Origin: an uncultured archaeon
Lineage (GTDB): Archaea > Iainarchaeota > Iainarchaeia > Iainarchaeales > GCA-2688035
Direction: 5' to 3'
DNA: 64,000 nt
Assembly: GCA_964354805.1 (NCBI GenBank)
Contig: CAYHBD010000030.1
Coordinates: 1 to 64,000, forward strand
The notes under the pieces are model-generated. The model searched no databases, was not told the origin of the DNA, and saw nothing but the letters and a program-made list of their open reading frames with translations. The translations under genes and the position numbers were made by a program. Of the stretch, positions 1 through 64,000 are shown piece after piece (the first letter of the stretch is position 1; each line of letters begins with the position of its first letter).

Positions 1-189
1 CAAAATAGTGTGCTTTGGGAAATTCTCCTTAATTTTCCCGCAAATTATTTCATTGCTCTCTGCATCAACATCAGTAACAAAATCTTTAGGGCTCTTGGAC
101 TTCACATTAAGCTTTGTCCGAAGCCTGTTTAATTGCAATTCAGAAGCGCTCTTTGCAGCCGCTATCGCAACACGCAATTCCTTACTCAT
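1..189 (-). CDS. Inositol monophosphatase family protein (SuhB-like), N-terminal part, truncated by window edge
   Basis: Hand translation MSKELRVAIAAAKSA...KSPKDFVTDVDAESNEIICGKIKENFPKHTIL matches the IMPase DxVTxxD motif; ATG overlaps the gatA stop. Confidence 0.8.
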   Translation of the reverse strand, partial: MSKELRVAIAAAKSASELQLNRLRTKLNVKSKSPKDFVTDVDAESNEIICGKIKENFPKHTIL

Positions 190-1622
190 CCACATGCACT
201 CTCCAAAGCAAGAGCTGCCTCAATCATTTTTCTTTCCTGCAAATGGTCTGCTGTTAGCATCAAGCCAACCGGCATATTTCCTTGTTCTCCAACTGGAACG
301 CTTATGTGCGGCATTCCAGCGAGGTTTGCAGGAACAGTGCACAAGTCCATTGCATACTGCTGCAAGGGGCTAAGCTTGCTTATCTCTTCAAATGTCGGCG
401 CAATAATCGGCATTGTTGGATTTGCAAGAACATCCACTTTATGGAAAGCCTCTTTGAATTCTTTTATCAAGCGCGTTCTTGCCTTCATGGCACGCAGATA
501 ATACGCATCCCTGAAGCCTGCCATTCTGGCAAAGGTCCCTAGCAAAATTCTTCTCTTTGCCTCTTCACCGAATCCGCTGCTTCTCACTTTTGAAAAGTAT
601 TCGTTGAAATTTCCGGCAAGCTCTGCATGCAATCCGTACCTCATTCCACAGTATTTTGCCAGATTTGTGCTTGCCTCTGCTGTTGAAATAAGGTAATAAG
701 CAGCAATCCCATATTTCGCATTCAAGGGCAGGGAAATTTCTTCAAGCTTTGCTCCCTGCTGCTGCATTTTGCCAATCGCATTCATGCATTCTTTTTGAAC
801 AGCAGCATCGCAGCCTGAAAAAAACTCTTTTACTATTCCAATCTTTAGTTTTTCAGCTGCCTCGATTTTTGAATAATCCTCTTTTTCATTCGGAAGGGAA
901 GTGCTGTCGTGCGCATCATAGCCAGCAGTCACTTCAAGCAGCAAAGCAGCATCCTCAACTGTCTTTCCAATGCTGCCGATTTTGTCAAGCGAGTTAGCGT
1001 AATCAATCAAGCCATAGCGCGAAACCCTGCCATAAGTTGGGGTTATTCCAACAACTCCGCAGAAGCTGGCTGGACATGCAATGCTACCGCCTGTTGATTG
1101 CCCAAGGCTTGCATGCGTCAGCTTGGTTAATGCGGTGAAGCCGGCGCTTCCACCGCTGCTTCCCCCGCAGCATCTCTTGACATCAAGCGGGTTCATTGGA
1201 TGTTCAAAGCCAATGCCTGTATTTGTGCTGAATGTTCCAAATCCGAATTCGTCCTGCGCTGTTTTTCCAATAATTATTGCCCCCTCTGCTTTTGCTTTCT
1301 CAATAACCGTTGCATCAAAAAGTGGCATGTAACCTGAAAGTATTTTGCTGCCTGCCCTTGATTCAATTCCTTTAACACAGATGCAGTCTTTAACCGAAAC
1401 CGGAACACCAAGCAGCTTTCCCTTGTGCCTGCCTGTTCTTATTTCTGCCTCAATCTCTTTTGCCTGCTGCAGCGCCTCTTTTTTTGCGATAATGTTAAAG
1501 TAGTGGTGACTTGAATTTGATTGCTCCGCTTCTGCAATGATTTTTTTTGTGTGCTCTAGCACGCTGATGTTTCCCTTTTTCACTTCGGTAACAAACTGCC
1601 TGAGGGTTAATTGCTTTTGCAT
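186..1622 (-). CDS. gatA: Asp/Glu-tRNA amidotransferase subunit A
   Basis: Amidase signature GGSSGGSA, GQSTGGSI, PASFCGVVG, EASTNLAKYCG, RRILLGTF. Confidence 0.96.
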   Translation of the reverse strand: MQKQLTLRQFVTEVKKGNISVLEHTKKIIAEAEQSNSSHHYFNIIAKKEALQQAKEIEAEIRTGRHKGKLLGVPVSVKDCICVKGIESRAGSKILSGYMPLFDATVIEKAKAEGAIIIGKTAQDEFGFGTFSTNTGIGFEHPMNPLDVKRCCGGSSGGSAGFTALTKLTHASLGQSTGGSIACPASFCGVVGITPTYGRVSRYGLIDYANSLDKIGSIGKTVEDAALLLEVTAGYDAHDSTSLPNEKEDYSKIEAAEKLKIGIVKEFFSGCDAAVQKECMNAIGKMQQQGAKLEEISLPLNAKYGIAAYYLISTAEASTNLAKYCGMRYGLHAELAGNFNEYFSKVRSSGFGEEAKRRILLGTFARMAGFRDAYYLRAMKARTRLIKEFKEAFHKVDVLANPTMPIIAPTFEEISKLSPLQQYAMDLCTVPANLAGMPHISVPVGEQGNMPVGLMLTADHLQERKMIEAALALESACG

Positions 1623-1625
1623 TTT

Positions 1626-1928
1626 TCACACGACCTTCGGGCCCAAAAAATAGCCTTCCTTTTTGTTTTTTGTGTTCTGCAGCGCTTCCTTTTGGCTCAG
1701 GCATTTCCCTGTTTTGTCTTCCCTCATTACATTCACTAATTTGATTGGCTGGAAGCTTGGCTGCTCTTTGCTTACGTCAATCTCATCCAGCTTGCTGAAG
1801 GCAGCAAGGATTTCCTGCAGCTGGGGCAAAAATCGTTCAATCTCCTGCTCGGTTAAATTCAGCCTGGCGTTGGCTGCAACCCGCAGAAGAAGCTGTTTGT
1901 CAACCTGCTGTTTTTGCATAGTGCTCAC
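1626..1928 (-). CDS. gatC: Asp/Glu-tRNA amidotransferase subunit C
   Basis: VAANARLNLTEQE...VMRED...YFLGPKVV; adjacent to gatA. Confidence 0.93.
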   Translation of the reverse strand: MSTMQKQQVDKQLLLRVAANARLNLTEQEIERFLPQLQEILAAFSKLDEIDVSKEQPSFQPIKLVNVMREDKTGKCLSQKEALQNTKNKKEGYFLGPKVV

Positions 1929-2320
1929 TTCCCTAAAAATAAAATGTTTTCTTTTATTTTTTTGAAATCCGCATCAAATGTCATTAGAATGGCCTTCTGT
2001 TCAATTGCACTTCTGTAAATTATGGCGTCTATTGCATGCAACTGCTCTTCTACAGAGTCCTGCGCTGCTGCCTCAGCGATTCGCTCGTTTATCTCTATTA
2101 TTATGCTCCTGCTTTTTATAAATGAAAGGCTAGCCTGAATTTTTTGCAGTGGCTTTTTCTCTGCCAGCAATCTTCGCTTAATCTCGAAAAGAGAAATGAC
2201 AGAGGTAAAAAGCGTATTGTTGCCAGAATCAATGATGTGGGTAACATCAGGCTGTGCCCTAAGGAAATATTCCAGCCAAGCGCTTGAATCCATAAAAAAA
2301 CTAGAACCTGTCGCGTTCAT
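1925..2320 (-). CDS. vapC: PIN-domain VapC toxin
   Basis: FFMDSSAW, SLFEI, DAIIY, LMTFDADF PIN motifs. Confidence 0.88.
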   Translation of the reverse strand: MNATGSSFFMDSSAWLEYFLRAQPDVTHIIDSGNNTLFTSVISLFEIKRRLLAEKKPLQKIQASLSFIKSRSIIIEINERIAEAAAQDSVEEQLHAIDAIIYRSAIEQKAILMTFDADFKKIKENILFLGK

Positions 2321-2507
2321 CCCTTAACCCTTTTAAAATTTCATCGCTTGTATATTTTTTCTTTCCAGCCAGTGCACCAGCCATGCTTTTGAATCTTTTT
2401 TTTGAAAGCACCTGAATTACTTCATCGTATGTTTTGCTATTAGTTTCCTGCTTCAGCTGTTTTAGCAGTTTTAACGTTCCATCCTCAACCTGCACGGTAG
2501 TAACCAT
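2301..2507 (-). CDS. vapB: VapB-type antitoxin (RHH-like)
   Basis: MVTTVQV...LKQLK...TYDEVI; overlaps the PIN gene. Confidence 0.8.
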   Translation of the reverse strand: MVTTVQVEDGTLKLLKQLKQETNSKTYDEVIQVLSKKRFKSMAGALAGKKKYTSDEILKGLRDERDRF

Positions 2508-2517
2508 TCGCTATCAC

Positions 2518-2530
2518 CTATAGACTATAG
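2518..2530. promoter_or_regulatory. Putative VapBC autoregulatory operator
   Basis: CTATAG-A-CTATAG palindrome between the TATA-like element and the SD of the antitoxin. Confidence 0.4.
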
Positions 2531-2722
2531 AACAATAAGATATAAAAAACCTTGTGTCCCCGCCTTGCCCTCTCCAATTTTTTACGCTGCAAAGGGCATT
2601 TGCATAATAATCAGGGATATTGAAGAGTAAAAGGAATTTAAAGCAAATCGCGTTTGGCGAAAAAAACCCGGGGGTATTTATAAAAATGCTTTTGTTCTAC
2701 ATAAAAACAGGAGGGTTTTTTA

Positions 2723-2956
2723 ATGAAGGGAGTTTTAGTTGAAATAAAGAAGCAGACCTTGGCTTTGATGATAGCTGCCTTTGGATTTGTTGCAGCGCTT
2801 GTATGGAAAGATGCAATCTCTGCCTGGATGGCGCCTTTTATCGAAGGAGCCGAAGGCCCAATGAACCTAACAATAGCCGCCTTTGTGGTAACAGTGGTAG
2901 TGGTTATTGTCACAATCATCCTTGCAAAATTGCTTGGGTCAAAAGAAGAAAAATAA
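2723..2956 (+). CDS. Small two-helix membrane protein (DUF5654-like)
   Basis: AAFGFVAALVWKDAI motif, two hydrophobic segments, SD GGAGG and TATA upstream. Confidence 0.75.
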   Translation: MKGVLVEIKKQTLALMIAAFGFVAALVWKDAISAWMAPFIEGAEGPMNLTIAAFVVTVVVVIVTIILAKLLGSKEEK

Positions 2957-2962
2957 TAAAAT

Positions 2963-3002
2963 AGCAGGCGATTTCGAAAAAGCTGATTCGCCTGCTTTTT
3001 TT
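2963..3002 (+). terminator. Hairpin plus T-run terminator-like element
   Basis: AGCAGGCGA...TCGCCTGCT followed by a T tract right after the stop. Confidence 0.5.
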
Positions 3003-3056
3003 ATTCTTTTGCTAATTGTATGCCAAAACCCAGAAAAGCGGCTGCGGAAACATTAA

Positions 3057-3704
3057 TCAGGTGTTTAATTTTGCGTTTCCGTCGCCGTGAAAGTGCTGGT
3101 TGACTTTGTCCCAGAATAGCCATAACAAAATTTGGGGGGCTTCTGGTGGCGCGTTAGTGCGCTGCATTTTTTCAGCCCAGCTATCGAATGCGTTTTGCGA
3201 ACTGTTGTAAGCTTCGGTAACCGTGTTTCCTTTAAGTAGCGATTTGATGATTTGGTTTGATGCTGCAAGACAGGACTTTGCAAGTTCGTCCGTGATTGGA
3301 TTGGCGGTTTTTCGTGGGTCAAACGGGAATCCAAATAAATCCTTATATCCAATGAATGCTGTTGTTCCGCTATCAACGCAGTCTTTTCCAAGTTTTGCAG
3401 CTGAATTGCAGGAGCGACAATAAACAATTTTATCTTTGAGCAGTTCCTCGTTTTTTCCGCTTTCGATTAATGTTTCATTTCTATGCCCCATAACAGTTTC
3501 TTCCGAACCGTGACCGTTGAACATTACAAGGCGGGGGTTCTTTTTTCTTAAAAAATTTTCAACTTCGGCTGGGTTCGCTCTCTCCTTGTTCAAATCAAAA
3601 ACAGGGATTCCTTTTTCACCAGCCATTTTTATTAATTCTTTAGACCACTCTGCCAAATAGAACATTGTAGGATCATGCTCTGGCCTTGTTATAAGAAACT
3701 GCAT
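3057..3704 (-). CDS. Putative clan CD (caspase/CHAT/gingipain-fold) cysteine peptidase, catalytic domain only
   Basis: LVMFNGHG (His-Gly) and IVYCRSCNSA (Cys), each after a hydrophobic strand; AFIGY strand follows. Confidence 0.6.
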   Translation of the reverse strand: MQFLITRPEHDPTMFYLAEWSKELIKMAGEKGIPVFDLNKERANPAEVENFLRKKNPRLVMFNGHGSEETVMGHRNETLIESGKNEELLKDKIVYCRSCNSAAKLGKDCVDSGTTAFIGYKDLFGFPFDPRKTANPITDELAKSCLAASNQIIKSLLKGNTVTEAYNSSQNAFDSWAEKMQRTNAPPEAPQILLWLFWDKVNQHFHGDGNAKLNT

Positions 3705-3716
3705 GGGAAACCACGC

Positions 3717-3914
3717 TTATTTAGCGAAAGAACGCAGATAATTAAGATGCACCTCGATTATTTTTTCGCCAATGTCTGTGTCTTTTTTCACTTGTTCAAT
3801 CAGTTGTTCCCTGTCAAATGTTCCCATGCTGCCAAGAGAAACATTCATTGAAGACGGCATTGTCTGCAATCTGGCTATTACAAGTTTTTTTATTTCCTGT
3901 TGGCTTACTGGCAT
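3717..3914 (-). CDS. Small hypothetical protein, 65 aa
   Basis: G-rich SD upstream; middle gene of a tight three-gene unit. Confidence 0.75.
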   Translation of the reverse strand: MPVSQQEIKKLVIARLQTMPSSMNVSLGSMGTFDREQLIEQVKKDTDIGEKIIEVHLNYLRSFAK

Positions 3915-3925
3915 CTTAGTCCCCC

Positions 3926-4108
3926 TTAAATAATCTTTAGCTCTTCAAGTTTTTTTAATATTTCTTCCCCTGTTTTTGTTTTCCCGCCTATTTCCCTGTA
4001 TGCAACATTCCAAGTTATCGGCTCGTCATTTATCACTAAAATAATTTCCTTCCTTATATTCAAAGGCAGATTTGAATAAACAATCATAAACCGTTCAGCC
4101 AAACCCAT
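3926..4108 (-). CDS. Small hypothetical protein, 60 aa
   Basis: SD GGGTGG and TATA-like TTTATTTAAA upstream; first gene of the three-gene unit. Confidence 0.75.
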   Translation of the reverse strand: MGLAERFMIVYSNLPLNIRKEIILVINDEPITWNVAYREIGGKTKTGEEILKKLEELKII

Positions 4109-4170
4109 TTATGCCACCCAAAGCACAGGTATTAAGCTTCCTTTAAATAAATGCTTTTCGCTTTAGCTTT

Positions 4171-5478
4171 TTACGGCGTCAGCCTTTCAGTGTCTCTTGG
4201 GAGCAGGATGGCTTCCCTGATATTGTCAAGCTTAAGCAGCTGCTCAACCATTCTGTCAAGGCCAAGGCCAACACCGCCGTGCGGAGGGCAGCCGTACTTG
4301 AAAATGTTTGCATAGTCCCGCATTGCATCAAGGTCAACGCCCTTCTCCGCAGCCTGCTTTTTCAATACCTCATACCTGTGCTCCCTCTGCGAACCTGTTG
4401 CAATCTCAACACCGTTCCAGATCAAATCATAGCTCAGGGTAACGCTCTTGTCGTTTGCAGGCATCATGTGATAGAACGGCCTTTTCTTGGCGGGATATAA
4501 TGTAACGAACACAAACTCTTCCTTGAATTTCTCTTTCACTATTTCCCCAAGCTGCTTTTCCCCTTCGGCATCCAAATCATCTTCTGCAGGCAGCTTTTTT
4601 CCCTTTGCAGCAAGCAGCTTTTTTGCTTCCACCATTGTAATGCGAGGAATCTTTTTTGGAACCTTTACATCAATGCCCCACATTTGCAGCTCCTGCTTGC
4701 ACTCCTCATTCAATCTCTTGATAATGTATTTTATCATTTCCTCAATCTCGTCCATTACATCATCAGGCCCGGAAATAAAGCCCATTTCAAAATCAACGCC
4801 AGTAAATTCAGTGAGATGCCTTGTTGTATGGCTTTTCTCAGCCCTGAAAACAGGGCCTATTTCAAAAACCCTTTCAAAGCCTGCTGCAACCATCATCTGC
4901 TTGTAAATCTGCGGGCTCTGGCTCAAAAAGGCCTCTCTTTCAAAGTAAACAACAGGGAACAACTCGGCGCCTGATTCAACTCCAGCAACAGTCAGCTTAG
5001 GAGTCTGAATTATTGTAAAGCCCTCCTTGTCAAAGAACTCGGTGCAGAACTTGAACATCTTGCTCCTAATCTTAAAAATAGCCCTTCTCTTCTCAGGCCT
5101 CAAATCAAGGAACCTGTAATCCAGGCGCTTGCTCAAATCAGTCTCAATCTTCCCGCTCAAATCAATTGGAACAGGAGAAGCAGCCTTGCTCAAAAGCAGC
5201 AGCTTTTCCGGAACAACCTCAAAGCCGCCAGGGGCCTGCTTTGCTTCCTTTACCTCGCCCTCAACCTGAATAACGCTTTCCTTTGAAACATCATCTGCAA
5301 CGGCAAGAACATCCTTTGCAACGCTTTTCTTCGGCAGGGTAATCTGGACAATGCCAGCCTTGTCCCTCATCACAAAAAACTTGAGGCCGCCCAAATCCCT
5401 GATGTCACTAACCCAGCCGGCAACCAAAACCTTTTTGCCAGCGTGCTTTGGCACTTCGGTTGAATAAATGCGCTGCAT
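4171..5478 (-). CDS. aspS: Aspartyl-tRNA synthetase, archaeal type, probably non-discriminating
   Basis: QSPQIYKQ, FRAEKSHTTRHLTEF, PPHGGVGLGLDR; Pro in the APGG anticodon-binding loop; near gatCA. Confidence 0.95.
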   Translation of the reverse strand: MQRIYSTEVPKHAGKKVLVAGWVSDIRDLGGLKFFVMRDKAGIVQITLPKKSVAKDVLAVADDVSKESVIQVEGEVKEAKQAPGGFEVVPEKLLLLSKAASPVPIDLSGKIETDLSKRLDYRFLDLRPEKRRAIFKIRSKMFKFCTEFFDKEGFTIIQTPKLTVAGVESGAELFPVVYFEREAFLSQSPQIYKQMMVAAGFERVFEIGPVFRAEKSHTTRHLTEFTGVDFEMGFISGPDDVMDEIEEMIKYIIKRLNEECKQELQMWGIDVKVPKKIPRITMVEAKKLLAAKGKKLPAEDDLDAEGEKQLGEIVKEKFKEEFVFVTLYPAKKRPFYHMMPANDKSVTLSYDLIWNGVEIATGSQREHRYEVLKKQAAEKGVDLDAMRDYANIFKYGCPPHGGVGLGLDRMVEQLLKLDNIREAILLPRDTERLTP

Positions 5479-5486
5479 AAGAAACC

Positions 5487-6182
5487 CTATTTATTAAACC
5501 TACAATTTGTTTTAAAAAAGCATTCACTGCACAGGGGCTTTTTCCTGCAATAGCGCTTGCCGTGCTCAACCAAAAGCGCATGAAATTCATTGAACAGCTG
5601 CACATCCTTAAGCAGCTGCTCTTCAAAGAAAGCCTTCACTTCTACATAACCCATTCCTTGCTTTGCGTAAAACCGCTCTACAAAGCGCTTTGTGTAAGCG
5701 TCAACAACAAAAGAGGGCTTTTCCGCTGCGTAAAGGATTATGTCGTCAGCTGTTTCATTCCCGATTCCGTGCAGGGAAAGCAGTTCTGCCCTGAGTTCAG
5801 GCAGTGGCTTTGCAAAAAAATTCTCCAATCGCCCTTCATAATTTTTTTGAATGTATGAGCAGAATTTTTTCAGCCTGTCTGCTTTCTGGTTGAAGTAGCC
5901 GCTGCTGCGAACAAGCAGAGCAATTTTTTCCTTTCTTGCAGCAGCAATTTTTTTGCACGAAAGCATTTTTGCTTTGTTCAGGTTTTCCAATGCGTTCATA
6001 ACATTTTTCCAGCCAGTGTTCTGTGCGAGGATTGCACCTGTGCATATTTCAAAGCGCTGCTGTTCTGTGAGAGCACCCCTCTTTTTGTATGTTGGCTTTG
6101 TTTCTCCTCGCTCTGTTACCGGCCACCAGTGCTGTTCCCCGAATTCGGAAAGCATTTTTTGGTAAATTTGAATTGGTTGCAT
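5487..6182 (-). CDS. Endonuclease III-related HhH-GPD protein with Fe-S motif
   Basis: GAILAQNT, LHGIGNETADDI, VVDAYT, CRKKPLCSEC...C. Confidence 0.9.
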   Translation of the reverse strand: MQPIQIYQKMLSEFGEQHWWPVTERGETKPTYKKRGALTEQQRFEICTGAILAQNTGWKNVMNALENLNKAKMLSCKKIAAARKEKIALLVRSSGYFNQKADRLKKFCSYIQKNYEGRLENFFAKPLPELRAELLSLHGIGNETADDIILYAAEKPSFVVDAYTKRFVERFYAKQGMGYVEVKAFFEEQLLKDVQLFNEFHALLVEHGKRYCRKKPLCSECFFKTNCRFNK

Positions 6183-6250
6183 TTGAAAGAAGTTTTGTAT
6201 GAAATTGTTTTTAAGCAAACTCTGTCAGGGTTTTCTACCAACAAATTCTC

Positions 6251-7231
6251 TCAGGCGTATTCCACCAGCGTTTTCTGCTCGTGCATTCCAAGCGGCTTTG
6301 CAGCAATGCCCAAGCGCCTTTGCACATAGGAAGCGAATTCCTGCTCGAATCCGTGCATTGTAAGGACAAGGCGTGGCTTTGCTTCCTGCACGTACTGCAT
6401 TAATTGGCCGAAGTCGGCGTGGTCGCTTAACTGGAAAAGCCTGTCATAGCTGCTTTTGAATGTCCAGCCTGTTGCAATGGCTGAATTAACCTTTTTGTGC
6501 AGGCTCAAGCCGAGGAACTGCAGAAGGTGCCTGTCCAAAAGCGATGGCGGCATTATCAGGACATTACTCTCATTCAGATTGTGGTTCAGTTTAATGTAGT
6601 CGCCTAAGTTTACTCCAAGCTGTTTGTATGTTTCGTTGTTGAGGAAAACGCTTTCGTGCACCAAGGGAGCAATGCCTGCATACTTGTTCACAATTGCTGT
6701 CAGCTCCTGAGCTTTTCCAAGAGAATAACCAGCCAAAACAACAAAACCGTTTTTGCTGCTTTTACGCACCCAATCGCCAATTTCATTGTACACCTGCTCT
6801 CTTTCAGGGAAAGAATGGCATGGCAAGCCAAAAGTGCTTTCAATTACAAGAATATCGCAGGGCAGCACTTCAGCTTTCTTTTGGATCAGCGAATCCTGCA
6901 GCTTGAAGTCAGAGGTAACTGCAATTGTCTGGTTTCCCTCAACCAGAACCTGCGCGCTGCCAAGAATGTGCCCTGAATTGTGCAGGCTGATTGTTGTGCC
7001 GTCGATTGCAATCTTTTCATTAAAGCGCAGTGCAGTGCTCTTCTGCATATGGCTGAATCTGGTTTCGACTATTGCCTTTGTTTCTTCGCTGCAAATGAAA
7101 TTGCTTTCGTTGTTCAATGCAACATGGTCTGCATGCGCATGCGTAATAACGGCATTGCATTGCCTGCTTCCCCTTTCAGGGTCAATAGCAATCTTTTCAA
7201 CAAGAAGGCCTTTTTCCGAACAAATCTGCAT
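6251..7231 (-). CDS. MBL-fold/beta-CASP nuclease
   Basis: THAHADH, SGHILGS, ESTFG, LSDHADF, HG. Confidence 0.88.
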   Translation of the reverse strand: MQICSEKGLLVEKIAIDPERGSRQCNAVITHAHADHVALNNESNFICSEETKAIVETRFSHMQKSTALRFNEKIAIDGTTISLHNSGHILGSAQVLVEGNQTIAVTSDFKLQDSLIQKKAEVLPCDILVIESTFGLPCHSFPEREQVYNEIGDWVRKSSKNGFVVLAGYSLGKAQELTAIVNKYAGIAPLVHESVFLNNETYKQLGVNLGDYIKLNHNLNESNVLIMPPSLLDRHLLQFLGLSLHKKVNSAIATGWTFKSSYDRLFQLSDHADFGQLMQYVQEAKPRLVLTMHGFEQEFASYVQRRLGIAAKPLGMHEQKTLVEYA

Positions 7232-7404
7232 GCAGTAATAATATGCAGGCGGGGAATAAAAAGCTTGGGGGAACTATTAAAATCTGATTTGACACCAGGG
7301 AAATAAAAAGTGTGGGCTATAAAAATCTTCTTTGGCCCCTGAAAAGAAAAAGCCTGAGGCGAAACTATTAAATCCTGCTTTGACTTAATTATACTGTTTT
7401 CTTT

Positions 7405-8523
7405 ATGCCTGCAGAGCATGCCGTAATGCAGATTGCCGGGAAGATTAATGAATTGCACAGCAATTTAAGCCGGCAGAACTGGGGCAGCGCAAGCAGGAGC
7501 TCCTTTTTGGCTTCCTTGCAGAAAAGCGTTGATGCCCTGGATGATTTGTATTTTCTTTTCAGCGAGGCGATTGCCGAAATTGAAAAAGAGCACGCTGTTG
7601 GCAAGCCTGACCTGCAGCCTTTTTTGGGTGAAATGCAGAAGCTGCTTGAATCACTGCACAGAAACCTGCAGATGGAGAAAGAAAAGAAAAGCGTGGCAAA
7701 AACGGTGAATGTCCTTGAGAAAGAGGAAACGCCTGAATTGTACTCTGACCTGCAGCAGAAAATCCTTGCAATGCTTTTAAAGTCGCGCTATTCGCTTGAA
7801 AGAATCAGCGTTTTCCTCAGAAGGCAGGGAATCGAAATTGTCACTGACAAAAGCACTGCAAAGCAGGTAATTGAAGTGCTGCAGAGGAAAGAGGATGAAC
7901 TGCAGGATTTAAGGGGGAAATACGAGGCAATAAGAAAAAAGAGTTATATGGGTTACTTTGAGGAAGACACTGTAGCTGACATGGAGCATGAATTGATTGA
8001 ATTGGGCAAAAAACTTTTTTTGAACGCGGACGATGTTGGAAAAACCATGAATTTGCACAGGAGCAGGCTGGAGCAGGCTGAAAGCAGCTATGCTGAACTG
8101 CTGCAAAAGCTTGACGGCATGCAACAGGCTTTTTCGCTTCACACCCAAAAATCAGGGGATTTGGTCAGGGCACTGAAAAAGGAAAGGGACTACGCGAAAA
8201 AAATCGTTCTTGACATAGAGAACGAAACACTGCAATTAAGGAACACTTACAGCAGGGAAATGCTGAACCTGCAGGAATCAAAACTTGCTGCAAAAAAAGA
8301 GGCAGAGCAGCACTTTTCAGGAGAAATAAAAAAGCTGCAGAAACAGCTGTCAGAAGAACATGACCTGCTGCAGCACTTCAAAAAAGTTGCGGAAGACAAG
8401 CTGAACAAAGAGCAGGCGCTTGAAGAAAAAATAAAGCAATTGACCATGCTTCTCAAAACAAAGGAAAAGCACGAGGCAGTGAAAAAGCATTACAGGGAAG
8501 CGAGGAAAAGGAAGAATAAATAA
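7405..8523 (+). CDS. Long coiled-coil hypothetical protein
   Basis: 372-aa E/K/Q/L-rich heptad pattern. Confidence 0.75.
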   Translation: MPAEHAVMQIAGKINELHSNLSRQNWGSASRSSFLASLQKSVDALDDLYFLFSEAIAEIEKEHAVGKPDLQPFLGEMQKLLESLHRNLQMEKEKKSVAKTVNVLEKEETPELYSDLQQKILAMLLKSRYSLERISVFLRRQGIEIVTDKSTAKQVIEVLQRKEDELQDLRGKYEAIRKKSYMGYFEEDTVADMEHELIELGKKLFLNADDVGKTMNLHRSRLEQAESSYAELLQKLDGMQQAFSLHTQKSGDLVRALKKERDYAKKIVLDIENETLQLRNTYSREMLNLQESKLAAKKEAEQHFSGEIKKLQKQLSEEHDLLQHFKKVAEDKLNKEQALEEKIKQLTMLLKTKEKHEAVKKHYREARKRKNK

Positions 8524-8525
8524 AA

Positions 8526-9140
8526 CTACTCAGCCATTCTTGCAATTATCTGTGTTGGCTCGAAATCGGGATCTTTCTCCCTTTTACTTTTTCTTAAATA
8601 CTCTTCCCCATACCAACTTGAAACTTTGTCTTCAGGCACTTTACTCACACTTGTTACCACAAAATCACTTTCTTCTAATATCGTTTTCCATCTTTTCATA
8701 GCAAGTTTAGGCGTTTGTAACCTAATTCTTCCATTGGGTACAAGAACTTGTTTGACTAATTTCAAAATTTTTCTTGCTTCTGTATTTGCTATTTCAATAT
8801 TAGCGTAATGAGCTTCAGGGAATAAAAATTGTTTTCCCAAGTTTGCGAAAAAATATTCTGCATTTATCACTTTCACTTTTCTTTCTTCTGCAATCAACTT
8901 TCTTAGAAAGGTTTCAGCCTGCCCTTTTTTTCCATAAACCAGCATAGCCCCTGGCACTTTTCGCCTAACTCTTATTCCTTTTCTCTGATGCCAGGCCGCT
9001 CTACTGCTACTGTCTATACCAATAACTTTTCTCCCTATCTTAGGCAATAATGCATTTAGTCTTCCAGCAGACCCTGCTCCAAGCTCTAATAAGGAAATTG
9101 GTTTCTTTCCTCTTTTAATCATATCAGATTTCCCTCTCAT
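8526..9140 (-). CDS. Class I SAM-dependent methyltransferase-like protein
   Basis: LLELGAGS motif I, VIGID, LVPNGRI; AT-richer than neighbours. Confidence 0.6.
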   Translation of the reverse strand: MRGKSDMIKRGKKPISLLELGAGSAGRLNALLPKIGRKVIGIDSSSRAAWHQRKGIRVRRKVPGAMLVYGKKGQAETFLRKLIAEERKVKVINAEYFFANLGKQFLFPEAHYANIEIANTEARKILKLVKQVLVPNGRIRLQTPKLAMKRWKTILEESDFVVTSVSKVPEDKVSSWYGEEYLRKSKREKDPDFEPTQIIARMAE

Positions 9141-10404
9141 TCTTAATTAGCTCTTCCAGCATTTGCCTTTCCCTGATTACTTTTGCCTCTCCGTTCAACA
9201 GGAGAATGCACGCAGGCAACAGCCTTGAATTGTAATTTGATGCCATCACAAAACCGTAAGCGCCGGCGTTGAGAATTGCAAGCGTGTCACCCTCTTTTGC
9301 TGCTGGCAGCGCTCTCAGCTTTTCCCTGTTTTCGTTAAAAACATCCACGCTCTCGCACAAATTCCCTGCAACCAAAAATTTTCGCTTCAGCTTTCCATTC
9401 ACATTGTCGCATACAACCATTTCATGGAAAGCACCGTAAAAAGCAGGCCTTATTAAATCATTGAAGCCAGCGTTCACTCCAATCAACGGAACATTTTTTT
9501 CCTCAACAGTATTTATTTCACACAGCAAAACACCGGCATCGCAAACAATAAAGCGCCCTGGCTCGATTGCAATCTCTGCCCTCAAACCGCTTTTCTGCAT
9601 TTTTTCAACAATTCCCTTTGCGTAACGCTGCAACGGAAAATCCTGCTGCTCTTCTCGGTATCTTACGCCCGGTCCTCCTCCGAAATCAACAAATTGCAGC
9701 TTTTTCCCTAAAATTTTTTCAACCTTTTTTGCAACGGCAATTGTTTTGCCAACAGTTTTAAGAAAAACCTGCACATCCTTGCCAAGCCAGCCTGAACCAA
9801 TGTGCTGGTGCAGACCGACAACATTGAAGCCGAGCGCTTTCGCTTCCTTGAACGCAAGCCCGATTTTTTTCTCTGGTATGCCGAATTTGATGAATTTGCC
9901 TGCGGTAATTGTGTGGCTGTGCGCTCCAGCTCCAATGCCAGGATTCCACCTAATACTTACATCACCTTTATAACCCAAGGAATGCAATCTCCTCATTTGT
10001 GAAAAGCTGTCAATGTTTATCCTCACACCCAATTCAATCAATTCCTGCAATTCGCTGTCGCTGACCGAGGTGCCTGTGAAAAGGATTTTTTCTTTTGAAA
10101 AACCTGCTTTCAGCGCAATCTTTACCTCATTCACTGAAACAGCATCAATGAATGCTCCCTCCCTCAACAGCAGCTGCAGCACTGCAATGTGCGAGTTTGC
10201 CTTCACTGCGAAATGGATTCTTGGACTTGCGCCAGCTTTGGCAAAAGCGCTTTTTATCGCCCTGAAATTTTCAATTATTCTGTTGCCATTGTAAACAAAA
10301 AGCGGCGTGCCGTACTGTTTTGCAAGCGCTACCGCGCTGTTCCCTGCAATGTATAGCTGGTTTTGCTTGACTTGCAAATGTCCGTCAATTTCCCACCACA
10401 TCAT
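9124..10404 (-). CDS. lysA: Diaminopimelate decarboxylase
   Basis: FAVKAN (PLP Lys), KFG, HIGS, DFGGG, EPGRF, CES, GAYG...SNYN. Confidence 0.95.
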   Translation of the reverse strand: MMWWEIDGHLQVKQNQLYIAGNSAVALAKQYGTPLFVYNGNRIIENFRAIKSAFAKAGASPRIHFAVKANSHIAVLQLLLREGAFIDAVSVNEVKIALKAGFSKEKILFTGTSVSDSELQELIELGVRINIDSFSQMRRLHSLGYKGDVSIRWNPGIGAGAHSHTITAGKFIKFGIPEKKIGLAFKEAKALGFNVVGLHQHIGSGWLGKDVQVFLKTVGKTIAVAKKVEKILGKKLQFVDFGGGPGVRYREEQQDFPLQRYAKGIVEKMQKSGLRAEIAIEPGRFIVCDAGVLLCEINTVEEKNVPLIGVNAGFNDLIRPAFYGAFHEMVVCDNVNGKLKRKFLVAGNLCESVDVFNENREKLRALPAAKEGDTLAILNAGAYGFVMASNYNSRLLPACILLLNGEAKVIRERQMLEELIKNEREI

Positions 10405-10408
10405 GAAC

Positions 10409-11230
10409 TCACCATTCAATTGCTCCAACAAAAACTTTTTGCGCTGCTCCCCTCAAAAAAACTTTTTCGCCTGCCTTTATTTCAAGAGCACCGCCTGGCA
10501 TTTCAACGCTGACCCACTGGTTTGCATCAGCAACGCCTGCGTTTATGGCTGCGACAACTGTTGCAATTGCGCCGCTGCCGCAGGCAGATGTTTCGCAGGC
10601 GCCCCTTTCATGCACCCTCATTTTAATTTTCTTCGGAGAAACAATGTTCGCAAACTCAGTATTTGTTCTATGTGGCTGAAACGCTTTGTGCCATTCAAAC
10701 TCATGCCCTATTTCTTCAACAGGAAAATGCTGCACATTCTCTTTCAGAAAAACAACGGCATGCGGATTTCCAACATCAACGCTGTAATACTCAAAGCCCT
10801 TTATCCCGGCAATTAACTGGAATTTTCCCTTGAAGATAGGCTTTGCCAGCAGCTGCAATTCAACTGTTGCCTTGTTTTTCTTTTCATCGGAAACCTTTGC
10901 TGAAACAATTCCATTGCCTGATTCAATCCTGAAATCCTTTTTCTTTTTTCCTTCGATTAAAAAACGTTCAAAGGCAACGCATCTCAATCCATTAACGCAT
11001 GTTTCTGCCTCGCTGCCGTCAGCATTAAAGGTTCGCATCCTGAAATCGGCTTTGGCTGAACTGGACTTGCACAAAAACAGCACGCCATCTGCCCCGACTG
11101 CAACGTGCCTCTTGCAGTTGTTTACTGCAAAAAATTCCTTGTCCCTTTCAGGAACCACTTCCCCCTGCATTTCATTTACAACAATGAAGTCATTTCCCAG
11201 GCCGTGCATTTTGCTGAATTGAACAATCAT
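10409..11230 (-). CDS. dapF: Diaminopimelate epimerase
   Basis: FSKMHGLGNDF, GADG, NADGSEAETCVNG, GNPH, ERG...ACGSG. Confidence 0.95.
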   Translation of the reverse strand: MIVQFSKMHGLGNDFIVVNEMQGEVVPERDKEFFAVNNCKRHVAVGADGVLFLCKSSSAKADFRMRTFNADGSEAETCVNGLRCVAFERFLIEGKKKKDFRIESGNGIVSAKVSDEKKNKATVELQLLAKPIFKGKFQLIAGIKGFEYYSVDVGNPHAVVFLKENVQHFPVEEIGHEFEWHKAFQPHRTNTEFANIVSPKKIKMRVHERGACETSACGSGAIATVVAAINAGVADANQWVSVEMPGGALEIKAGEKVFLRGAAQKVFVGAIEW

Positions 11231-11263
11231 TTTTATCAAACCCTGTTTCCATTGTTTTTCCTG

Positions 11264-12457
11264 TCATTCCAGCAGCCGCTCTGCTGCTTCCCTTGTTTTT
11301 TCAACACTTTGCACCATTGCAAAGCGCACAAACCTTTCCCCCGGGTTTTTGCCCTGGAAATCATGCGAAATCAGGCTGCCTGGGATATTGTTAATGCCCT
11401 TTTCAAGCAAAAGCCATTCGCTGAATTGCGCTGCTGTTTTTCCCTTAGGCACTTGAACCCACAAAAAAAATGTCCCCTTTGGTTTTTCAATTCCGCATCC
11501 AATCTGCTGCAGTGCAGGCAGCAATGCATCAATTCTTGCGCTGTATTCTTTTCTCATTTTTTCGCAGTGGGCTTCATCGCCCCAGGCAGCGATTGCTGCA
11601 TCCTGGATGAATGTTGCAACTCCCTGCACGCTTTTCCTTGTGATTGAAGCAAATGCTTTGAGCAATTCACTGTTTTTGCTTGCGGCAAAGCCCACAGCAT
11701 AGCCAGTCATCATGCTTCTCTTTGAAAGCGAATTCACTACAATGCTGCACTCTTCTGCTCCCTTGATCTGCATAATGCTCAAAGGCCTTTCGCTGAAATA
11801 AAGTTCGCTGTAGCATTCATCAGAAACAAGAATTACATTGTGTTCATTGCAGAAATCAACCGCCTCTTTCAGCTTTTCCTTTCCATAAACCTGCCCTGTA
11901 GGGCTGTGGGGGCTGTTCAGGAAAAGAATTTTTGCCAGCTCAGCTGTTTTGCTGTCAATTGAATCAAACAGTGGCAGAAAATCGTTTTCAGGAAGCAGGT
12001 TCAGATAATAAGGCGCACCGCCTGCCAGCAGCGTTCCGTCAGTGTAAGGCGGATAACCCGGATTTGGAATCATGGCAATTTCCCCCTTATTGGGATTAAT
12101 GAAGTAAGATGGAATGTGGAATGAAGCAAATTTTGCACTATATGTTGAAACAATTTCCCCTGCCTGCATTGAAACACCAAAGCGCTTTTTCATCCATTTG
12201 CACACAGCTTCCCTGAATTCCTCGCTCCCGATTGAAGCAGGGTAGCCGCTGCCTTTTCTTGCATCAACCGCTTTCTTGCACTGCTGCCTTATTGCAGCAG
12301 GTGTTTCATCTGTAGGATCGCCTATGCCGAAATCAATCAAGTGCCCAGAACCGAATTTTGCAATCGCCTTTTTCTTTAAGTCATCGATTGCGTCAAAAGG
12401 ATATGGCTTGCCAAGAATGCGCCGCAAATTTTCATTAATCGGCAACTTAAAATTCAT
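11264..12457 (-). CDS. Class I/II PLP aminotransferase (LL-DAP aminotransferase DapL or DapC-like)
   Basis: PNPGYPPY, NSPHSPTG, DECY, SLSKRSMMTGY; in the dap cluster. Confidence 0.8.
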   Translation of the reverse strand: MNFKLPINENLRRILGKPYPFDAIDDLKKKAIAKFGSGHLIDFGIGDPTDETPAAIRQQCKKAVDARKGSGYPASIGSEEFREAVCKWMKKRFGVSMQAGEIVSTYSAKFASFHIPSYFINPNKGEIAMIPNPGYPPYTDGTLLAGGAPYYLNLLPENDFLPLFDSIDSKTAELAKILFLNSPHSPTGQVYGKEKLKEAVDFCNEHNVILVSDECYSELYFSERPLSIMQIKGAEECSIVVNSLSKRSMMTGYAVGFAASKNSELLKAFASITRKSVQGVATFIQDAAIAAWGDEAHCEKMRKEYSARIDALLPALQQIGCGIEKPKGTFFLWVQVPKGKTAAQFSEWLLLEKGINNIPGSLISHDFQGKNPGERFVRFAMVQSVEKTREAAERLLE

Positions 12458-12617
12458 TGTATCCACCCAGAAATTCAATTCAATCAAAAAAGAATTAAAG
12501 AATTCTATTTGGGAAAATTTAAATAACAATAAGGGTTAAAACGAATTTCGTCCAAATTGGTTATTTATATATAGGTTTTCGTATAGAGGCATTTTATCGC
12601 TTTAAAGGTGAATTGGG

Positions 12618-13370
12618 TTGCGCATTGCATTAATCGGCTTTGGAAAAATGGGCAAAGAAATCGCAAGGCTGGCGAAAGAGCAGGGCATGGCTGTTGCAGC
12701 AACAATTGACCCAAATGAAAAAGAAGCCGGCTTCAAGGGAATAAGCAAAGAGGCAATTGCTGATGCCGATGTGTGCATTGACTTCAGCCAGCCTGATGCT
12801 GTTGTTGAAAACGTGAAAAAAATCGCTTCTTTCGGCAAAAACATTGTTGTTGGAACAACAGGCTGGCTGGAAAAGGAGCAGGAAGTGAAAAAAGCTGTTG
12901 AAAAAAACGGGACTGGGCTGGTTTATGCCAGCAATTTTTCTTTGGGGGTGAATGCTTTTTACAGAATAGTTGCACAGGCTGCGGCAGTAATGAACAAATT
13001 CCCGGCTTATGATGTTTTCTGCTTAGAAATGCACCACAGGAACAAAGCAGACAGCCCTAGCGGAACAGCAAAAAGCATTGAAAAAATTTTGCTTGAAAAA
13101 ATTGAGAGGAAAAAGAAAGCAATTGAAGAGAAACTGGACAGGAAAATTGCTGCAGATGAAATGCACGTTGCCTCGCTCAGGGGCGGCAGCGTGCCTGGAA
13201 CGCACGCTGTTTTCTTTGACAGCAGCGCTGATACAATTGAGCTGCGCCATACCGCAAGAAGCAGGGAAGGCTTTGCTTTGGGAGCACTGCAGGCTGCCAA
13301 GTGGATTAACGGGAAAAAGGGTTTTTATTCAATTGAAGACATGCTGGGGGAGATGATTGCCGATGAGTAA
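12618..13370 (+). CDS. dapB: 4-hydroxy-tetrahydrodipicolinate reductase
   Basis: GFGKMG, GTTG, ASNFSLG, EMHHRNKADSPSGTA. Confidence 0.96.
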   Translation: MRIALIGFGKMGKEIARLAKEQGMAVAATIDPNEKEAGFKGISKEAIADADVCIDFSQPDAVVENVKKIASFGKNIVVGTTGWLEKEQEVKKAVEKNGTGLVYASNFSLGVNAFYRIVAQAAAVMNKFPAYDVFCLEMHHRNKADSPSGTAKSIEKILLEKIERKKKAIEEKLDRKIAADEMHVASLRGGSVPGTHAVFFDSSADTIELRHTARSREGFALGALQAAKWINGKKGFYSIEDMLGEMIADE

Positions 13371-14265
13371 AAAAATTTCGGGATGTATTCCTGCGTTGGT
13401 TACGCCGATGCGCGAGGATGGCAACAGGCTGAATCACGCAATAAACTTTGATGCTTTGCGCGAATTGGTTGATTATGTAATAAAAGGCGGCGTGAATGGA
13501 ATCGTTGTTTCAGGCTGCACCGGGCATGCTGCCTCACTTACAGCAGCTGAGCAGGTTGATTTAATTGAAAAATCAATGGAGATGGCAGGCAGGGTGCAGT
13601 TCATTGCTGGCGATGGAAGCAACTGCACCAGAGAGGCAATTGACTTGGCGAAAAAAATTGAGGATGTTGGAGTGAAAACTCATTTGCAGATTTCTCCCTA
13701 CCAGAACAAGCCAACGCAGGAAGGCCTTTATCAGCACTATGCCGCGATTGCGAATGCAATCGAAGGGGAAATAATTGTCTACAATGTTCCCGGCAGGACA
13801 GGGAAGAATGTTGAGCCTGAGACTGTTGCCAGGTTGGCCAAAGAATTCAGCAGCATAATTGCTGTAAAGGAAGCATCAGGCAACTTGCAGCAGATAAAGA
13901 AAGTGATTGAATTGACTCGCGATTTCAAATTTGATGTAATAAGCGGCGATGACCCTTTAACTCTTGAAATAATCAAAGCAGGGGGCACTGGCTGCATTTC
14001 TGTTGCGGCAAACATTGCGCCAAAACAAACAAGCAAAATGATTTCACTTGCTTTGCAGGGAAAATTTGACAAGGCAAAAAAAGAGGATGACGCGCTAAGG
14101 GAGCTGTACAGGGTTCTTTTCATTGAAACAAACCCCTGCCCCGCACACTACGCTTTGAGAAAGCTTGGCATTGCTGTCGGGGTTCCGCGCTTGCCATTGG
14201 TTGACGTAATGCCGGAAACAGCAAAACAGATTGATGCAGCGCTCCTGCAACTTGGATTGATTTGA
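13357..14265 (+). CDS. dapA: 4-hydroxy-tetrahydrodipicolinate synthase
   Basis: ALVTP, GCTG, YNVPGRTG, KEASG, SGDD, ETNP. Confidence 0.95.
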   Translation: MPMSKKISGCIPALVTPMREDGNRLNHAINFDALRELVDYVIKGGVNGIVVSGCTGHAASLTAAEQVDLIEKSMEMAGRVQFIAGDGSNCTREAIDLAKKIEDVGVKTHLQISPYQNKPTQEGLYQHYAAIANAIEGEIIVYNVPGRTGKNVEPETVARLAKEFSSIIAVKEASGNLQQIKKVIELTRDFKFDVISGDDPLTLEIIKAGGTGCISVAANIAPKQTSKMISLALQGKFDKAKKEDDALRELYRVLFIETNPCPAHYALRKLGIAVGVPRLPLVDVMPETAKQIDAALLQLGLI

Positions 14266-14343
14266 CGCTGTCTCCCGGTTAGAAAGCTATTTAAATAACC
14301 TCCAATTTATCTATAGTAAACACGTTTTTCGGAAGCGATTGTT

Positions 14344-15876
14344 TTGGACGGATTGGATAAATTTGAGGAACCCTCTTATAGCAGCGCTGAAATAAAGATT
14401 GAGGGAGAGGGCTTTGGCGGCGGGTTTGGGTCAGTAAAAAAATTTGTGCCTTACATTATTGCAATCGTTGTTCTGGGCGCAATTGCTTTGTTTGCATACG
14501 ATTTCTTCATTGGCTCGGTTTCCAATGTCTCAATAACGATTAAGGACACTGAGGGCACTGTTTTGGAGGACAGTAGCATAAAGCTTTTTGCGGCTGGCAG
14601 CAATGAGCCGTTTTTTACCGGCAGCGATGCCTCAACTTACACTGTTGCAATGCGGCCAGGCAGCTACAGGGCTGAAGTAAAAGCTACAGGCTATGCAATA
14701 AAAACAGTCCAGATTGAATTGGGCGCAAACGAAAACCAGAAAACAATTGAATTGGAAAAAGACTTTGATGTTAAAATAACTGGCTTTGAACAGGCTTTTC
14801 CTGCAAAATTGTTTTTAGGGCAGGCAACAACAGTGCTGGTAACAGTGGAAAACAAATCTGATAAAAGCGCTACAGTGCAGTTAGTGCTTGAAGACGGCTT
14901 GAAAGAATTGGTTGAAGATGATGAAACAGGCGCTGTAACAATTGCCGGCAACAGCAGTGCAACAATAAATATTGCAATCAATGTGAAAACCACAATTAAG
15001 ATAAAGAACGAAAAGGATGGCGACAGCAAAAAAGCTGTTGTAAGGGTGAAATACACCAAAAAGCAGGAATCACGCAGTTTCACTCTTTTCCCGAACCCTG
15101 CCGACAAAATAACGCTTGGCAGCGCAACTTTCAGCGTAAAAGCCAGGGAAGGCCTGAACAAGCAGAGCAAAAAAATAAAAGTGACAAACAGTAATAAGTT
15201 CTCAATTGAGGACTTGAACTTGAGCATTGAAATCACAAGCAGCACGAGAAACGATGAAGCCCAGGTGCTGCAATGGTTCCAGTTCACTGAAATAGCTGAC
15301 GAGCCAAAGCCACAGCTGATCAGCATTCAAAGCATTGCAGCAGGCAGCTATGTTGAAAAGGAACTGCAGGTAATCGCGCCATTGAGCGCAAAAAAAGAGC
15401 CCGGAATAAAGGGAAACATTGTTTTAAGCGCTGGCTATCTGCAGCAGCCGAAAAAATCAACCCTTACACTGGAAATAGCTGAAGAAGCAAGCTATGGCAT
15501 TGCATTAACCCTTACCCCAAACCAGCCATATGAAATTGTATGGGATGACACTCAAAGAAAATACGAGAAAAAAATTGTAACACTGAAAGTGAAGAACTCA
15601 GGGCAAATTGTTTTGCAGAACATTGTTTTGTCAATTGAAAACGATGATGATTGCAGCACTAACTGGCTTTCTTTCCTTGAAAGCACAATTGATTCCTTGG
15701 CTGTCGGCCAAACAAAGGAACTGAAAATGGAGGCAACAGCGCCAATAGTGCAAAGGGGCAATGAAACCAACATGTACTGCAACGTGCATTATCTCTTTGA
15801 CAATCCTGTGCAACTGGGGGAATACGTTGAAGACACATTGCCTGCATTCATTCAAATAAGGCCAGAGGCAGAGTAA
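14344..15876 (+). CDS. Membrane-anchored surface protein with multiple Ig-like/CARDB-type domains
   Basis: Single N-terminal TM helix; repeated V-x-N-x-G/S beta-rich modules. Confidence 0.7.
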   Translation: MDGLDKFEEPSYSSAEIKIEGEGFGGGFGSVKKFVPYIIAIVVLGAIALFAYDFFIGSVSNVSITIKDTEGTVLEDSSIKLFAAGSNEPFFTGSDASTYTVAMRPGSYRAEVKATGYAIKTVQIELGANENQKTIELEKDFDVKITGFEQAFPAKLFLGQATTVLVTVENKSDKSATVQLVLEDGLKELVEDDETGAVTIAGNSSATINIAINVKTTIKIKNEKDGDSKKAVVRVKYTKKQESRSFTLFPNPADKITLGSATFSVKAREGLNKQSKKIKVTNSNKFSIEDLNLSIEITSSTRNDEAQVLQWFQFTEIADEPKPQLISIQSIAAGSYVEKELQVIAPLSAKKEPGIKGNIVLSAGYLQQPKKSTLTLEIAEEASYGIALTLTPNQPYEIVWDDTQRKYEKKIVTLKVKNSGQIVLQNIVLSIENDDDCSTNWLSFLESTIDSLAVGQTKELKMEATAPIVQRGNETNMYCNVHYLFDNPVQLGEYVEDTLPAFIQIRPEAE

Positions 15877-15920
15877 TCCGCAAAAACTGTTTCTTATTTG
15901 CCAAATTAGAAAAAGCAGCT

Positions 15921-16325
15921 TCAAAGCGCCTTTTTAATCAATTCCTTTAGGCTTGCGGGGGCTTCAACTTCTTTTTGCAAAAACTCTTCTTTTGAGAACC
16001 ATTTTAGCTGGGCAATCTTCTCGTTTTCCTTGTGTGGCAGAACAGGCTTCTGGCTGCCTGCATCGCATTTGAAAACAGTGTTCACAACCTGCGCTCCATC
16101 GCTCAAGCGCATGAAGTGGAAAACCCCAACAGGCTCTTTTGGCTCAATCTTTAACCCTGCTTCCTCCCAAACTTCCCTTTGCAGTGTTTGCATTGGCTCT
16201 TCGCCGTGCTCTACTTTTCCGCCAGGCAAATCCCAGACCTTTTTCCTTCCAACCTCTAACTCAAGCGCAAGGAATTGGCCATCCCTCACAATCAGAGCCT
16301 TTAAGGCAGCAAAAACATCAGGCAT
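15921..16325 (-). CDS. NUDIX hydrolase
   Basis: Nudix box PGGKVEHGEEPMQTLQREVWEEAGL. Confidence 0.92.
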   Translation of the reverse strand: MPDVFAALKALIVRDGQFLALELEVGRKKVWDLPGGKVEHGEEPMQTLQREVWEEAGLKIEPKEPVGVFHFMRLSDGAQVVNTVFKCDAGSQKPVLPHKENEKIAQLKWFSKEEFLQKEVEAPASLKELIKKAL

Positions 16326-16507
16326 AATAAAAAAATGAATGGAAAGGAAAATTTAAAAAGGAAAGTGAAAGAAAAAAAAGAACAAAAATTACAGAGATGG
16401 CTTCCAGAACAAGCCCATATGCCCAACAATGAAAAGCGCCATATTTTTAGTGGTTGCCAAAGATGCTGGGCATTGCTTGAAATGCCAGCTTCCTGCTGCT
16501 CAAAATG

Positions 16508-17467
16508 TCAGCTTCTTGCAATTGAGGCGATTTCTTCAAGGCTTTGCGCTTTCTCAAACAGGCGCATTTTTTCTGGGTTCGATGCAAAAAACCTGACTGC
16601 CTGTGTCTTCATCCTGCCCAAATAAGCGCTGATGCCGAACTTTTTGCACAATTCAAGGTATTGCAGGAAAGCCTGCTCCCTGGACAGGAGGTTTGCGCCA
16701 TCAGGCGCGCTTTTCCCAAGGCTTTTTTCCAGCGGGAAAAAAGGCTTGTTGCCCAGAATTTCCGCAAAAATTCCGGGATTGCCTATTGCCGCACTGCCAA
16801 CCATTGCAGCATCACAGCCGGTCTTTTCAAGCATTCGCTCAAAGCTAGGCTTGTTGATTACACCGCCATTCCCTATTACAGGAATGCCAACAGCTTTCTT
16901 GACGCGCTTTATTGCCACAAAGTCAACCAGGCCCCTGTTTTCCTGCTTAATGGTTCGCCCATGCACAGCAATTGCCGAAGCGCCCGCTCTTTCAATCTGC
17001 TTTGCCAGCTTGATTGTGCGCAAAACATTAGGGTCAGACCTTATTTTTGCAGTAACAGGCTTTCCAAGGACATGCCAGCAGGAAATGATTTCGCAAATTC
17101 GCGCAGGCCTCCTCAAAAGCGCGACGCCTGCCCCCTGGTTAAGCACATTACCCGAAGGGCATCCCAGGTTCAAATCCAAAAAATCGAATTCCTTTTCAGC
17201 AATAAGCAGTTCAACCGCCTTTTTCATGCTTTCAACCCTTGCCCCAAAAACCTGCATTGCCAAAGGCCTGTCCTCACCGCAGGTCTGGGCAAGCCTTTTG
17301 ACAGAAAGATTGTTCCTTATAAGGGCCTCAGAATTAATCATTTCCGAATAGCACAAGGAAGCGCCCTGCTCCCTGGCCAAAAGCCTGAAGGCAAGGTCAG
17401 TAACCCTGTACATTGGCGCCAAAACAAGCCTGTTTTCCATTTTTGTGCCGGCAATGCTGAAATCCAT
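16508..17467 (-). CDS. dus: tRNA-dihydrouridine synthase (Dus family)
   Basis: LAPM, DLNLGCP, VHGRT, IGNGG; carries a repeat insertion at 16695-16747. Confidence 0.92.
   Translation of the reverse strand: MDFSIAGTKMENRLVLAPMYRVTDLAFRLLAREQGASLCYSEMINSEALIRNNLSVKRLAQTCGEDRPLAMQVFGARVESMKKAVELLIAEKEFDFLDLNLGCPSGNVLNQGAGVALLRRPARICEIISCWHVLGKPVTAKIRSDPNVLRTIKLAKQIERAGASAIAVHGRTIKQENRGLVDFVAIKRVKKAVGIPVIGNGGVINKPSFERMLEKTGCDAAMVGSAAIGNPGIFAEILGNKPFFPLEKSLGKSAPDGANLLSREQAFLQYLELCKKFGISAYLGRMKTQAVRFFASNPEKMRLFEKAQSLEEIASIARS
16695..16747 (+). repeat. Palindromic repeat family copy, antisense inside dus
   Basis: TTTTCCCAAGGCTTTTTTCC-AGCG-GGAAAAAAGGCTT. Confidence 0.8.
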
Positions 17468-17630
17468 TACAAAAACAATACAGAAAAAGACTATATTCCA
17501 ATGCCCTAATGCACAGGCTTTTGCCGGAAAGCAGTGAAAAACAAAGGCAAAACCCCAAGCCATCTTCGCTCAGCTTTTAATAAAAGCCGGCAAAAACAGC
17601 CTCGCTTTGCTCGGCGAGCTCGATGGAATA

Positions 17631-17745
17631 AGCCCCGGGAGGGATTTGAACCCTCGACCCCCGGCTATCTCGAATTTTTCTTTTCGCACGCCTTTTTCTA
17701 AAAGGCTTTTACGAGGTCGGTGCTCTACCACTGAGCTACCAGGGC
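17631..17745 (-). tRNA. tRNA-Thr(CGT) with a 43-nt intron at 37/38 (17667-17709)
   Basis: Cloverleaf GCCCTGG...GGTTCAAATCC; BHB-like junction with CTCG/CGAG helix and TAA/ATA bulges; 72-nt mature; CCA not encoded. Confidence 0.92.
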
Positions 17746-17812
17746 GCTTCTTTTCTTTAAAGAAAATTGAATGCAAAACGCTTTTTAATCCCTTTTCCTT
17801 AATTGGTGTAGA

Positions 17813-18745
17813 ATGCCCAAGGATGACCAGCAAAAGGTTGAAGTTTTTCTGCGCGAATTTGTTTCAACTCTTACTGAACAACACGCAAAAGAAATTGATT
17901 TTATTCTTCTTTTCGGCAGCGCTGCAAGAGGCGAATTTGTTCTGGGAAAAAGCGATGTGGATTTAATAATCCAAGTGAAAAGCGATGAAAAAAGAAAAGA
18001 GGTTGAAGCGTTTGCCGAAAAGGTTTTCTGGCAGCTTGACAGAAAGCACGGCATGCAGCTAAAGCGCGTTTGTAGCACCGGCATTGGGGCAAGCGTTTTG
18101 GAGAATGCAGTTAAAGCGCTTGAAGCCCGGGCGCGGTTGTACAAGCCATTTGAGGTTTTTGGCCCAAAAGACATTGACTGGCGCAGAGGCATGATTAAAA
18201 GGCTTGACTTGCTGCCGGGCGCTTTTCTGGTTGCAAGCCAGCTGACGCTTTTGTACAAAATGAAGAATGAGGGAAAAATTTTATTCGGCAGGGATATTAG
18301 AAAGGAAATAAGGCCGAGGTTCACGCTTTGGGAGAAGCTGAAAAGCCTTTTTGTTCCCCAAAGCATTTCTTTTGCAGCACTGGCACTTTCGCTTTTCTTG
18401 CCAAAAAAAGCAGTTGCTTATGCCGTAAAAGCAATTTTTTATGAGGTTGAATCAGTGAACCTTTTCCTGCAGAACAAAATACCGAAAAAAGGAAAGGCCT
18501 GCTTTTTTGCAAGGGCAACCGAATTCAGAGACCGGTTATTGGATGATCTGCGGTTCTACATTGAACTGCGTTTTGGTTTGCTTGGCGAACAAAAGCTTGC
18601 TTTTGTAAAAAAGGCTGCCGCAGTTAAAAAGAACGGCTTTCAGGGGGGCAGGGTTGCCGCACTGCGCTTTTGCTTTAATGCATTTTGGGTCATTTACAAC
18701 TGCAATTCAAACATTATCCTGAAAACAATTTTTGCAATTGCCTGA
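17813..18745 (+). CDS. Pol-beta-type nucleotidyltransferase domain protein with helical C-terminus
   Basis: LLFGSAARG...SDVDL. Confidence 0.8.
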   Translation: MPKDDQQKVEVFLREFVSTLTEQHAKEIDFILLFGSAARGEFVLGKSDVDLIIQVKSDEKRKEVEAFAEKVFWQLDRKHGMQLKRVCSTGIGASVLENAVKALEARARLYKPFEVFGPKDIDWRRGMIKRLDLLPGAFLVASQLTLLYKMKNEGKILFGRDIRKEIRPRFTLWEKLKSLFVPQSISFAALALSLFLPKKAVAYAVKAIFYEVESVNLFLQNKIPKKGKACFFARATEFRDRLLDDLRFYIELRFGLLGEQKLAFVKKAAAVKKNGFQGGRVAALRFCFNAFWVIYNCNSNIILKTIFAIA

Positions 18746-18803
18746 AAAACCCCTAACAAAATGTTTAAATATTAGAAACCCGTTCTTTTATCAGGTGATT
18801 TAA

Positions 18804-19316
18804 TTGAACCAGAGCGGACAGGCTTATAGTGTCTTCAAGTTGCTGATTGCCGCAATCATTGCAGTAGCAATCCTTTACATACTTATTTCAATAATCGGCG
18901 GAATCAATATTTTCGGCAGCGATGTTCAAACCGTTGCAAAGCAAATCATTCAAAAGCAGGTTGACATGCCTGGCCAGCTGGACACAAGCACAGCAGCCGT
19001 TTTCAAAGCAGGAACAAACCTGGCGCCAAGCGCACTGGTTGGAAACAGCGGCCTGACCCCAGACCAGATTTGCCTGTATAAGGGTGACCTGGTTGACAAC
19101 CAAGCAGTGGAAGTTACAGGTAGCACACTAATGCAAAACGGGACAACTGATTTAACAGTGAAAATAAGCGTCATGTGCCACAAGGCAAACGCTTTAGTGG
19201 ATGCCCTTGAAGAAGTAGGATTGCCGATTGATTTTGGCGACACAACCACCGGAACTTGTGGATGCAACCTTGATACGCCCCAGAAATGCTGCGTGGTAAT
19301 GCTGAGATTTGCTTAA
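18804..19316 (+). CDS. Pilin-like protein with class III signal peptide
   Basis: MNQSG|QAYSVFKLLIAAII; SD AGGTGA; Cys-rich C-terminus. Confidence 0.75.
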   Translation: MNQSGQAYSVFKLLIAAIIAVAILYILISIIGGINIFGSDVQTVAKQIIQKQVDMPGQLDTSTAAVFKAGTNLAPSALVGNSGLTPDQICLYKGDLVDNQAVEVTGSTLMQNGTTDLTVKISVMCHKANALVDALEEVGLPIDFGDTTTGTCGCNLDTPQKCCVVMLRFA

Positions 19317-19547
19317 GCCCTTCTTTTTCTTTCTTTTTTTTCATTTTTGCTGTTATTGGCTTATCCAAGCTTGTAAGCCAATTAAATTTTCCTGCAATTT
19401 CTTAACTTTGAATACAAAACAATTAGTTTCAATTTACATTCAAAAAAATCGCATTAATAATTTCAATTTTTCAATTAAATGCCATTTAAGCGAAAACCCG
19501 CCTATCCAAAAAAATTAAATATAGCTTTTACCACAATTATTCTTATT

Positions 19548-19721
19548 ATGTTGGCAGTTGTTAAACGGGCGCTCGGCGAGAGGAGGGCTCAGAGTGAGTG
19601 GAGCAGCGTTTACATGCTGATTGTTTTAATTATCGCTGCCCTTCTTTTGATTGCGGTAATAAAGCCGATGTTCAAGCAAAGCCAGAGCATTGTGCAGAAA
19701 ACACAGCCGAAAGCAAGTTAA
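19548..19721 (+). CDS. Small pilin-like protein with class III signal peptide
   Basis: ERRA|QSEWSSVYMLIVLIIAALLL. Confidence 0.65.
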   Translation: MLAVVKRALGERRAQSEWSSVYMLIVLIIAALLLIAVIKPMFKQSQSIVQKTQPKAS

Positions 19722-19838
19722 AGAGCCCGAGGAAAAGGAATCCTTGGGAAAAAAAATTAAAAGGTGCAACTAAAATGCCGAACACAACACTGGCAAAGAG
19801 TGCCCAGGACCCAAAATGAATAATAAAGGTGCAAAGAA

Positions 19839-20660
19839 ATGCTGAACAGAAAAGGCCTTGCGAAGCAATTTTCCCAAAGCTTTTTTTCCGAAGGAAAAAA
19901 AGGCTTAGCAAAGCAATTTTTCCCAGGGGTTTTTTGCACGCGAAGCAATTTTCCCATCTTGCAAAACCCAAGGTTTTGCGAGACCTCGCAAAAGCGAAGC
20001 TTTTGCAAGGAGGCTTTTTTTGCAACGGCAAAAAAAGGCTTAAGCGAAAAAGGCCGAGCTGAAAGCCGTTTTCCCTGGGATTTTTTTGCAACAGCAAAAA
20101 AAGGCCAGGAGAGCGCGCCATTTGAGCTGCTGGTTGCTGTAATAATAATGGGCTTTGTCATATTCATTGGAACAAGTGTAATGCAGCAGGTAAATTGCGA
20201 GAAATGCAAGGGCGAAACCAATGCAAAGCTGGATCGAATGGCAACCGCGTTACAGAATGCTGACGAATCAGGCAGTATTCAACCAAACGTAAGTTTTTTT
20301 TTAAGCGGCTGCTTCAACCAACAGGAAGAAAAAATCTGGATTGAGGACGAAGACGATCCCCAAGTGTGTGCTGCCTATCATTGCGGTGAGAAGCAGTTAT
20401 GCACTTTGCTGAAATACTATGGTAATGGCTGCGGCGGGTTCAGCATCATAAAGTGCCTGGATATCACCCCTGACGCCGATTTTCCTTCCATATCAGGGGG
20501 CAGGTGCGAAGAAAGAGATGGAATGCAATTAGTGGATTTCGAGAAAAGGGAGGAGCCGATAGCAACAGGGGGCAACAAGCAGGGCAACTATTTGCTGTGG
20601 AACAAGACAGGGCAGGGCGACACTTTTTCAACAATCTGCGCTTACAGGAAAGAGGGTTGA
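19839..20660 (+). CDS. Pilin-like protein; signal peptide expanded by an 83-codon repeat insertion
   Basis: MLNRKG-[insert ending KKG]-QESAPFELLVAVII; Cys-rich domain. Confidence 0.8.
   Translation: MLNRKGLAKQFSQSFFSEGKKGLAKQFFPGVFCTRSNFPILQNPRFCETSQKRSFCKEAFFATAKKGLSEKGRAESRFPWDFFATAKKGQESAPFELLVAVIIMGFVIFIGTSVMQQVNCEKCKGETNAKLDRMATALQNADESGSIQPNVSFFLSGCFNQQEEKIWIEDEDDPQVCAAYHCGEKQLCTLLKYYGNGCGGFSIIKCLDITPDADFPSISGGRCEERDGMQLVDFEKREEPIATGGNKQGNYLLWNKTGQGDTFSTICAYRKEG
19857..20105 (+). repeat. Composite array of palindromic repeat units (249 nt, in frame)
   Basis: Several GCGAAGCAATTTTCCC and T-run/loop/A-run-GGC hairpins; AAAAGGCC at both junctions. Confidence 0.88.
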
Positions 20661-20667
20661 TTCAACC

Positions 20668-21330
20668 ATGCTTGGATTCACTTTAAGCAAACTGAATCTG
20701 CTGATTTTGGTGACAGCCTTGTTTGGGATAATTGCATTCTTTTTATTTACGCTAACAGACATGATGGTTGCCAGGTCGGCACAGCAAATGGTCAATGACC
20801 TTGTTGAAAGAACCAGCGGCATTATGACACCGAGCGTTGACTGCTTTGAGGAAACGGTTACAATACCAGAGGAAATAACCTACTTCAGCGGAAAACGCTT
20901 CTATTACGTAATGAAGATATCAAGGGAGCCGGCTGAATACAACTCGGAATATCTAAGCAAATTGATTTTCAAGGTTGCGGCAAGAAAAGAGCAAACCAAA
21001 TTCATTGCAACAAATAGCTATGACATGAATGCAGAAATCATGCTTTACCAATGGCCTGTTGCAGAAATTAGAACTAACCTAAAAGAGCAAAGCAGCATTA
21101 TACTTGATCCAATGAACGAAACTACTGCAAGCAATTCAGTTAAGTTAATAAAAGAGGTTTATAATAGAAAAAATTTCCTGCACGTAATTGCCTGCAATAC
21201 CGACCAAGGGCAGTGTGAAATGAATGAGGGTTATGCAGGCTGCTGCGTAAAAAAATGGAGGGGCGTTGAATCAAGCTGCCTGCCGCCTGCAGAGAATTGC
21301 GAAAACTTGAGCTGCGATACAAGGGGGTAA
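20668..21330 (+). CDS. Pilin-cluster membrane-anchored protein
   Basis: MLG-FTLSKLNLLILV N-terminal hydrophobic helix; Cys-rich tail. Confidence 0.7.
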   Translation: MLGFTLSKLNLLILVTALFGIIAFFLFTLTDMMVARSAQQMVNDLVERTSGIMTPSVDCFEETVTIPEEITYFSGKRFYYVMKISREPAEYNSEYLSKLIFKVAARKEQTKFIATNSYDMNAEIMLYQWPVAEIRTNLKEQSSIILDPMNETTASNSVKLIKEVYNRKNFLHVIACNTDQGQCEMNEGYAGCCVKKWRGVESSCLPPAENCENLSCDTRG

Positions 21331-21335
21331 AAAAA

Positions 21336-21836
21336 ATGAAAAACGGGGGTTTTTTGGGTCCAATTGGGGATGATTTGCCGAGCCTGATTCCGCTGCTTTT
21401 TGCTTTAATGCTTTTTTTTTATGCTTTTACATCTGCTTGGAATAATTTTGACAGGAGGAATGAGGATTTTGCCGATGACCTGGCAGTGCTCAGGGCAAGC
21501 AATGCATTGAGGGGAAACAATTATATTGCGGGAATTGAAAAATTCAATGAAAACTGCGAGACAGCGAAAGGAACCCAGAGAATGCACTTTTTGGCCGGAT
21601 TGCTGCCCTTGCCTACAGGGAAAGATGAGCAATTTGTTGGAATTGATACTGAAAAAATAGTCAGCGGCGATCAAAGCTTTTTTGAAGACTTTCAATGCAG
21701 CAGCACTGAGGAAATACCCGTGCTGGAAAGCGAAAAAAGCGTTGTTAGGTTCTTTCCTGTTGCCTTGGAAACAAAAGAGGAAAACGACAAGTTTTATGTA
21801 AAGCCGATGTTGCTGGTGGTCATTGCATGGAAATAA
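21336..21836 (+). CDS. Pilin-like protein
   Basis: MKNGG-FLGPIGDDLPSLIPLLF hydrophobic helix; ends ...VIAWK. Confidence 0.7.
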   Translation: MKNGGFLGPIGDDLPSLIPLLFALMLFFYAFTSAWNNFDRRNEDFADDLAVLRASNALRGNNYIAGIEKFNENCETAKGTQRMHFLAGLLPLPTGKDEQFVGIDTEKIVSGDQSFFEDFQCSSTEEIPVLESEKSVVRFFPVALETKEENDKFYVKPMLLVVIAWK

Positions 21837-22648
21837 AGCTTGGCGAAAAAGGTCCTGTTTTGCGAAGCCTATTTTCCCCAGGCTTTTGCAACAGCAAAAG
21901 GCTGTTGCGAAGCAAAACCCATTTCCCTGGGATTTTTTGCACGCGAAGCAATTTTCCCAAGGCTTTTTCACGAAGTGAAAAAGGCTTAAGCGAAAAAGGC
22001 CAGTCCAGTTTGACTGATTCCATGTTTTTCCTGGTAATAGCCAGCATTTTGAGCACTTGGCTTTTCTATTCAAGCGCAACCTACGGCCTGACAATAGACC
22101 AGCAAATTTCAAGGCAGGGCAGGGAGGAATACACCAAGTCTGCGCTTGAAACAATTTTGTACAGCAGCGCGCCGAGGCAGGCAGGCCTTTCTTTGGAAGA
22201 AGCATCAGAGATTGACTACCTGCTTGCGGCAATAAAAGAGGACTACGCTGATGACACTGAACTGGATGAAACAAAAGCAATTCTTTTCCAGAACATAAAT
22301 GCCGTAATGCAGCCGCTTGCAACAAACAGCAACTACCTTTTCTACATATATATTGCTCAAAAAAATAAATTTGTTGTCACTTTTTTGTACGCAAGCGAAG
22401 CAAAAAACGATGACGGCTGGAGCTTAACCGGCAACAAAATTGTTTTTTCCTGCGTGCCGCCAAGCAAGCAGGCAGTGGAAGAATTCCTGCTTACGGTTGG
22501 CAGGATGTCTGTCAGCAACAGCAGAATTCAGCTGCTTGAATCAAAAGAGCCGGCTCCTGACAGATACGATGCCCTAATCACTTTAATCACTTGGATTCCA
22601 ACGCCAGTTGATGAAAGCGACCTAAACTGCACTAAATTCACTGGCTGA
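21827..22648 (+). CDS. Pilin-like protein; signal peptide expanded by a 49-codon repeat insertion
   Basis: MEIKLGEKG-[insert ending EKG]-QSSLTDSMFFLVI. Confidence 0.8.
   Translation: MEIKLGEKGPVLRSLFSPGFCNSKRLLRSKTHFPGIFCTRSNFPKAFSRSEKGLSEKGQSSLTDSMFFLVIASILSTWLFYSSATYGLTIDQQISRQGREEYTKSALETILYSSAPRQAGLSLEEASEIDYLLAAIKEDYADDTELDETKAILFQNINAVMQPLATNSNYLFYIYIAQKNKFVVTFLYASEAKNDDGWSLTGNKIVFSCVPPSKQAVEEFLLTVGRMSVSNSRIQLLESKEPAPDRYDALITLITWIPTPVDESDLNCTKFTG
21854..22000 (+). repeat. Composite array of palindromic repeat units (147 nt, in frame)
   Basis: Three GCGAAGC motifs and two GGCTTTT...AAAAGGC hairpins; GCGAAAAAGG at both junctions. Confidence 0.88.
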
Positions 22649-23345
22649 ATTTTTTCCCGCAATCAGGACAGACTACTGTTTCAATGCTGCCAATCCTTTC
22701 AACCTTCTTCGCGCAAGAATAACAAAAAGCTGTTCCGCACTCAGGGCAGAAAACCACTTTGCTTGCAGGCTTTGCGCATTTCGGGCACTGCTGTTCCGCT
22801 TCACCAAGATCGCCCAAACTGAATTCTTCACCTTCTTCCTTCTGCACTACACTCTGCGCTCCCTTCTTTTCCTCTGCAAAAATATCCTCAACACTCAAAG
22901 AAGCGAGTTCTTTAGCTTTATCACCCTGCGATTGCCCGGCAATTTGCTTATCCGCTTCTTCAAATTCAGACCATTCCTTTTCATCGCCCTCCGCTGTCTC
23001 CTTTTTCCCTTCCACGGATTCCCTGCCTCTTCTCCTTTCAATCTGTTTGCTGGCCTGCTCCCTTACATCTTTGTCCTTTAATTGCTGGAAAATGTTTTCT
23101 GCAATCTGGTCGTACTCGGCTTTTTCAGGGTATCTTTTGTGCTCTTCCCTGAATTTCCTCACTTCCTGCAAAGTCAAATGCATTGTCACATCCTTATCAG
23201 CCGCCTGTTTAGGCTGATCTTTTGGCATCTGTTCAAACAAATAGTCGGCAACGCCGCCAACTTCCTTTTCGGCTGCCAAACCACCCTTTTGTTCAGCACC
23301 CTGCCTGTAAAAGCGCTTCATCCTTCTCGGAATTTCCTCAGCCAT
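22638..23345 (-). CDS. Hypothetical charged protein with C-terminal multi-CxxC zinc ribbons
   Basis: CPKC, CPECG...CYSC, CPDCG. Confidence 0.75.
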   Translation of the reverse strand: MAEEIPRRMKRFYRQGAEQKGGLAAEKEVGGVADYLFEQMPKDQPKQAADKDVTMHLTLQEVRKFREEHKRYPEKAEYDQIAENIFQQLKDKDVREQASKQIERRRGRESVEGKKETAEGDEKEWSEFEEADKQIAGQSQGDKAKELASLSVEDIFAEEKKGAQSVVQKEEGEEFSLGDLGEAEQQCPKCAKPASKVVFCPECGTAFCYSCAKKVERIGSIETVVCPDCGKKFSQ

Positions 23346-23409
23346 AAAAAAACAACCTGCTTTGCTAAAATTCTTTTCCAACCCAAAAAATGCTTCTTTT
23401 TTTCCCGAT

Positions 23410-24897
23410 TTAAAATTTTTCCTTTCCCGCCTCAAGTTTCCATAACAGTAATGGCAATTCCCCTATTTTAACCCTCTTCTGTTGCATTGAATCGCGCTCC
23501 CTGAGCGTAACAGCATCATCTTTCATTGAATCATAATCAACCGTAACAGCGAACGGAACGCCAACCTCGTCAACCCTTGCATACCTTTTTCCAATGCTTC
23601 CTTTCTCATCAAAGAAAACATCCAAGCTGAAAGAATTCAGTTCATTAAAAATTTGCTTTGCTTTCGCATCCAATCCATCTTTGCTCACCAATGGAAAAAC
23701 AGCGCAAAGATGAGGCGCAATGGCAGGGGGCAGCCTAAGGTAAATCCTTTCTTCAGGGCCTCTTTTCTCTTTCCTGAAAGCATTGTCCAAAACAACGTAA
23801 AAAGCCCTGTCAATTCCAGCCGACAGCTCAAAAACATGCGGGATGAATTCTTTGCCGTCCTCTTTTACCGCCAGTTTCTGCTTGCTCTGCTTTTGGTGCC
23901 CTGCCAAATCAAAATCAGTCCTGTAATTGCATGCAACCAGCTCAATCCAGCCCAAGTCTGTTTCCACTTCAAAATCCCATGTTTCCCTTGCATAAAAGGC
24001 CCTTTCATCCTTGCCAAGCTGCCTGAAACGCATTTTTCCAACAGCAATCCCAAAAGCCTCGTACAACTGCTGCAGCCTGGTCAAATAGTACGCAACCAGC
24101 TTGCCTGAAACAATTTTTTTTCCAACAGCATCCTTGCAGGAAACAGCATTAACCTTTTCCTTTCCAAACAAAAGCAAATTCAATTTATAGTTCTCCACTT
24201 CCTTAAAATTTTCCACTTCATTTATCTTTTCAGGGTTAAAGAACACTTCAATCTCCATTTGCCCTATTTCCCTCTCCCTGAGCAAAGTGTTTCTCGGGGC
24301 AATCTCGTTCCGAAAGCTGGCGCCTGCCTGCGCAATCGCCAAGGGCAGAGTCTGCCTAGCTGTTTTGTACAGCCTTTGGAAATCGCAAAAAATGCTCTGG
24401 CAGGTTTCAGGCCTAAGGTAAGCAGCCTGCTTTCCTGTTGCGCCTATGTCCACTTTCATCATCATGTTGAATTTTTTCACTTCACTAAAATCCTTGCCCC
24501 CGCACTTCGGGCACTTTACAGCGTGCTTTTCAATCAGCTTGTCCAGTTCGCTTGTTGCAAGGCTTTCCGGAACAATTCCCTCAACTTTTTCCGCAATCAG
24601 CTTGTCAGCCCTGTGCAGTGAATTGCATTTCCTGCACTGCACAATTGGATCGTTAAAGTTTTCAATGTGCCCGCTTGCTTTGAACACTTCTTCAGGCAGA
24701 ATCTGCGAACCGAATATTTCAACCATTCCTTCCTTTTCAACCAGCTGCTTTCTCCACAAATCAATAATTTTTCTCCTGATTGTTTCCCCTTCCAAAGCGA
24801 AATCAAAAAAGCCTGAGGCAGCGCTGCTGTATATTTCGGCAGCCGGGAAAAACAAGCCCCTCCGCAGAGCCAGATTAACCAATTCATCCTTTGGCAT
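23410..24897 (-). CDS. glyS: Glycyl-tRNA synthetase (alpha2 type)
   Basis: ASGH...F.D, YLRPETCQ, FRNEIAPR, IGKRYARVDEVG. Confidence 0.96.
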   Translation of the reverse strand: MPKDELVNLALRRGLFFPAAEIYSSAASGFFDFALEGETIRRKIIDLWRKQLVEKEGMVEIFGSQILPEEVFKASGHIENFNDPIVQCRKCNSLHRADKLIAEKVEGIVPESLATSELDKLIEKHAVKCPKCGGKDFSEVKKFNMMMKVDIGATGKQAAYLRPETCQSIFCDFQRLYKTARQTLPLAIAQAGASFRNEIAPRNTLLREREIGQMEIEVFFNPEKINEVENFKEVENYKLNLLLFGKEKVNAVSCKDAVGKKIVSGKLVAYYLTRLQQLYEAFGIAVGKMRFRQLGKDERAFYARETWDFEVETDLGWIELVACNYRTDFDLAGHQKQSKQKLAVKEDGKEFIPHVFELSAGIDRAFYVVLDNAFRKEKRGPEERIYLRLPPAIAPHLCAVFPLVSKDGLDAKAKQIFNELNSFSLDVFFDEKGSIGKRYARVDEVGVPFAVTVDYDSMKDDAVTLRERDSMQQKRVKIGELPLLLWKLEAGKEKF

Positions 24898-25001
24898 AAT
24901 TAACTAAAATAATGGATTAAGTGTTTTAATAAATTGCTGTTTTTGCCATTAAGGCTGATTTTCGCAATTTCCGCTTCTTGATTAATCTTTTAAATTATTG
25001 A

Positions 25002-25826
25002 TTGTCTAATGTTATAACTATGCAGGACAGATTGCAGCAATTGAGGCAAAAGCTTATTCAAAAAGCCAAAAAGCAGGTTCAAATCAAGTATGCTGAAAGC
25101 GATGTGCACATAATCAGGGCAGTAAGCGCTTTGCAGGATTTGGATGCTTCTTTCAACCTGCTTGCGGAGAACTGCATTGAGTGGTACGGCGCACATTTCC
25201 CAGAATTGCAGCAGCAGCTGCGCAACAACGAATTGTGCCTGCAGCTGATTTGCTCACTCGGAGAGAGAAAAAATTTCAGCGAAAAAAAGCTTGTGGAAAT
25301 AGTCAAGGAAAAGGAAAAGGTCAACGGCATTATGGCTGCCGCGGGAAAAAGCATGGGCAGCGATGTAAAACCTGATGTTTTGAGCGCATTGAAAGAGCTT
25401 GCAGAAAACTCATTGAACCTGAAAAAAGAAAGGGTGGCATTGGAGAAAATGATTGAAAAAGAAATGAGCGCATATGCCCCGAACACTGCCCTGCTTGCTG
25501 GGCCTGTTCTTGCTGCAAGGCTGCTTGCGGCAGCAGGCGGACTGCGGCAGCTTGCATTAATGCCTGCAAGCACGATTCAACTGCTTGGGGCGGAGAAGGC
25601 ATTGTTCCTGCATTTGAGGAACCCGAAAATCAAGGGCCCGAAGTACGGTTTCCTGTACCAGCACGCTCTGGTGAGGAGTGTACAGCCAAAGCACAAGGGA
25701 AAGGTTGCGAGAAGCGTTGCAGCAAAGCTTGCGATTTCAGCAAAAGTTGATTTTTTTGGCTCAAAGGAAAAAATCGCCGAAAAAATGCTGCTTGAACTGA
25801 AAGAGAAAATAAAAAAATTGCATTAG
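25002..25826 (+). CDS. nop5: C/D box RNP protein Nop5 (short form)
   Basis: EWYGAHFPEL, PASTIQLLGAEKALF, PKYG. Confidence 0.93.
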   Translation: MSNVITMQDRLQQLRQKLIQKAKKQVQIKYAESDVHIIRAVSALQDLDASFNLLAENCIEWYGAHFPELQQQLRNNELCLQLICSLGERKNFSEKKLVEIVKEKEKVNGIMAAAGKSMGSDVKPDVLSALKELAENSLNLKKERVALEKMIEKEMSAYAPNTALLAGPVLAARLLAAAGGLRQLALMPASTIQLLGAEKALFLHLRNPKIKGPKYGFLYQHALVRSVQPKHKGKVARSVAAKLAISAKVDFFGSKEKIAEKMLLELKEKIKKLH

Positions 25827-25833
25827 GTGGATC

Positions 25834-26499
25834 TTGTTGCAGGAATTGTTTCCGGGTGTTTTCAGTGACGCAACAAGATTGTTTACTGCAAACGCAGTGC
25901 CAGGCACCAGGGTTTACGGCGAGCGTTTGGTGAAAGAAAGTGGGGTTGAATTCAGGCAGTGGGATGCTTTCAGGAGCAAGCTTGCTGCTGCAATAAAAAA
26001 CGGATTGAGTGAAATGCCGGTAAAGCCAGACAGCAATGTCCTTTACCTTGGCGCTGCTGAGGGAACAACAGTAAGCCATGTTGCTGACATTATTGGGGAG
26101 AAAGGCATTGCCTTTGGAGTTGATGTAAGCGAAAGGGTAATGAGAAAGTTCATTTTGATTTGCGAGCAGCGCAAGAACATTGTCCCGATTTTGGCTGATG
26201 CCGGCAATCCAAAAACATATGAGGAATACATTGAAGGAAAAAAAATCGATGTATTGTACCAGGATGTGAGCCAGAAAAACCAGGCTGAGATTTTCCTGAA
26301 AAACAGCGGGTGCTTTCTGCGCAAGGGAGCGCATGGCCTGCTTGCAATAAAGGCAAAAAGCATCAGCCAGCAAAAGCCTGTGAACGAAGTGTTTGAAAAT
26401 GAAATAAGCAAATTAAAAGAGCAATTCAATATAAAGCAGGTAATCAACCTCAAGCCATTTGAAAAAGACCATGTGATGGTGCTATGCGAAAAGAAATAA
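25834..26499 (+). CDS. flpA: Fibrillarin rRNA 2'-O-methyltransferase
   Basis: VYGE, RSKLAAAI, VLYLGAAEGTTVSHV, QDVSQ. Confidence 0.95.
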   Translation: MLQELFPGVFSDATRLFTANAVPGTRVYGERLVKESGVEFRQWDAFRSKLAAAIKNGLSEMPVKPDSNVLYLGAAEGTTVSHVADIIGEKGIAFGVDVSERVMRKFILICEQRKNIVPILADAGNPKTYEEYIEGKKIDVLYQDVSQKNQAEIFLKNSGCFLRKGAHGLLAIKAKSISQQKPVNEVFENEISKLKEQFNIKQVINLKPFEKDHVMVLCEKK

Positions 26500-27044
26500 G
26501 GCGGCAGTTCATTCACTTCTTCTTCGGCTCAATCTTCATTATATTGATTTTAATATTCGGGGTGCAGCAAACACTGCTTTTTTTGAGCGCCGTTTTCCTA
26601 ATAGGGCTGCTTTTCTCTTTCCTTCTCAAAAAAGGAATAAATGTCCCGTTGATCTGGCACGTTGTTAAAAAGGTTGAAAGGGACTACGAACAGCACCTGC
26701 CTGGCAAGGGAGCACTGCTGCTTGTTTTAAGCGCAATAATTGTAATGGCGTTATTCTTGCAAAACGAAAAAATTGTGCTTGGCGCACTGTGCGCTGTTGT
26801 TTACGGGGACAGCACCTCAACAGTGATTGGCATTGCAATAGGAAAGCACAAAATCCTTGGAAAAAGAACCTGGGAGGGAACGCTTGGCGGAATGCTGTTT
26901 GCATTCATCTTCCTGCAGCTGCTTTTCCCACTGCACATTGCCCTCATTACAGCAGCCGTTGGAATGGCAGCAGAGCTGCTGCCGTTTGACGACAACTTCA
27001 CAATTCCCATTGCGGCTGGTGTGGTGCTGGCGATTTTAATTTGA
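26484..27044 (+). CDS. Dolichol/phytol kinase-like membrane protein
   Basis: RRQFIH, GDSTSTVIG, KRTWEG, DDNFTIP. Confidence 0.85.
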   Translation: MRKEIRRQFIHFFFGSIFIILILIFGVQQTLLFLSAVFLIGLLFSFLLKKGINVPLIWHVVKKVERDYEQHLPGKGALLLVLSAIIVMALFLQNEKIVLGALCAVVYGDSTSTVIGIAIGKHKILGKRTWEGTLGGMLFAFIFLQLLFPLHIALITAAVGMAAELLPFDDNFTIPIAAGVVLAILI

Positions 27045-27106
27045 TGCTTCCTATAGCCCTGCAGCAATTTATTATAAATTTTCCCTCACCCCATATTATT
27101 ATCCAT

Positions 27107-27279
27107 GGACCCATAGCCTAGTGGATAGGGCAACTAAAGAGGTGAGTTTTTCAATTCTCTCTTTTGCAAGCCTCCTAAAGCCTTTTCTTTAGAAAAGAAA
27201 AGGCTTGCGAAAAGAAATTTTTCGCTCTGCAAAAAACGGGGCTAGCAGTAGGTCGTGGGTTCGATTCCCACTGGGTCCG
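27107..27279 (+). tRNA. tRNA-Arg(CCT) with two introns: 34 nt at 29/30 (27136-27169) and 66 nt at 37/38 (27178-27243)
   Basis: Removing both restores the ACTGC/GCAGT stem and a 73-nt cloverleaf; strict BHB (GCAA/TTGC, CTA/AAG) for intron 1; CTCC/GGGG helix with TAA/CTA for intron 2. Confidence 0.9.
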
Positions 27280-27280
27280 T

Positions 27281-27802
27281 ATGGCTTGGTTAAAGCGTTT
27301 GAAGCACAAAGCCAAGAAAGCAGTTGTTGTGCTCAGGTCAAGGCCTCTGCTGAGAGACCCAACAGCTTTAGGAGTTCCAAGGGTTATTTGGAAAACGAAA
27401 TCGCATGGGAGAAGAATCATTTGGAAAAGCCCAGCAGAGCCAAGGGAAATTGAGGCAAGAAAGATTCTGCCAAAAATTGTGCCAAAAGAATGTGACACTT
27501 TTTATTTCAGGCTATCAAAGAGATACCCTTACAAAATTGGCGCAAAGCGCTGGGAGCAGTACTATGATTTGCCTTCAATGGAAGATGTTTTCCACGGTAG
27601 AATGCACAGGCGAATGAGAAAACTTCTGCGGGAAAAGAGAATATCTTTCGAAAAACTGCTGAACATGTGCACTGAAGCGGAAGAGGAATTGCACAAAATC
27701 CTAAGGGAACACAAAGATGAATTGAATCTTGACCTTGGTCCAGACCAATTAATGGTTGGCGTAAGAAACGGCAAATTGGACCTAATTTTGGTTGATGTAT
27801 AA
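27281..27802 (+). CDS. Hypothetical basic protein with kinase-like C-terminal motif
   Basis: 173-aa ORF starting 2 nt after the tRNA; LDLGPDQLMV...LILVDV. Confidence 0.6.
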   Translation: MAWLKRLKHKAKKAVVVLRSRPLLRDPTALGVPRVIWKTKSHGRRIIWKSPAEPREIEARKILPKIVPKECDTFYFRLSKRYPYKIGAKRWEQYYDLPSMEDVFHGRMHRRMRKLLREKRISFEKLLNMCTEAEEELHKILREHKDELNLDLGPDQLMVGVRNGKLDLILVDV

Positions 27803-27916
27803 CCCTGTTCGTCAAAACCCCAAATTTTTTCACAGGTTAATGGCAATTGACGAAACCCTTTAAAAGCTGTTTTGGTTAATTTACTTTTAAGTGGGTTAAT
27901 TTTTTGGGTGTTTTGA

Positions 27917-28630
27917 GTGGCTGAGAAGCTGACTACAACAATTGCCGGGGAAATCTGCCTGAGCAAGGACCCGGGCGGCAGCATGAAAAAGTGGCGGGAG
28001 ATTTTTGGCGTAACGCAGACAGAGCTGGCACTACACTTGAAGGTTACTAACAGCACTATTTCCGATTATGAGGGCGGAAGGAGAAAAAGCCCTGGAATTG
28101 CGGTCATAAGCAGGCTTGTTAATTCGTTGATTGAAATGGACAATGGCAGGGGCGGCAAGGTTGTAAAGCAATTGGAGAAGGATTTCAAGCCGAAGGAAGA
28201 GGCTTTTGATTCGCACGAGTTCAGCGCAGCAATGAAGGGCCCTGATTTTGCGAAAAAGATTGACGCAACATGCGTTGCAAACCAAAGCAGATTGAAGGAC
28301 GTTCAGATTTACGGCTTCACTGTAATCGACAGCATGAAGGTCATCTTGGAAGTGCCTGTTCACGAATACATGCTTTTGTACGGGAAAACGCCTGACAGGG
28401 CGCTGATTTTCAGGTTTGTAGAGAACGGAAGAAGCCCGCTGATTGCAGTGAAGATCGGCAGGTTCAGCACTGACATGAGGCCAGCAATCGTTGTGCTGCA
28501 CGGAAAAATCACTGCCGAAACAGTTGACCCAATTGCAATAAAGATTGCTGAAAGCGAAAAAATCCCGCTGCTCGTAACGCAGAAAAGCATTGAGGAAATA
28601 ATGGCTGAACTGAAAAAATTTGAGAGCTGA
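27917..28630 (+). CDS. XRE-HTH transcriptional regulator, archaeal COG1709-like
   Basis: IAGEICLS.DPG..MKKWREIFGVTQ...ISDYEGGRRKSPG; GRSPLIAV. Confidence 0.88.
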   Translation: MAEKLTTTIAGEICLSKDPGGSMKKWREIFGVTQTELALHLKVTNSTISDYEGGRRKSPGIAVISRLVNSLIEMDNGRGGKVVKQLEKDFKPKEEAFDSHEFSAAMKGPDFAKKIDATCVANQSRLKDVQIYGFTVIDSMKVILEVPVHEYMLLYGKTPDRALIFRFVENGRSPLIAVKIGRFSTDMRPAIVVLHGKITAETVDPIAIKIAESEKIPLLVTQKSIEEIMAELKKFES

Positions 28631-28667
28631 AAAAATAAAGCAAATTCAAATTAAAAAAATCCGAGAG

Positions 28668-29402
28668 CTAAATCCTGAGCGCGAATGTTTCCCTCTTTTT
28701 CTGTTTCCCTGTCCTGTCAACTCCAATCAGCTTGAATGTTTTCGTTGCATCTGTTTTGAATTCTTTTTCCAGCTGCTTTACAGCCAAGGCAGCTGCTTTT
28801 TTTGATCCGACTATTGCATCGATTGAGTTTTTTTTCTGTGTTGCGGAAACAATTGCGGCCAGACCGTCTCTTTTTTGCAGGGATGCGAGCAATTGCCTCA
28901 GCCTGTTGAAAGCAGCAGCTGCTTTTTCCCCCCTAAGCTGCACTATTGCCTCAAAGTAATTGCTTTTCAGCTTCATGCAAGCATCGCACTGCATTGCGGG
29001 AAAAGAGATTGTTGTTTTCCTTTCAACCAGAACAGGCGTGTTTTCAATTACGCCCTTTGCCGTTACGATTGCCTGCATTTCCTTTTCACTCAACCGCTGC
29101 AATTCAACTGACAGGGCAGCATCTGTCAGCTCCTTAACCTTGCATTTTTTTTTGACGAACTGCTTCAATAGTTCCAAGTCAAAAGCGTGCATTTTCCCTG
29201 AAAGCAAAATTTTTCCGCATTGCTTGCAGCGCTGCAACTCGATTTTTTCAGGCAACTGCAGAAGCGTGTGCTCTTTCAGGAAGCACTGGAGGCAGCTGCC
29301 CCTTACAAAAAGGCTGTCTGTTGCACCGCAGCTCGGGCAAAATAATCTGCCCAAAGCCTTTTTGCCTTTTGGCAAAAAGCCTTGGGAAAAGTTGCTTCGC
29401 AT
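28668..29402 (-). CDS. nmd3: NMD3 family protein
   Basis: FCPSCG...CLQC, CKQCG, CDAC...YFEAIVQLR. Confidence 0.88.
   Translation of the reverse strand: MRSNFSQGFLPKGKKALGRLFCPSCGATDSLFVRGSCLQCFLKEHTLLQLPEKIELQRCKQCGKILLSGKMHAFDLELLKQFVKKKCKVKELTDAALSVELQRLSEKEMQAIVTAKGVIENTPVLVERKTTISFPAMQCDACMKLKSNYFEAIVQLRGEKAAAAFNRLRQLLASLQKRDGLAAIVSATQKKNSIDAIVGSKKAAALAVKQLEKEFKTDATKTFKLIGVDRTGKQKKRETFALRI
29354..29400 (-). repeat. Palindromic repeat family copy at the 5' end of NMD3
   Basis: GCGAAGCAACTTTTCCCAAGGCTTTTTGCC-AAAA-GGCAAAAAGGCTT. Confidence 0.85.
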
Positions 29403-29406
29403 CCCA

Positions 29407-30249
29407 TTAACCCACCTTGAGGAATTGCTTTTTTTCAAAGCCAAAGTAGAAAACAGTACTTAACACGTAGTAGTATGTGGCAAAAACTGCCAGCAGAAAC
29501 CTTACCACTATCAATAAGGAAAAAACAGCCAATTGCTGAAGCAAATTCTGTGGCCCTATTAACCATACATCAACGCTTAAGAAAATACTGATGCCCATCG
29601 TTAAAAGAAAAAAAATGAATGCTTTTATAATATTTGTGTTGTGTTTAAACGAAACTGATACTGTTTGCTTAAGTGTTTTGGAAAAATTTAAGTTCTCTAA
29701 AGAGCCAATGGGGTAAATCAAAAAATATATGAATATAAACCAAAAGAACATTGCCAATAAAGCCGCAAAAACCAAGATTGCAGACAAAAATAAATCCCCT
29801 GATAAATAGGATGTGTAAGCAAACCAAGTAAGTGGCAACCAAACAATAAGGATTGCCACCAAAGCGGCAAATAAGGGCATAAAAATTTTTCCGAAGTGAT
29901 GCAAAACATTTTGCAATGCATTCTTAAAAGATATTTTTCTCTTTTTATAATAATCTTGGACCATTGGGGGATACATCGGATTTATAAGAAAAAAATCAAT
30001 CGAATCAACTGCCAGACTGTATAAGGCAATAATAAGCATAGAACCGATTATATCCAACGCCCTACTTAATTCACTGCTGCTCAAATTATATGGATTCAAA
30101 AGGGACGTATCCAATTGAAGCCCGTAATAGGTAAGCAGAATAAATGCAGGCAACTGAAAGAATGCAACCAGAATCTTCGGAATGAACAGTTTGGGGCACA
30201 TTCGCAGCAGAAGAAAGCTGTCAACCATGATTCTGTAAAAGCTCATCAA
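29407..30249 (-). CDS. Multi-pass membrane hypothetical protein
   Basis: About six hydrophobic segments; AT-rich. Confidence 0.75.
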   Translation of the reverse strand: MMSFYRIMVDSFLLLRMCPKLFIPKILVAFFQLPAFILLTYYGLQLDTSLLNPYNLSSSELSRALDIIGSMLIIALYSLAVDSIDFFLINPMYPPMVQDYYKKRKISFKNALQNVLHHFGKIFMPLFAALVAILIVWLPLTWFAYTSYLSGDLFLSAILVFAALLAMFFWFIFIYFLIYPIGSLENLNFSKTLKQTVSVSFKHNTNIIKAFIFFLLTMGISIFLSVDVWLIGPQNLLQQLAVFSLLIVVRFLLAVFATYYYVLSTVFYFGFEKKQFLKVG

Positions 30250-30277
30250 TGCTCACTTAAACAATTTTATTCCGTTT

Positions 30278-31555
30278 TTACTCGTTTAATGCAATTTTTT
30301 TCCCAAGCTGCGGGACAATTGCCTCAATGCCTGTTTCTTCTTTTATTTTCTGCCTGAAAACATCAATCACTTCCTTGTCTCCGTGCACAAGCAAAACTTT
30401 CTCAGGCTGCCATTTCTTTATTGCATGCAGCATTTCCTGCTGCGAGGCATGCGCACTAAAATCAAATTTTGCAACCTTTGCTTTTACGTCATATAATTGA
30501 CCGTCAATCTCTATTTTATTTGTTTCCATAAGCATTCTGCCTGGCGTTCCTTCAACCTGGAAGCCCGTAAGGAAAATGCCGCTTTTCTCGTCATTGTGCA
30601 ATCTCTTGATGTAATCAAATATCGGGCCGCCTGTAAGCATGCCTGATGTCGTAACAATTACGCCAGGCTTTTTCAATACCTTATTCCTTGCGCCCTTGTT
30701 CTTAACCCAGCTGGCGTGCTTTAATGCCTTTTGCAGCTGTTTCGGGTCCTTTAAATATTCAGGGAAGCGCATTGTTGCAAGAGCAACCCTCTGACCCATT
30801 CCATCCAAATAAATTGGCGCATTCACCTTGTGCTCGAACAATATATCAATTATTTCCTGGCTTCTCCCGACAGCAAAAGCAGGCACCAAGGCAAAGCCCC
30901 CTTTTTCAATCGTGTTCTGCACTTCCTCTATAAAAAGTTTTTCGCACTCTTTCCTTTTTGGATGATTCCTGTCGCCGTAAGTTGACTCAATCGCAAGGTA
31001 ATCGACCTTTCCAGTATTCAAGTCCGCTCCCTTGAACAAGCGAGTTTCCTCTGGCTTGAAATCTCCAGTATAGAGAAGGGTCTTTTCCCCCATTGCCAAT
31101 TTCACCATCGCGCTTCCGAGAATGTGCCCTGCATCAAAAAGGGTCATTGAGCAATGCTTGGTTATATCTAATTTTCTTTTGTAAACAGCAGGGAAAGTGA
31201 AACGTTCCGCTTTCGCTATATCCTCTTTTGAAAAAGGGACATTCTCGCTTTCCATTCCCGCAATATGCAGGCTGTCAAACCACAAAATTTTGCACAATTG
31301 CAGAGTCGGCGGGGTCATGTATGTAAGGAACTTGCTTTCAACAAAAAGCGAGGGCAGGCTTCCGCTGTGGTCCAAGTGCGCATGGCTTATTATTACTGCA
31401 TCTAGGTTTGTCTGGATAGGCAGCGGATCGAATGTTCCCTGCGGGAGCAGCTTTACTCCCCTTTCAAGCAGAAACTTTTCCCCGCTGTCAACAAGGAAAC
31501 TGCTTCTGCCGACCTCGTTGCATCCGCCTAACGCAGTGAAAGAAACAGGCCGCAT
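30278..31555 (-). CDS. Beta-CASP ribonuclease (aCPSF2-like)
   Basis: LGGCNEVGRS, SHAHLDHSG, AGHILGS, ESTYG, FSAHA, VHG. Confidence 0.92.
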   Translation of the reverse strand: MRPVSFTALGGCNEVGRSSFLVDSGEKFLLERGVKLLPQGTFDPLPIQTNLDAVIISHAHLDHSGSLPSLFVESKFLTYMTPPTLQLCKILWFDSLHIAGMESENVPFSKEDIAKAERFTFPAVYKRKLDITKHCSMTLFDAGHILGSAMVKLAMGEKTLLYTGDFKPEETRLFKGADLNTGKVDYLAIESTYGDRNHPKRKECEKLFIEEVQNTIEKGGFALVPAFAVGRSQEIIDILFEHKVNAPIYLDGMGQRVALATMRFPEYLKDPKQLQKALKHASWVKNKGARNKVLKKPGVIVTTSGMLTGGPIFDYIKRLHNDEKSGIFLTGFQVEGTPGRMLMETNKIEIDGQLYDVKAKVAKFDFSAHASQQEMLHAIKKWQPEKVLLVHGDKEVIDVFRQKIKEETGIEAIVPQLGKKIALNE

Positions 31556-31607
31556 TTTGAATCAAGCCAATTTTTTTAAAATTTTTTAATTATTTCCCGC
31601 CAGAATT

Positions 31608-31790
31608 TTATTTAACCACAATCGCTTTCGCCGGGCAGCTTGCCTCGCAGGCCCTGCACTGAATGCAGTCATTCGGGTTTTTTACAACGGCTTTCCCTTT
31701 CTGCATTTCGAAAACATTGACAGGGCAAACCGAAACGCAGGTGCCGCAGCCAGTGCACTTGTTTTTGTCAACATAAGGCCTTTCAGCCAT
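31608..31790 (-). CDS. 2x[4Fe-4S] ferredoxin
   Basis: Two CxxCxxCxxxCP motifs. Confidence 0.93.
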   Translation of the reverse strand: MAERPYVDKNKCTGCGTCVSVCPVNVFEMQKGKAVVKNPNDCIQCRACEASCPAKAIVVK

Positions 31791-31859
31791 TTTGCCATCA
31801 CCTCTGGTTAAAAATTATTTTTTCCTTTCATTTACCTCTTTCTTTATCTCTGTTTAAAA

Positions 31860-32093
31860 TCACTTTTTCTTTCCCTTTGCCTCTTTTTTAATTGCCTCAT
31901 TCATTTCCTTGAGCAAAGAATCAATTTCCTTTTCATCCATGCCATGCGCTTTTGCGCCCTGCTCGACTGTTTCAAAAACGGCAACATGGCAGCCAACGCA
32001 ATGCAACCCCCTGCCAAGCATTACAGGCACGGCATCAGGAAACACGCTGACCACTTCGCCAAGAGTCGTATTTCTCTCAATTTTTTTAACCAT
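31860..32093 (-). CDS. DUF1858 (hybrid cluster-associated redox disulfide) protein
   Basis: GLHCVGCH...ETVEQGAKAHG. Confidence 0.85.
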   Translation of the reverse strand: MVKKIERNTTLGEVVSVFPDAVPVMLGRGLHCVGCHVAVFETVEQGAKAHGMDEKEIDSLLKEMNEAIKKEAKGKKK

Positions 32094-32101
32094 AAGGAAA
32101 T

Positions 32102-32200
32102 CAATCACAGAAAAGTTTTTTAAATGCCCCCTGACAGCAACGTGCTCAAAGCAATCACAGAAAAGTTTTTTAAATGCCCCTAACGGCAACGTGCCCAAAG
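32102..32200. repeat. Tandem duplication (~50 bp) of the nrdG 3' end
   Basis: 29 identical bases CAATCACAGAAAAGTTTTTTAAATGCCCC at 32102 and 32152, with diverged tails. Confidence 0.9.
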
Positions 32201-32880
32201 AAAGGCTTTAACGCAGCGGCAAACTGCAGCAGTTCCTCCCTGCTGTATGCCCTGCTGCCCTGCATTTTTTTATCCAAAAGCGGAACGCTTGAATCAAACT
32301 GCTGCAAAAAGAATTGCTCGGCGCCCTGCAGCCATTCGCCGATTGCAACCAAATCGGCTTTGCTGTGCAATGCAGGCACAATGGTTATCCTGAACTCGTA
32401 TTCAACGCCGCTTTCTTTAATCAAGTCAATGCTGCGCTGGATTTTTTGCAAATCAACCCTGGCGCCGGCTGCTTTGCTGTATTTTTCTTTCGCAGCCTTT
32501 ATGTCCATTGCAATGTAGTCCACTGCTTTGGCGGCAATCAGCTTTTGCAGCATTTCCGGTTTTGAACCATTTGTGTCAATTTTAACCAGCAAGCCCAAGC
32601 GCTTGGCCTTTTTGCAGAAAGCAGGCAGCCCTGCATGCAGCAGCGGCTCTCCGCCTGAAATGCATACGCCATCCAGAAACTTTCTTCTGTCGCGAAGGAA
32701 ACGCAGCGCTTCTTTTTCCGTTATTTTTACGCCTGTTTCCTTGTCCAGAACAAGCTGGGCGTTGTAGCAAAAGGGGCACCTGAAATTGCATTTTGGCAGA
32801 AAAAGCGTTGCAGCAACCTTGCCCGGAAAATCAATCAAAGTTGTCTTTTGCACTCCTTTAAAGATAAGCAAACCATACAC
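32170..32880 (-). CDS. nrdG: Anaerobic RNR activating radical SAM enzyme
   Basis: TLIDFPG, CNFRCPFCYN, SGGEP, DTNGS. Confidence 0.92.
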   Translation of the reverse strand: MYGLLIFKGVQKTTLIDFPGKVAATLFLPKCNFRCPFCYNAQLVLDKETGVKITEKEALRFLRDRRKFLDGVCISGGEPLLHAGLPAFCKKAKRLGLLVKIDTNGSKPEMLQKLIAAKAVDYIAMDIKAAKEKYSKAAGARVDLQKIQRSIDLIKESGVEYEFRITIVPALHSKADLVAIGEWLQGAEQFFLQQFDSSVPLLDKKMQGSRAYSREELLQFAAALKPFFGHVAVRGI

Positions 32881-32920
32881 CTGAAATAGTTAAAAAATAA
32901 ATAAATTCGGCTGCAACTGG

Positions 32921-33070
32921 TTATACTTTGCCCATTGCTTTTTTCTCTGAGAATGTCTGCCTTTCCTTGAATTCTTCCTGTTTGCCCAGATTCCAGTTCT
33001 GGACTGGCCTCAGGTATCCTACAACCCTGCTGTAGACCTCGCATGGCGCGTTGCATTTTGGCATTTTCAT
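32921..33070 (-). CDS. Stand-alone glycyl-radical domain of class III RNR (49 aa)
   Basis: Hand translation MKMPKCNAPCEVYSRVVGYLRPVQNWNLGKQEEFKERQTFSEKKAMGKV; own SD GGAGGT. Confidence 0.92.
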   Translation of the reverse strand: MKMPKCNAPCEVYSRVVGYLRPVQNWNLGKQEEFKERQTFSEKKAMGKV

Positions 33071-33116
33071 CGACCTCCGTTTTTTAATTTTAATTTTTTG
33101 CCAATCTCAAATAAAA

Positions 33117-35132
33117 TCACTGCATTTGCCGCACTGTTTGCTTTGCTGCCTCTTCTTTTTTTTCGCTCACTTCAACAGGGCAGTTGAAGTGCTTGCCCTT
33201 GACATAGCCGTGAACAGGGCAAACACTGAAGGTTGGCGTAATAGTGTAATACGGCATCTTGAAGCCGTAAGCTATTTTTTTAACCAGCCTGCCGCATGCC
33301 TCTCCCGATTCCATTGCCTCTCCAAGGAAACCGTGCAATACTGTTCCGCCAGTGTATTTGCACTGCAGTTCATCCTGGTGCTTTAATGAATCAAAAATGT
33401 CGTCAGTGAAGTCAACAGGCAGCTGTGTGCTGTTTGTATAATATGGTGCATCCTTGCCTGCTGTTTTTATTTCCGGGTAGTTTCTTTTGTCTATTCTCGC
33501 AAGCCTGTAGGAGGCGCCCTCTCCGGGAGTTGCCTCCAAGTTGAATATGTGGCCTGTCTCTTTCTGGAATTCAGTCAGCCTTTCCCTGAAGAAGTCAAGT
33601 GATTTTAATGCAAGCTGCCTTCCTTCCTTGCCTGCAATGCTTGTTTTCAGGAAATTTTCGCAGCATTCATTCATTCCAATCAGACCTATTGTTGAAAAAT
33701 GGTAATCCAATGTGCCCAAATAATGCTTGCTCCATGGCAGCAAGCCCTGCTGCATGTTTTTGTTCACTTCCTTTCTTTTGATCTCAAGGCTTTCCTTCGC
33801 AAGATAAAGCAGTGTATCCAGCCTCTCGAAGAAATCATCCTCGTCTTTTGCAAGAAAACCAAGCTTTGACATATTGATTGTCACAACTCCAATGCTGCCT
33901 GTTTTTTCACCAGAACCAAACAGGCCGCCTGTTTTTTGCTTCAGGTCGCGCAAATCCAATTGAAGCCTGCAGCACATTGAGCGAACATCGCTTGGCTTGA
34001 GCGAGCTGTTGATGAAGTTCTGGAAGTATGGAATGCCGTACTTTGCAGTCATGTTGAAGAGAGCCTGCGCGTTCTCGCTTTCCCAATCAAATTCTTTCGT
34101 AATATTGTATGTCGGAATTGGAAAGGTGAAAACCCTGCCGTTTGCGTCCCCTTCGGTCATTACCTCAATGAATGCCTTGTTAATCATATCCATTTCATCC
34201 TGGAAATCAGCATATGTTTCATCGGCAAGCATTTGACCGCCGTAAATCACTGGCATGTCCCTCATGTCAGATGGAACAGTCCAATCTAGGGTAATGTTTG
34301 TGAATGGCACTTGGTTTCCCCAGCGTGATGTTGCGTTTGTTGCAAAAATGAATTCCTGCAATGACTGCTTTACCTTCTTGTAATCCAGATTGTCTTTTGC
34401 AACCAATGGCGCCAGGTAAGTGTCAAAGCTGTTGAATGCCTGGGCTCCAGCCCACTCGTTCTGCAAGGTTCCCATGAAGTTGACAATCTGGCCAAGTGCT
34501 GCATTGAAGTGCTTTGCAGGCTTTGCAGCAATCCTGCCTGGCACTCCACCGAAGCCGATTTCAAGCAGCTGCTGCAGGCTCCAGCCTGCGCAGTATCCTG
34601 AGAATGTGCCGTTTCCCAAATCATGGATGTGGAAGTCGGCGCTCCTGTGCGCGTTTGATATCTCTTCCGGATAAATGTTTCTCAGAGCATACTCTGCAAT
34701 GACTGCACCGCTTATGTGTGCCTGCAATCCTGAAAGGCTGTAGGAGGCGTTGCTGTTTTCCGCAACCCTCCAGTCAGTCAGCATTACGTAATCGTCAACG
34801 ATTTTATTGATTTTGTTCAGGAAAGCGGCTGCATCCCTCAGCTCTGCTCTTTTCTGCCTGTAAATGATGTATGCCTTTGCTGTTTTTGCGTGCCCTGCCT
34901 CAATCAGTTCCTTTTCAACAGTGTCCTGAATCTCTTCAACGCCCGGAGTCTTTGTCCCGAATTTTTTCTTCAGGGCGTGCACTATTCTGTCGGTCAGGTC
35001 AACTGCAATCTGCCTGTTTGTTCCGCCGACGGATTTTGCGGCAGCAAAAATAGCGTCCTCAATCTTCTTTCTGTCAAAGGGGGCAGTGCTGCCGTCCCTT
35101 TTTCTCACGCTTTCCAAAAAACGCTGAACCAT
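33117..35132 (-). CDS. nrdD: Class III anaerobic ribonucleoside-triphosphate reductase, catalytic part lacking the Gly-radical tail
   Basis: N-terminal ATP cone, HIHDL, SMCCRL, EATPGE, YTGG, CPVHGY; no RxxGY motif. Confidence 0.94.
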   Translation of the reverse strand: MVQRFLESVRKRDGSTAPFDRKKIEDAIFAAAKSVGGTNRQIAVDLTDRIVHALKKKFGTKTPGVEEIQDTVEKELIEAGHAKTAKAYIIYRQKRAELRDAAAFLNKINKIVDDYVMLTDWRVAENSNASYSLSGLQAHISGAVIAEYALRNIYPEEISNAHRSADFHIHDLGNGTFSGYCAGWSLQQLLEIGFGGVPGRIAAKPAKHFNAALGQIVNFMGTLQNEWAGAQAFNSFDTYLAPLVAKDNLDYKKVKQSLQEFIFATNATSRWGNQVPFTNITLDWTVPSDMRDMPVIYGGQMLADETYADFQDEMDMINKAFIEVMTEGDANGRVFTFPIPTYNITKEFDWESENAQALFNMTAKYGIPYFQNFINSSLKPSDVRSMCCRLQLDLRDLKQKTGGLFGSGEKTGSIGVVTINMSKLGFLAKDEDDFFERLDTLLYLAKESLEIKRKEVNKNMQQGLLPWSKHYLGTLDYHFSTIGLIGMNECCENFLKTSIAGKEGRQLALKSLDFFRERLTEFQKETGHIFNLEATPGEGASYRLARIDKRNYPEIKTAGKDAPYYTNSTQLPVDFTDDIFDSLKHQDELQCKYTGGTVLHGFLGEAMESGEACGRLVKKIAYGFKMPYYTITPTFSVCPVHGYVKGKHFNCPVEVSEKKEEAAKQTVRQMQ

Positions 35133-35304
35133 TAAACCAACCCGGTAACACTAAAAAATTATTTAAAAAAAATTCTGTCAATACAAGGCAACGGAAAAAA
35201 TAATGCGAAACATATTTATAAAAGTTTCCTATGGATTTTTGGCACAGTAAGGTTTTTATAGCCTTAAAAAAATTTAGTTATTTCAACCAAAATTTTTTTG
35301 TAGC

Positions 35305-35826
35305 TTAAAATTCATCTTCAACAATAATTTCGCTTTCTTTTCTCCTGCCTGTAACGAATGGCTGCTCTGCTGCATAGCCGATTGGCAGAATCGCGACAGG
35401 CAGCATATCCTTTCCGGCATTTATCGCATCTGAAACAGTAGCAGCATCAAATGCACCGACCCAAACACTGCTTAGGCCGAGTTCCTGCGCTGCAAGCTGC
35501 GCGTAAGCGCAAGCGATTGTTGCATCCTGCAATGCATACAATTCTCTTCCTCTATTGCTGTACCTGCCTGCGCTTCTTTTCAAATCAGCTACAAACACAA
35601 GCAATAAGGGAACTTGCCCTACAAAGCCCTGACCCAAAGAAGCAGCAGCCAACTGCTGCCTTTTTGCTTCGCTTTTCACAACAACAATTTTGAATGCCTG
35701 CAGGTTGCCTGCGCTTGGCGCACTATTTGCAGCGCGCAGTATCTGCTGCAGCTTGTTGGTCTCAACCTTTTTTTCCTGAAAGCGCCGCACGCTGTGCCTT
35801 GCCTCAATCAATTCAAAAAATTGCAT
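35305..35826 (-). CDS. Nitroreductase family protein
   Basis: RHSVRRF, APSAGNLQ, GLSSVWVG. Confidence 0.92.
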   Translation of the reverse strand: MQFFELIEARHSVRRFQEKKVETNKLQQILRAANSAPSAGNLQAFKIVVVKSEAKRQQLAAASLGQGFVGQVPLLLVFVADLKRSAGRYSNRGRELYALQDATIACAYAQLAAQELGLSSVWVGAFDAATVSDAINAGKDMLPVAILPIGYAAEQPFVTGRRKESEIIVEDEF

Positions 35827-35855
35827 AAGAATTTGTTCATTCAAAGCGCTTTTAA

Positions 35856-36149
35856 TTATTGTTTTTTGAAAAACAGCCTGCACAGGCAGTGGCCCTGCTC
35901 CCTTATTTCGCTCTTGTGGAATGCGCAGGGGCAAATCTTTGTATCGTCCTCAGCTTTTTTTCCGGTCAGCGCCCTGCAGGGGCAGTATTTTGCGCCCTTT
36001 GAATTGAGATTCTTTGCCAAAGCGCTTATTACTAAATTCACTATTTTTTCATCCGGATTTAAAACAAGGCCTTCCCTCTCAGCGTAAGCAGTGCTTTCAG
36101 CCAGAATCTTTTTTTCTATTGAATCCAAAAAAATCACCCATTTCTTCAA
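35856..36149 (-). CDS. Ferredoxin:thioredoxin reductase catalytic subunit-like
   Basis: YCPCR, CPC, HCLCRLF; true start may be slightly downstream. Confidence 0.9.
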   Translation of the reverse strand: MKKWVIFLDSIEKKILAESTAYAEREGLVLNPDEKIVNLVISALAKNLNSKGAKYCPCRALTGKKAEDDTKICPCAFHKSEIREQGHCLCRLFFKKQ

Positions 36150-36379
36150 ATGCCGAGCGCTCTCAGCAGCGCTGCCTCGTCAAAGCCAATGATTATTTTT
36201 CCGCCAATGTCAATGACAGGGACAGCAGTCTGCCCTGTCTTGCTGATCATTTCCCTCAGCTTTTGCGGATTGCTGGCTACATCAAAATCCTGGAAATTGA
36301 CATTGTGTTCGCTCAGGAATTCTTTCACCATGTCGCAAAAAGGGCAGGTTGGCGTAGAATAAACAATTACTGGCTGCAT
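36146..36379 (-). CDS. Glutaredoxin/NrdH-like redoxin
   Basis: YSTPTCPFC, TAVPVI, IGFD. Confidence 0.92.
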   Translation of the reverse strand: MQPVIVYSTPTCPFCDMVKEFLSEHNVNFQDFDVASNPQKLREMISKTGQTAVPVIDIGGKIIIGFDEAALLRALGI

Positions 36380-36544
36380 ATAAGATAATTTAAAAAGAAA
36401 AAATATTTTTAAGGCAACAGGGTTCAAAGCGTGTTGAATACCTCAGTCTTTTAGAGGCATAATTTAGGCAAATTATTTATTTTTTCAACACGCTTTCAAA
36501 AAAAGAAAAACCTTTTAAAGAAACCCCTGCCAAAAATACTTAAT

Positions 36545-37213
36545 ATGCCTGAATCAAGCGAAAGCGAAGAAAACGAAATTGAAGGAGCGGAAAACGCTGC
36601 AGTGTGGGAAGCAAGCCGAAAAGCAGAGCAAGATGCTGTGCAAAAGGCAAATAATGGCAGAAGACCAACAACGCCTTTGATTGCGGTAATTGCTGTTTTG
36701 GCAATTATTATTGCAGCGGCAACTCTTGTTTTTTTATTCAGGCAACCAAGCCAAACAGGGCTTACAGTGTTATCCAATAACACAGACAGCAACGCCGCTG
36801 TTGCAGGGATAAAAACTTTTTCAAAGACAAACGACCAAATTGAAACAATTGACGGAAAGCCTGTGATAAGGCTTTTTTCAACAACCTGGTGCCCGCACTG
36901 CCAGTGGATAAAGGAAACATTTGACGCTACCGTAAAGCCTTATGTTGATTCCGGAAAAATTGTTGCAAGGCACTGGGAGCTTGACATTCAGGATGATACG
37001 CTTACAGCCGCTGTTGAAGGCAGTGTTCCAAAAGAAGAGCAGGACGTATTCGCCAAATTCAGCCCTGGCACAAGCATACCTGCATTTGTTTTCGGAGGAA
37101 AATATTACAGGATTGGAAACGGCTACGAAACGCAAAAAGATTTGGCTGCTGAGAAAGCGGAATTTACTGCAGTAATTGAAGCACTGCTGAAAGAGATGGA
37201 AGAACAAAAGTAA
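36545..37213 (+). CDS. Membrane-anchored thioredoxin-fold protein
   Basis: TM helix, WCPHC, IPAF. Confidence 0.82.
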   Translation: MPESSESEENEIEGAENAAVWEASRKAEQDAVQKANNGRRPTTPLIAVIAVLAIIIAAATLVFLFRQPSQTGLTVLSNNTDSNAAVAGIKTFSKTNDQIETIDGKPVIRLFSTTWCPHCQWIKETFDATVKPYVDSGKIVARHWELDIQDDTLTAAVEGSVPKEEQDVFAKFSPGTSIPAFVFGGKYYRIGNGYETQKDLAAEKAEFTAVIEALLKEMEEQK

Positions 37214-37339
37214 AAAAAACTTTTTCTAAGCGGATAGGCAAAAGCAAGAAAGCTTTTTCTTATCAGGCTAAGCTTTGCTGAAAGAAGATGAAGGAAAGAA
37301 ATAGTGCAATCTTTTTAATTCAATTTTTTATTTACAATA

Positions 37340-38476
37340 CTAACAGCTTCCGCCGCTAACGGTTCCGCCGCTATATTGCTCTGAAATGCCTGATGAAGCG
37401 AGTTCCTTTGACAGCACAGTTGAGCATGCTGCTGGCTTGGTTGTGAAACCATAGCACAAGAGGTTTTTTACGTTTTCAGCTGACCTCTCGCTTCCGGTCG
37501 CATTGTTGTCAGCACCGAATTCGAATTCGTCGACTTGCATGCCGTTAAGGAACAGGGTTGGCGAACTTCCAACGCCATTCTGGTTTGCTAGATCAAAGTC
37601 TGCCTGAGCATATGCAATGCCCTTTGAAGTGTCTGTCATGCATGTGTTCAGCTTTGCCTTGTCAATGCCTGCAGCAGTGAGCGCTGCCTCGCTGTCGCCT
37701 TTTTTCATGTATTCGGAAACATAAGGCCAATATTTGCCGCCCTGCTCTTCCCTGATGCAAATCTGGCGCAGGTTCTCCTGCGCTTCCACATCGCCGTGCA
37801 TCGAGGTTATTTTTCCGCCCTCAATAGAGCCAATATAACGAACTTTTATGTTTGCCCCAAGACCTGTTGCCACTGGTGCAAGAATGCGCTGCATCTGCAG
37901 ACCATATGGGCAGTTTGAAACAATGAATGCTTCAAGCAGGGCGCTTTCCTGCGGCTCTATATCTTTGTAGGAAAAAGTCGGCGTTGGCTCTGCCTCAGGT
38001 TGTGGCTCAGGCAATGACTTGTCCAAAAAGAAAATATTGGAGAATTCCTGACCGGTAAACATTGTTGTGCCCTCTTTTGTAACATAAACCGTTATGTTGC
38101 CCTTCTGCCCGCTGCTTTCCATCAGAATATCTGCGGAATACAAATCGCTGTTCAATGAAGTAAGCGAAACAACGGTTGCATTGGCATCCTGGCCTTGCAT
38201 TAATCCTGTTAAATAAGTCTGCAGCTTCAGCTGCAATGCATTCACATCAGGACCGACAGCAGGGGAAGGAGCCAAGCCGGCTGTATTGGGCATAGCAACC
38301 CTGTCAATTAACGCACCAACAATCAATCCGACAATCAGGACAACAATCACTGTAAGCAATAAATTCTTGCAGCAGAAAAAAGCAATGCCTTGTTTCTGCT
38401 TTTTAGCCTCATGCTCTGCTTTTGCTTCAGACTGTTCAGCTTTTTCTTCAGCCGCAGCGCCTTCTTTCTTGCTCAT
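37340..38476 (-). CDS. Membrane-anchored DsbA/thioredoxin-fold protein
   Basis: TM helix, CPYG, SMHG..E..EN..Q.C, GSSPTL; ends GGSC. Confidence 0.75.
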   Translation of the reverse strand: MSKKEGAAAEEKAEQSEAKAEHEAKKQKQGIAFFCCKNLLLTVIVVLIVGLIVGALIDRVAMPNTAGLAPSPAVGPDVNALQLKLQTYLTGLMQGQDANATVVSLTSLNSDLYSADILMESSGQKGNITVYVTKEGTTMFTGQEFSNIFFLDKSLPEPQPEAEPTPTFSYKDIEPQESALLEAFIVSNCPYGLQMQRILAPVATGLGANIKVRYIGSIEGGKITSMHGDVEAQENLRQICIREEQGGKYWPYVSEYMKKGDSEAALTAAGIDKAKLNTCMTDTSKGIAYAQADFDLANQNGVGSSPTLFLNGMQVDEFEFGADNNATGSERSAENVKNLLCYGFTTKPAACSTVLSKELASSGISEQYSGGTVSGGSC

Positions 38477-38533
38477 GCTAAAATTCAACCAGCAAAACAA
38501 TTAAAAAGCTTCTTTTATTGTAAGAAAAAATCA

Positions 38534-38995
38534 TTATTTAACGAAAATCACGTCTTTTTCCGAATCAATCCGCCTGAAAGTGCGGAAAATTTCCGCAGCC
38601 TGACTGAAATTCCCTGCCCTCTTGAAAAAACTGACTGCGATTGCAGCCTGCTGCTTTGCAACCCTCGCAATTTCCTCTTTTGCCTTAACCAAATCCGCGT
38701 GGTGCAGTGCAGTAATGCTTATCACTGAATCAAAGCTGCTGCGCTTGAAAGGCAGCTGCTCTGCCCTGCCGACAACTTTAACTCCATTGAAATGCTGCAG
38801 CATTTCCCTGCAAGGGTCAAGCGCAATGCACTGCGCTTGCTGCCGGAATTCCCTTGTTGTTATGCCAGTGCCTGCGCCAATGTCAAGCAGCAATCCATGC
38901 AGCGCAGCGTGCTTTTTAATCAGGGCTGCTTTTGCCAGCTGCTCTTGGGCATGCAGGGCATCATAGCCTTTGCTTATTGCGTTATAGTATCGCAT
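38534..38995 (-). CDS. Class I SAM-dependent methyltransferase
   Basis: LLDIGAGTG, AEQLPF...FD. Confidence 0.88.
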   Translation of the reverse strand: MRYYNAISKGYDALHAQEQLAKAALIKKHAALHGLLLDIGAGTGITTREFRQQAQCIALDPCREMLQHFNGVKVVGRAEQLPFKRSSFDSVISITALHHADLVKAKEEIARVAKQQAAIAVSFFKRAGNFSQAAEIFRTFRRIDSEKDVIFVK

Positions 38996-39067
38996 TCCAA
39001 AATTATTAATTATAAAAAGGAATAAATAAAGGGTGGGTTTTGATTAATAAAAGAGCCATTTTTCATA

Positions 39068-39544
39068 TCAGCCGAACAGCCGCCCGATTGCATCTCCTGC
39101 AAAGTGGGTTAAAACAATAACGCATATTGCAATCAGCAAATGCTCTGCAACCGCGTAGCTGGGTTTTTGCCCCTCGCCTTTTGCAATGAAAAAGCTGAGC
39201 ACAGCCAGCAGCAGCAAGCCCCATGCCACACCTACAATCATTGCTGTTGAAAGCGGCAATAAAAGCACTGGCAAAACAAATGAAAGGGCAACAAAGAATT
39301 TGGCGACAAAAGTTGCTGCCGTTGACTGCCAAATCTCTTTGCTTGAGTGCTTTTTCTCCGATTCCTCGCTTACATGAATGCCAAGCGCGTCGCTGAATGC
39401 ATCAGCAATTGCAATCGTCAGAATGCCGCCGATTACAACCGGCTGGCTGTGTGTCCCTGAGTGCAGCCCGACCATTAAGCCAAGAGTTGTTATTATTCCG
39501 CTTGTCACGCCGAAGCTGAATCCAATACTTAAACTGTGGTTCAT
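39068..39544 (-). CDS. VIT1/CCC1-like membrane protein
   Basis: FGVTSGIITTLG, IADAFSDALGIHVSEE. Confidence 0.85.
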   Translation of the reverse strand: MNHSLSIGFSFGVTSGIITTLGLMVGLHSGTHSQPVVIGGILTIAIADAFSDALGIHVSEESEKKHSSKEIWQSTAATFVAKFFVALSFVLPVLLLPLSTAMIVGVAWGLLLLAVLSFFIAKGEGQKPSYAVAEHLLIAICVIVLTHFAGDAIGRLFG

Positions 39545-39655
39545 AGCAAAAAGGGATAAGAGAAATTAATAAAAAAGCATAATAATACCACTTGGAAAAA
39601 TAAAAAGAGGCAATACCGCCGCCAACGGCGCCTAAAAAAGACAATTACTCTTTTA

Positions 39656-39677
39656 AATATGTTGTTGCCAACATATT
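39656..39677. promoter_or_regulatory. Putative PadR operator overlapping the ABC operon promoter
   Basis: AATATGTTG-TTGC-CAACATATT contains ATGT-N8-ACAT, next to TTTTAAAT. Confidence 0.65.
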
Positions 39678-39700
39678 AGCAACTTTTTGGGTGATTCCGA

Positions 39701-40414
39701 TTGCCAGCTGAGGCCGTGATTAGGGCTGAGAATGTTTCAAAAGCTTACCAGATGGGCACTATTCAGGTAAAGGCACTGGACAATGTCAGCCTGGGCATTA
39801 AAAAAGGCGAATTCATTGCAATAATGGGGCCAAGCGGCAGCGGGAAGACAACTTTGCTTGATGTTTTGAGCGCTTTGCTGAGGCCAAGCAGCGGTGAAGT
39901 GTTCATCAATGGCAGGCCGATAAGCGAGATGGACGACAACCAGCTCGCTGTTGTAAGGGGCAGAACAATCGGATTTGTTTTCCAGACATTCAATCTGATA
40001 GCGAGAATGACTGCTTTGGAAAATGTCATGCTGCCTTTGTGGTTCCTGGGAAAAAGCCCGGAGGAAAGAAAAGCTGCTGCAGAGAAAATTTTGACAGATG
40101 TTGGCATGGCTGAAAGGATGCAGCACAGGCCGAACGAGCTGAGCGGAGGCCAGAGGCAGAAGGTTGCGATCGCAAGGGCGCTTGCAGTAAACCCTGATGT
40201 GATTGTTGCCGATGAGCCTACCGGAAACCTTGACAGCGCAAGCGGCGAGCAAATCCTGAACATAATAAAGGAATTGCACGAGAAAAAAGGGAAAACAGTT
40301 CTGATGGTAACGCATGAAAGATACGTTGCGGAGAAGGCTGAAAAAATCCTGCATTTGCGGGATGGCATGATTGTTAAAAAGGAAGAAATAACCAAAAAAA
40401 GGAGAGGTGGTTGA
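39701..40414 (+). CDS. ABC ATPase, LolD/MacB type
   Basis: GPSGSGKT, LSGGQ, ADEPTGNLD. Confidence 0.95.
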   Translation: MPAEAVIRAENVSKAYQMGTIQVKALDNVSLGIKKGEFIAIMGPSGSGKTTLLDVLSALLRPSSGEVFINGRPISEMDDNQLAVVRGRTIGFVFQTFNLIARMTALENVMLPLWFLGKSPEERKAAAEKILTDVGMAERMQHRPNELSGGQRQKVAIARALAVNPDVIVADEPTGNLDSASGEQILNIIKELHEKKGKTVLMVTHERYVAEKAEKILHLRDGMIVKKEEITKKRRGG

Positions 40415-40418
40415 AAAA

Positions 40419-41660
40419 ATGAATTGGAAAAACGTTTTGTTTTTGGCGCTGCTGATTTTTTTCGCAGGCAACGCGGCAGCAGGGGACCTGATTGCGAGCT
40501 CATTCAGCTATGAGCCAGCGCCTGCAGCGCCAGGCGGCACCTTGAGCGTGTGGGTATACATAAAGAATGATTCATCCTACTTGTCAGAGGACGCCAAACT
40601 TAAAGTGGAATTAAGCTATCCACTGTCGCTGCAGCCAGGGCAAGAGGCTGAAATAGGGTTGGGCGACATAGATCTTTTCAAAACAAAAGCAGTTGAATTC
40701 AAGATTCTGGTGGATCCGAAAGCAATAGATGGAAGATACAGCATAAAGTTTCTTTTTGGCGAGGGTGGTTTCTTCAAGAGCAAAACCGAGCTTGTAAGCG
40801 TACTAAGCAGGACGCCGAAGCTGGAGATAATCGAAAGCGATGTTACACAGCTTGAGCCTGGCCAGGTTGCAACAGTCAACCTTTCAATTAAAAACATCGG
40901 CGGCAGCATCGCAAAAAACATTGTTGTGAAAACAACTGAGGACAGGACAGTCACTTCAACAGGCGTTGTGGTTGAAAGGGAAATTGTTTCACTTGGGGCA
41001 ACAACGAAATATGTTGAATTCCTTGACCCTGACCAGCAGACTACAGTGCAGATGCAGCTTGCAGTGAACGAAGGTGCTGAACTGAAAAATTACTCGGTTC
41101 CAATAACAATGGAATACTATGACATAAATGGAACCGCAAAAACAGACACGGGCTACCTTGGCTTGAAAGTAACAGCAGCACCAGAGGTTGATGCTGTAAT
41201 CAGCAGCGTAACGCCATACGCTTTCCCTGGCACAACAGCGGAACTTACAATTGACTTGTTCAACATAGGTTCGGCTGACGCAAAATATGTAACAGTTGAA
41301 TTGAGCGGGGAAGGTGTTGAAATAGCCGAGCCAAAGCAATTCATTGGAACGCTGGAAGCTGACGACTTTGATTCATTCAAAACAAGCGCTAAATTCAGCC
41401 AGGCAGTGCAGCCGGGGCAGCAATTGCCGATCACGCTGAAAATAATTTACAAGGACCCTGAACAGCAAACGCAGGTCAAGCCAAAACAGCTTTCACTGAA
41501 AGTGCTCACTGCAGCGGAGATGCAGGCAACAGCAGGCATTGGGCCAGCCGCAATAATTATAGGGCTGTTCTCCCTGGCAGTCCAGCTGATTGGATTGTAC
41601 GTTGTAGCACGGTTCGGCTACAGGAAATTCAAGCAGTTCAGGGGAAAGAAGGGGAAATAA
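40419..41660 (+). CDS. COG1361-like S-layer domain protein
   Basis: Signal peptide, repeated PG...N.G Ig modules, C-terminal TM helix. Confidence 0.82.
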   Translation: MNWKNVLFLALLIFFAGNAAAGDLIASSFSYEPAPAAPGGTLSVWVYIKNDSSYLSEDAKLKVELSYPLSLQPGQEAEIGLGDIDLFKTKAVEFKILVDPKAIDGRYSIKFLFGEGGFFKSKTELVSVLSRTPKLEIIESDVTQLEPGQVATVNLSIKNIGGSIAKNIVVKTTEDRTVTSTGVVVEREIVSLGATTKYVEFLDPDQQTTVQMQLAVNEGAELKNYSVPITMEYYDINGTAKTDTGYLGLKVTAAPEVDAVISSVTPYAFPGTTAELTIDLFNIGSADAKYVTVELSGEGVEIAEPKQFIGTLEADDFDSFKTSAKFSQAVQPGQQLPITLKIIYKDPEQQTQVKPKQLSLKVLTAAEMQATAGIGPAAIIIGLFSLAVQLIGLYVVARFGYRKFKQFRGKKGK

Positions 41661-41766
41661 AAACCTGCAATTAATTTCCTTTTGAATTTTTTTCAATTCA
41701 AGGGAAAAAAATGAAATAGAAACAGCAAATTATCCCCATATGCTTTCCTTTCTTAAAGGTGGTTGG

Positions 41767-42972
41767 TTGATTGATTCAGAACTGCTGGATGTGGCATTCA
41801 AAAACCTCAAAGCGCGAAAGCTGCGCAGCTATCTCACCCTGCTTGGCATAGTTATCGGGATTGCAGCAATTGTAGCGCTTGTTTCATTGGGCGAAGGACT
41901 GAACCAGGCAGTAACCCAGCAGTTCGAGCAGCTCGGCCTGAACACCCTTGTTGTAGAGCCAGGCAGCGGCAGCTTTGTTTCAACGGCCGTTGCAAGAACC
42001 TTAAAGGAAGATGACGAAAGGCTGATTGAGGGCATTGCAGGCGTTGAGGCAGTAGTCGGATTTTATGAAACAGCAGCTGTTGCCGAATTCAAGAACGGGA
42101 AAAGCAGCGTATTCATAATCGGCTTTGACCCCAAAAAAATGCCTTACCTCGAAAAAATGGGTTACAGCGAGTTAACTAAAGGGAGAAAATTGCAGCCAAG
42201 CGACAAATATGCTGTCATGCTGACAGAGGGCTTTGCGGCAAACGGCTTTGTCGACGAAACATTGAGGGTAAAAGACAGCCTTGAAATAAACGGCCAGAAA
42301 TTCAAAATCGTCGGCATAACAAAAGACATGGGCGGCTTCATGGGCGGAGGCATAATGTCAAATTTCCTCTTCATGCCAAAGAAAACAGTGCAGGACTTTT
42401 TTTCCGGAAGCAATCCGACAGAATTGATTGTAGAGTTAACAGACAAGTCAATGGCTGACGAGGTTGCGGAAAAAATAAAGACAAAGCTGCTGCGGGCGCA
42501 TGGGGAAGAAGATTTTTATGTCATGACAATGGAGAACATAATGGAAAGCGCGGGCGTTGTGCTGGGATTAATTCAGCTTGTGCTTGTCGGCCTTGCGGCA
42601 ATCTCACTGCTTGTTGGAGGCATTGGAATAATGAACACAATGCTGATGTCAGTAATGGAAAGGACAACAGAGATTGGCACAATGAAGGCAATCGGCGCAA
42701 CAAACAGCAGGGTTTTGTCAATATTTCTGGCTGAGGCAGCACTGCTCGGATTCACAGGCGGCCTGGTTGGCTCTGTCTTCGGCATTATGATTGCAGCAGG
42801 CGTTTCGGTTGTTGCAACAGCAACCGGCTTTCCCCTGCCTGTTGTCGTTAATCCGCTTGCATTTGTTGTGGCAATTGCCTTTGCAATGGCTGTCGGAATG
42901 ATTTCAGGGTACTATCCCGCAAGGCGAGCGGCATTGCTCGAACCTGTTGCAGCACTGAGGTACGCCGAATAA
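41767..42972 (+). CDS. ABC permease, MacB/FtsX type
   Basis: RSYLTLLGIVIG, GGIGIMNTM..SVMERT.EIG, YPARRA. Confidence 0.94.
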   Translation: MIDSELLDVAFKNLKARKLRSYLTLLGIVIGIAAIVALVSLGEGLNQAVTQQFEQLGLNTLVVEPGSGSFVSTAVARTLKEDDERLIEGIAGVEAVVGFYETAAVAEFKNGKSSVFIIGFDPKKMPYLEKMGYSELTKGRKLQPSDKYAVMLTEGFAANGFVDETLRVKDSLEINGQKFKIVGITKDMGGFMGGGIMSNFLFMPKKTVQDFFSGSNPTELIVELTDKSMADEVAEKIKTKLLRAHGEEDFYVMTMENIMESAGVVLGLIQLVLVGLAAISLLVGGIGIMNTMLMSVMERTTEIGTMKAIGATNSRVLSIFLAEAALLGFTGGLVGSVFGIMIAAGVSVVATATGFPLPVVVNPLAFVVAIAFAMAVGMISGYYPARRAALLEPVAALRYAE

Positions 42973-43161
42973 AAAAAACGAAGGTGAAAAATTGGCTTTG
43001 ATTAAATTTGAATTTTTTGTGGCATATAAAGTTTATGTATTGCCACTTTTTTTGATGAAACTTTTTCCAAAAATTTCTTGCATTGCATTAAAATAAAAAA
43101 AAGGTTGAAAAAAATGGATTAAAATTGCATCAAATTAAAAAAAACAAAAGGGGTTGAAAAA

Positions 43162-44361
43162 TTGGCTTTGGTTGATTTTGAATTGTTTCAGGTTGCGTTC
43201 AAAAACCTGAGGAGCAGGCGGTTGCGCAGCTTTCTCACTATTCTTGGGGTAGTTATCGGGATTGCGGCAATTGTTGCGCTTATTTCCATAGGCGAGAGCC
43301 TGAACCAATCTGTAACCAAGCAGTTCGAGCAGCTCGGCACAAGGACTTTGACTGTTACGCCAGGCGGCGGCCTTGCCGAAAGCACTTTGGCGAAACTGCA
43401 GACCGAAGACGTTGACACAATTGAAAAAGTGAAAGGGGTTGATTTTGCAACAGAGCTGTACATTGTATCAAGGCAGGTGGTTTTCAAGGGGGAAAAAAAG
43501 AGTGCTGTGATAATCGGCATTGACCCGGAAAAAATAGACGAACTCGGCATGATTGGAATGGTTGAAATCGGTTCAGGAAGGCAGCTTTCAAAAAATGACA
43601 CCACTGCCATAATCGTCGGAGAAAACTTCGGCGAAAAAATCCTCAAACAGGACCTGCGCCTGAAAGAGAGCCTTGAAATGGACAGCACAAAGCTGAAGGT
43701 TGTCGGAATACTGAAAGGCGCAAAGCAGAGCCTTGCAGCAATGTTCAACACCGCCATTGCAATGAACAGCGAGGAATTAAAAAAATTGAGCACTGAAGAA
43801 ATAACCCCATTCAGGATAATCGTGAATGTTTTGCCGGGCGAGGATGTGGAAGAAGTAAAGCAGCGCATAGCAGACAGGCTGGAGAAAAAGCACGGGAAAA
43901 AGGATTTCCAGGTTATGGCAATGCAGCAGATTGCCGACATTGCAGGGAGCGTTATTGGATTGATTAGCCTTGTGTTGATTGGAATTGCGGCAATCTCGCT
44001 GCTTGTAGGAGGCATTGGAATAATGAACACAATGCTGATGTCAGTAATGGAAAGGACAAGGGAAGTTGGAGTGATGAAAGCGATTGGCGCAACAACAAAC
44101 AGGATCATTGCAATCTTTGTTGTAGAAGCAGGAATGATTGGCCTGGCCGGCGGAATAATCGGATTGCTGGTCGGCGCTGGAATTGCAGCCGTTGTTTCAT
44201 TAGTAGCTGACGCTGCAGGCCTGCCCCTTGCAACAGCAGTAACACCCACACTGGTTATCGGGGCGCTTGCATTCAGCATGGCAATCGGGATGATTGCAGG
44301 CGTTTACCCGGCAAAAAGGGCGGCAAGCATAGACCCAGTGGAGGCGCTGAGATATGAATAA
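43162..44361 (+). CDS. ABC permease, MacB/FtsX type (paralog)
   Basis: Same motifs as the preceding gene. Confidence 0.94.
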   Translation: MALVDFELFQVAFKNLRSRRLRSFLTILGVVIGIAAIVALISIGESLNQSVTKQFEQLGTRTLTVTPGGGLAESTLAKLQTEDVDTIEKVKGVDFATELYIVSRQVVFKGEKKSAVIIGIDPEKIDELGMIGMVEIGSGRQLSKNDTTAIIVGENFGEKILKQDLRLKESLEMDSTKLKVVGILKGAKQSLAAMFNTAIAMNSEELKKLSTEEITPFRIIVNVLPGEDVEEVKQRIADRLEKKHGKKDFQVMAMQQIADIAGSVIGLISLVLIGIAAISLLVGGIGIMNTMLMSVMERTREVGVMKAIGATTNRIIAIFVVEAGMIGLAGGIIGLLVGAGIAAVVSLVADAAGLPLATAVTPTLVIGALAFSMAIGMIAGVYPAKRAASIDPVEALRYE

Positions 44362-44914
44362 AATAAATGAAGCCATGCCTGGAATTTTCAAGGGCCACCT
44401 TTGCTACATGATTTTGAGGGCCCTGCAAAAAAAGCCTTTGCATGGATATGCCATAATAAAAAGAATTGAGTTAATCACCGGCGATATCTGGAAGCCTACA
44501 ACTGGAAGCGTGTACCCCGCACTGGAGCAGATGCTAGGCAATGGCCTAATTTCAATAAAGGAAACAACAAAAAAAGGCAGGGAAAGGAAAGTATACGAGC
44601 TGACTGCAAAGGGGATGCAAGAGCTGAAGGAGAGGAAAAAAAGCGTTGAGAAAATAGTAAAAACAACAGATGAAATGTTCCAGCACCTTTTCCCGAAAGA
44701 GGTAAACAAAACAGAATTGCTGCAATTAATTGAAGAAGGCAGATTCCTGCAAAAGGAAATGATTGAAACAAGGCTGAATATGCTGAAGCTGCTTTCGCTC
44801 GGCAAAAAAGAAAGAATAAGCAGCAATGAAAAAGCCCAAATTAAAATAAAACTGGCTGAATTAAACGCCATGCTCAAGAAAATAATTGAAAGCAAAAATC
44901 AACCGCTTGGTTGA
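44354..44914 (+). CDS. PadR family transcriptional regulator
   Basis: HGYAI, GSVYPAL, RKVYELT.KG. Confidence 0.92.
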   Translation: MNKINEAMPGIFKGHLCYMILRALQKKPLHGYAIIKRIELITGDIWKPTTGSVYPALEQMLGNGLISIKETTKKGRERKVYELTAKGMQELKERKKSVEKIVKTTDEMFQHLFPKEVNKTELLQLIEEGRFLQKEMIETRLNMLKLLSLGKKERISSNEKAQIKIKLAELNAMLKKIIESKNQPLG

Positions 44915-45013
44915 GAAAAATCAACCGCAGTCATATTAAGTCCCCAGGCAGCAATCTCTTTTGGCTTGCCCACCAATTGTTTGGAAAGCCTGCCAAAAAA
45001 GGGGTTGTGAATT

Positions 45014-45292
45014 TTGCAGGGGATTACTGTTTTGGAGCTTGCCTTCATAAAGATTTTGAGAGCCAGGCTTCCGGACGCAAGCCCCATGCACCTGAAGGCA
45101 ATGCTTGCATTGCTCAGGGAAAAACAAAGCTATTTAACCCTGGATGAAATAGAAACATCAACGGCAATCCACAACGGCGAACTGAAAAAAATAATGCGTG
45201 ATTTTACCGCAACGCAACTGGTTGAAAAAGAAGGCTGCCTTTTCAGGAAACCGGAAAACAAAAAAGTAATGCAAATTATCTTAGGGAACTAA
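45014..45292 (+). CDS. Winged-helix-like protein, possibly a frameshifted continuation of the ORF starting at 44911
   Basis: LTLDEIET...ELKKIMRDF...LVEKEG wHTH pattern. Confidence 0.4.
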   Translation: MQGITVLELAFIKILRARLPDASPMHLKAMLALLREKQSYLTLDEIETSTAIHNGELKKIMRDFTATQLVEKEGCLFRKPENKKVMQIILGN

Positions 45293-45381
45293 GCAACCTC
45301 AATTTACCCCCTTTTTCCAACTTGCCCCTTGCCCTATCGCCTCAAGCAAAAGGAATAAAAATCTTGCAAAGCCAGTTATGT

Positions 45382-46140
45382 ATGGTTGGAATGATTGGAA
45401 TAATCGGCGGTAGTGGCCTTGAGGGCCCGAAGATTTTGAAGGACGCGAAAGAGGTTGAGGTTACCACGCCTTACGGAAAGCCTAGTTCAAAGCTTATTCT
45501 TGGAAAAATCAGCGGCATTGATGTTGCAATAATTTCAAGGCACGGAGAAAAGCATACTATCCCACCAACTCAAGTCAATTTTAGGGCAAATATTCAGGCG
45601 CTAAAAGACCAAGGAGTTACACACATACTCGCGACAACCGCTTGCGGAAGCCTTAGAAAAGAGATTGAAAGAGGTGACATTATTATTCTTGACCAATTTA
45701 TTGACTTTACAAGGCACAGAAAAGTAACCTATTATGAAGAGTTTCCACCTGGGGGGGAAAACGCAAAACATACGTCAATGCCCGATCCATTCTCGGAAGC
45801 ATTAAGACAACTACTAATTGAAACTTGCAAAGAACTGAAGTTTAAGTTTCATCCAAGAGGAACAGTGATTACTATCGAAGGGCCAAGGTTTTCTACTAGG
45901 GCCGAATCAAAAATGTTTAGGATTTGGGGTGCAGACGTGATAAACATGTCAATTGCCCCAGAATGCATTTTGGCAAACGAGGCAGGCCTTCAGTATGCGG
46001 CTGTTGCGATGTCTACAGACTATGATAGTTGGGCTGAGGAGGAGGCCCCTGTAGAATGGGAAGAACTCCTCAGAACATTCCACAAAAACGCAGATAATGT
46101 TAAGGCTCTTCTTATCAAAACAATACCAAAAATAAAATAA
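45382..46140 (+). CDS. mtnP: S-methyl-5'-thioadenosine phosphorylase
   Basis: IGIIGGSG, RHG..H.IPP, EGPRFSTRAES, INMS, TDYD. Confidence 0.94.
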   Translation: MVGMIGIIGGSGLEGPKILKDAKEVEVTTPYGKPSSKLILGKISGIDVAIISRHGEKHTIPPTQVNFRANIQALKDQGVTHILATTACGSLRKEIERGDIIILDQFIDFTRHRKVTYYEEFPPGGENAKHTSMPDPFSEALRQLLIETCKELKFKFHPRGTVITIEGPRFSTRAESKMFRIWGADVINMSIAPECILANEAGLQYAAVAMSTDYDSWAEEEAPVEWEELLRTFHKNADNVKALLIKTIPKIK

Positions 46141-46142
46141 AC

Positions 46143-47069
46143 TTAGATGGCATTGTGGCTTACGATGGGAAGGAAACTGTATTGCTCCCGCAGGTCTTCG
46201 TAATCTTCTGGCACCAGCCCAAACTCGATATTTCTCTTTATCTGCATGGGCATTTTTCTTCCGTAAATCCAAGAACGATAAGTTTCCCAGACAATATTCA
46301 AATCTCTAGCAGCCGCTCTCAGGCTTTTTCGGCAATTTAAATTATATCTTAAAGCGCCCAAATACTGCTGTTTATCGTATGACTTGCATTTCTTGAGATA
46401 TTCCACTGCCTCTGCCAACTTTTTACTTTTGTAGCCAATTGAAAAACCAACAAGCTCTTGATATTTTTCAAGATTTTCCAGAAGAGAGATTATCAGCTTG
46501 TCTGAACCGAATTTTTTTCTCAGCACTTTACTTTGGATGCCAATGTCCCAAAGCAGCCGTTTAATTTTCTCCAATAAGGCAGTGTCTGCTTGGGTTATTA
46601 CAATTTGTCTTCGATTATAGATAACATCCACACTTCCTTCTGAATCAGAAAATCCACGAATAAATCGCGCTTTTATGTTTTTATCTCCCTTAAGAACAAA
46701 CTCTGGAATTTGCGCGTTGTTTTTTGTAAGCTTAGCCAATCGTTTTGCCAGGAGAGTGCTATAAGCATAGCAATTGTAATAGTATTTATCATCTACCGGC
46801 GCATCTATACCATAAGTCTTCTTAATCAAAGCTGCAAAATGAAGGCAAAAGTCTAATTCCTTAACACGCAATCTAATATAGCCCCTGTCATTCCTTAGGT
46901 GACCATCACCCAACATTATGCCAACTATCTCCGCTTCATCCAAAAGCTCTTCATAAGTCTGCGGAACCTCTATTTCTTTTAGATTTTTGGATTTCAAACA
47001 GAACCCCTTACAACAGTATTCACTTTTTATTATTAAAGCCCTTTGAAAGAGCGGGGTTCCGGTGGTCAT
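46143..47069 (-). CDS. Free-standing two-motif LAGLIDADG protein with C-terminal HTH
   Basis: IVGIMLGDG and FIRGFSDSEG; SLRAAARDLNIVWETYRSW; alternative TTG start at 46997. Confidence 0.85.
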   Translation of the reverse strand: MTTGTPLFQRALIIKSEYCCKGFCLKSKNLKEIEVPQTYEELLDEAEIVGIMLGDGHLRNDRGYIRLRVKELDFCLHFAALIKKTYGIDAPVDDKYYYNCYAYSTLLAKRLAKLTKNNAQIPEFVLKGDKNIKARFIRGFSDSEGSVDVIYNRRQIVITQADTALLEKIKRLLWDIGIQSKVLRKKFGSDKLIISLLENLEKYQELVGFSIGYKSKKLAEAVEYLKKCKSYDKQQYLGALRYNLNCRKSLRAAARDLNIVWETYRSWIYGRKMPMQIKRNIEFGLVPEDYEDLREQYSFLPIVSHNAI

Positions 47070-47164
47070 AGGAAACCATCTCCTTTCATGTTCTTTAGAA
47101 GTTCATCAAATGAGAATCCATCTCCAAAAGGACTTCTTTTTTCTTCTGTAATCGAAAAACTCAT
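47066..47164 (-). CDS. 32-aa peptide ORF
   Basis: MSFSITEEKRSPFGDGFSFDELLKNMKGDGFL; SD GGAGGTG; stop overlaps the ATG at 47069. Confidence 0.55.
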   Translation of the reverse strand: MSFSITEEKRSPFGDGFSFDELLKNMKGDGFL

Positions 47165-47166
47165 AG

Positions 47167-47320
47167 CATCACCTCCAATGTATTATGAATTTTTTCGTGG
47201 ACGTCTTGCGAATTTTGGAGGCATTAAATTCTTTCCACCGAGAAACAGAATTTAAGCGTGGAAAGATTTAAGCCGAGAAAATTCGAGTCCTAAGAAAAAA
47301 TTCCAATATTGGAGGTGATG
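47167..47320. other. Long imperfect inverted repeat (fold-back)
   Basis: Nested helices CATCACCTCCAAT/ATTGGAGGTGATG, GAATTTTTTC/GAAAAAATTC, GGAC/GTCC, CGAATTTT/AAAATTCG, TTAAAT/ATTTAA, CTTTCCAC/GTGGAAAG. Confidence 0.85.
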
Positions 47321-47402
47321 ACATTTTTCTTACAGCAAATGCGAATGCCAAAAGCACATTGCCGGCGCAATAGTGAAAGTTGAAGAAGATTAAACGTCAT
47401 TT

Positions 47403-47747
47403 CTATTGCTTCCGCAGGAACTCGTTTCCTGCAAACGTTGTCTGCAGCACTGGCTGCTGCTCTTTTGCATAAGCCTTTTCCAAAGAGGCTGTGAAGCATT
47501 TTATTTTTTCAATCCACTCCAAATTCAGGCAGTATTCATTGTTTTCCTTCAATATAACGCCTTTCGCAGCCAGCTGGTTCAATGCCTTGTGGACAGCCTG
47601 GTATGAAACATGCAAAGCATACTGGCGGGTGACAGCGGAATAAATAGATTTTAAACTCAAAGGCCAGCGGCAGCTGAGAATTGCAACAACAGCATCCTTA
47701 ACCTTTCCTTCACCTTCAAAGCCAGAAGGCGAAGCAATTAACAGCAT
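47403..47747 (-). CDS. Winged-helix DNA-binding protein
   Basis: WPLSLKSIY...VSYQAVHKALNQL...GVI. Confidence 0.75.
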   Translation of the reverse strand: MLLIASPSGFEGEGKVKDAVVAILSCRWPLSLKSIYSAVTRQYALHVSYQAVHKALNQLAAKGVILKENNEYCLNLEWIEKIKCFTASLEKAYAKEQQPVLQTTFAGNEFLRKQ

Positions 47748-47880
47748 CGCCCACCCCCGACCTTTCACAGGCCATGTTATATAATACCCATCACCCCTTC
47801 CTTTTATACATTTGCATTTATGTATACACGTGAAAAAGGGGCAAAGAGCAAAAAAGGAATTATGTAGTAGGTGCTGTCCG

Positions 47881-48402
47881 CTATTCTTTCACAAAAATGC
47901 GGAACAAGCAGAATGGGTCGCCTTTTGCCCTGCACTTTATTTCCCTGCATTCAATGTTCTCTGCTGCAAAAGCGCTGGCTGCGCTGCCTGCAAGGAATCC
48001 GGCAATAAGAAAATCAACTGCAGCATCTGAAGGGTGCAGTGCTTTTGCAATATGGGAATCAGTCACTTTGACAAGCGCTTTTTTGTTCAGAGCATCAAAT
48101 TCAATCAGTTCGCCTTTGCCCAGGCCAGCCAATGCCAAGGTGTTAAGGTCGAATTCGGTTTGCTTTCTTGCATCCATTTTGAATTTTTCCTTTACCGCCT
48201 TGCTGTGCCTGCTGCTTGATTCTTTTGCAACAGCGTAAATTATGTCACTGTATTTTTCCGGCTGGGCTTTGCGCAGTTCTGTCAAAAGGGTGCTGTAAAA
48301 GCTTACCGGGCTCATTGCCATGTTCTGGCCAAGCAGCTTTATTTCGCCTTCCTCGAAACTGATCTGGTTTGCCAAAAGCAATTGCTTTACAAAATTAAAC
48401 AA
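47881..48402 (-). CDS. V4R domain protein
   Basis: GLG, AGFLAG, CREIKCRAKGDPFCLF. Confidence 0.88.
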   Translation of the reverse strand: MFNFVKQLLLANQISFEEGEIKLLGQNMAMSPVSFYSTLLTELRKAQPEKYSDIIYAVAKESSSRHSKAVKEKFKMDARKQTEFDLNTLALAGLGKGELIEFDALNKKALVKVTDSHIAKALHPSDAAVDFLIAGFLAGSAASAFAAENIECREIKCRAKGDPFCLFRIFVKE

Positions 48403-48501
48403 ACAACAACCACCTGCTGTTATAAAACAAAAGCCTGGAAAAAACTATAACTTAAATTTTCCCAAAAATAATAGGACCCTACTTTAATGAAAACCGGCAG
48501 G

Positions 48502-49260
48502 CTATGCCTTGAATTTGTCGCCTTCTGTAATTGTTATGCCTTCCTCTGTGATGTTGTACGGCAGTATGTCTTTCTCGTAAGCGCTGTACCTCATTTTTCT
48601 CACAAACATGCTTCTGTAGTCCGCAATCCCGATCTCAAAATAGCGCAATATTATTACCCCGTCCGTAATGAATTCGCTTACTCCGTCACTACTCAAGGCT
48701 CTTGCATCTTCAGGCAGTTCGCTTGTAAGCAGGGTTGTTGTATTGTAGCGCTTCAATTCCGCAACCAGCTTGTACAAAATGCTCTTTGAAACAATCTGCT
48801 CTGTCCTCGGAATAGGCGAAATGTTTTCAGCAACCTGCACAAGGCTGAAACTGCCTTTCTGGCTCAAGCCTCCAATTATCAGCGCATCTGTCATTGTTGT
48901 CAAGCTGTCAATTGCAATCCTCTTGGGCTTAAAGATCTTGATTGCTTCAAGCGCTTTTGCAAGAATGTCATCGCCCTGAGTAATGTCAAAGTAAACAATT
49001 TTGAGCAGGTTCTTTTTCTGCAGATCCATCAAATCCCAGCGAAATCCTTCAGCGTGCCGCTGCAGTTCAATGTCATCCTGCTCAGTGCTGATATACAGGC
49101 CTTTTTCCCCAAACATCTTTGCGCCATTAACAAGAAACTGCAGGCAAAAAGTGCTCTTTCCAGTGCCGGCTCCGCCGCTCAGCAAAACAATGTTCCCCTC
49201 AGGAATTCCGCCTGTCAGCGCCTTATCCAAGCCCCGGATCCCGGTTTTCGTTCTAGCCAT
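48502..49260 (-). CDS. Single-domain KaiC/RAD55-like ATPase
   Basis: TGIRGLD...GGIP, GGAGTGKS, IDSLT, RKMR. Confidence 0.9.
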   Translation of the reverse strand: MARTKTGIRGLDKALTGGIPEGNIVLLSGGAGTGKSTFCLQFLVNGAKMFGEKGLYISTEQDDIELQRHAEGFRWDLMDLQKKNLLKIVYFDITQGDDILAKALEAIKIFKPKRIAIDSLTTMTDALIIGGLSQKGSFSLVQVAENISPIPRTEQIVSKSILYKLVAELKRYNTTTLLTSELPEDARALSSDGVSEFITDGVIILRYFEIGIADYRSMFVRKMRYSAYEKDILPYNITEEGITITEGDKFKA

Positions 49261-49274
49261 CAATAATATAACCG

Positions 49275-49304
49275 TTCACTGATATTTAAATCTTTCACTG
49301 ATAT
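49275..49304. promoter_or_regulatory. Direct repeat flanking the TATA box of the KaiC-like gene
   Basis: TTCACTGATAT at 49275 and 49294 around TTTAAA. Confidence 0.5.
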
Positions 49305-49380
49305 AAGGCTGTTGTGTTGTCATGAATTAATGTTCTCCAACAATTAATGCAGCACATTCCTGTGCGCAAACTGCCCTGTT

Positions 49381-49956
49381 TTAAATTTCCAGCTGCAATT
49401 GCTGCTGGACTCTTTTGTCCGAGAAATCGAAAAGGTGCTGTTGTTTTACAATGAATTCGCAGTCGGCTTCTCCCAATGCAGTGCAGTGGGTTTCAACGCA
49501 GTCAACATCTGAAGCAAAGGCAGAGCTGAAAATGCCCGCAATCACCCCTCTCAAAAGGTGGTCGGCTGGCATCGAGGGCTTTTTGTGCAGCCTTGATGCA
49601 AAGGGGTTGTTTGCCACCTTGACTATTGCTTTTTTTGTTTTGAAATCAAGGTCAATGCTTTGCAGCATTCCCCAGCCAGAGGCAGTAAAAAACTTGTTCA
49701 GGAAATCAACCATTTGCGCTGATTCAAGCCCGAAACCAAATCCAAACTGGGAAACCAGGTTTTCTTTGACGTTTTTTCGCACGCTTGCATACAGCTGTTT
49801 TTCAAAATCGCAGTCTCCAGTGGAAAGCAGCGCGCTCAGGACATCAACAGGGCAAATGAGAAAGGGCACGTTCATCAGGAAAAACTGGTTTTGCCTGTAC
49901 TGCAATGCATTGGTGAAAATGAACCTGTCCAAAAAATTGTTGAGCATTATTGGCAC
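49381..49956 (-). CDS. V4R domain protein
   Basis: SGWG, RGVIAG, CVETHCTALGEADCEF. Confidence 0.88.
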   Translation of the reverse strand: MPIMLNNFLDRFIFTNALQYRQNQFFLMNVPFLICPVDVLSALLSTGDCDFEKQLYASVRKNVKENLVSQFGFGFGLESAQMVDFLNKFFTASGWGMLQSIDLDFKTKKAIVKVANNPFASRLHKKPSMPADHLLRGVIAGIFSSAFASDVDCVETHCTALGEADCEFIVKQQHLFDFSDKRVQQQLQLEI

Positions 49957-50032
49957 CTTCCGAATTTTTCCGCTTTGGGCAGAATAATAATCGCTCTTTT
50001 ATTTAAATAGTTTTCCTATTTTATTGATTTAG

Positions 50033-50956
50033 ATGAAAACAATCACAGTTGACCTGCATACGCACCTGATTGAGAAGCGGGAGAAGCCTGAGCGCTATTG
50101 GAGGGCGGTGAAGGCAAAAAAGCTGGATGCTGTTGCAATAACAGAGCATTTTGATTGCAAGCCGGAAAAGGCATACCAAATGCTTTTGGAAAAAAAGCCC
50201 AAAGCTGCTTTATTGCTCCCTGGAATGGAGCTGCAGACAAGCATTGGGCACGTTCTTGCTTTTGGCAAAAGCGATGAAATTTTTTCAATTGAAAAACTGT
50301 TCGAGAAAAAGCTGCCTATAAAAAAAGCAATTCAGGTTGCGCAAAAAAACGATTTGCTTTTGAGCATTGCACACCCCTGGGGATTGAGCTATGACAGCGC
50401 TGCATATTTGATGGGGGAAAAGCGATTGCACAAGCTGGTTACAGAAGGCGAAATTGGGGTTGAGGCATTCAACGGCATGTTCGGGCAGATCGGATACTTT
50501 TTTTACGGCACAAGCTGGGTCAGGAAGCCATTGAATTTTTTCGATTTTTTGGAGAAAAGCAGGATTGGAAGGAAAACAAGGCTGAGCAGGCTCGGCAGAA
50601 AAGCCAGGGAAAAGCTTGACAAAAAAGGCAGGGAAATCATTGAGAGATGCGTCAAGCCGCTTGAGCTGGCGCAGCACGCAAGTTTTTTCACTGCTGGCAG
50701 CGATGCCCACAGCCACGAGATGATTGGCGCAGGCGTGATGAAAATAAAAATTTCCGGAAGGCTGAGTGAAAAAAACATTTTGGGTGCGATGCAGCAGAAA
50801 AAGAACATTGAGTTTGTCGGGCCCTTTGTTAAAAAAACAAAGGCTGGAAATTACGGCATTGCAATGCAGCAGCTGCGCAAGAAACAGTTTTTGTCGGGCT
50901 TGCGGTATGCAACAAAGAGGGCGGTTGTAAAAAAGCTGAGGCTGCGGAGAAAGTGA
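50033..50956 (+). CDS. PHP domain metallo-phosphoesterase
   Basis: DLHTH, ITEH, AHP, GSDAH. Confidence 0.88.
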   Translation: MKTITVDLHTHLIEKREKPERYWRAVKAKKLDAVAITEHFDCKPEKAYQMLLEKKPKAALLLPGMELQTSIGHVLAFGKSDEIFSIEKLFEKKLPIKKAIQVAQKNDLLLSIAHPWGLSYDSAAYLMGEKRLHKLVTEGEIGVEAFNGMFGQIGYFFYGTSWVRKPLNFFDFLEKSRIGRKTRLSRLGRKAREKLDKKGREIIERCVKPLELAQHASFFTAGSDAHSHEMIGAGVMKIKISGRLSEKNILGAMQQKKNIEFVGPFVKKTKAGNYGIAMQQLRKKQFLSGLRYATKRAVVKKLRLRRK

Positions 50957-51015
50957 TTTGAATTGATTGTGATTGATGCAAAAAAAACTGCATTTTGGGC
51001 TGGAAGTGATTTCAT

Positions 51016-51426
51016 TTGATTGCTGCTGTTTCGCCTGATTCAAAGCTTGGTGATGTGCCTGCTGATGCAGCTGAACTGCATTTGGTAAGACCAGTGAAAA
51101 GCGAATTGCTTTCAGGGATTCTGCGAAAATGCAGTGCGCTTGAAAAAGTTACTTTGAGCAAAAGCTGCCTGCGCAGGATGCCTGCACAAAGCAGGCAATT
51201 GCTGCTGGAAAAGGGAATTGCGTTGGTTGAGCAAAACAGGCCAGGCAGGCCGATTGGCTTGCCATTGCAGAAGATGCTGCACGCGCTTGAAATGAGGAAA
51301 GACTACCAGACCCTGCGCGAAATTGAAAGAGTTACAGGGATTCCAAAAAGCACTGTGCATTATTTGCAGAGATATGCCCAGAGGACAAAGATTAAAAACG
51401 GAAAAAACATAGTCTATCTAAAGTGA
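51016..51426 (+). CDS. DUF1699-like protein with C-terminal HTH
   Basis: HLVRP, RPGRP, TLREIERVTGIPKSTVHY. Confidence 0.6.
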   Translation: MIAAVSPDSKLGDVPADAAELHLVRPVKSELLSGILRKCSALEKVTLSKSCLRRMPAQSRQLLLEKGIALVEQNRPGRPIGLPLQKMLHALEMRKDYQTLREIERVTGIPKSTVHYLQRYAQRTKIKNGKNIVYLK

Positions 51427-51435
51427 GGGAGAAAA

Positions 51436-51762
51436 ATGCCTAACGAATTTTTTAAGCAGATGGTGCTTGATTTGACCAGAAAGGGTGCAGTTGAAAAGGT
51501 GCGCTTTTTGAAAAACCTGCACAAAAAAGTAATGCCCTCGCAGTTTGAAAAAATCAGGAGAAATGACAAAAAAGTAATGCAGGAACTTTTTTTGCCAAAA
51601 TGGCTTTCTTGGGAACTGCTTAGAGCATGGGCTGACAATGTAACGCCAATCGGAAAAGGAAGGGCATGCGCTTTATGCGATTTAAAAAGCGATCTTGGAA
51701 TCATGTTCAATGAAAAATTCGTCTGCGAAAACTGCTTCATAAGGCTGCATCAGCTGAAATAA
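51436..51762 (+). CDS. Hypothetical protein with C-terminal zinc finger
   Basis: CALC...VCENC; SD GAGG. Confidence 0.7.
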   Translation: MPNEFFKQMVLDLTRKGAVEKVRFLKNLHKKVMPSQFEKIRRNDKKVMQELFLPKWLSWELLRAWADNVTPIGKGRACALCDLKSDLGIMFNEKFVCENCFIRLHQLK

Positions 51763-51766
51763 CTGG

Positions 51767-52435
51767 TTATTCCCTTTCTCCAAACAAAGCAGTGCCCAAG
51801 CGCAACATCGTGCTCCCTTCCTCGATTGCAATTTGGTAATCATTGCTCATTCCCATGCTCAGTTCGCGCAAACCAAGCTGCTGGGCAAGCTGCCTCATTT
51901 TCTTAAAATACTGCCTTGTCTGCTCCGCAGGCAAAAGGGGAGCCATGCAGAACAAGCCTTTCACCTGCAAATTGGGCAGTTTTTTTATTTCATTATAAAA
52001 AGAGGGAACATTCTCCGGCAGCACGCCGAATTTGCTTTTCTCAGCGGCAATATTCACTTCAATAAAAACTGGGAATTGCTTTTCCGCTGCATCATTTATT
52101 TTCCGGGCGAGCTTTAACGAATCAACGCTCTGAACGCACGAAAACAATTCAACAGCTTGCAGGACTTTGTTGCTCTGCAGGTGCCCGATGAAATGCCATT
52201 CAACTCTGCCGCCGATTTCTTTTATTTTTTGCTCTGCTTCCTGCACATAGTTTTCTCCGCAGATTCGAATGCCTGCAGCAATCGCTGCATTGATTTTTTC
52301 AATTGGCTGGGCTTTAACCGCTGCAAGGATTGAAATTTCATCTGCATCTCTGCCTGCCTTTGCGCAGGCAGCTGCAATGTTTTTCTTGATTGCAGCAAAA
52401 TTCTGGTTTATTTTTTCAGCAGATAAATTTTGCAT
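51767..52435 (-). CDS. yggS: YggS/PLPBP pyridoxal phosphate homeostasis protein
   Basis: GENYVQE, WHFIGHLQSNK, LSMGMSNDY, RLGTALFG. Confidence 0.95.
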   Translation of the reverse strand: MQNLSAEKINQNFAAIKKNIAAACAKAGRDADEISILAAVKAQPIEKINAAIAAGIRICGENYVQEAEQKIKEIGGRVEWHFIGHLQSNKVLQAVELFSCVQSVDSLKLARKINDAAEKQFPVFIEVNIAAEKSKFGVLPENVPSFYNEIKKLPNLQVKGLFCMAPLLPAEQTRQYFKKMRQLAQQLGLRELSMGMSNDYQIAIEEGSTMLRLGTALFGERE

Positions 52436-52526
52436 ATTTATCCTCTGTTGCATTTCGTAACGCGTCTGCAAAAGCATTTTTTGTTTTTGCCGAGCTGTTG
52501 TTAGCCTCAAGGTAAAAGAAAAGAAA

Positions 52527-52664
52527 TTACCAGTTTGGCCTTCTTTGCTCTTGCTGCATCCTGTAATGGCAGCCTGGGCATTCAAGAGTCATAAGAACCC
52601 TGTCGCCGGCCAATTCAGCGAAATCAACGGCTCTCATTTCTGTTCCGCATTTCGGGCAGCGCAT
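52527..52664 (-). CDS. 45-aa CPxCG zinc-finger microprotein
   Basis: Hand translation MRCPKCGTEMRAVDFAELAGDRVLMTLECPGCHYRMQQEQRRPNW. Confidence 0.75.
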   Translation of the reverse strand: MRCPKCGTEMRAVDFAELAGDRVLMTLECPGCHYRMQQEQRRPNW

Positions 52665-52792
52665 TTGAGGTCAAATGATTTATGGGGGGCAATTGTTTAA
52701 AAGGATAATTTGGCAGGAGGGGATTCAGCGAAATATTGCTCGGCTTGGGAATTGTTTTAAAAGGATAATTCAGGGTTTTTATTTTGGTTCTT

Positions 52793-53470
52793 ATGGCAAT
52801 AAAGGCTGTTTTGTTTGATTTGGATAACACTTTGGTTGACTTCATGCGGATGAAGCAGCTGTGCAGCGAGGCTGCGATTCACGCAATGAGGGATGCCGGC
52901 TTGCAAATGCAGCATGGCAAGGCATTGCGCTTGCTGTTCAAATTGTATGAGAAGCACGGGATTGAAGACCAGAAAATTTTTGAGAAATTTTTGCGAAAAG
53001 CGATTGGCGCTGTTGACTACAGGATTCTGGCACAGGGTATTGCCGCTTACAGGAGAGTAAAGGCAGGCTACCTGGTCCCTTACCCCCATGTCAGGGAAAC
53101 ACTGATTAAGCTGAAAGAAAATGGCATTGCGCTCGGAATAGTGAGCGATGCCCCGAGAATGCAGGCATGGCTCAGGCTGGCTGAAATGAATTTAACCGAA
53201 TTCTTTGATTTGGTGATTGCATTGGAGGACACAGGGCAAAAAAAGCCGAGCAAGCTGCCTTTCAGGCAGGCGATAAAAAAACTGCGCATTAAGCCAAAAG
53301 AAATTCTTTTCGTCGGAGACAACCCGCAAAGAGATATAAAGGGAGCGAAAAGCGTTGGAATGAGGACAGCCCTGGCGCGCTATGGGCAATTGATGAAAGG
53401 AAAAGCAAAAGCGGAATTTGTTTTAAACGACATAAGCGATTTGGCAAAAATAGTAAAGACGTATACATAA
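52793..53470 (+). CDS. HAD-superfamily hydrolase
   Basis: FDLDNTL, VSD, KKP, VGDNPQRDI. Confidence 0.92.
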   Translation: MAIKAVLFDLDNTLVDFMRMKQLCSEAAIHAMRDAGLQMQHGKALRLLFKLYEKHGIEDQKIFEKFLRKAIGAVDYRILAQGIAAYRRVKAGYLVPYPHVRETLIKLKENGIALGIVSDAPRMQAWLRLAEMNLTEFFDLVIALEDTGQKKPSKLPFRQAIKKLRIKPKEILFVGDNPQRDIKGAKSVGMRTALARYGQLMKGKAKAEFVLNDISDLAKIVKTYT

Positions 53471-53484
53471 CAGAAGTTGTTTGC

Positions 53485-54486
53485 TCAAGTGTACTCCTTA
53501 AACATGAAACCTTTGTTTTTTTGAAAAAATTCCCTTGCCAGCTCTATGCATTTCATTAACGCAGCTTTTATGTCTTCTCCTTCTCCGTTGAAGCCTGCTG
53601 CGCCTGCATGGCCTCCGCCGCTCCCTGGATAGAATGCAGGCATTTTTTGGAAAACGTCTTTTGCCAAATCAAACCCTGTTTTTTTCAAAACGTGCTGTGC
53701 TGCCCTGCCGCTGATGCGAAGCTTTCCGTCATCGCTGTCGCCGGCAAATGCGATGTCTGCGCCGATTTTCACCAGTGTTGATGCAGCATCAGCTTCAAAC
53801 GCCCCGATGTCTGCTGTTGCCGCAATGAAATCGTTAATCCTGAATATCCTGCTTCTTTTCGCTGCTTTCAATGCAGCAATCTTTTGGTCGAATGTTAATG
53901 GAGCTGAGAAAAGGCTAAGCAGCCAGCTCAGGTTTTTTTTGTTCTTTTGCATTACTGCCGCCATTATTGCAAATGTTTTGCTGTTTGCTGTCTGAAAGTG
54001 GGCGCTGTCAGTTACAATGCCTGCTGCAATGCATGTTGCAATTCGTTCATCAATCGGAATGCGGTTTTTTTGCAGCAAGTCGAATACTATTTCGCAGCTT
54101 GCGACAGCTTCTGGGTTTATCAGGGCATTTACCCTCTTGCCGATTTTTTCGCCTGTTTTTTCGTGGTGGTCGATTAAATAGATTGGACCGTTAAAGCGCT
54201 TTATTGCGTCTGCTGCGCTGCCGGCCATTGAAAGACTGTTGAAATCCACAAGGAAAAGGCAGCCAAAGCTTGAAATGTCATCGAATCCGTTTAAGTGGTA
54301 CGGGATTTTTTGTTTTTCCGCAAAAGCTTTTGCTGGCTTTGCAATGTGTTGCGGAACAGCGATTTCCACTTTGTTTTTTTTGCTTAATGCGAAAGACAAC
54401 CCCGCTGCTGCAGCAATTGCGTCAACATCGCAGCCTGCGTGCGTTACAATTAGGATTTTTTTTCCTTTAATGCTGCTAAGCTGCAA
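53485..54486 (-). CDS. DHH/DHHA1 phosphoesterase
   Basis: THAGCDVDA, IDHH, GIVTDS, GGGHAGAAG. Confidence 0.9.
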   Translation of the reverse strand: MQLSSIKGKKILIVTHAGCDVDAIAAAAGLSFALSKKNKVEIAVPQHIAKPAKAFAEKQKIPYHLNGFDDISSFGCLFLVDFNSLSMAGSAADAIKRFNGPIYLIDHHEKTGEKIGKRVNALINPEAVASCEIVFDLLQKNRIPIDERIATCIAAGIVTDSAHFQTANSKTFAIMAAVMQKNKKNLSWLLSLFSAPLTFDQKIAALKAAKRSRIFRINDFIAATADIGAFEADAASTLVKIGADIAFAGDSDDGKLRISGRAAQHVLKKTGFDLAKDVFQKMPAFYPGSGGGHAGAAGFNGEGEDIKAALMKCIELAREFFQKNKGFMFKEYT

Positions 54487-54592
54487 AGCAAAACCACTTT
54501 CCTGCCCAAGGGGTTACTATTAAATTACTGCAGAGTTAAAGCACAAGCCTATTTTTTCTTTTTCTGCCGCTTCTGCGGCGTCTGGCGCTGGC

Positions 54593-54967
54593 TTATTTTT
54601 TCTTTTCTTCTTTTTCTGTTTCTTTTACTATGTCTGTTGCTGCCCCTTGCTTTGATTCAATCTCTGATTTCAGCTTGTTCAGCTTGTTCACAAGGCTGTC
54701 TTCCTGCTTTTGCAGTGTTTTTACCCTTAAATCAGTTGATTCCTTTTTTTCCTCTAATTCCTTTTTCACAACTGGGGTGTCTGTCTGGATTAATATGTTT
54801 CCGACAGCTTTGTAGACGCGCTTTTCCTTTGTTTTTGCCAGCTCGTCCAGTGCCTGCTGCAATGCCGAACTCTGCATCTGCAGCTGCTGTTTTTGCCCTG
54901 AAACAGTGAACAGCTGTGACCTGCTTCTCTCGAATTCCCTGGCTTTCAATTCAATTCCTTCAACCAT
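54593..54967 (-). CDS. pfdB: Prefoldin beta subunit
   Basis: Coiled coils around VYKAVGNILI. Confidence 0.92.
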   Translation of the reverse strand: MVEGIELKAREFERSRSQLFTVSGQKQQLQMQSSALQQALDELAKTKEKRVYKAVGNILIQTDTPVVKKELEEKKESTDLRVKTLQKQEDSLVNKLNKLKSEIESKQGAATDIVKETEKEEKKK

Positions 54968-54970
54968 TTG

Positions 54971-55318
54971 CTATTCCTCCAAAATGCTTTTTGACAAAAT
55001 AATCGAATTAACTATGCTGTTAACGCTTGCCCTCAGTGCGGTTGCATCTGATGCATTAATACCTATTTGCACTGCATTGTTTTTAATTTTAACATGTGTT
55101 GCGCTTCTCTTAGCATGCACTGCATTTAATTCTGGACCAATTGCTTTCAAAAAAATGCCTGCTTCTTTTTTCGGCACAGCAATGCTGATGCTCAAATCAA
55201 AGCCTTTTTTGCTTAAGCCTTTTGCTTCGCAAAACCCTTGGGAAATTTGCTTCGCCTGCAAAAAACCCTTGGGAAAAGGGTTTTGCTTACGCAAAACATA
55301 TTCCGGTGAATGCTGCAA
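54971..55318 (-). CDS. pcc1: KEOPS subunit Pcc1 with repeat-derived N-terminal extension
   Basis: PEL...RS...INASDATALRASVNS; TTG start with SD GAGGT. Confidence 0.85.
   Translation of the reverse strand: MQHSPEYVLRKQNPFPKGFLQAKQISQGFCEAKGLSKKGFDLSISIAVPKKEAGIFLKAIGPELNAVHAKRSATHVKIKNNAVQIGINASDATALRASVNSIVNSIILSKSILEE
55202..55292 (-). repeat. Palindromic repeat family copy in the pcc1 5' region
   Basis: Colinear with 21907-22000 but with an altered hairpin tip (TTTTGC-GAA-GCAAAA). Confidence 0.88.
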
Positions 55319-55324
55319 GCGCGA

Positions 55325-55459
55325 TTACCTCGCTTTGATGTTTTTTGCAATCGGTTCCCTGACTTTGTACATTATTTTGTAAGCGCAGACTGGGCAGCGC
55401 AGGATTCCTTCAGGCAGGGCGTTGATTACTTCACCGCATTTAGCGCATTTGTAAGGCAT
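55325..55459 (-). CDS. rpoP: RNA polymerase subunit Rpo12 (RpoP)
   Basis: YKCAKCG...RCPVCAYKIMYKVR; SD GGAGGT; superoperon position. Confidence 0.9.
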   Translation of the reverse strand: MPYKCAKCGEVINALPEGILRCPVCAYKIMYKVREPIAKNIKAR

Positions 55460-55481
55460 TCTCATTACCTCCCAAAAAAAA

Positions 55482-56132
55482 TTATTTTTTCTTTCGCTCT
55501 TCTTTCTTTTCTTTTGCTTTCTCTTTTCCTTTTGTTTCCTTTTCAATTCTCTTTTCTTTTCGTTCTCTTGGCGCAATTTTTTCTTTTCTTTCTTTGCCGA
55601 TTTCTTTTTCTTCGTGTTCCCCTAATTGCTTTTCCTCACTGCCGATTTGTTTTTCTTCTGGCTTGCGCTCTTTCCATTCTATTGTTTCTTTTCCTTGTCC
55701 GAAAAAGTCCCTTCTTCCTTTTCCTCGCTCTCTCCATTCCCTTCTTTCCCTGTAGATTTCCCTGCTTGCTCTTCCGCCCCATTCCCTTTTTCCCTCTGCC
55801 CCGCTTTCATCGCCTGCCTCTTCTTCTGCCCAGTCTTCTTTTGTGCTTAGCAGTTCTTTCATTGAAGGCAAAAAGCTTCTCTGGGCAACCATTTTTTGCA
55901 CAATCGAGCCAGGCAAAGTGGTGGGCAAATACGCGCCTCCTGCGAATGTGTTATCGCATTTCCTGCAGCTATAGATGCCTGGCGCTTTTCTCCTCACTCT
56001 CTCGGCTCCGCAGAACGGGCATGGGTAGTATTTGTGCTGCTTGCTTTCAATTTTAAGCAGGCTTTTTCTTATGCCAACGCCGTATCTTGCCCCATAGCGC
56101 CCAGCGGTTTTAACTTTTAAAGTGTTGCCCAT
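55482..56132 (-). CDS. rpl37ae: Ribosomal protein L37Ae (eL43) with long charged C-terminal extension
   Basis: GRYGARYG, CPFCG, GIYSCRKC, FAGGAY. Confidence 0.92.
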   Translation of the reverse strand: MGNTLKVKTAGRYGARYGVGIRKSLLKIESKQHKYYPCPFCGAERVRRKAPGIYSCRKCDNTFAGGAYLPTTLPGSIVQKMVAQRSFLPSMKELLSTKEDWAEEEAGDESGAEGKREWGGRASREIYRERREWRERGKGRRDFFGQGKETIEWKERKPEEKQIGSEEKQLGEHEEKEIGKERKEKIAPRERKEKRIEKETKGKEKAKEKKEERKKK

Positions 56133-56210
56133 ATATTACAGAACTCCTGCTTTTGAAAATCCTTACAGCAGTTTCATGCACTCTTTTTCCTCTAGCTGCC
56201 CCCTGTTCGC

Positions 56211-56990
56211 TTACAGCAGTTTCCTTATCTCTTTCCCTTTGCGCATTGCAACGTCAAGGCAGTTTTCTATCTCGGCTGATGTGAATGCTCCGCCCAAGCC
56301 TTTTTGGAAAGCGCAGAACAAATTGTCCTCTGTTGTTGCGCAGCTGAACCTTGCCTCCATTGCCTTTTCCTCTACAAGAGCCGGGTCCAAAACAACTTTG
56401 CCCCCGATTTTTGCAAAGGTTGAAAGCAGCGGTTTTCTGCTCAGGTGCAGCTTGCCCGCAAATTCCCCTTTAACTATCTTGTCTTCCTCCAGCTTTGGGT
56501 ACTTTGTTTCAAGCAGTGCGGACATTGCCGCAATGCTGCTTGCGTCAAACAGGTTTCCGTCGTCGTTCATCATGTACAGGTCAATGTACACCATCCAGAC
56601 TTTTTCCTTTTCAACAATGCACAGCTTCTTGAAATCAATTGTTTTGCTTTCCCTAATGCCCCTGTCAACAACCCTTGCCAGCTCTGTCGCCTCCTCTCTT
56701 GGAGGCCCTGACTCAAAGCTAGGCGAAGCCAGCGGCAGGAATTCTGCTCCAACGCTTATACTGCCTTCGTCAGGCATATCTGGGAATGGCGTAGCAGGCT
56801 CCATTTTAATGCCTGCGATCACGTCCGTTTCTCCGAGCAAAACCCTTGCTGAACCGTTTGCGTTCTCGCTTATGTTGTGCTGGATTTTCACTTCCCTGTA
56901 TTCGTCAACTTTTCTGGCATCCAGCCTTTTCCCTTCTTTTATTGCCTCTATTACTTTGTCGCTCTTCAGAGCCCAAATCGCTTCTTCCAT
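56211..56990 (-). CDS. rrp42: Exosome subunit Rrp42
   Basis: RLDAR, ANGSA, PFPDMPDEG, ELARVVDRGIRES, DGNLFDA. Confidence 0.95.
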   Translation of the reverse strand: MEEAIWALKSDKVIEAIKEGKRLDARKVDEYREVKIQHNISENANGSARVLLGETDVIAGIKMEPATPFPDMPDEGSISVGAEFLPLASPSFESGPPREEATELARVVDRGIRESKTIDFKKLCIVEKEKVWMVYIDLYMMNDDGNLFDASSIAAMSALLETKYPKLEEDKIVKGEFAGKLHLSRKPLLSTFAKIGGKVVLDPALVEEKAMEARFSCATTEDNLFCAFQKGLGGAFTSAEIENCLDVAMRKGKEIRKLL

Positions 56991-57748
56991 TACGCATCAC
57001 CTTTTTCGCTGCTTTCCTGTTTCTCCGCAGCAAGGAACCTTTTCCGCAGCGCTTCCCGCTGAATTTCGTAAATCTGCTTGCACCCCTTCATTGCCAGCTG
57101 CATTGACTTGTGCCATTCCTCTTTTGAAAGCAACCCGTCCATTTGCATTAAAACAATCTCCTCTGTTCTCGGCATTATTGCAACAGGCATATCTACTGCA
57201 TCCGGCGCGTCCTCTTCATCCTTATCCAAGTCAAGTATTACTTCACCGCCTGCTTTGCCTACTCCCACAGCTGTAACCAGGTCTCGCATTGGAACACCCG
57301 CATCAGCCAATGCAACTGAAGCTGCTGTCAATGCGGCAACTCTTGTGCCTGCATTGCTGTCCAAGACCTCAACGAAGACATCTATTGTCGTGTTTGGAAA
57401 GCGCTCCAAAAAAATCGCTTTTTGCAGGGCTTCGCCTGAAACCTTGCTTATCTCAATTTCCCTTCGCCCTGGCTTTGGCATCTTTCTGTCCGGAACACTG
57501 AAACTCGCCATCCTGTACTGGTAGTCCACCAATGCCTTGTAAGGGTTTTGAATGTGCTTTGGCAGCGCTTCTCTTGGGCCGTAAACCCCTGCAACTATTT
57601 TGTTCTGTCCCCATTCAATGTAAGCCGAGCCGTCTGCCCTGCTCAAAACCCCGGTCTCAATCTTTATCGGTCTCAATTCATCCAATTTTCTTCCGTCCAA
57701 CCTTTTTCCGTTTTTGACGTATTCGATTTTTTCTTCTTTTTTCTTCAT
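56990..57748 (-). CDS. rrp41: Exosome subunit Rrp41
   Basis: RLDGRKLDELRPI, ADGSAY, GPRE, RREIEIS. Confidence 0.95.
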   Translation of the reverse strand: MKKKEEKIEYVKNGKRLDGRKLDELRPIKIETGVLSRADGSAYIEWGQNKIVAGVYGPREALPKHIQNPYKALVDYQYRMASFSVPDRKMPKPGRREIEISKVSGEALQKAIFLERFPNTTIDVFVEVLDSNAGTRVAALTAASVALADAGVPMRDLVTAVGVGKAGGEVILDLDKDEEDAPDAVDMPVAIMPRTEEIVLMQMDGLLSKEEWHKSMQLAMKGCKQIYEIQREALRKRFLAAEKQESSEKGDA

Positions 57749-57979
57749 TCTCAATCAACACCTTCTCTTTTTTTAAAAATCAACTGCTTTTTTTTCAATT
57801 CTCACTTATTTTTTCCATCTCTTCTCTTTTTCCTCAATTCAATCCAGCTAATTGCCCACTTCAATTTATTTTATTATTTTTTATTCCTCTTTTTTTCTTA
57901 ATTCAATTCCAACCAATTGCTTTTTTCATTTGATTTGCTTTTTTCTTTTCCCTCAAATCAATTCCATTTTTATTGACAT

Positions 57980-58663
57980 TTATTGCTTCTGTTCGCTTTG
58001 GGGCTTTTGTTCGATTTTGGCTCCTTTTTTCTCTTTCAGGAAAGCAGCAACCTTGTTGGTGAGATTGCTTAGGTGGGATTCCCTTTCAATCAGTTCAACT
58101 GCTTCAATGAACAATGGCACATTGCCACCCTTTACCCAAACCCAACCGTTTCTCCCTACAATTGGGTTGCTTTCACTTCCATCCTTGAGCACGTTCAGCA
58201 TTGAACCGTTCTTTCCAATAATGCGAGGCACTTTCGCAGGGCTGACTTCAATGACCTCGCCACCGTAGAAAACCCTTATGTCCTCCAATCCGGCCTCGTT
58301 TATTTCATTCACATCCCTGATGATTGCGCTGATTACGCCGCCCCTCTTTAATTCATACCTTACATCGTCCTTTGAAACAAAGCTGCGGTAAATGCTGTTT
58401 ATGTCAACAATGTAGCTGTTGAATGTTTCCCCTGAAATTATTCCGACAATCAAATCATCCCTCACAGGGAGATACCTTCCGTGCAATGGCACAACATAAG
58501 CAGCGCCTGAATCAGGGTAGGTTATTCCCAAAGCGTCGGAATAAACCTTTCCGTTCTCAACAAAAACATGCTGCCCAATGCTTTTCCTTTCCTCAGTAAC
58601 CAAATCGCCGGGAATAACTATTTTCTTCTGCTTCTTTTCAACTTCAACTGCTTCCTCTTCCAT
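57980..58663 (-). CDS. rrp4: Exosome subunit Rrp4
   Basis: VIPGD, S1 domain, KVPRIIGKNGSM, VGRNGWVWV. Confidence 0.94.
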   Translation of the reverse strand: MEEEAVEVEKKQKKIVIPGDLVTEERKSIGQHVFVENGKVYSDALGITYPDSGAAYVVPLHGRYLPVRDDLIVGIISGETFNSYIVDINSIYRSFVSKDDVRYELKRGGVISAIIRDVNEINEAGLEDIRVFYGGEVIEVSPAKVPRIIGKNGSMLNVLKDGSESNPIVGRNGWVWVKGGNVPLFIEAVELIERESHLSNLTNKVAAFLKEKKGAKIEQKPQSEQKQ

Positions 58664-58732
58664 TCTTTACCACACGTCCTTCAGTTTTTCCGTTTTTTTT
58701 TATTTCTCCTTCCTACTATCTTTGCCCCTGCT

Positions 58733-59437
58733 TTACCTTTCGCCTTCCTGCACGATTTTTGTTTCGCATGCCCCGTGGCATACTGCGTTCAATTCATTCA
58801 GAAAATCCTGTTTCATTCCGCCTGGCAATTCAACAACCGCAACCAGGCTGCCGTCGTTCTGCCATTGCTCTTTTACCACCTTGAACCTGTGCACTGTTGC
58901 AGCGCCCCTGCCGCTGTGTTCTGCGCCGATTTTCACTGCAATCTGCAAATGCTGCATTGAAATCGGCAGAATCCTCTTGAGCTCCTTTAAAATCTCCGGC
59001 AGCTGCTCTTCAACCGATTTGTTTTCATCAACCCTGATTTTCGCTTCAATCAATGCATTTTCAATCCTTTTGGGCGGATGCGGTGCTGCTGTCTGGGGAT
59101 TGATCGCGTTCCTTGCAATGAATTCAACCACTTCCCTTTCCCTTGCTTCCTTCATTGCTTTCCTTTGCTCTGTTGTTAAATGCAGTATGCCCTGCAAAAT
59201 TATTTTTTTTGCGATTACCGCAACATCTGTTGAACCAAAGACCTTGTTCAATGCAGCTGGGCTTTGCGCTTCGCCCTTGCTCGCGTCCTTGAATACTGTG
59301 TCCACTGCAAGCAAATCGCTTAAGCCCACTTGTTTCCCTTTTTTTAACTGCATTGCAAGGTCTGGGTCAACCAATATTTCAAATTTTTCTCCGAATGATT
59401 CCAGCCTTGCAGTAACAGCATTCTCCAAGTTAACCAT
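58733..59437 (-). CDS. Ribosome maturation factor SBDS/Sdo1
   Basis: FEILVDP, FKDASKG, LTTEQR, PHPPKRIE. Confidence 0.94.
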   Translation of the reverse strand: MVNLENAVTARLESFGEKFEILVDPDLAMQLKKGKQVGLSDLLAVDTVFKDASKGEAQSPAALNKVFGSTDVAVIAKKIILQGILHLTTEQRKAMKEAREREVVEFIARNAINPQTAAPHPPKRIENALIEAKIRVDENKSVEEQLPEILKELKRILPISMQHLQIAVKIGAEHSGRGAATVHRFKVVKEQWQNDGSLVAVVELPGGMKQDFLNELNAVCHGACETKIVQEGER

Positions 59438-59507
59438 GCTACCTCAAAAACTCCTTTTGATAAAAAAAATGTTTTTACGTTTTTTTTCTTTGAAAAAATC
59501 AATGCTT

Positions 59508-59615
59508 GCAAAGCAATTGCCCTTTCCCCCATAATGCCAAGCTAAAGAATTATTTGTTTTTGTTCCATTGCTTGGCATTATGCCAAGGCTTTTTTCCCGC
59601 AGGAAAAAAGGCTTA
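59508..59615 (+). repeat. Intergenic palindromic repeat family copy with an extra internal hairpin
   Basis: GCAAAGCAATT..TTTCCCC-[CATAATGCCAAGC...GCTTGGCATTATG]-CCAAGGCTTTTTTCC-CGCA-GGAAAAAAGGCTTA. Confidence 0.82.
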
Positions 59616-59654
59616 TCCAAAGAAAATTGCATTAAATCCATTCAAAAAATTTCT

Positions 59655-60380
59655 TTACTTTTTCCCTAAAATAGACTTGAGCTTTTGCTTTGGCACTTTT
59701 TCAAACTTTTTCCCTTCCTCAATCAAAGCAAAATCAATTCTATTAACATCAAGTTTCTCCTTTTCATCCAGGCCTTTCTGCAGAGCCCTCGAAATCAACT
59801 CAATCCCTTCCTCCAAAGGCATGTTCTCCTTATAGTCTTTCTCAAAGAATTTCATTGCTTCCTTCTTCTCTCTTCCGATCGCGATCGCGGTGTATTCAGC
59901 CAATGCACCGCTTGGCTCTGTCTCAAACAGCCTCTTTCCAGAATCATCAACTCCGCCAATGATAAAAGAAACGCCGAACGGTCTCATGCCAGCGTACTGC
60001 GTAAACAGCTGCTTAACAGCGCACAGTCTTTTCACCAATGTCTCCACTTCAATCTTCTCCTCGTAATACATTTTGTTCTCCTGCGCTTCTTTCCTCGCAA
60101 TCTGCACCAGTCTCCTGGCATCCCCAACCAAGCCGCTGCTTATTGCGCCAATGTGGTCATCAACCTTGAATACTTTTTCAATGCTGTCAGCCAAAATCAG
60201 CCTTGAAACAATCTTCTTGTCAGCGCCAAACAAAATGCCCTTATCATAAACAATTGCCGCGCCCATTGTTCCCTGCTCAACAATCTTGCTCGCGTACTCA
60301 ACCTGGTAAAGCCTTCCATCAGGGCTGAACATGGTTGAAACCCTGTCGTAAGCGCTGCTCCTCCTGTTCATTGGATACAT
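59655..60380 (-). CDS. psmA: Proteasome alpha subunit
   Basis: YDRVSTMFSPDGRLYQVEYA, RPFGVS. Confidence 0.96.
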   Translation of the reverse strand: MYPMNRRSSAYDRVSTMFSPDGRLYQVEYASKIVEQGTMGAAIVYDKGILFGADKKIVSRLILADSIEKVFKVDDHIGAISSGLVGDARRLVQIARKEAQENKMYYEEKIEVETLVKRLCAVKQLFTQYAGMRPFGVSFIIGGVDDSGKRLFETEPSGALAEYTAIAIGREKKEAMKFFEKDYKENMPLEEGIELISRALQKGLDEKEKLDVNRIDFALIEEGKKFEKVPKQKLKSILGKK

Positions 60381-60444
60381 TCAAAACCAGCCCCTCAAAC
60401 AAAATTCTCTCTTTCCCCTACTTTTATATTTTGAAGAACGTAAG

Positions 60445-60774
60445 CTATAAAAAGCTTCTTAAACCCCTCAAAGTCCCGCTTGTTTTCACTGTTTTCGGCT
60501 CGAATTGCTTTGCCATGGCTTCAATTCCCTTCCTGGCTTCCCGCTCTGCACCAAGAATGCACCTTATAATCCCTTTTCCTGTTTCAGGCTCAAATCCAAT
60601 AAACCACAAGCCAAGCCTTTTCCTTTGCTCCAAAGAGAACTGCCCCATGACCAAATCAAAAGCCTGCCTCGCGCTGCTGCAGCTGCCAGGCTTTAGCCGG
60701 AAAAGAATGTATCTGCGCTTTGGCCTCTTGCTTTTTTTGGGAAGCTTTCGCACAGGCTGCTTTTTTTCGGTCAT
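60445..60774 (-). CDS. RNase P protein Pop5/Rpp14-like
   Basis: RPKRRYILF, GIIRC, TSGTLR; upstream of psmA. Confidence 0.8.
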   Translation of the reverse strand: MTEKKQPVRKLPKKSKRPKRRYILFRLKPGSCSSARQAFDLVMGQFSLEQRKRLGLWFIGFEPETGKGIIRCILGAEREARKGIEAMAKQFEPKTVKTSGTLRGLRSFL

Positions 60775-61316
60775 TTCAATTCACTCAAAGAACTGTCTGT
60801 GCAGAGCTTGTTAAATATTTCTTTTTCAAGCTCTTGGGCAAGAGTTCCGCATGAAGCAATCTTCTCGCGCTTTTCCTTTGTTTTTCCATAGCTTGCAACC
60901 AGATATTTGAGCCTGTCTTCCAGTGAAACAATCTGGTTGTGATTAACCCGCTTGTCCGCATAGTAAACAATTTTTTCCTCCCAATTGGCGAAAGGTTTTT
61001 TCCTAAGGATGTAATATAAGTGGTGCTTTTCAGTAATTGCCCCGATTTTTGGAAAGCCCTCTTTTTCAAGAATCGCCCTGCTCATTTTGCCGTGCAGGTG
61101 CCTAAATCCCTGTTCTAGGGTTTTGGTTTTGTCAAGGTCATGCAGCAGCGCAGCCCTGTCAACAAGCTCCACATCAACTTTTTCTCCAGCCTGCTTCATT
61201 TTGCGTGCAAGAAATACTGCAACCCTTTCAACCTGCAAGCTGTGCCTTACAATATTTTCCGGCACTTTGTGTTTGTGCAGCAATTGCAGGCATTGCTCCC
61301 TTGAAGGAAGAGTCAT
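60771..61316 (-). CDS. HD-domain hydrolase
   Basis: HS..V, ALLHDLDK, HH, YADKR. Confidence 0.9.
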   Translation of the reverse strand: MTLPSREQCLQLLHKHKVPENIVRHSLQVERVAVFLARKMKQAGEKVDVELVDRAALLHDLDKTKTLEQGFRHLHGKMSRAILEKEGFPKIGAITEKHHLYYILRKKPFANWEEKIVYYADKRVNHNQIVSLEDRLKYLVASYGKTKEKREKIASCGTLAQELEKEIFNKLCTDSSLSELK

Positions 61317-62321
61317 TCAAACATCCGCCAATTTGTATTCCCTTTTCCCGTAGCCATGCTGTTCAAGCCATTCAATCTGCTGCGTAGGGCTCCTGAAACC
61401 ACACCAATCAAAAAAGTCTTTTCCAAATTTTTTATTGACCAAGTCAATTGATGCTGCGTCAATTGCAAGAATGTTGTCGCTCACAAGAATGCCGATGTCA
61501 GGCATTTCCGCAAGCGTTGCATCGCCGTGGCAGTCGCACATTGCTCCAATGCTCATTAAAGCGTTCACATAAAGCAAATCTTTTTTCTCAAAGCACTCGA
61601 GAACAGGAAGCGTACAGCTTGCCAATGCAATGTCAGGCATTAATTCTTTTGGGCTCATTGCTCCCTGCTTGCATGCTTTGAAGCACTTTGCACAGCCCCA
61701 GCATTTTTCATAATTAATCACTGCTTTTTTGTTTTTTAGCGCAATTGCGTTCACTGGGCAGACTTTGATGCACGTGCCGCATCCAATGCATTTTTTTAAG
61801 TCAACAACCATGTTTGCCTTGTCATGGCATGCTTTTTTTGTTTTGGTGTCAACGCAGCCCATTCCAAGGTTCTTTATTGCCCCGCCCAAGGCTGTGAATG
61901 CATGCCCTTTGCAGTGGGTTAAAACAACCATTGCATCCGCTTCCGCAATCTCTTTGCTTACGCCCACAGGAAAGAGCTTTCCCTGCTTTTGCACTGAATT
62001 GTTTGAGATAACAATTGGGCAGCCCATTGTTTCAGCAGTAAAGCCATTTCTCCTCGCGGTATCGTAATAATCCTCAACAGTGTGGCGTTTCACTTTGTAT
62101 TTTGTTGTTGAATCGTAAAGGAACGGCTTTGCGCCTGCTTCTTTCAAAACGTCAACAATTTTTCCTGCAATCGGGGGTCTGATGTAATTCAGGTTTCCAC
62201 GTTCGCCCATGTGCAGCTTTACTGCAACGCTTTTTCCCCTCCAGTTGCCTAAGGGAAATTTGCGCAGTGCTGTTGCCATTTTTTCCAGGAAATGGTCTTT
62301 TACGAAATACACATTGCTCAT
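61317..62321 (-). CDS. DUF362 Fe-S protein with inserted ferredoxin domain
   Basis: VKLHMGE, HCKGH...GGAIKNLGMG, two CxxCxxC motifs, CDC. Confidence 0.88.
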   Translation of the reverse strand: MSNVYFVKDHFLEKMATALRKFPLGNWRGKSVAVKLHMGERGNLNYIRPPIAGKIVDVLKEAGAKPFLYDSTTKYKVKRHTVEDYYDTARRNGFTAETMGCPIVISNNSVQKQGKLFPVGVSKEIAEADAMVVLTHCKGHAFTALGGAIKNLGMGCVDTKTKKACHDKANMVVDLKKCIGCGTCIKVCPVNAIALKNKKAVINYEKCWGCAKCFKACKQGAMSPKELMPDIALASCTLPVLECFEKKDLLYVNALMSIGAMCDCHGDATLAEMPDIGILVSDNILAIDAASIDLVNKKFGKDFFDWCGFRSPTQQIEWLEQHGYGKREYKLADV

Positions 62322-62422
62322 TCTTGCTCAAGAAAAAAATAGTTAAAAAGGATTAAAAAACAACCTAAAAAATTCAGAAAAAAAATAATTTGCCTTGTCT
62401 GCATATTGTTGGAATACTGCGT

Positions 62423-62995
62423 TTACCTTACTTTCTCCGCGCCCTTTCCTTTCCTTCTCAATCCCCTCGATTTTTTGCCCCTTGAGGTAAGGCCCCTTAA
62501 TGCCCTTCCCTTGTGCTTTCTGCTGCAAATCCAGTTTATTTCCCTGTCTGATTTTATTTCAGGCGCGTTGACGTCAACCAGAATTATTTCGTAGTAGTGG
62601 TTTACGCCATCGTCGCCGATGTAATAAGAATTCAGAACCTCGCAGTTTGGATACCTTCTTGTGCACCTCTGCTCTGCGATTGCCTGAATGTTGATGTTCC
62701 TTGTAAGCTTGCTTACCCCCATTCGCTTGGGCCTTCTTCCGCTTGTCGGCCGAGTATGCATGCCGCTGCCTTTTCTTATTCTTACTCTTGTGACAACAAA
62801 ACCCTTTTTTGCCTTGTAGCCAAGGGTATGGGCCCTTGCAATGTTCGTCGGCTTTTCCAATCGAACAATGGCTTTTTTCTCTTTCCTGAATCCAATCAGC
62901 CTTTCCCTCTGGATTTTTTTGTAGTCGTATGACTCGTCTTTTTTGCCAGCGAACTCGCGCTGGAATGTCTGCTGAATGAATTTTGCTGCGCCCAT
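62423..62995 (-). CDS. rpl15e: Ribosomal protein L15e
   Basis: LGYKAKKG, RRPKRMG, EVLNSY, RGLTSRG. Confidence 0.96.
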   Translation of the reverse strand: MGAAKFIQQTFQREFAGKKDESYDYKKIQRERLIGFRKEKKAIVRLEKPTNIARAHTLGYKAKKGFVVTRVRIRKGSGMHTRPTSGRRPKRMGVSKLTRNINIQAIAEQRCTRRYPNCEVLNSYYIGDDGVNHYYEIILVDVNAPEIKSDREINWICSRKHKGRALRGLTSRGKKSRGLRRKGKGAEKVR

Positions 62996-63107
62996 TTCAA
63001 TCACTTAAAAAATCATTGAAAAAAGAAGCATTTAATGGCTTGATTTTTAATAAAAATTAATTAATTGCAAGCCTTTTTAAAGGTTAGTAATACAAATCAA
63101 TTTGATT

Positions 63108-63524
63108 ATGAAAACAGGATTCAAAAGCAAGGCAGCAAACGAGCACATTAGGGTTGAGGAAAACCAGTGGGCGGAAATTCTTGCAAAAGGGAACGCTTTT
63201 GCAGGCATGCTTTTGCTGCAGGACCAGAAGCTGTGCGCTGTATGCCATGAAATTGAGAGGGCGCTTAATGCAGGCAAAGTCAGCGCTGAACAAGTAGAAT
63301 TTTTTGCTGCAGGGCTTGGAGGCAGAATTGATGCTGTATTGAAAATGCTGGATGAGGCTGAAGAGGGTTTTAAGGCAAAAGCCGAATTCGTTAAATTGAA
63401 GGAAAAGCTTGAAAAACCGGAAAACGGCAAGGCAGGGCTTGATTCCTTGAAAAAACTGGCCGGGCAAATTCATTTGGCGAGCCATTTGCTCTGCGATGAA
63501 CTGCATGAAAAAATAGTGAAATAA
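63108..63524 (+). CDS. Hypothetical helical protein
   Basis: Open 138-aa frame with host-like codon style. Confidence 0.6.
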   Translation: MKTGFKSKAANEHIRVEENQWAEILAKGNAFAGMLLLQDQKLCAVCHEIERALNAGKVSAEQVEFFAAGLGGRIDAVLKMLDEAEEGFKAKAEFVKLKEKLEKPENGKAGLDSLKKLAGQIHLASHLLCDELHEKIVK

Positions 63525-63596
63525 AGGCAGCAGGATTCTAATCTAATCAATTGCCTTGTTTGTTTTTTTCACTGCACTCTGAGTTAATTAATTCCA

Positions 63597-63731
63597 TTAT
63601 TTCCTTTTTTTGCTTTTTCTAGATCGCTTTATACGAGTTATAGTTCTCTTAGACCGCGGGAATCCGCCTGCTACTATAAGTCCACCACAAGGTGGTCGCG
63701 AGCCCCTGCCATGGCATACGCCTCTGGCCAT
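63597..63731 (-). CDS. 44-aa basic peptide
   Basis: MARGVCHGRGSRPPCGGLIVAGGFPRSKRTITRIKRSRKSKKRK; SD AGGTGA and TATA TTTATATA upstream. Confidence 0.55.
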   Translation of the reverse strand: MARGVCHGRGSRPPCGGLIVAGGFPRSKRTITRIKRSRKSKKRK

Positions 63732-63833
63732 AAAATCACCTACAAAATATCAGCAGAAGTGATATATAAATAGCAATGATTGATTTGCGTTAAAAATATG
63801 TTTTAAATCAAATTGCTGGAAAAGAATCTTGCC

Positions 63834-64000
63834 ATGCAGCAGAAATGCGTTGAATGCGGAAAAAAGGCAGTCATCTCTTTGCCCTATGGTCCGCATCGTT
63901 TCTGCAAACAGCATTTTCTGCACTTTTTTGAGAAGAGGGTTAGGCGCACAATCAGGGAGAACAGGCTGGTGCAGGGCAGAGAGAAGCTGGTTGTTGCATG
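63834..64000 (+). CDS. TtuA/Ncs6-family tRNA 2-thiolation protein, N-terminal part, truncated
   Basis: CVECG...FCKQHF..FFEKRVRRTI...KLVVAC, just before the expected PP-loop. Confidence 0.82.
   Translation, partial: MQQKCVECGKKAVISLPYGPHRFCKQHFLHFFEKRVRRTIRENRLVQGREKLVVA

Follow-up and report, generated by a model that had tools for sequence, protein, structure and literature searches.

Organization of the Locus

The window (the whole 64,000-nt stretch of archaeal DNA that was analyzed) carries on its minus strand a free-standing LAGLIDADG homing-endonuclease gene, preceded by a micro-ORF (ORF1) and, further upstream, by a long bulged hairpin; their coordinates, together with those of the associated signals, are collected in Table 1. 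The minus strand of 47167-47320 has a minimum free energy (MFE) of –59 kcal/mol, to be compared with –25.8 ± 3.3 kcal/mol for 200 dinucleotide shuffles (z = –10.05), none of which folds as well (0/200), and the plus strand of the same segment gives an equally stable fold (–63 kcal/mol). The outer arms (47167-47179 and 47308-47320), of 13 nt each, are 100% complementary, and the 13-mer finds no further match in the window, where 0.13 would be expected by chance. The 3′ arm contains GGAGGTGAT (47176-47168), placed 3 nt ahead of the ORF1 ATG at 47164, and the computed probability that this Shine-Dalgarno (SD) sequence is unpaired amounts to 0.000 in the full leader and to 0.84 once the 5′ arm is removed. 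All the features listed in a first-pass annotation of this DNA are present where it had placed them, namely the hairpin, which is confirmed, its outer 13-bp helix pairing the ORF1 SD with an anti-SD, the 32-aa ORF with GDGF twice (47164-47066), and the ATGA at which the peptide stop overlaps the longest start of the LAGLIDADG gene.

Table 1. Coordinates and properties of the features at the leader–nuclease locus.
Feature	Coordinates	Strand	Remarks
LAGLIDADG homing-endonuclease gene, free-standing	46143..46997	–	284 aa from TTG; C-terminal HTH-like tail
SD-like GGGGU (47007-47003) and TTG start (46997-46995)	46995..47007	–	Short nuclease form
TATA box TTTAATAA	47030..47037	–	Nuclease's own predicted promoter; 10 nt past the box, as at other box sites
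Promoter box CACCGGAACCCCGCTCT	47048..47064	–	Predicted DNA-repair regulon element, CAGCGGAAS-N4-CTCT
ORF1, type-A leader micro-protein, 32 aa, MSFSITEEKRSPFGDGFSFDELLKNMKGDGFL	47066..47164	–	GDGF twice; hydrophilic
ATGA, ORF1 stop over long-form nuclease start	47066..47069	–	Read from sequence
Structured leader element (long bulged hairpin), 154 nt	47167..47320	–	Member of a multi-copy RNA family, model R1
ORF1 Shine-Dalgarno GGAGGUGAU	47168..47176	–	Wholly paired within the hairpin; read from sequence
TTTAAT after CAAAGGA, 3′ arm	47223..47228	–	Invariant, BRE/TATA-like; candidate for a promoter within the leader, with a TSS predicted around 47200
T6 run in the 5′ arm (GAAUUUUUUC)	47295..47300	–	Near-invariant over 64 aligned copies; persists in far relatives
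Outer-helix 5′ arm CAUCACCUCCAAU	47308..47320	–	Anti-SD copying the 16S rRNA 3′ tail; 13/13 complementary to 47167-47179

A Conserved RNA Leader Family

Judging from its homologs, the hairpin represents a conserved structured RNA leader that recurs in front of selfish LAGLIDADG genes of tiny DPANN archaea. Five copies are found in this genome, each followed by a peptide ORF and then by a LAGLIDADG gene, and BLAST finds the leader in 22 of the 23 genomes of the taxonomic family, while a covariance model extends it to 57 of 151 sampled genomes of the order (32/65 genera, 17/32 families), with up to 16 copies per genome in genomes of 1-1.5 Mb. Across the family the leader measures about 150-190 nt and has five conserved helices. 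The ORFs downstream of it match Pfam LAGLIDADG_3 in 41 cases out of 61 and form a single homology cluster in 59 out of 61, and its orientation is constant, sense-upstream of ORF1 and the LAGLIDADG gene (59/61).

Since a plain MAFFT alignment followed by RNAalifold recovered the structure in part only, pairs were counted on the structure mapped from the MFE fold of the window. Across 64 copies, 92.5% of the cells are paired, as against 87.2% in shuffles and 37-57% in slid controls, and 174 cells show double changes, compared with 62 ± 7.5, a number reached in 0/500 shuffles. The SD/anti-SD helix covaries too (UA 35/CG 21; AU 51/GC 7), and in far relatives entire helices have been exchanged with pairing preserved. 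The hairpin is therefore more than a chance fold, because 100+ homologous copies retain its pairing via compensatory changes. In the helix of the T6 run, which could be an archaeal oligo-T termination signal, three pairs are kept in 64/64 copies and the remaining pairs in 54 to 63, and TTTAAT and CAAAGGA stay constant across copies while the adjacent helices covary freely. The probability that the ORF1 SD is unpaired is below 0.1 in 54/64 full-length copies; in truncated RNA of the copies with the second ORF1 type (type B, see below), the SD re-pairs with ORF1 codons (median unpaired probability 0.29). G:U pairs (61, of which 22 in one column) do not exceed A:C mismatches (56), so that which strand folds is not proven by wobble asymmetry.

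An Rfam cmscan of positions 40000-54000 at E ≤ 1 left the leader unmatched and gave only a chance REN-SRE match elsewhere, and the same search on four sister loci returned only tRNA and a chance sub-threshold folP match (21 bits, cut-off 99); neither an Rfam family nor a description in the literature searched was found for the leader. Upstream of the hairpin copies there is no conserved promoter, TATA-like sequences occurring at promoter distance in 8/64 copies and in 2 to 14/64 in other 15-nt bins, which is consistent with read-through transcription from host genes. The upstream flanks are mutually unrelated, and no shared target-site duplication was found in the leader flanks.

The Micro-Protein and Its Overlap With the Nuclease

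ORF1 occurs in two types, with a median dN/dS of 0.37 for type A (27 homologs) and of 0.27 for type B; by this measure it is under purifying selection and is a real micro-protein in two conserved types. No relationship between the types is detected by hhalign. The type-A ORF1 of the window has no Pfam match and no usable Atlas match, and its AlphaFold model is a single short helix of low confidence (pLDDT 57). Among type-B peptides, 24 compared with Pfam gave nothing significant (E ≥ 0.1), and the type-B profile, searched against 1.8 billion representatives, retrieved only 48 clusters of small stand-alone proteins and no informative fusion. The ORF1 types are independent of the nuclease subfamilies, and no specific partner is therefore claimed.

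In the window, the ORF1 TGA (47068-47066) overlaps the ATG at 47069-47067, and GGAGAUGG, where the second GDGF is encoded, precedes this long-form start by about 7 nt as an SD-like sequence. A stop/start overlap of 4-13 nt into the long LAGLIDADG ORF is present in 37/66 copies. The start locked by the hairpin is the nuclease's own in only 5/66 copies; in the window it is that of the 32-codon ORF1. A hydrophobic ORF2 (26-54 aa), mostly predicted to cross the membrane twice, overlaps the ORF1 stop in 13/66 copies and is absent from the window copy, as from the majority of copies. Most likely, the leader masks the site at which ribosomes would bind a conserved small gene that is coupled to the nuclease. 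The box/TATA stretch is open in frame in 22/22 loci with an NTGA overlap at the ORF1 stop, an openness that hints at translation of the long form and no more than that, because common ancestry and the constant 60-nt geometry of the promoter may account for a large part of it.

The Nuclease and Its Predicted Promoter

The nuclease, whose long form would have 308 aa from the ATG at 47069 (ORF 47069-46143), matches Pfam LAGLIDADG_3 (PF14528) with E 2.7e-14 (53.6 bits, cut-off 22.5). Its two motifs, IVGIMLGDG and FIRGFSDSEG, retain both acidic residues (MLGDG, FSDSEG), and among solved structures the nearest chain, 1DQ3, was deposited as "endonuclease" (E 1.5e-4, 24.7 bits). A WhiA-like domesticated regulator, a possibility raised in the first-pass annotation, is not supported, given the retained acidic residues, LAGLIDADG_3 as the only match of the protein and the multi-copy, patchy occurrence of the gene.

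Between the ORF1 stop and the TTG at 46997 lies a box followed by a TATA element, which by comparison with the rest of the genome is predicted to be a promoter of the DNA-repair regulon serving the nuclease; its location there is a new observation. Of the 25 occurrences of the box in this genome, nearly all are accompanied by a TATA at a constant distance, and the genes behind it include radA, NurA, a Cas4-like nuclease and both primase subunits. The same box and TATA layout recurs in 33 cassette copies. Probably, the form starting at TTG 46997 is the main form of the nuclease, and the earlier proposal that translation may begin independently at this codon gains support from an ortholog whose start lies there.

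A Leader-Less Ortholog and the Mobility of the Cassette

This ortholog, at the same site in genome G003, aligns from residue 26 and has GGGGTG and TTG in the same place. Box, TATA promoter and TTG are kept in it without hairpin or ORF1 peptide, and the leader is thus a separable add-on. At this site the nuclease gene is present in 2/6 close relatives; it adjoins the MTAP gene in G000 and G003, and is missing beside the four other closest MTAP orthologs, one genome (G014) having a membrane-protein gene directly at that site. The leader itself is modular, occurring on unrelated nuclease bodies, and the nucleases behind it share 8-25% identity with the protein of the window (alignment A5). Three points go beyond the first-pass annotation: the element is multi-copy, a predicted promoter of the nuclease itself lies downstream of ORF1, and the ortholog dispenses with the leader.

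Replacement of the end of the MTAP gene by the cassette was considered and rejected, the MTAP C-termini looking equally conserved with and without the nuclease. Four DNA metagenome runs were examined as contigs only, with fragmentary cover. One joint (46194->47391, run X4), which would skip both gene and hairpin, is seen in a single contig (depth 2.8, side 30, likeness threshold 88) and is not strong enough to be taken for an empty site.

Proposed Mode of Action and Alternatives

By analogy with phage T4, the leader is rather probably a translational lock of a mobile LAGLIDADG cassette against read-through RNA. As the cis-acting 5′ leader of a homing-endonuclease cassette, it would fold into the 154-nt hairpin in RNA whose transcription enters from upstream, and its anti-SD, copying the 16S rRNA tail, would pair with the perfect SD of the 32-codon ORF1. 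ORF1 would then be left untranslated, and with it the long nuclease form that is linked to it by the AUGA overlap, so that the cassette would be insulated from host read-through. The nuclease proper would be made from its own box and TATA promoter, shared with the radA/nurA/primase repair regulon, bypassing the lock. Transcripts devoid of the 5′ arm, in which the ORF1 SD would be free, probably arise from the TTTAAT in the 3′ arm, as with the late promoter of T4 I-TevI; in this genome TTTAAT shows a promoter-type positional peak at about –30 upstream of long ORFs. An action of the structure at the RNA level, a resulting block on translation and activity of the inner TATA-like element are all inferred. 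Served by a predicted promoter of its own, the nuclease would be independent of the lock, and an ortholog persists without the leader; both points count against the lock reading. Of the interpretations offered in the first-pass annotation, the one that fits is an RNA-gated peptide/nuclease module, since the helix that masks the SD, the ORF for the peptide and the overlap are conserved beside homologs order-wide; neither an invertible segment nor a private endonuclease-associated ncRNA is supported.

The palindrome may instead act as DNA, as a symmetric protein-binding site, a divergent promoter/operator or a cruciform/recombination site for leader exchange, a reading that we regard as unlikely. 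Both strands fold alike, wobble asymmetry is lacking, and the modular occurrence of the leader on unrelated nuclease bodies suggests recombination. Each arm bears an outward-facing BRE/TATA-like element, and the most invariant parts of the leader are A/U-rich and TATA-like (the core CGGCTTAAAC/TTTAATGCC, with TTTAAT behaving as a TATA in this genome) and also compatible with a purely DNA-level role. Against a role as DNA, the asymmetric internal loops (UUA/ACG, CUC/UCC, UC/CAAGAC) are conserved order-wide and have not been homogenized, pairing stops exactly at the SD of the selected ORF1 and covaries with it, the mirror element TTTAAG shows no enrichment at promoter positions (5/32), and the sense model scores about 190 bits as against about 60 for the antisense one.

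There is a small chance that the leader does more than lock, and that the hairpin, the conserved ORF1 micro-protein in its two ancient types and, in some copies, a coupled membrane peptide of two helices constitute a portable regulatory/addiction module moving between cassettes, with ORF1 acting in trans on host repair, replication or translation to favor homing or retention; if true, control of the hok/mok type would have an archaeal equivalent, tied to a DNA-damage regulon. A slim chance is given to the related possibility that hairpin and ORF1 are a hok/mok-like stabilizing module, in the style of type I toxin-antitoxin systems, with a coupled toxic product under its control, which would be a small membrane peptide in certain copies and the nuclease here. 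The hydrophobic ORF2 over the ORF1 stop in 13/66 copies and the mok/hok layout of an SD-masking fold-back with a translationally coupled leader ORF speak for it, but the window and most copies lack ORF2, the ORF1 of the window is hydrophilic, the ortholog persists without the module and no antisense RNA is known.

A MITE, or the invertible segment bounded by 13-bp repeats that the earlier annotation had considered, present here by chance, would account for the perfect terminal inverted repeats and for a multi-copy palindrome, but is very improbable given the fixed position and orientation relative to ORF1 and the LAGLIDADG gene in 59/61 copies, a 3′ repeat that is a working-looking SD correctly spaced from a conserved ORF, the constant orientation of the interior, flipped in no copy, flanks that share no common duplication, and the lack of strand-changing joints in the four DNA runs, though contigs cannot show absence. 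Equally hard to credit is a structured ncRNA working with the nuclease in trans as guide or cofactor, in the manner of the omega-RNAs that serve IscB/TnpB as guide: a conserved structured RNA with a variable apical loop does adjoin a nuclease gene, but LAGLIDADG enzymes read DNA via protein contacts, LAGLIDADG proteins of widely differing sequence are preceded by this one RNA (which speaks against a private ncRNA as well), its variable parts are paired and not free, the longest match of the window's apical loop to the flanks is 6 nt versus 7.5 expected, and one ortholog does without the RNA.

If the lock reading holds, a logic described for homing-endonuclease genes of T-even phages would operate in archaeal chromosomes too, and it could be tested as an account of how genomes of very small size can live with numerous nucleases that look active, silent on read-through RNA and expressed with the recombination machinery. 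The leader family, new to Rfam, with strong covariation and a distribution through a whole DPANN order, is a clean candidate for a new entry; it brings with it two conserved micro-protein families, a conserved overlap into the nuclease and a promoter in common with radA, nurA and primase, and lends itself to work on how archaea control translation through the SD and couple it between ORFs.

Comparison With Known Systems

The nuclease resembles archaeal LAGLIDADG homing endonucleases, both free-standing and intein- or intron-borne (PF14528, 1DQ3), in its two motifs with acidic residues and in its presence or absence at a fixed site. It differs in lacking any intron or intein context and in carrying a C-terminal HTH-like tail; its likeness to 1DQ3, the nearest solved chain, is limited to the 24.7 bits given above. 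As for its predicted promoter, a DNA-damage-responsive element of the Sulfolobales is reportedly read by Orc1-2 and consists of a short box upstream of a TATA. Here too a short box stands at a fixed distance before the TATA and is common to radA and other repair genes, and it is found on nuclease cassettes as well, but its sequence (CAGCGGAAS-N4-CTCT) and the lineage are different.

In hok/mok/sok, a fold-back masks initiation and an overlapping leader ORF is needed for downstream translation. The locus shares with this system the fold-back masking initiation, the leader ORF overlapping the downstream ORF and, in some copies, a small hydrophobic peptide; by contrast, in the window it is a nuclease, and not a membrane peptide, that is coupled, and a local 5′ hairpin takes the place of 5′-3′ end pairing.

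The nearest published analogue, as the first-pass annotation had supposed for I-TevI, is provided by the T4-type homing-endonuclease genes (I-TevI, I-TevII, I-TevIII, segB and Aeh1 mobE), in which hairpins sequester the ribosome-binding site, RNA from upstream host promoters is not translated, and the late promoter of I-TevI gives unlocked RNA (PMC2988022). As in these locks, an SD of consensus type is paired within a highly stable hairpin immediately ahead of a selfish nuclease unit, and the counterpart of the internal promoter would be the candidate TTTAAT in the 3′ arm. Unlike them, the leader resides in an archaeal chromosome and not in a phage, precedes a LAGLIDADG and not a GIY-YIG or HNH nuclease, and belongs to an order-wide multi-copy family whose members measure about 150-190 nt and share five conserved helices, whereas the T4-type hairpins are short and gene-specific; it would lock a micro-ORF coupled to the nuclease and not the nuclease start, and the nuclease has in addition a predicted DNA-repair-regulon promoter.

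A structured leader upstream of the nuclease gene

The first-pass annotation had described a long bulged hairpin of 154 nt upstream of a LAGLIDADG gene, whose 13-bp outer helix pairs the SD of a peptide ORF with an anti-SD sequence, and both features are borne out. The minimum free energy of the hairpin is –59 kcal/mol, as compared with –25.8 ± 3.3 kcal/mol in 200 dinucleotide-preserving shuffles, none of which is as stable (0/200; z = –10.05), and the outer arms (47308-47320 and 47167-47179, 13 nt each) are perfectly complementary, with no further copies of the 13-mer elsewhere in the 64-kb window. The 32-codon peptide ORF (hereafter ORF1) also lies where it had been placed, its stop overlapping the LAGLIDADG ORF start as ATGA. 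The plus strand of the same segment folds equally well (–63 kcal/mol), in keeping with its near-palindromic sequence. A second CCUCC (GCCUCCAAAAU, minus strand; 47211-47221 and 47305-47315 in the window) lies midway along the 3' arm; it is almost unchanged throughout the order and could be an alternative to the 5' arm in pairing with the SD.

Features of the window and of other contigs of its genome (C8, C16, C18, C28)
Feature	Position	Strand	Basis or remark
Long bulged hairpin	47320-47167	minus	minimum-free-energy fold
5' arm of outer helix, CAUCACCUCC	47308-47320	minus	copy of 16S rRNA 3' tail
SD in 3' arm, GGAGGUGAU	47176-47168	minus	3 nt upstream of ATG 47164
ORF1, 32 codons, MSFSITEEKRSPFGDGFSFDELLKNMKGDGFL	starts ATG 47164	minus	read from sequence
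ATGA, ORF1 stop TGA overlapping longest start of 308-aa ORF	47069-47066	minus	sequence
Promoter box CACCGGAACCCCGCTCT	47064-47048	minus	right after ORF1 stop
TATA TTTAATAA	47037-47030	minus	10 nt past box
Box site examples	C18:15432, C16:40814, C28:92029, C28:90001, C8:45658	–, +, –, –, +	motif search
Hairpin-less LAGLIDADG gene	C28:49087-49380	minus	degenerate box kept (CAGTGGAACAGTGCTCT plus TTTAAGAAG)
Hairpin-less LAGLIDADG gene	C16:128068-128337	minus	AbrB-like small gene precedes
Hairpin-less LAGLIDADG gene	C28:39940-40173	minus	motifs degenerate
Hairpin-less LAGLIDADG gene	C18:874-1026	plus	near PFF(Q/L)KESLGKE repeat and tRNA

A dispersed and covarying RNA family

The genome of the window (1.38 Mb, 49 contigs) holds four further copies of the element (76-87% identity). 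Each of the five is closely followed by a small ORF and a LAGLIDADG gene, with one orientation throughout; the nucleases themselves are highly unlike in length and sequence (308, 358, 426 and ~470 aa, and one with a shifted N-terminus). By BLAST, the element was found in 22 of the 23 genomes of the taxonomic family, with one to eight copies each. Sixty-six copies were collected and 64 of them aligned for a covariance model, which finds the element in 32/65 genera and 17/32 families of the order, with at most 16 matches per genome (both strands counted). The nearest relatives of the neighboring MTAP gene come from MAGs that bear the labels Ca. Woesearchaeota or Ca. Iainarchaeum, which places the organism among the DPANN archaea. 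Related DNA is present in sequencing runs of groundwater and sediment metagenomes.

Pairs were counted on the alignment for five helices with 48 pairs in total, transferred from the fold of the window. Paired cells amount to 92.5% (87.2 ± 0.3% in shuffles) and cells changed on both sides to 174 (61.7 ± 7.5), neither value being reached in 500 shuffles, while only 37-57% of cells are paired when partners are slid by 1-3 columns. Covariation is seen in the SD/anti-SD helix (U-A 35/C-G 21; A-U 51/G-C 7), the fourth helix (G-C 27/U-A 22; G-C 29/A-U 26; A-U 33/C-G 12) and the apical helix (A-U 25/C-G 23). Elsewhere in the order, other families have entire helices rewritten with pairing kept, for example GAAUUUU/AAAAUUC to GCGCGGCGC/GCGCCGCGC; GAAUUUUUUC/GAAAAAAUUC, CGGCUUAAAC paired to UUUAAUGCC(UCC), and the SD are near-invariant even there, and asymmetric internal loops (UUA/ACG, UC/CAAGAC, CUC/UCC) are conserved. 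Conserved structure beside homologs, which the first-pass annotation had proposed to look for, is present: the hairpin covaries in the 64 aligned copies, and the covariance model finds the element in 57 of the 151 genomes sampled from the order.

A 178-nt tRNA match (Rfam, 45.8 bits; L002:873-1050, plus strand) stands ~450 nt upstream of the copy on contig C35 and, given its length, is probably an intron-containing gene; tRNA genes directly precede several other copies (loci L013, L033, L035 and L068). Another dispersed repeat, encoding ..PFF(Q/L)KESLGKE.. in one frame (L002:2810-2962, plus strand; C18:1-400), occurs 3' of the C35 nuclease gene and also around a tRNA upstream of the hairpin-less gene on C18. 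The stretch CGTTTAATCTT..AACTTTC is common to the upstream regions of two of the five copies in the genome: on C28 (L005) it lies ~26-32 nt upstream of the hairpin, a promoter distance from its first base, and in the window (47389-47394, minus strand) ~47 extra nt with the near-palindrome ATTGCGCCGGCAAT separate it from the hairpin.

The micro-ORF and its coupling

ORF1 is of two conserved types, mutually unrelated by profile comparison and both recurring in other families of the order: type A, to which the window's ORF1 belongs (~32-36 aa, MSFSQKxSExKGNPFGxGFSLxELxxNMK), and type B (~47 aa, MxFxEKFDFPLPxxEEIKxAKxIAxxNPEDLDGRDxWILxEFxGSD). Median pairwise dN/dS values of 0.37 (A) and 0.27 (B), with pS near 0.6, show purifying selection on both. 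In Pfam the type-A peptide of the window has no match and type-B peptides no significant one; in a library of 1.8 billion proteins type B matches small stand-alone proteins only (48 clusters), and the predicted structure of type A is a single short helix of low confidence. The types are independent of nuclease subfamilies, since nucleases with HTH repeats are found with either. The invariant FPLP codons of type B (UUUCCUCUUCCA) constitute a second, downstream anti-SD (e.g., L004:1662-1802, plus; L005:1354-1494, minus). For RNA without the 5' arm, the computation has it pairing again with the SD (unpaired probability 0.11-0.22), so that type-B conservation may in part be RNA-level.

Of the 66 copies, 37 have an overlap of 4-13 nt (ATGA, ATGAATAG, GTG...TGA) between the stop of ORF1 and the start of a long ORF with a LAGLIDADG body; in 13 the overlap is instead with a hydrophobic ORF2 of 26-54 aa, mostly with two predicted membrane spans; in five the SD lies directly on the nuclease ORF, five have no overlap and six are cut or degenerate. 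This tally argues for translational coupling as a conserved feature. The second "GDGF" stretch of the window (GGAGAUGG) is an SD-like sequence for the overlapping AUG. ORF2 is absent from the window's copy; it occurs, among others, at L014:1273-1410 (minus), L017:1235-1387 (minus), L022:1790-1945 (plus), L030, L033, L037, L041 and L062 (e.g., MNLKWMAFPLFLLVIPPIALQMLGFDWKSTELYTYYIGFFLGIAFG), and several such copies end in WWFP plus ATGA, as type-A ORF1 does. A small membrane toxin or holin-like peptide is possible.

The promoter box and a leader-less ortholog

The motif CAGCGGAAS-N4-CTCT has 25 genomic sites, with a TTTAAA-type TATA 9-12 nt further on in nearly all cases. The genes behind them include radA (intein-bearing), nurA, a Cas4-like PD-(D/E)XK nuclease, a radical-SAM/HhH protein, both primase subunits, an RNase-H-like exonuclease, a Bro-N gene and LAGLIDADG cassettes, and constitute a candidate DNA-repair/replication regulon. 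Most cassettes of the family carry box and TATA after ORF1, then ATG/GTG 27-30 nt past the TATA. Over the whole genome, TATA hexamers are most frequent 28-33 nt upstream of the ATG of long ORFs, so that many mRNAs would be leaderless or nearly so. The conserved "N-terminus" of the long nuclease form, MxxG(T/N/S)PLFQ..FK..K, is accordingly promoter DNA read in frame. The frame is open across this stretch in 22/22 loci with an NTGA overlap at the ORF1 stop, a count that says less about selection because the geometry is fixed at 60 nt and the loci share descent. In the window there is no ATG at +27-30, and an SD-like GGGGU precedes an in-frame TTG at +40 (46997).

The 308-aa ORF matches Pfam LAGLIDADG_3 (E 2.7e-14), its closest solved relative being PDB 1DQ3 (24.7 bits), and it is an ordinary PF14528 member, not a WhiA-like protein. 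Downstream of the hairpin, 41/61 ORFs match LAGLIDADG_3 and 59/61 fall in one phmmer cluster with those; among far relatives the same association holds in 29/38. No nuclease lies beside MTAP in four of its five closest orthologs. In the related genome G003, an ortholog of the window's nuclease (65% identity over residues 26-304; L128:2255-3200) occupies the same tail-to-tail MTAP position behind box ACAGTGGAAATCCACTCT, TTTTAAAAG, GGGGTG and a TTG aligned with 46997, with no hairpin or ORF1 (no cmsearch match with filters off), and represents a natural "leader-less" control; in G014, the membrane-protein gene found ahead of the G003 nuclease directly abuts MTAP. From this patchy presence and the leader-less ortholog it follows that the nuclease is a mobile insertion, that its real start is probably TTG 46997, which had been considered plausible, that a promoter of its own can drive its expression, and that hairpin and ORF1 are an accessory module joined to many different nuclease bodies.

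Four more free-standing LAGLIDADG genes of the genome lack the hairpin (Table). In run X4, a single metagenome contig of low depth carries an apparent joint 46194->47391 that skips the nuclease gene and hairpin; it may come from a strain lacking the cassette or be artefactual.

Proposed mechanism and alternatives

Upstream flanks of the copies are mutually unrelated, often a tRNA gene or a T-run, and no enrichment of TATA-like hexamers is seen at promoter distance upstream of the hairpin (8/64, as compared with 2-14/64 in other 15-nt bins); an RNA with both arms would therefore probably arise by read-through. In such RNA the hairpin would form and lock the ORF1 SD, whose core has a computed unpaired probability of 0.000 in the window and below 0.1 in 54/64 copies. 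The 3' arm contains an invariant TTTAAT, a hexamer that serves as TATA in this genome (positional peak before long ORFs); the CAAAGGA in front of it is similar to the sequence that leads into the TATA of box promoters. Transcription starting ~27 nt past TTTAAT would yield an RNA without the 5' arm and free the SD, computed as 84% unpaired in the window. Part of the incoming transcription could also be terminated at the invariant T6 run of the 5' arm, oligo-T being known to act in archaeal termination.

On balance, a cis-acting RNA lock is the reading we favor, with some reservation. The covariance model scores ~190 bits on the sense strand and ~60 bits on the antisense, and the wobble count, G:U 61 (22 at one column) versus A:C 56, does not discriminate the folding strand; that the palindrome acts at the DNA level is unlikely, and a hok/mok-like stabilising module is more doubtful still. 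A MITE or invertible segment and a guide-like ncRNA are both very improbable.

Comparison with known translational locks

The element family is uncatalogued in Rfam (no match for the window region or sister loci), and a full-text search found no published description of such a leader in archaea. An SD-masking hairpin combined with a transcript start that frees the SD has been published for T4 I-TevI, I-TevII, I-TevIII, segB and Aeh1 mobE (PMC2988022). The lock proposed here would work alike, although the archaeal element stands outside that set. In archaeal chromosomes it forms a conserved multi-helix RNA family, its lock would bear on a conserved, nuclease-coupled micro-ORF and not on the start of the nuclease itself, and it adjoins a promoter of the candidate DNA-repair regulon.
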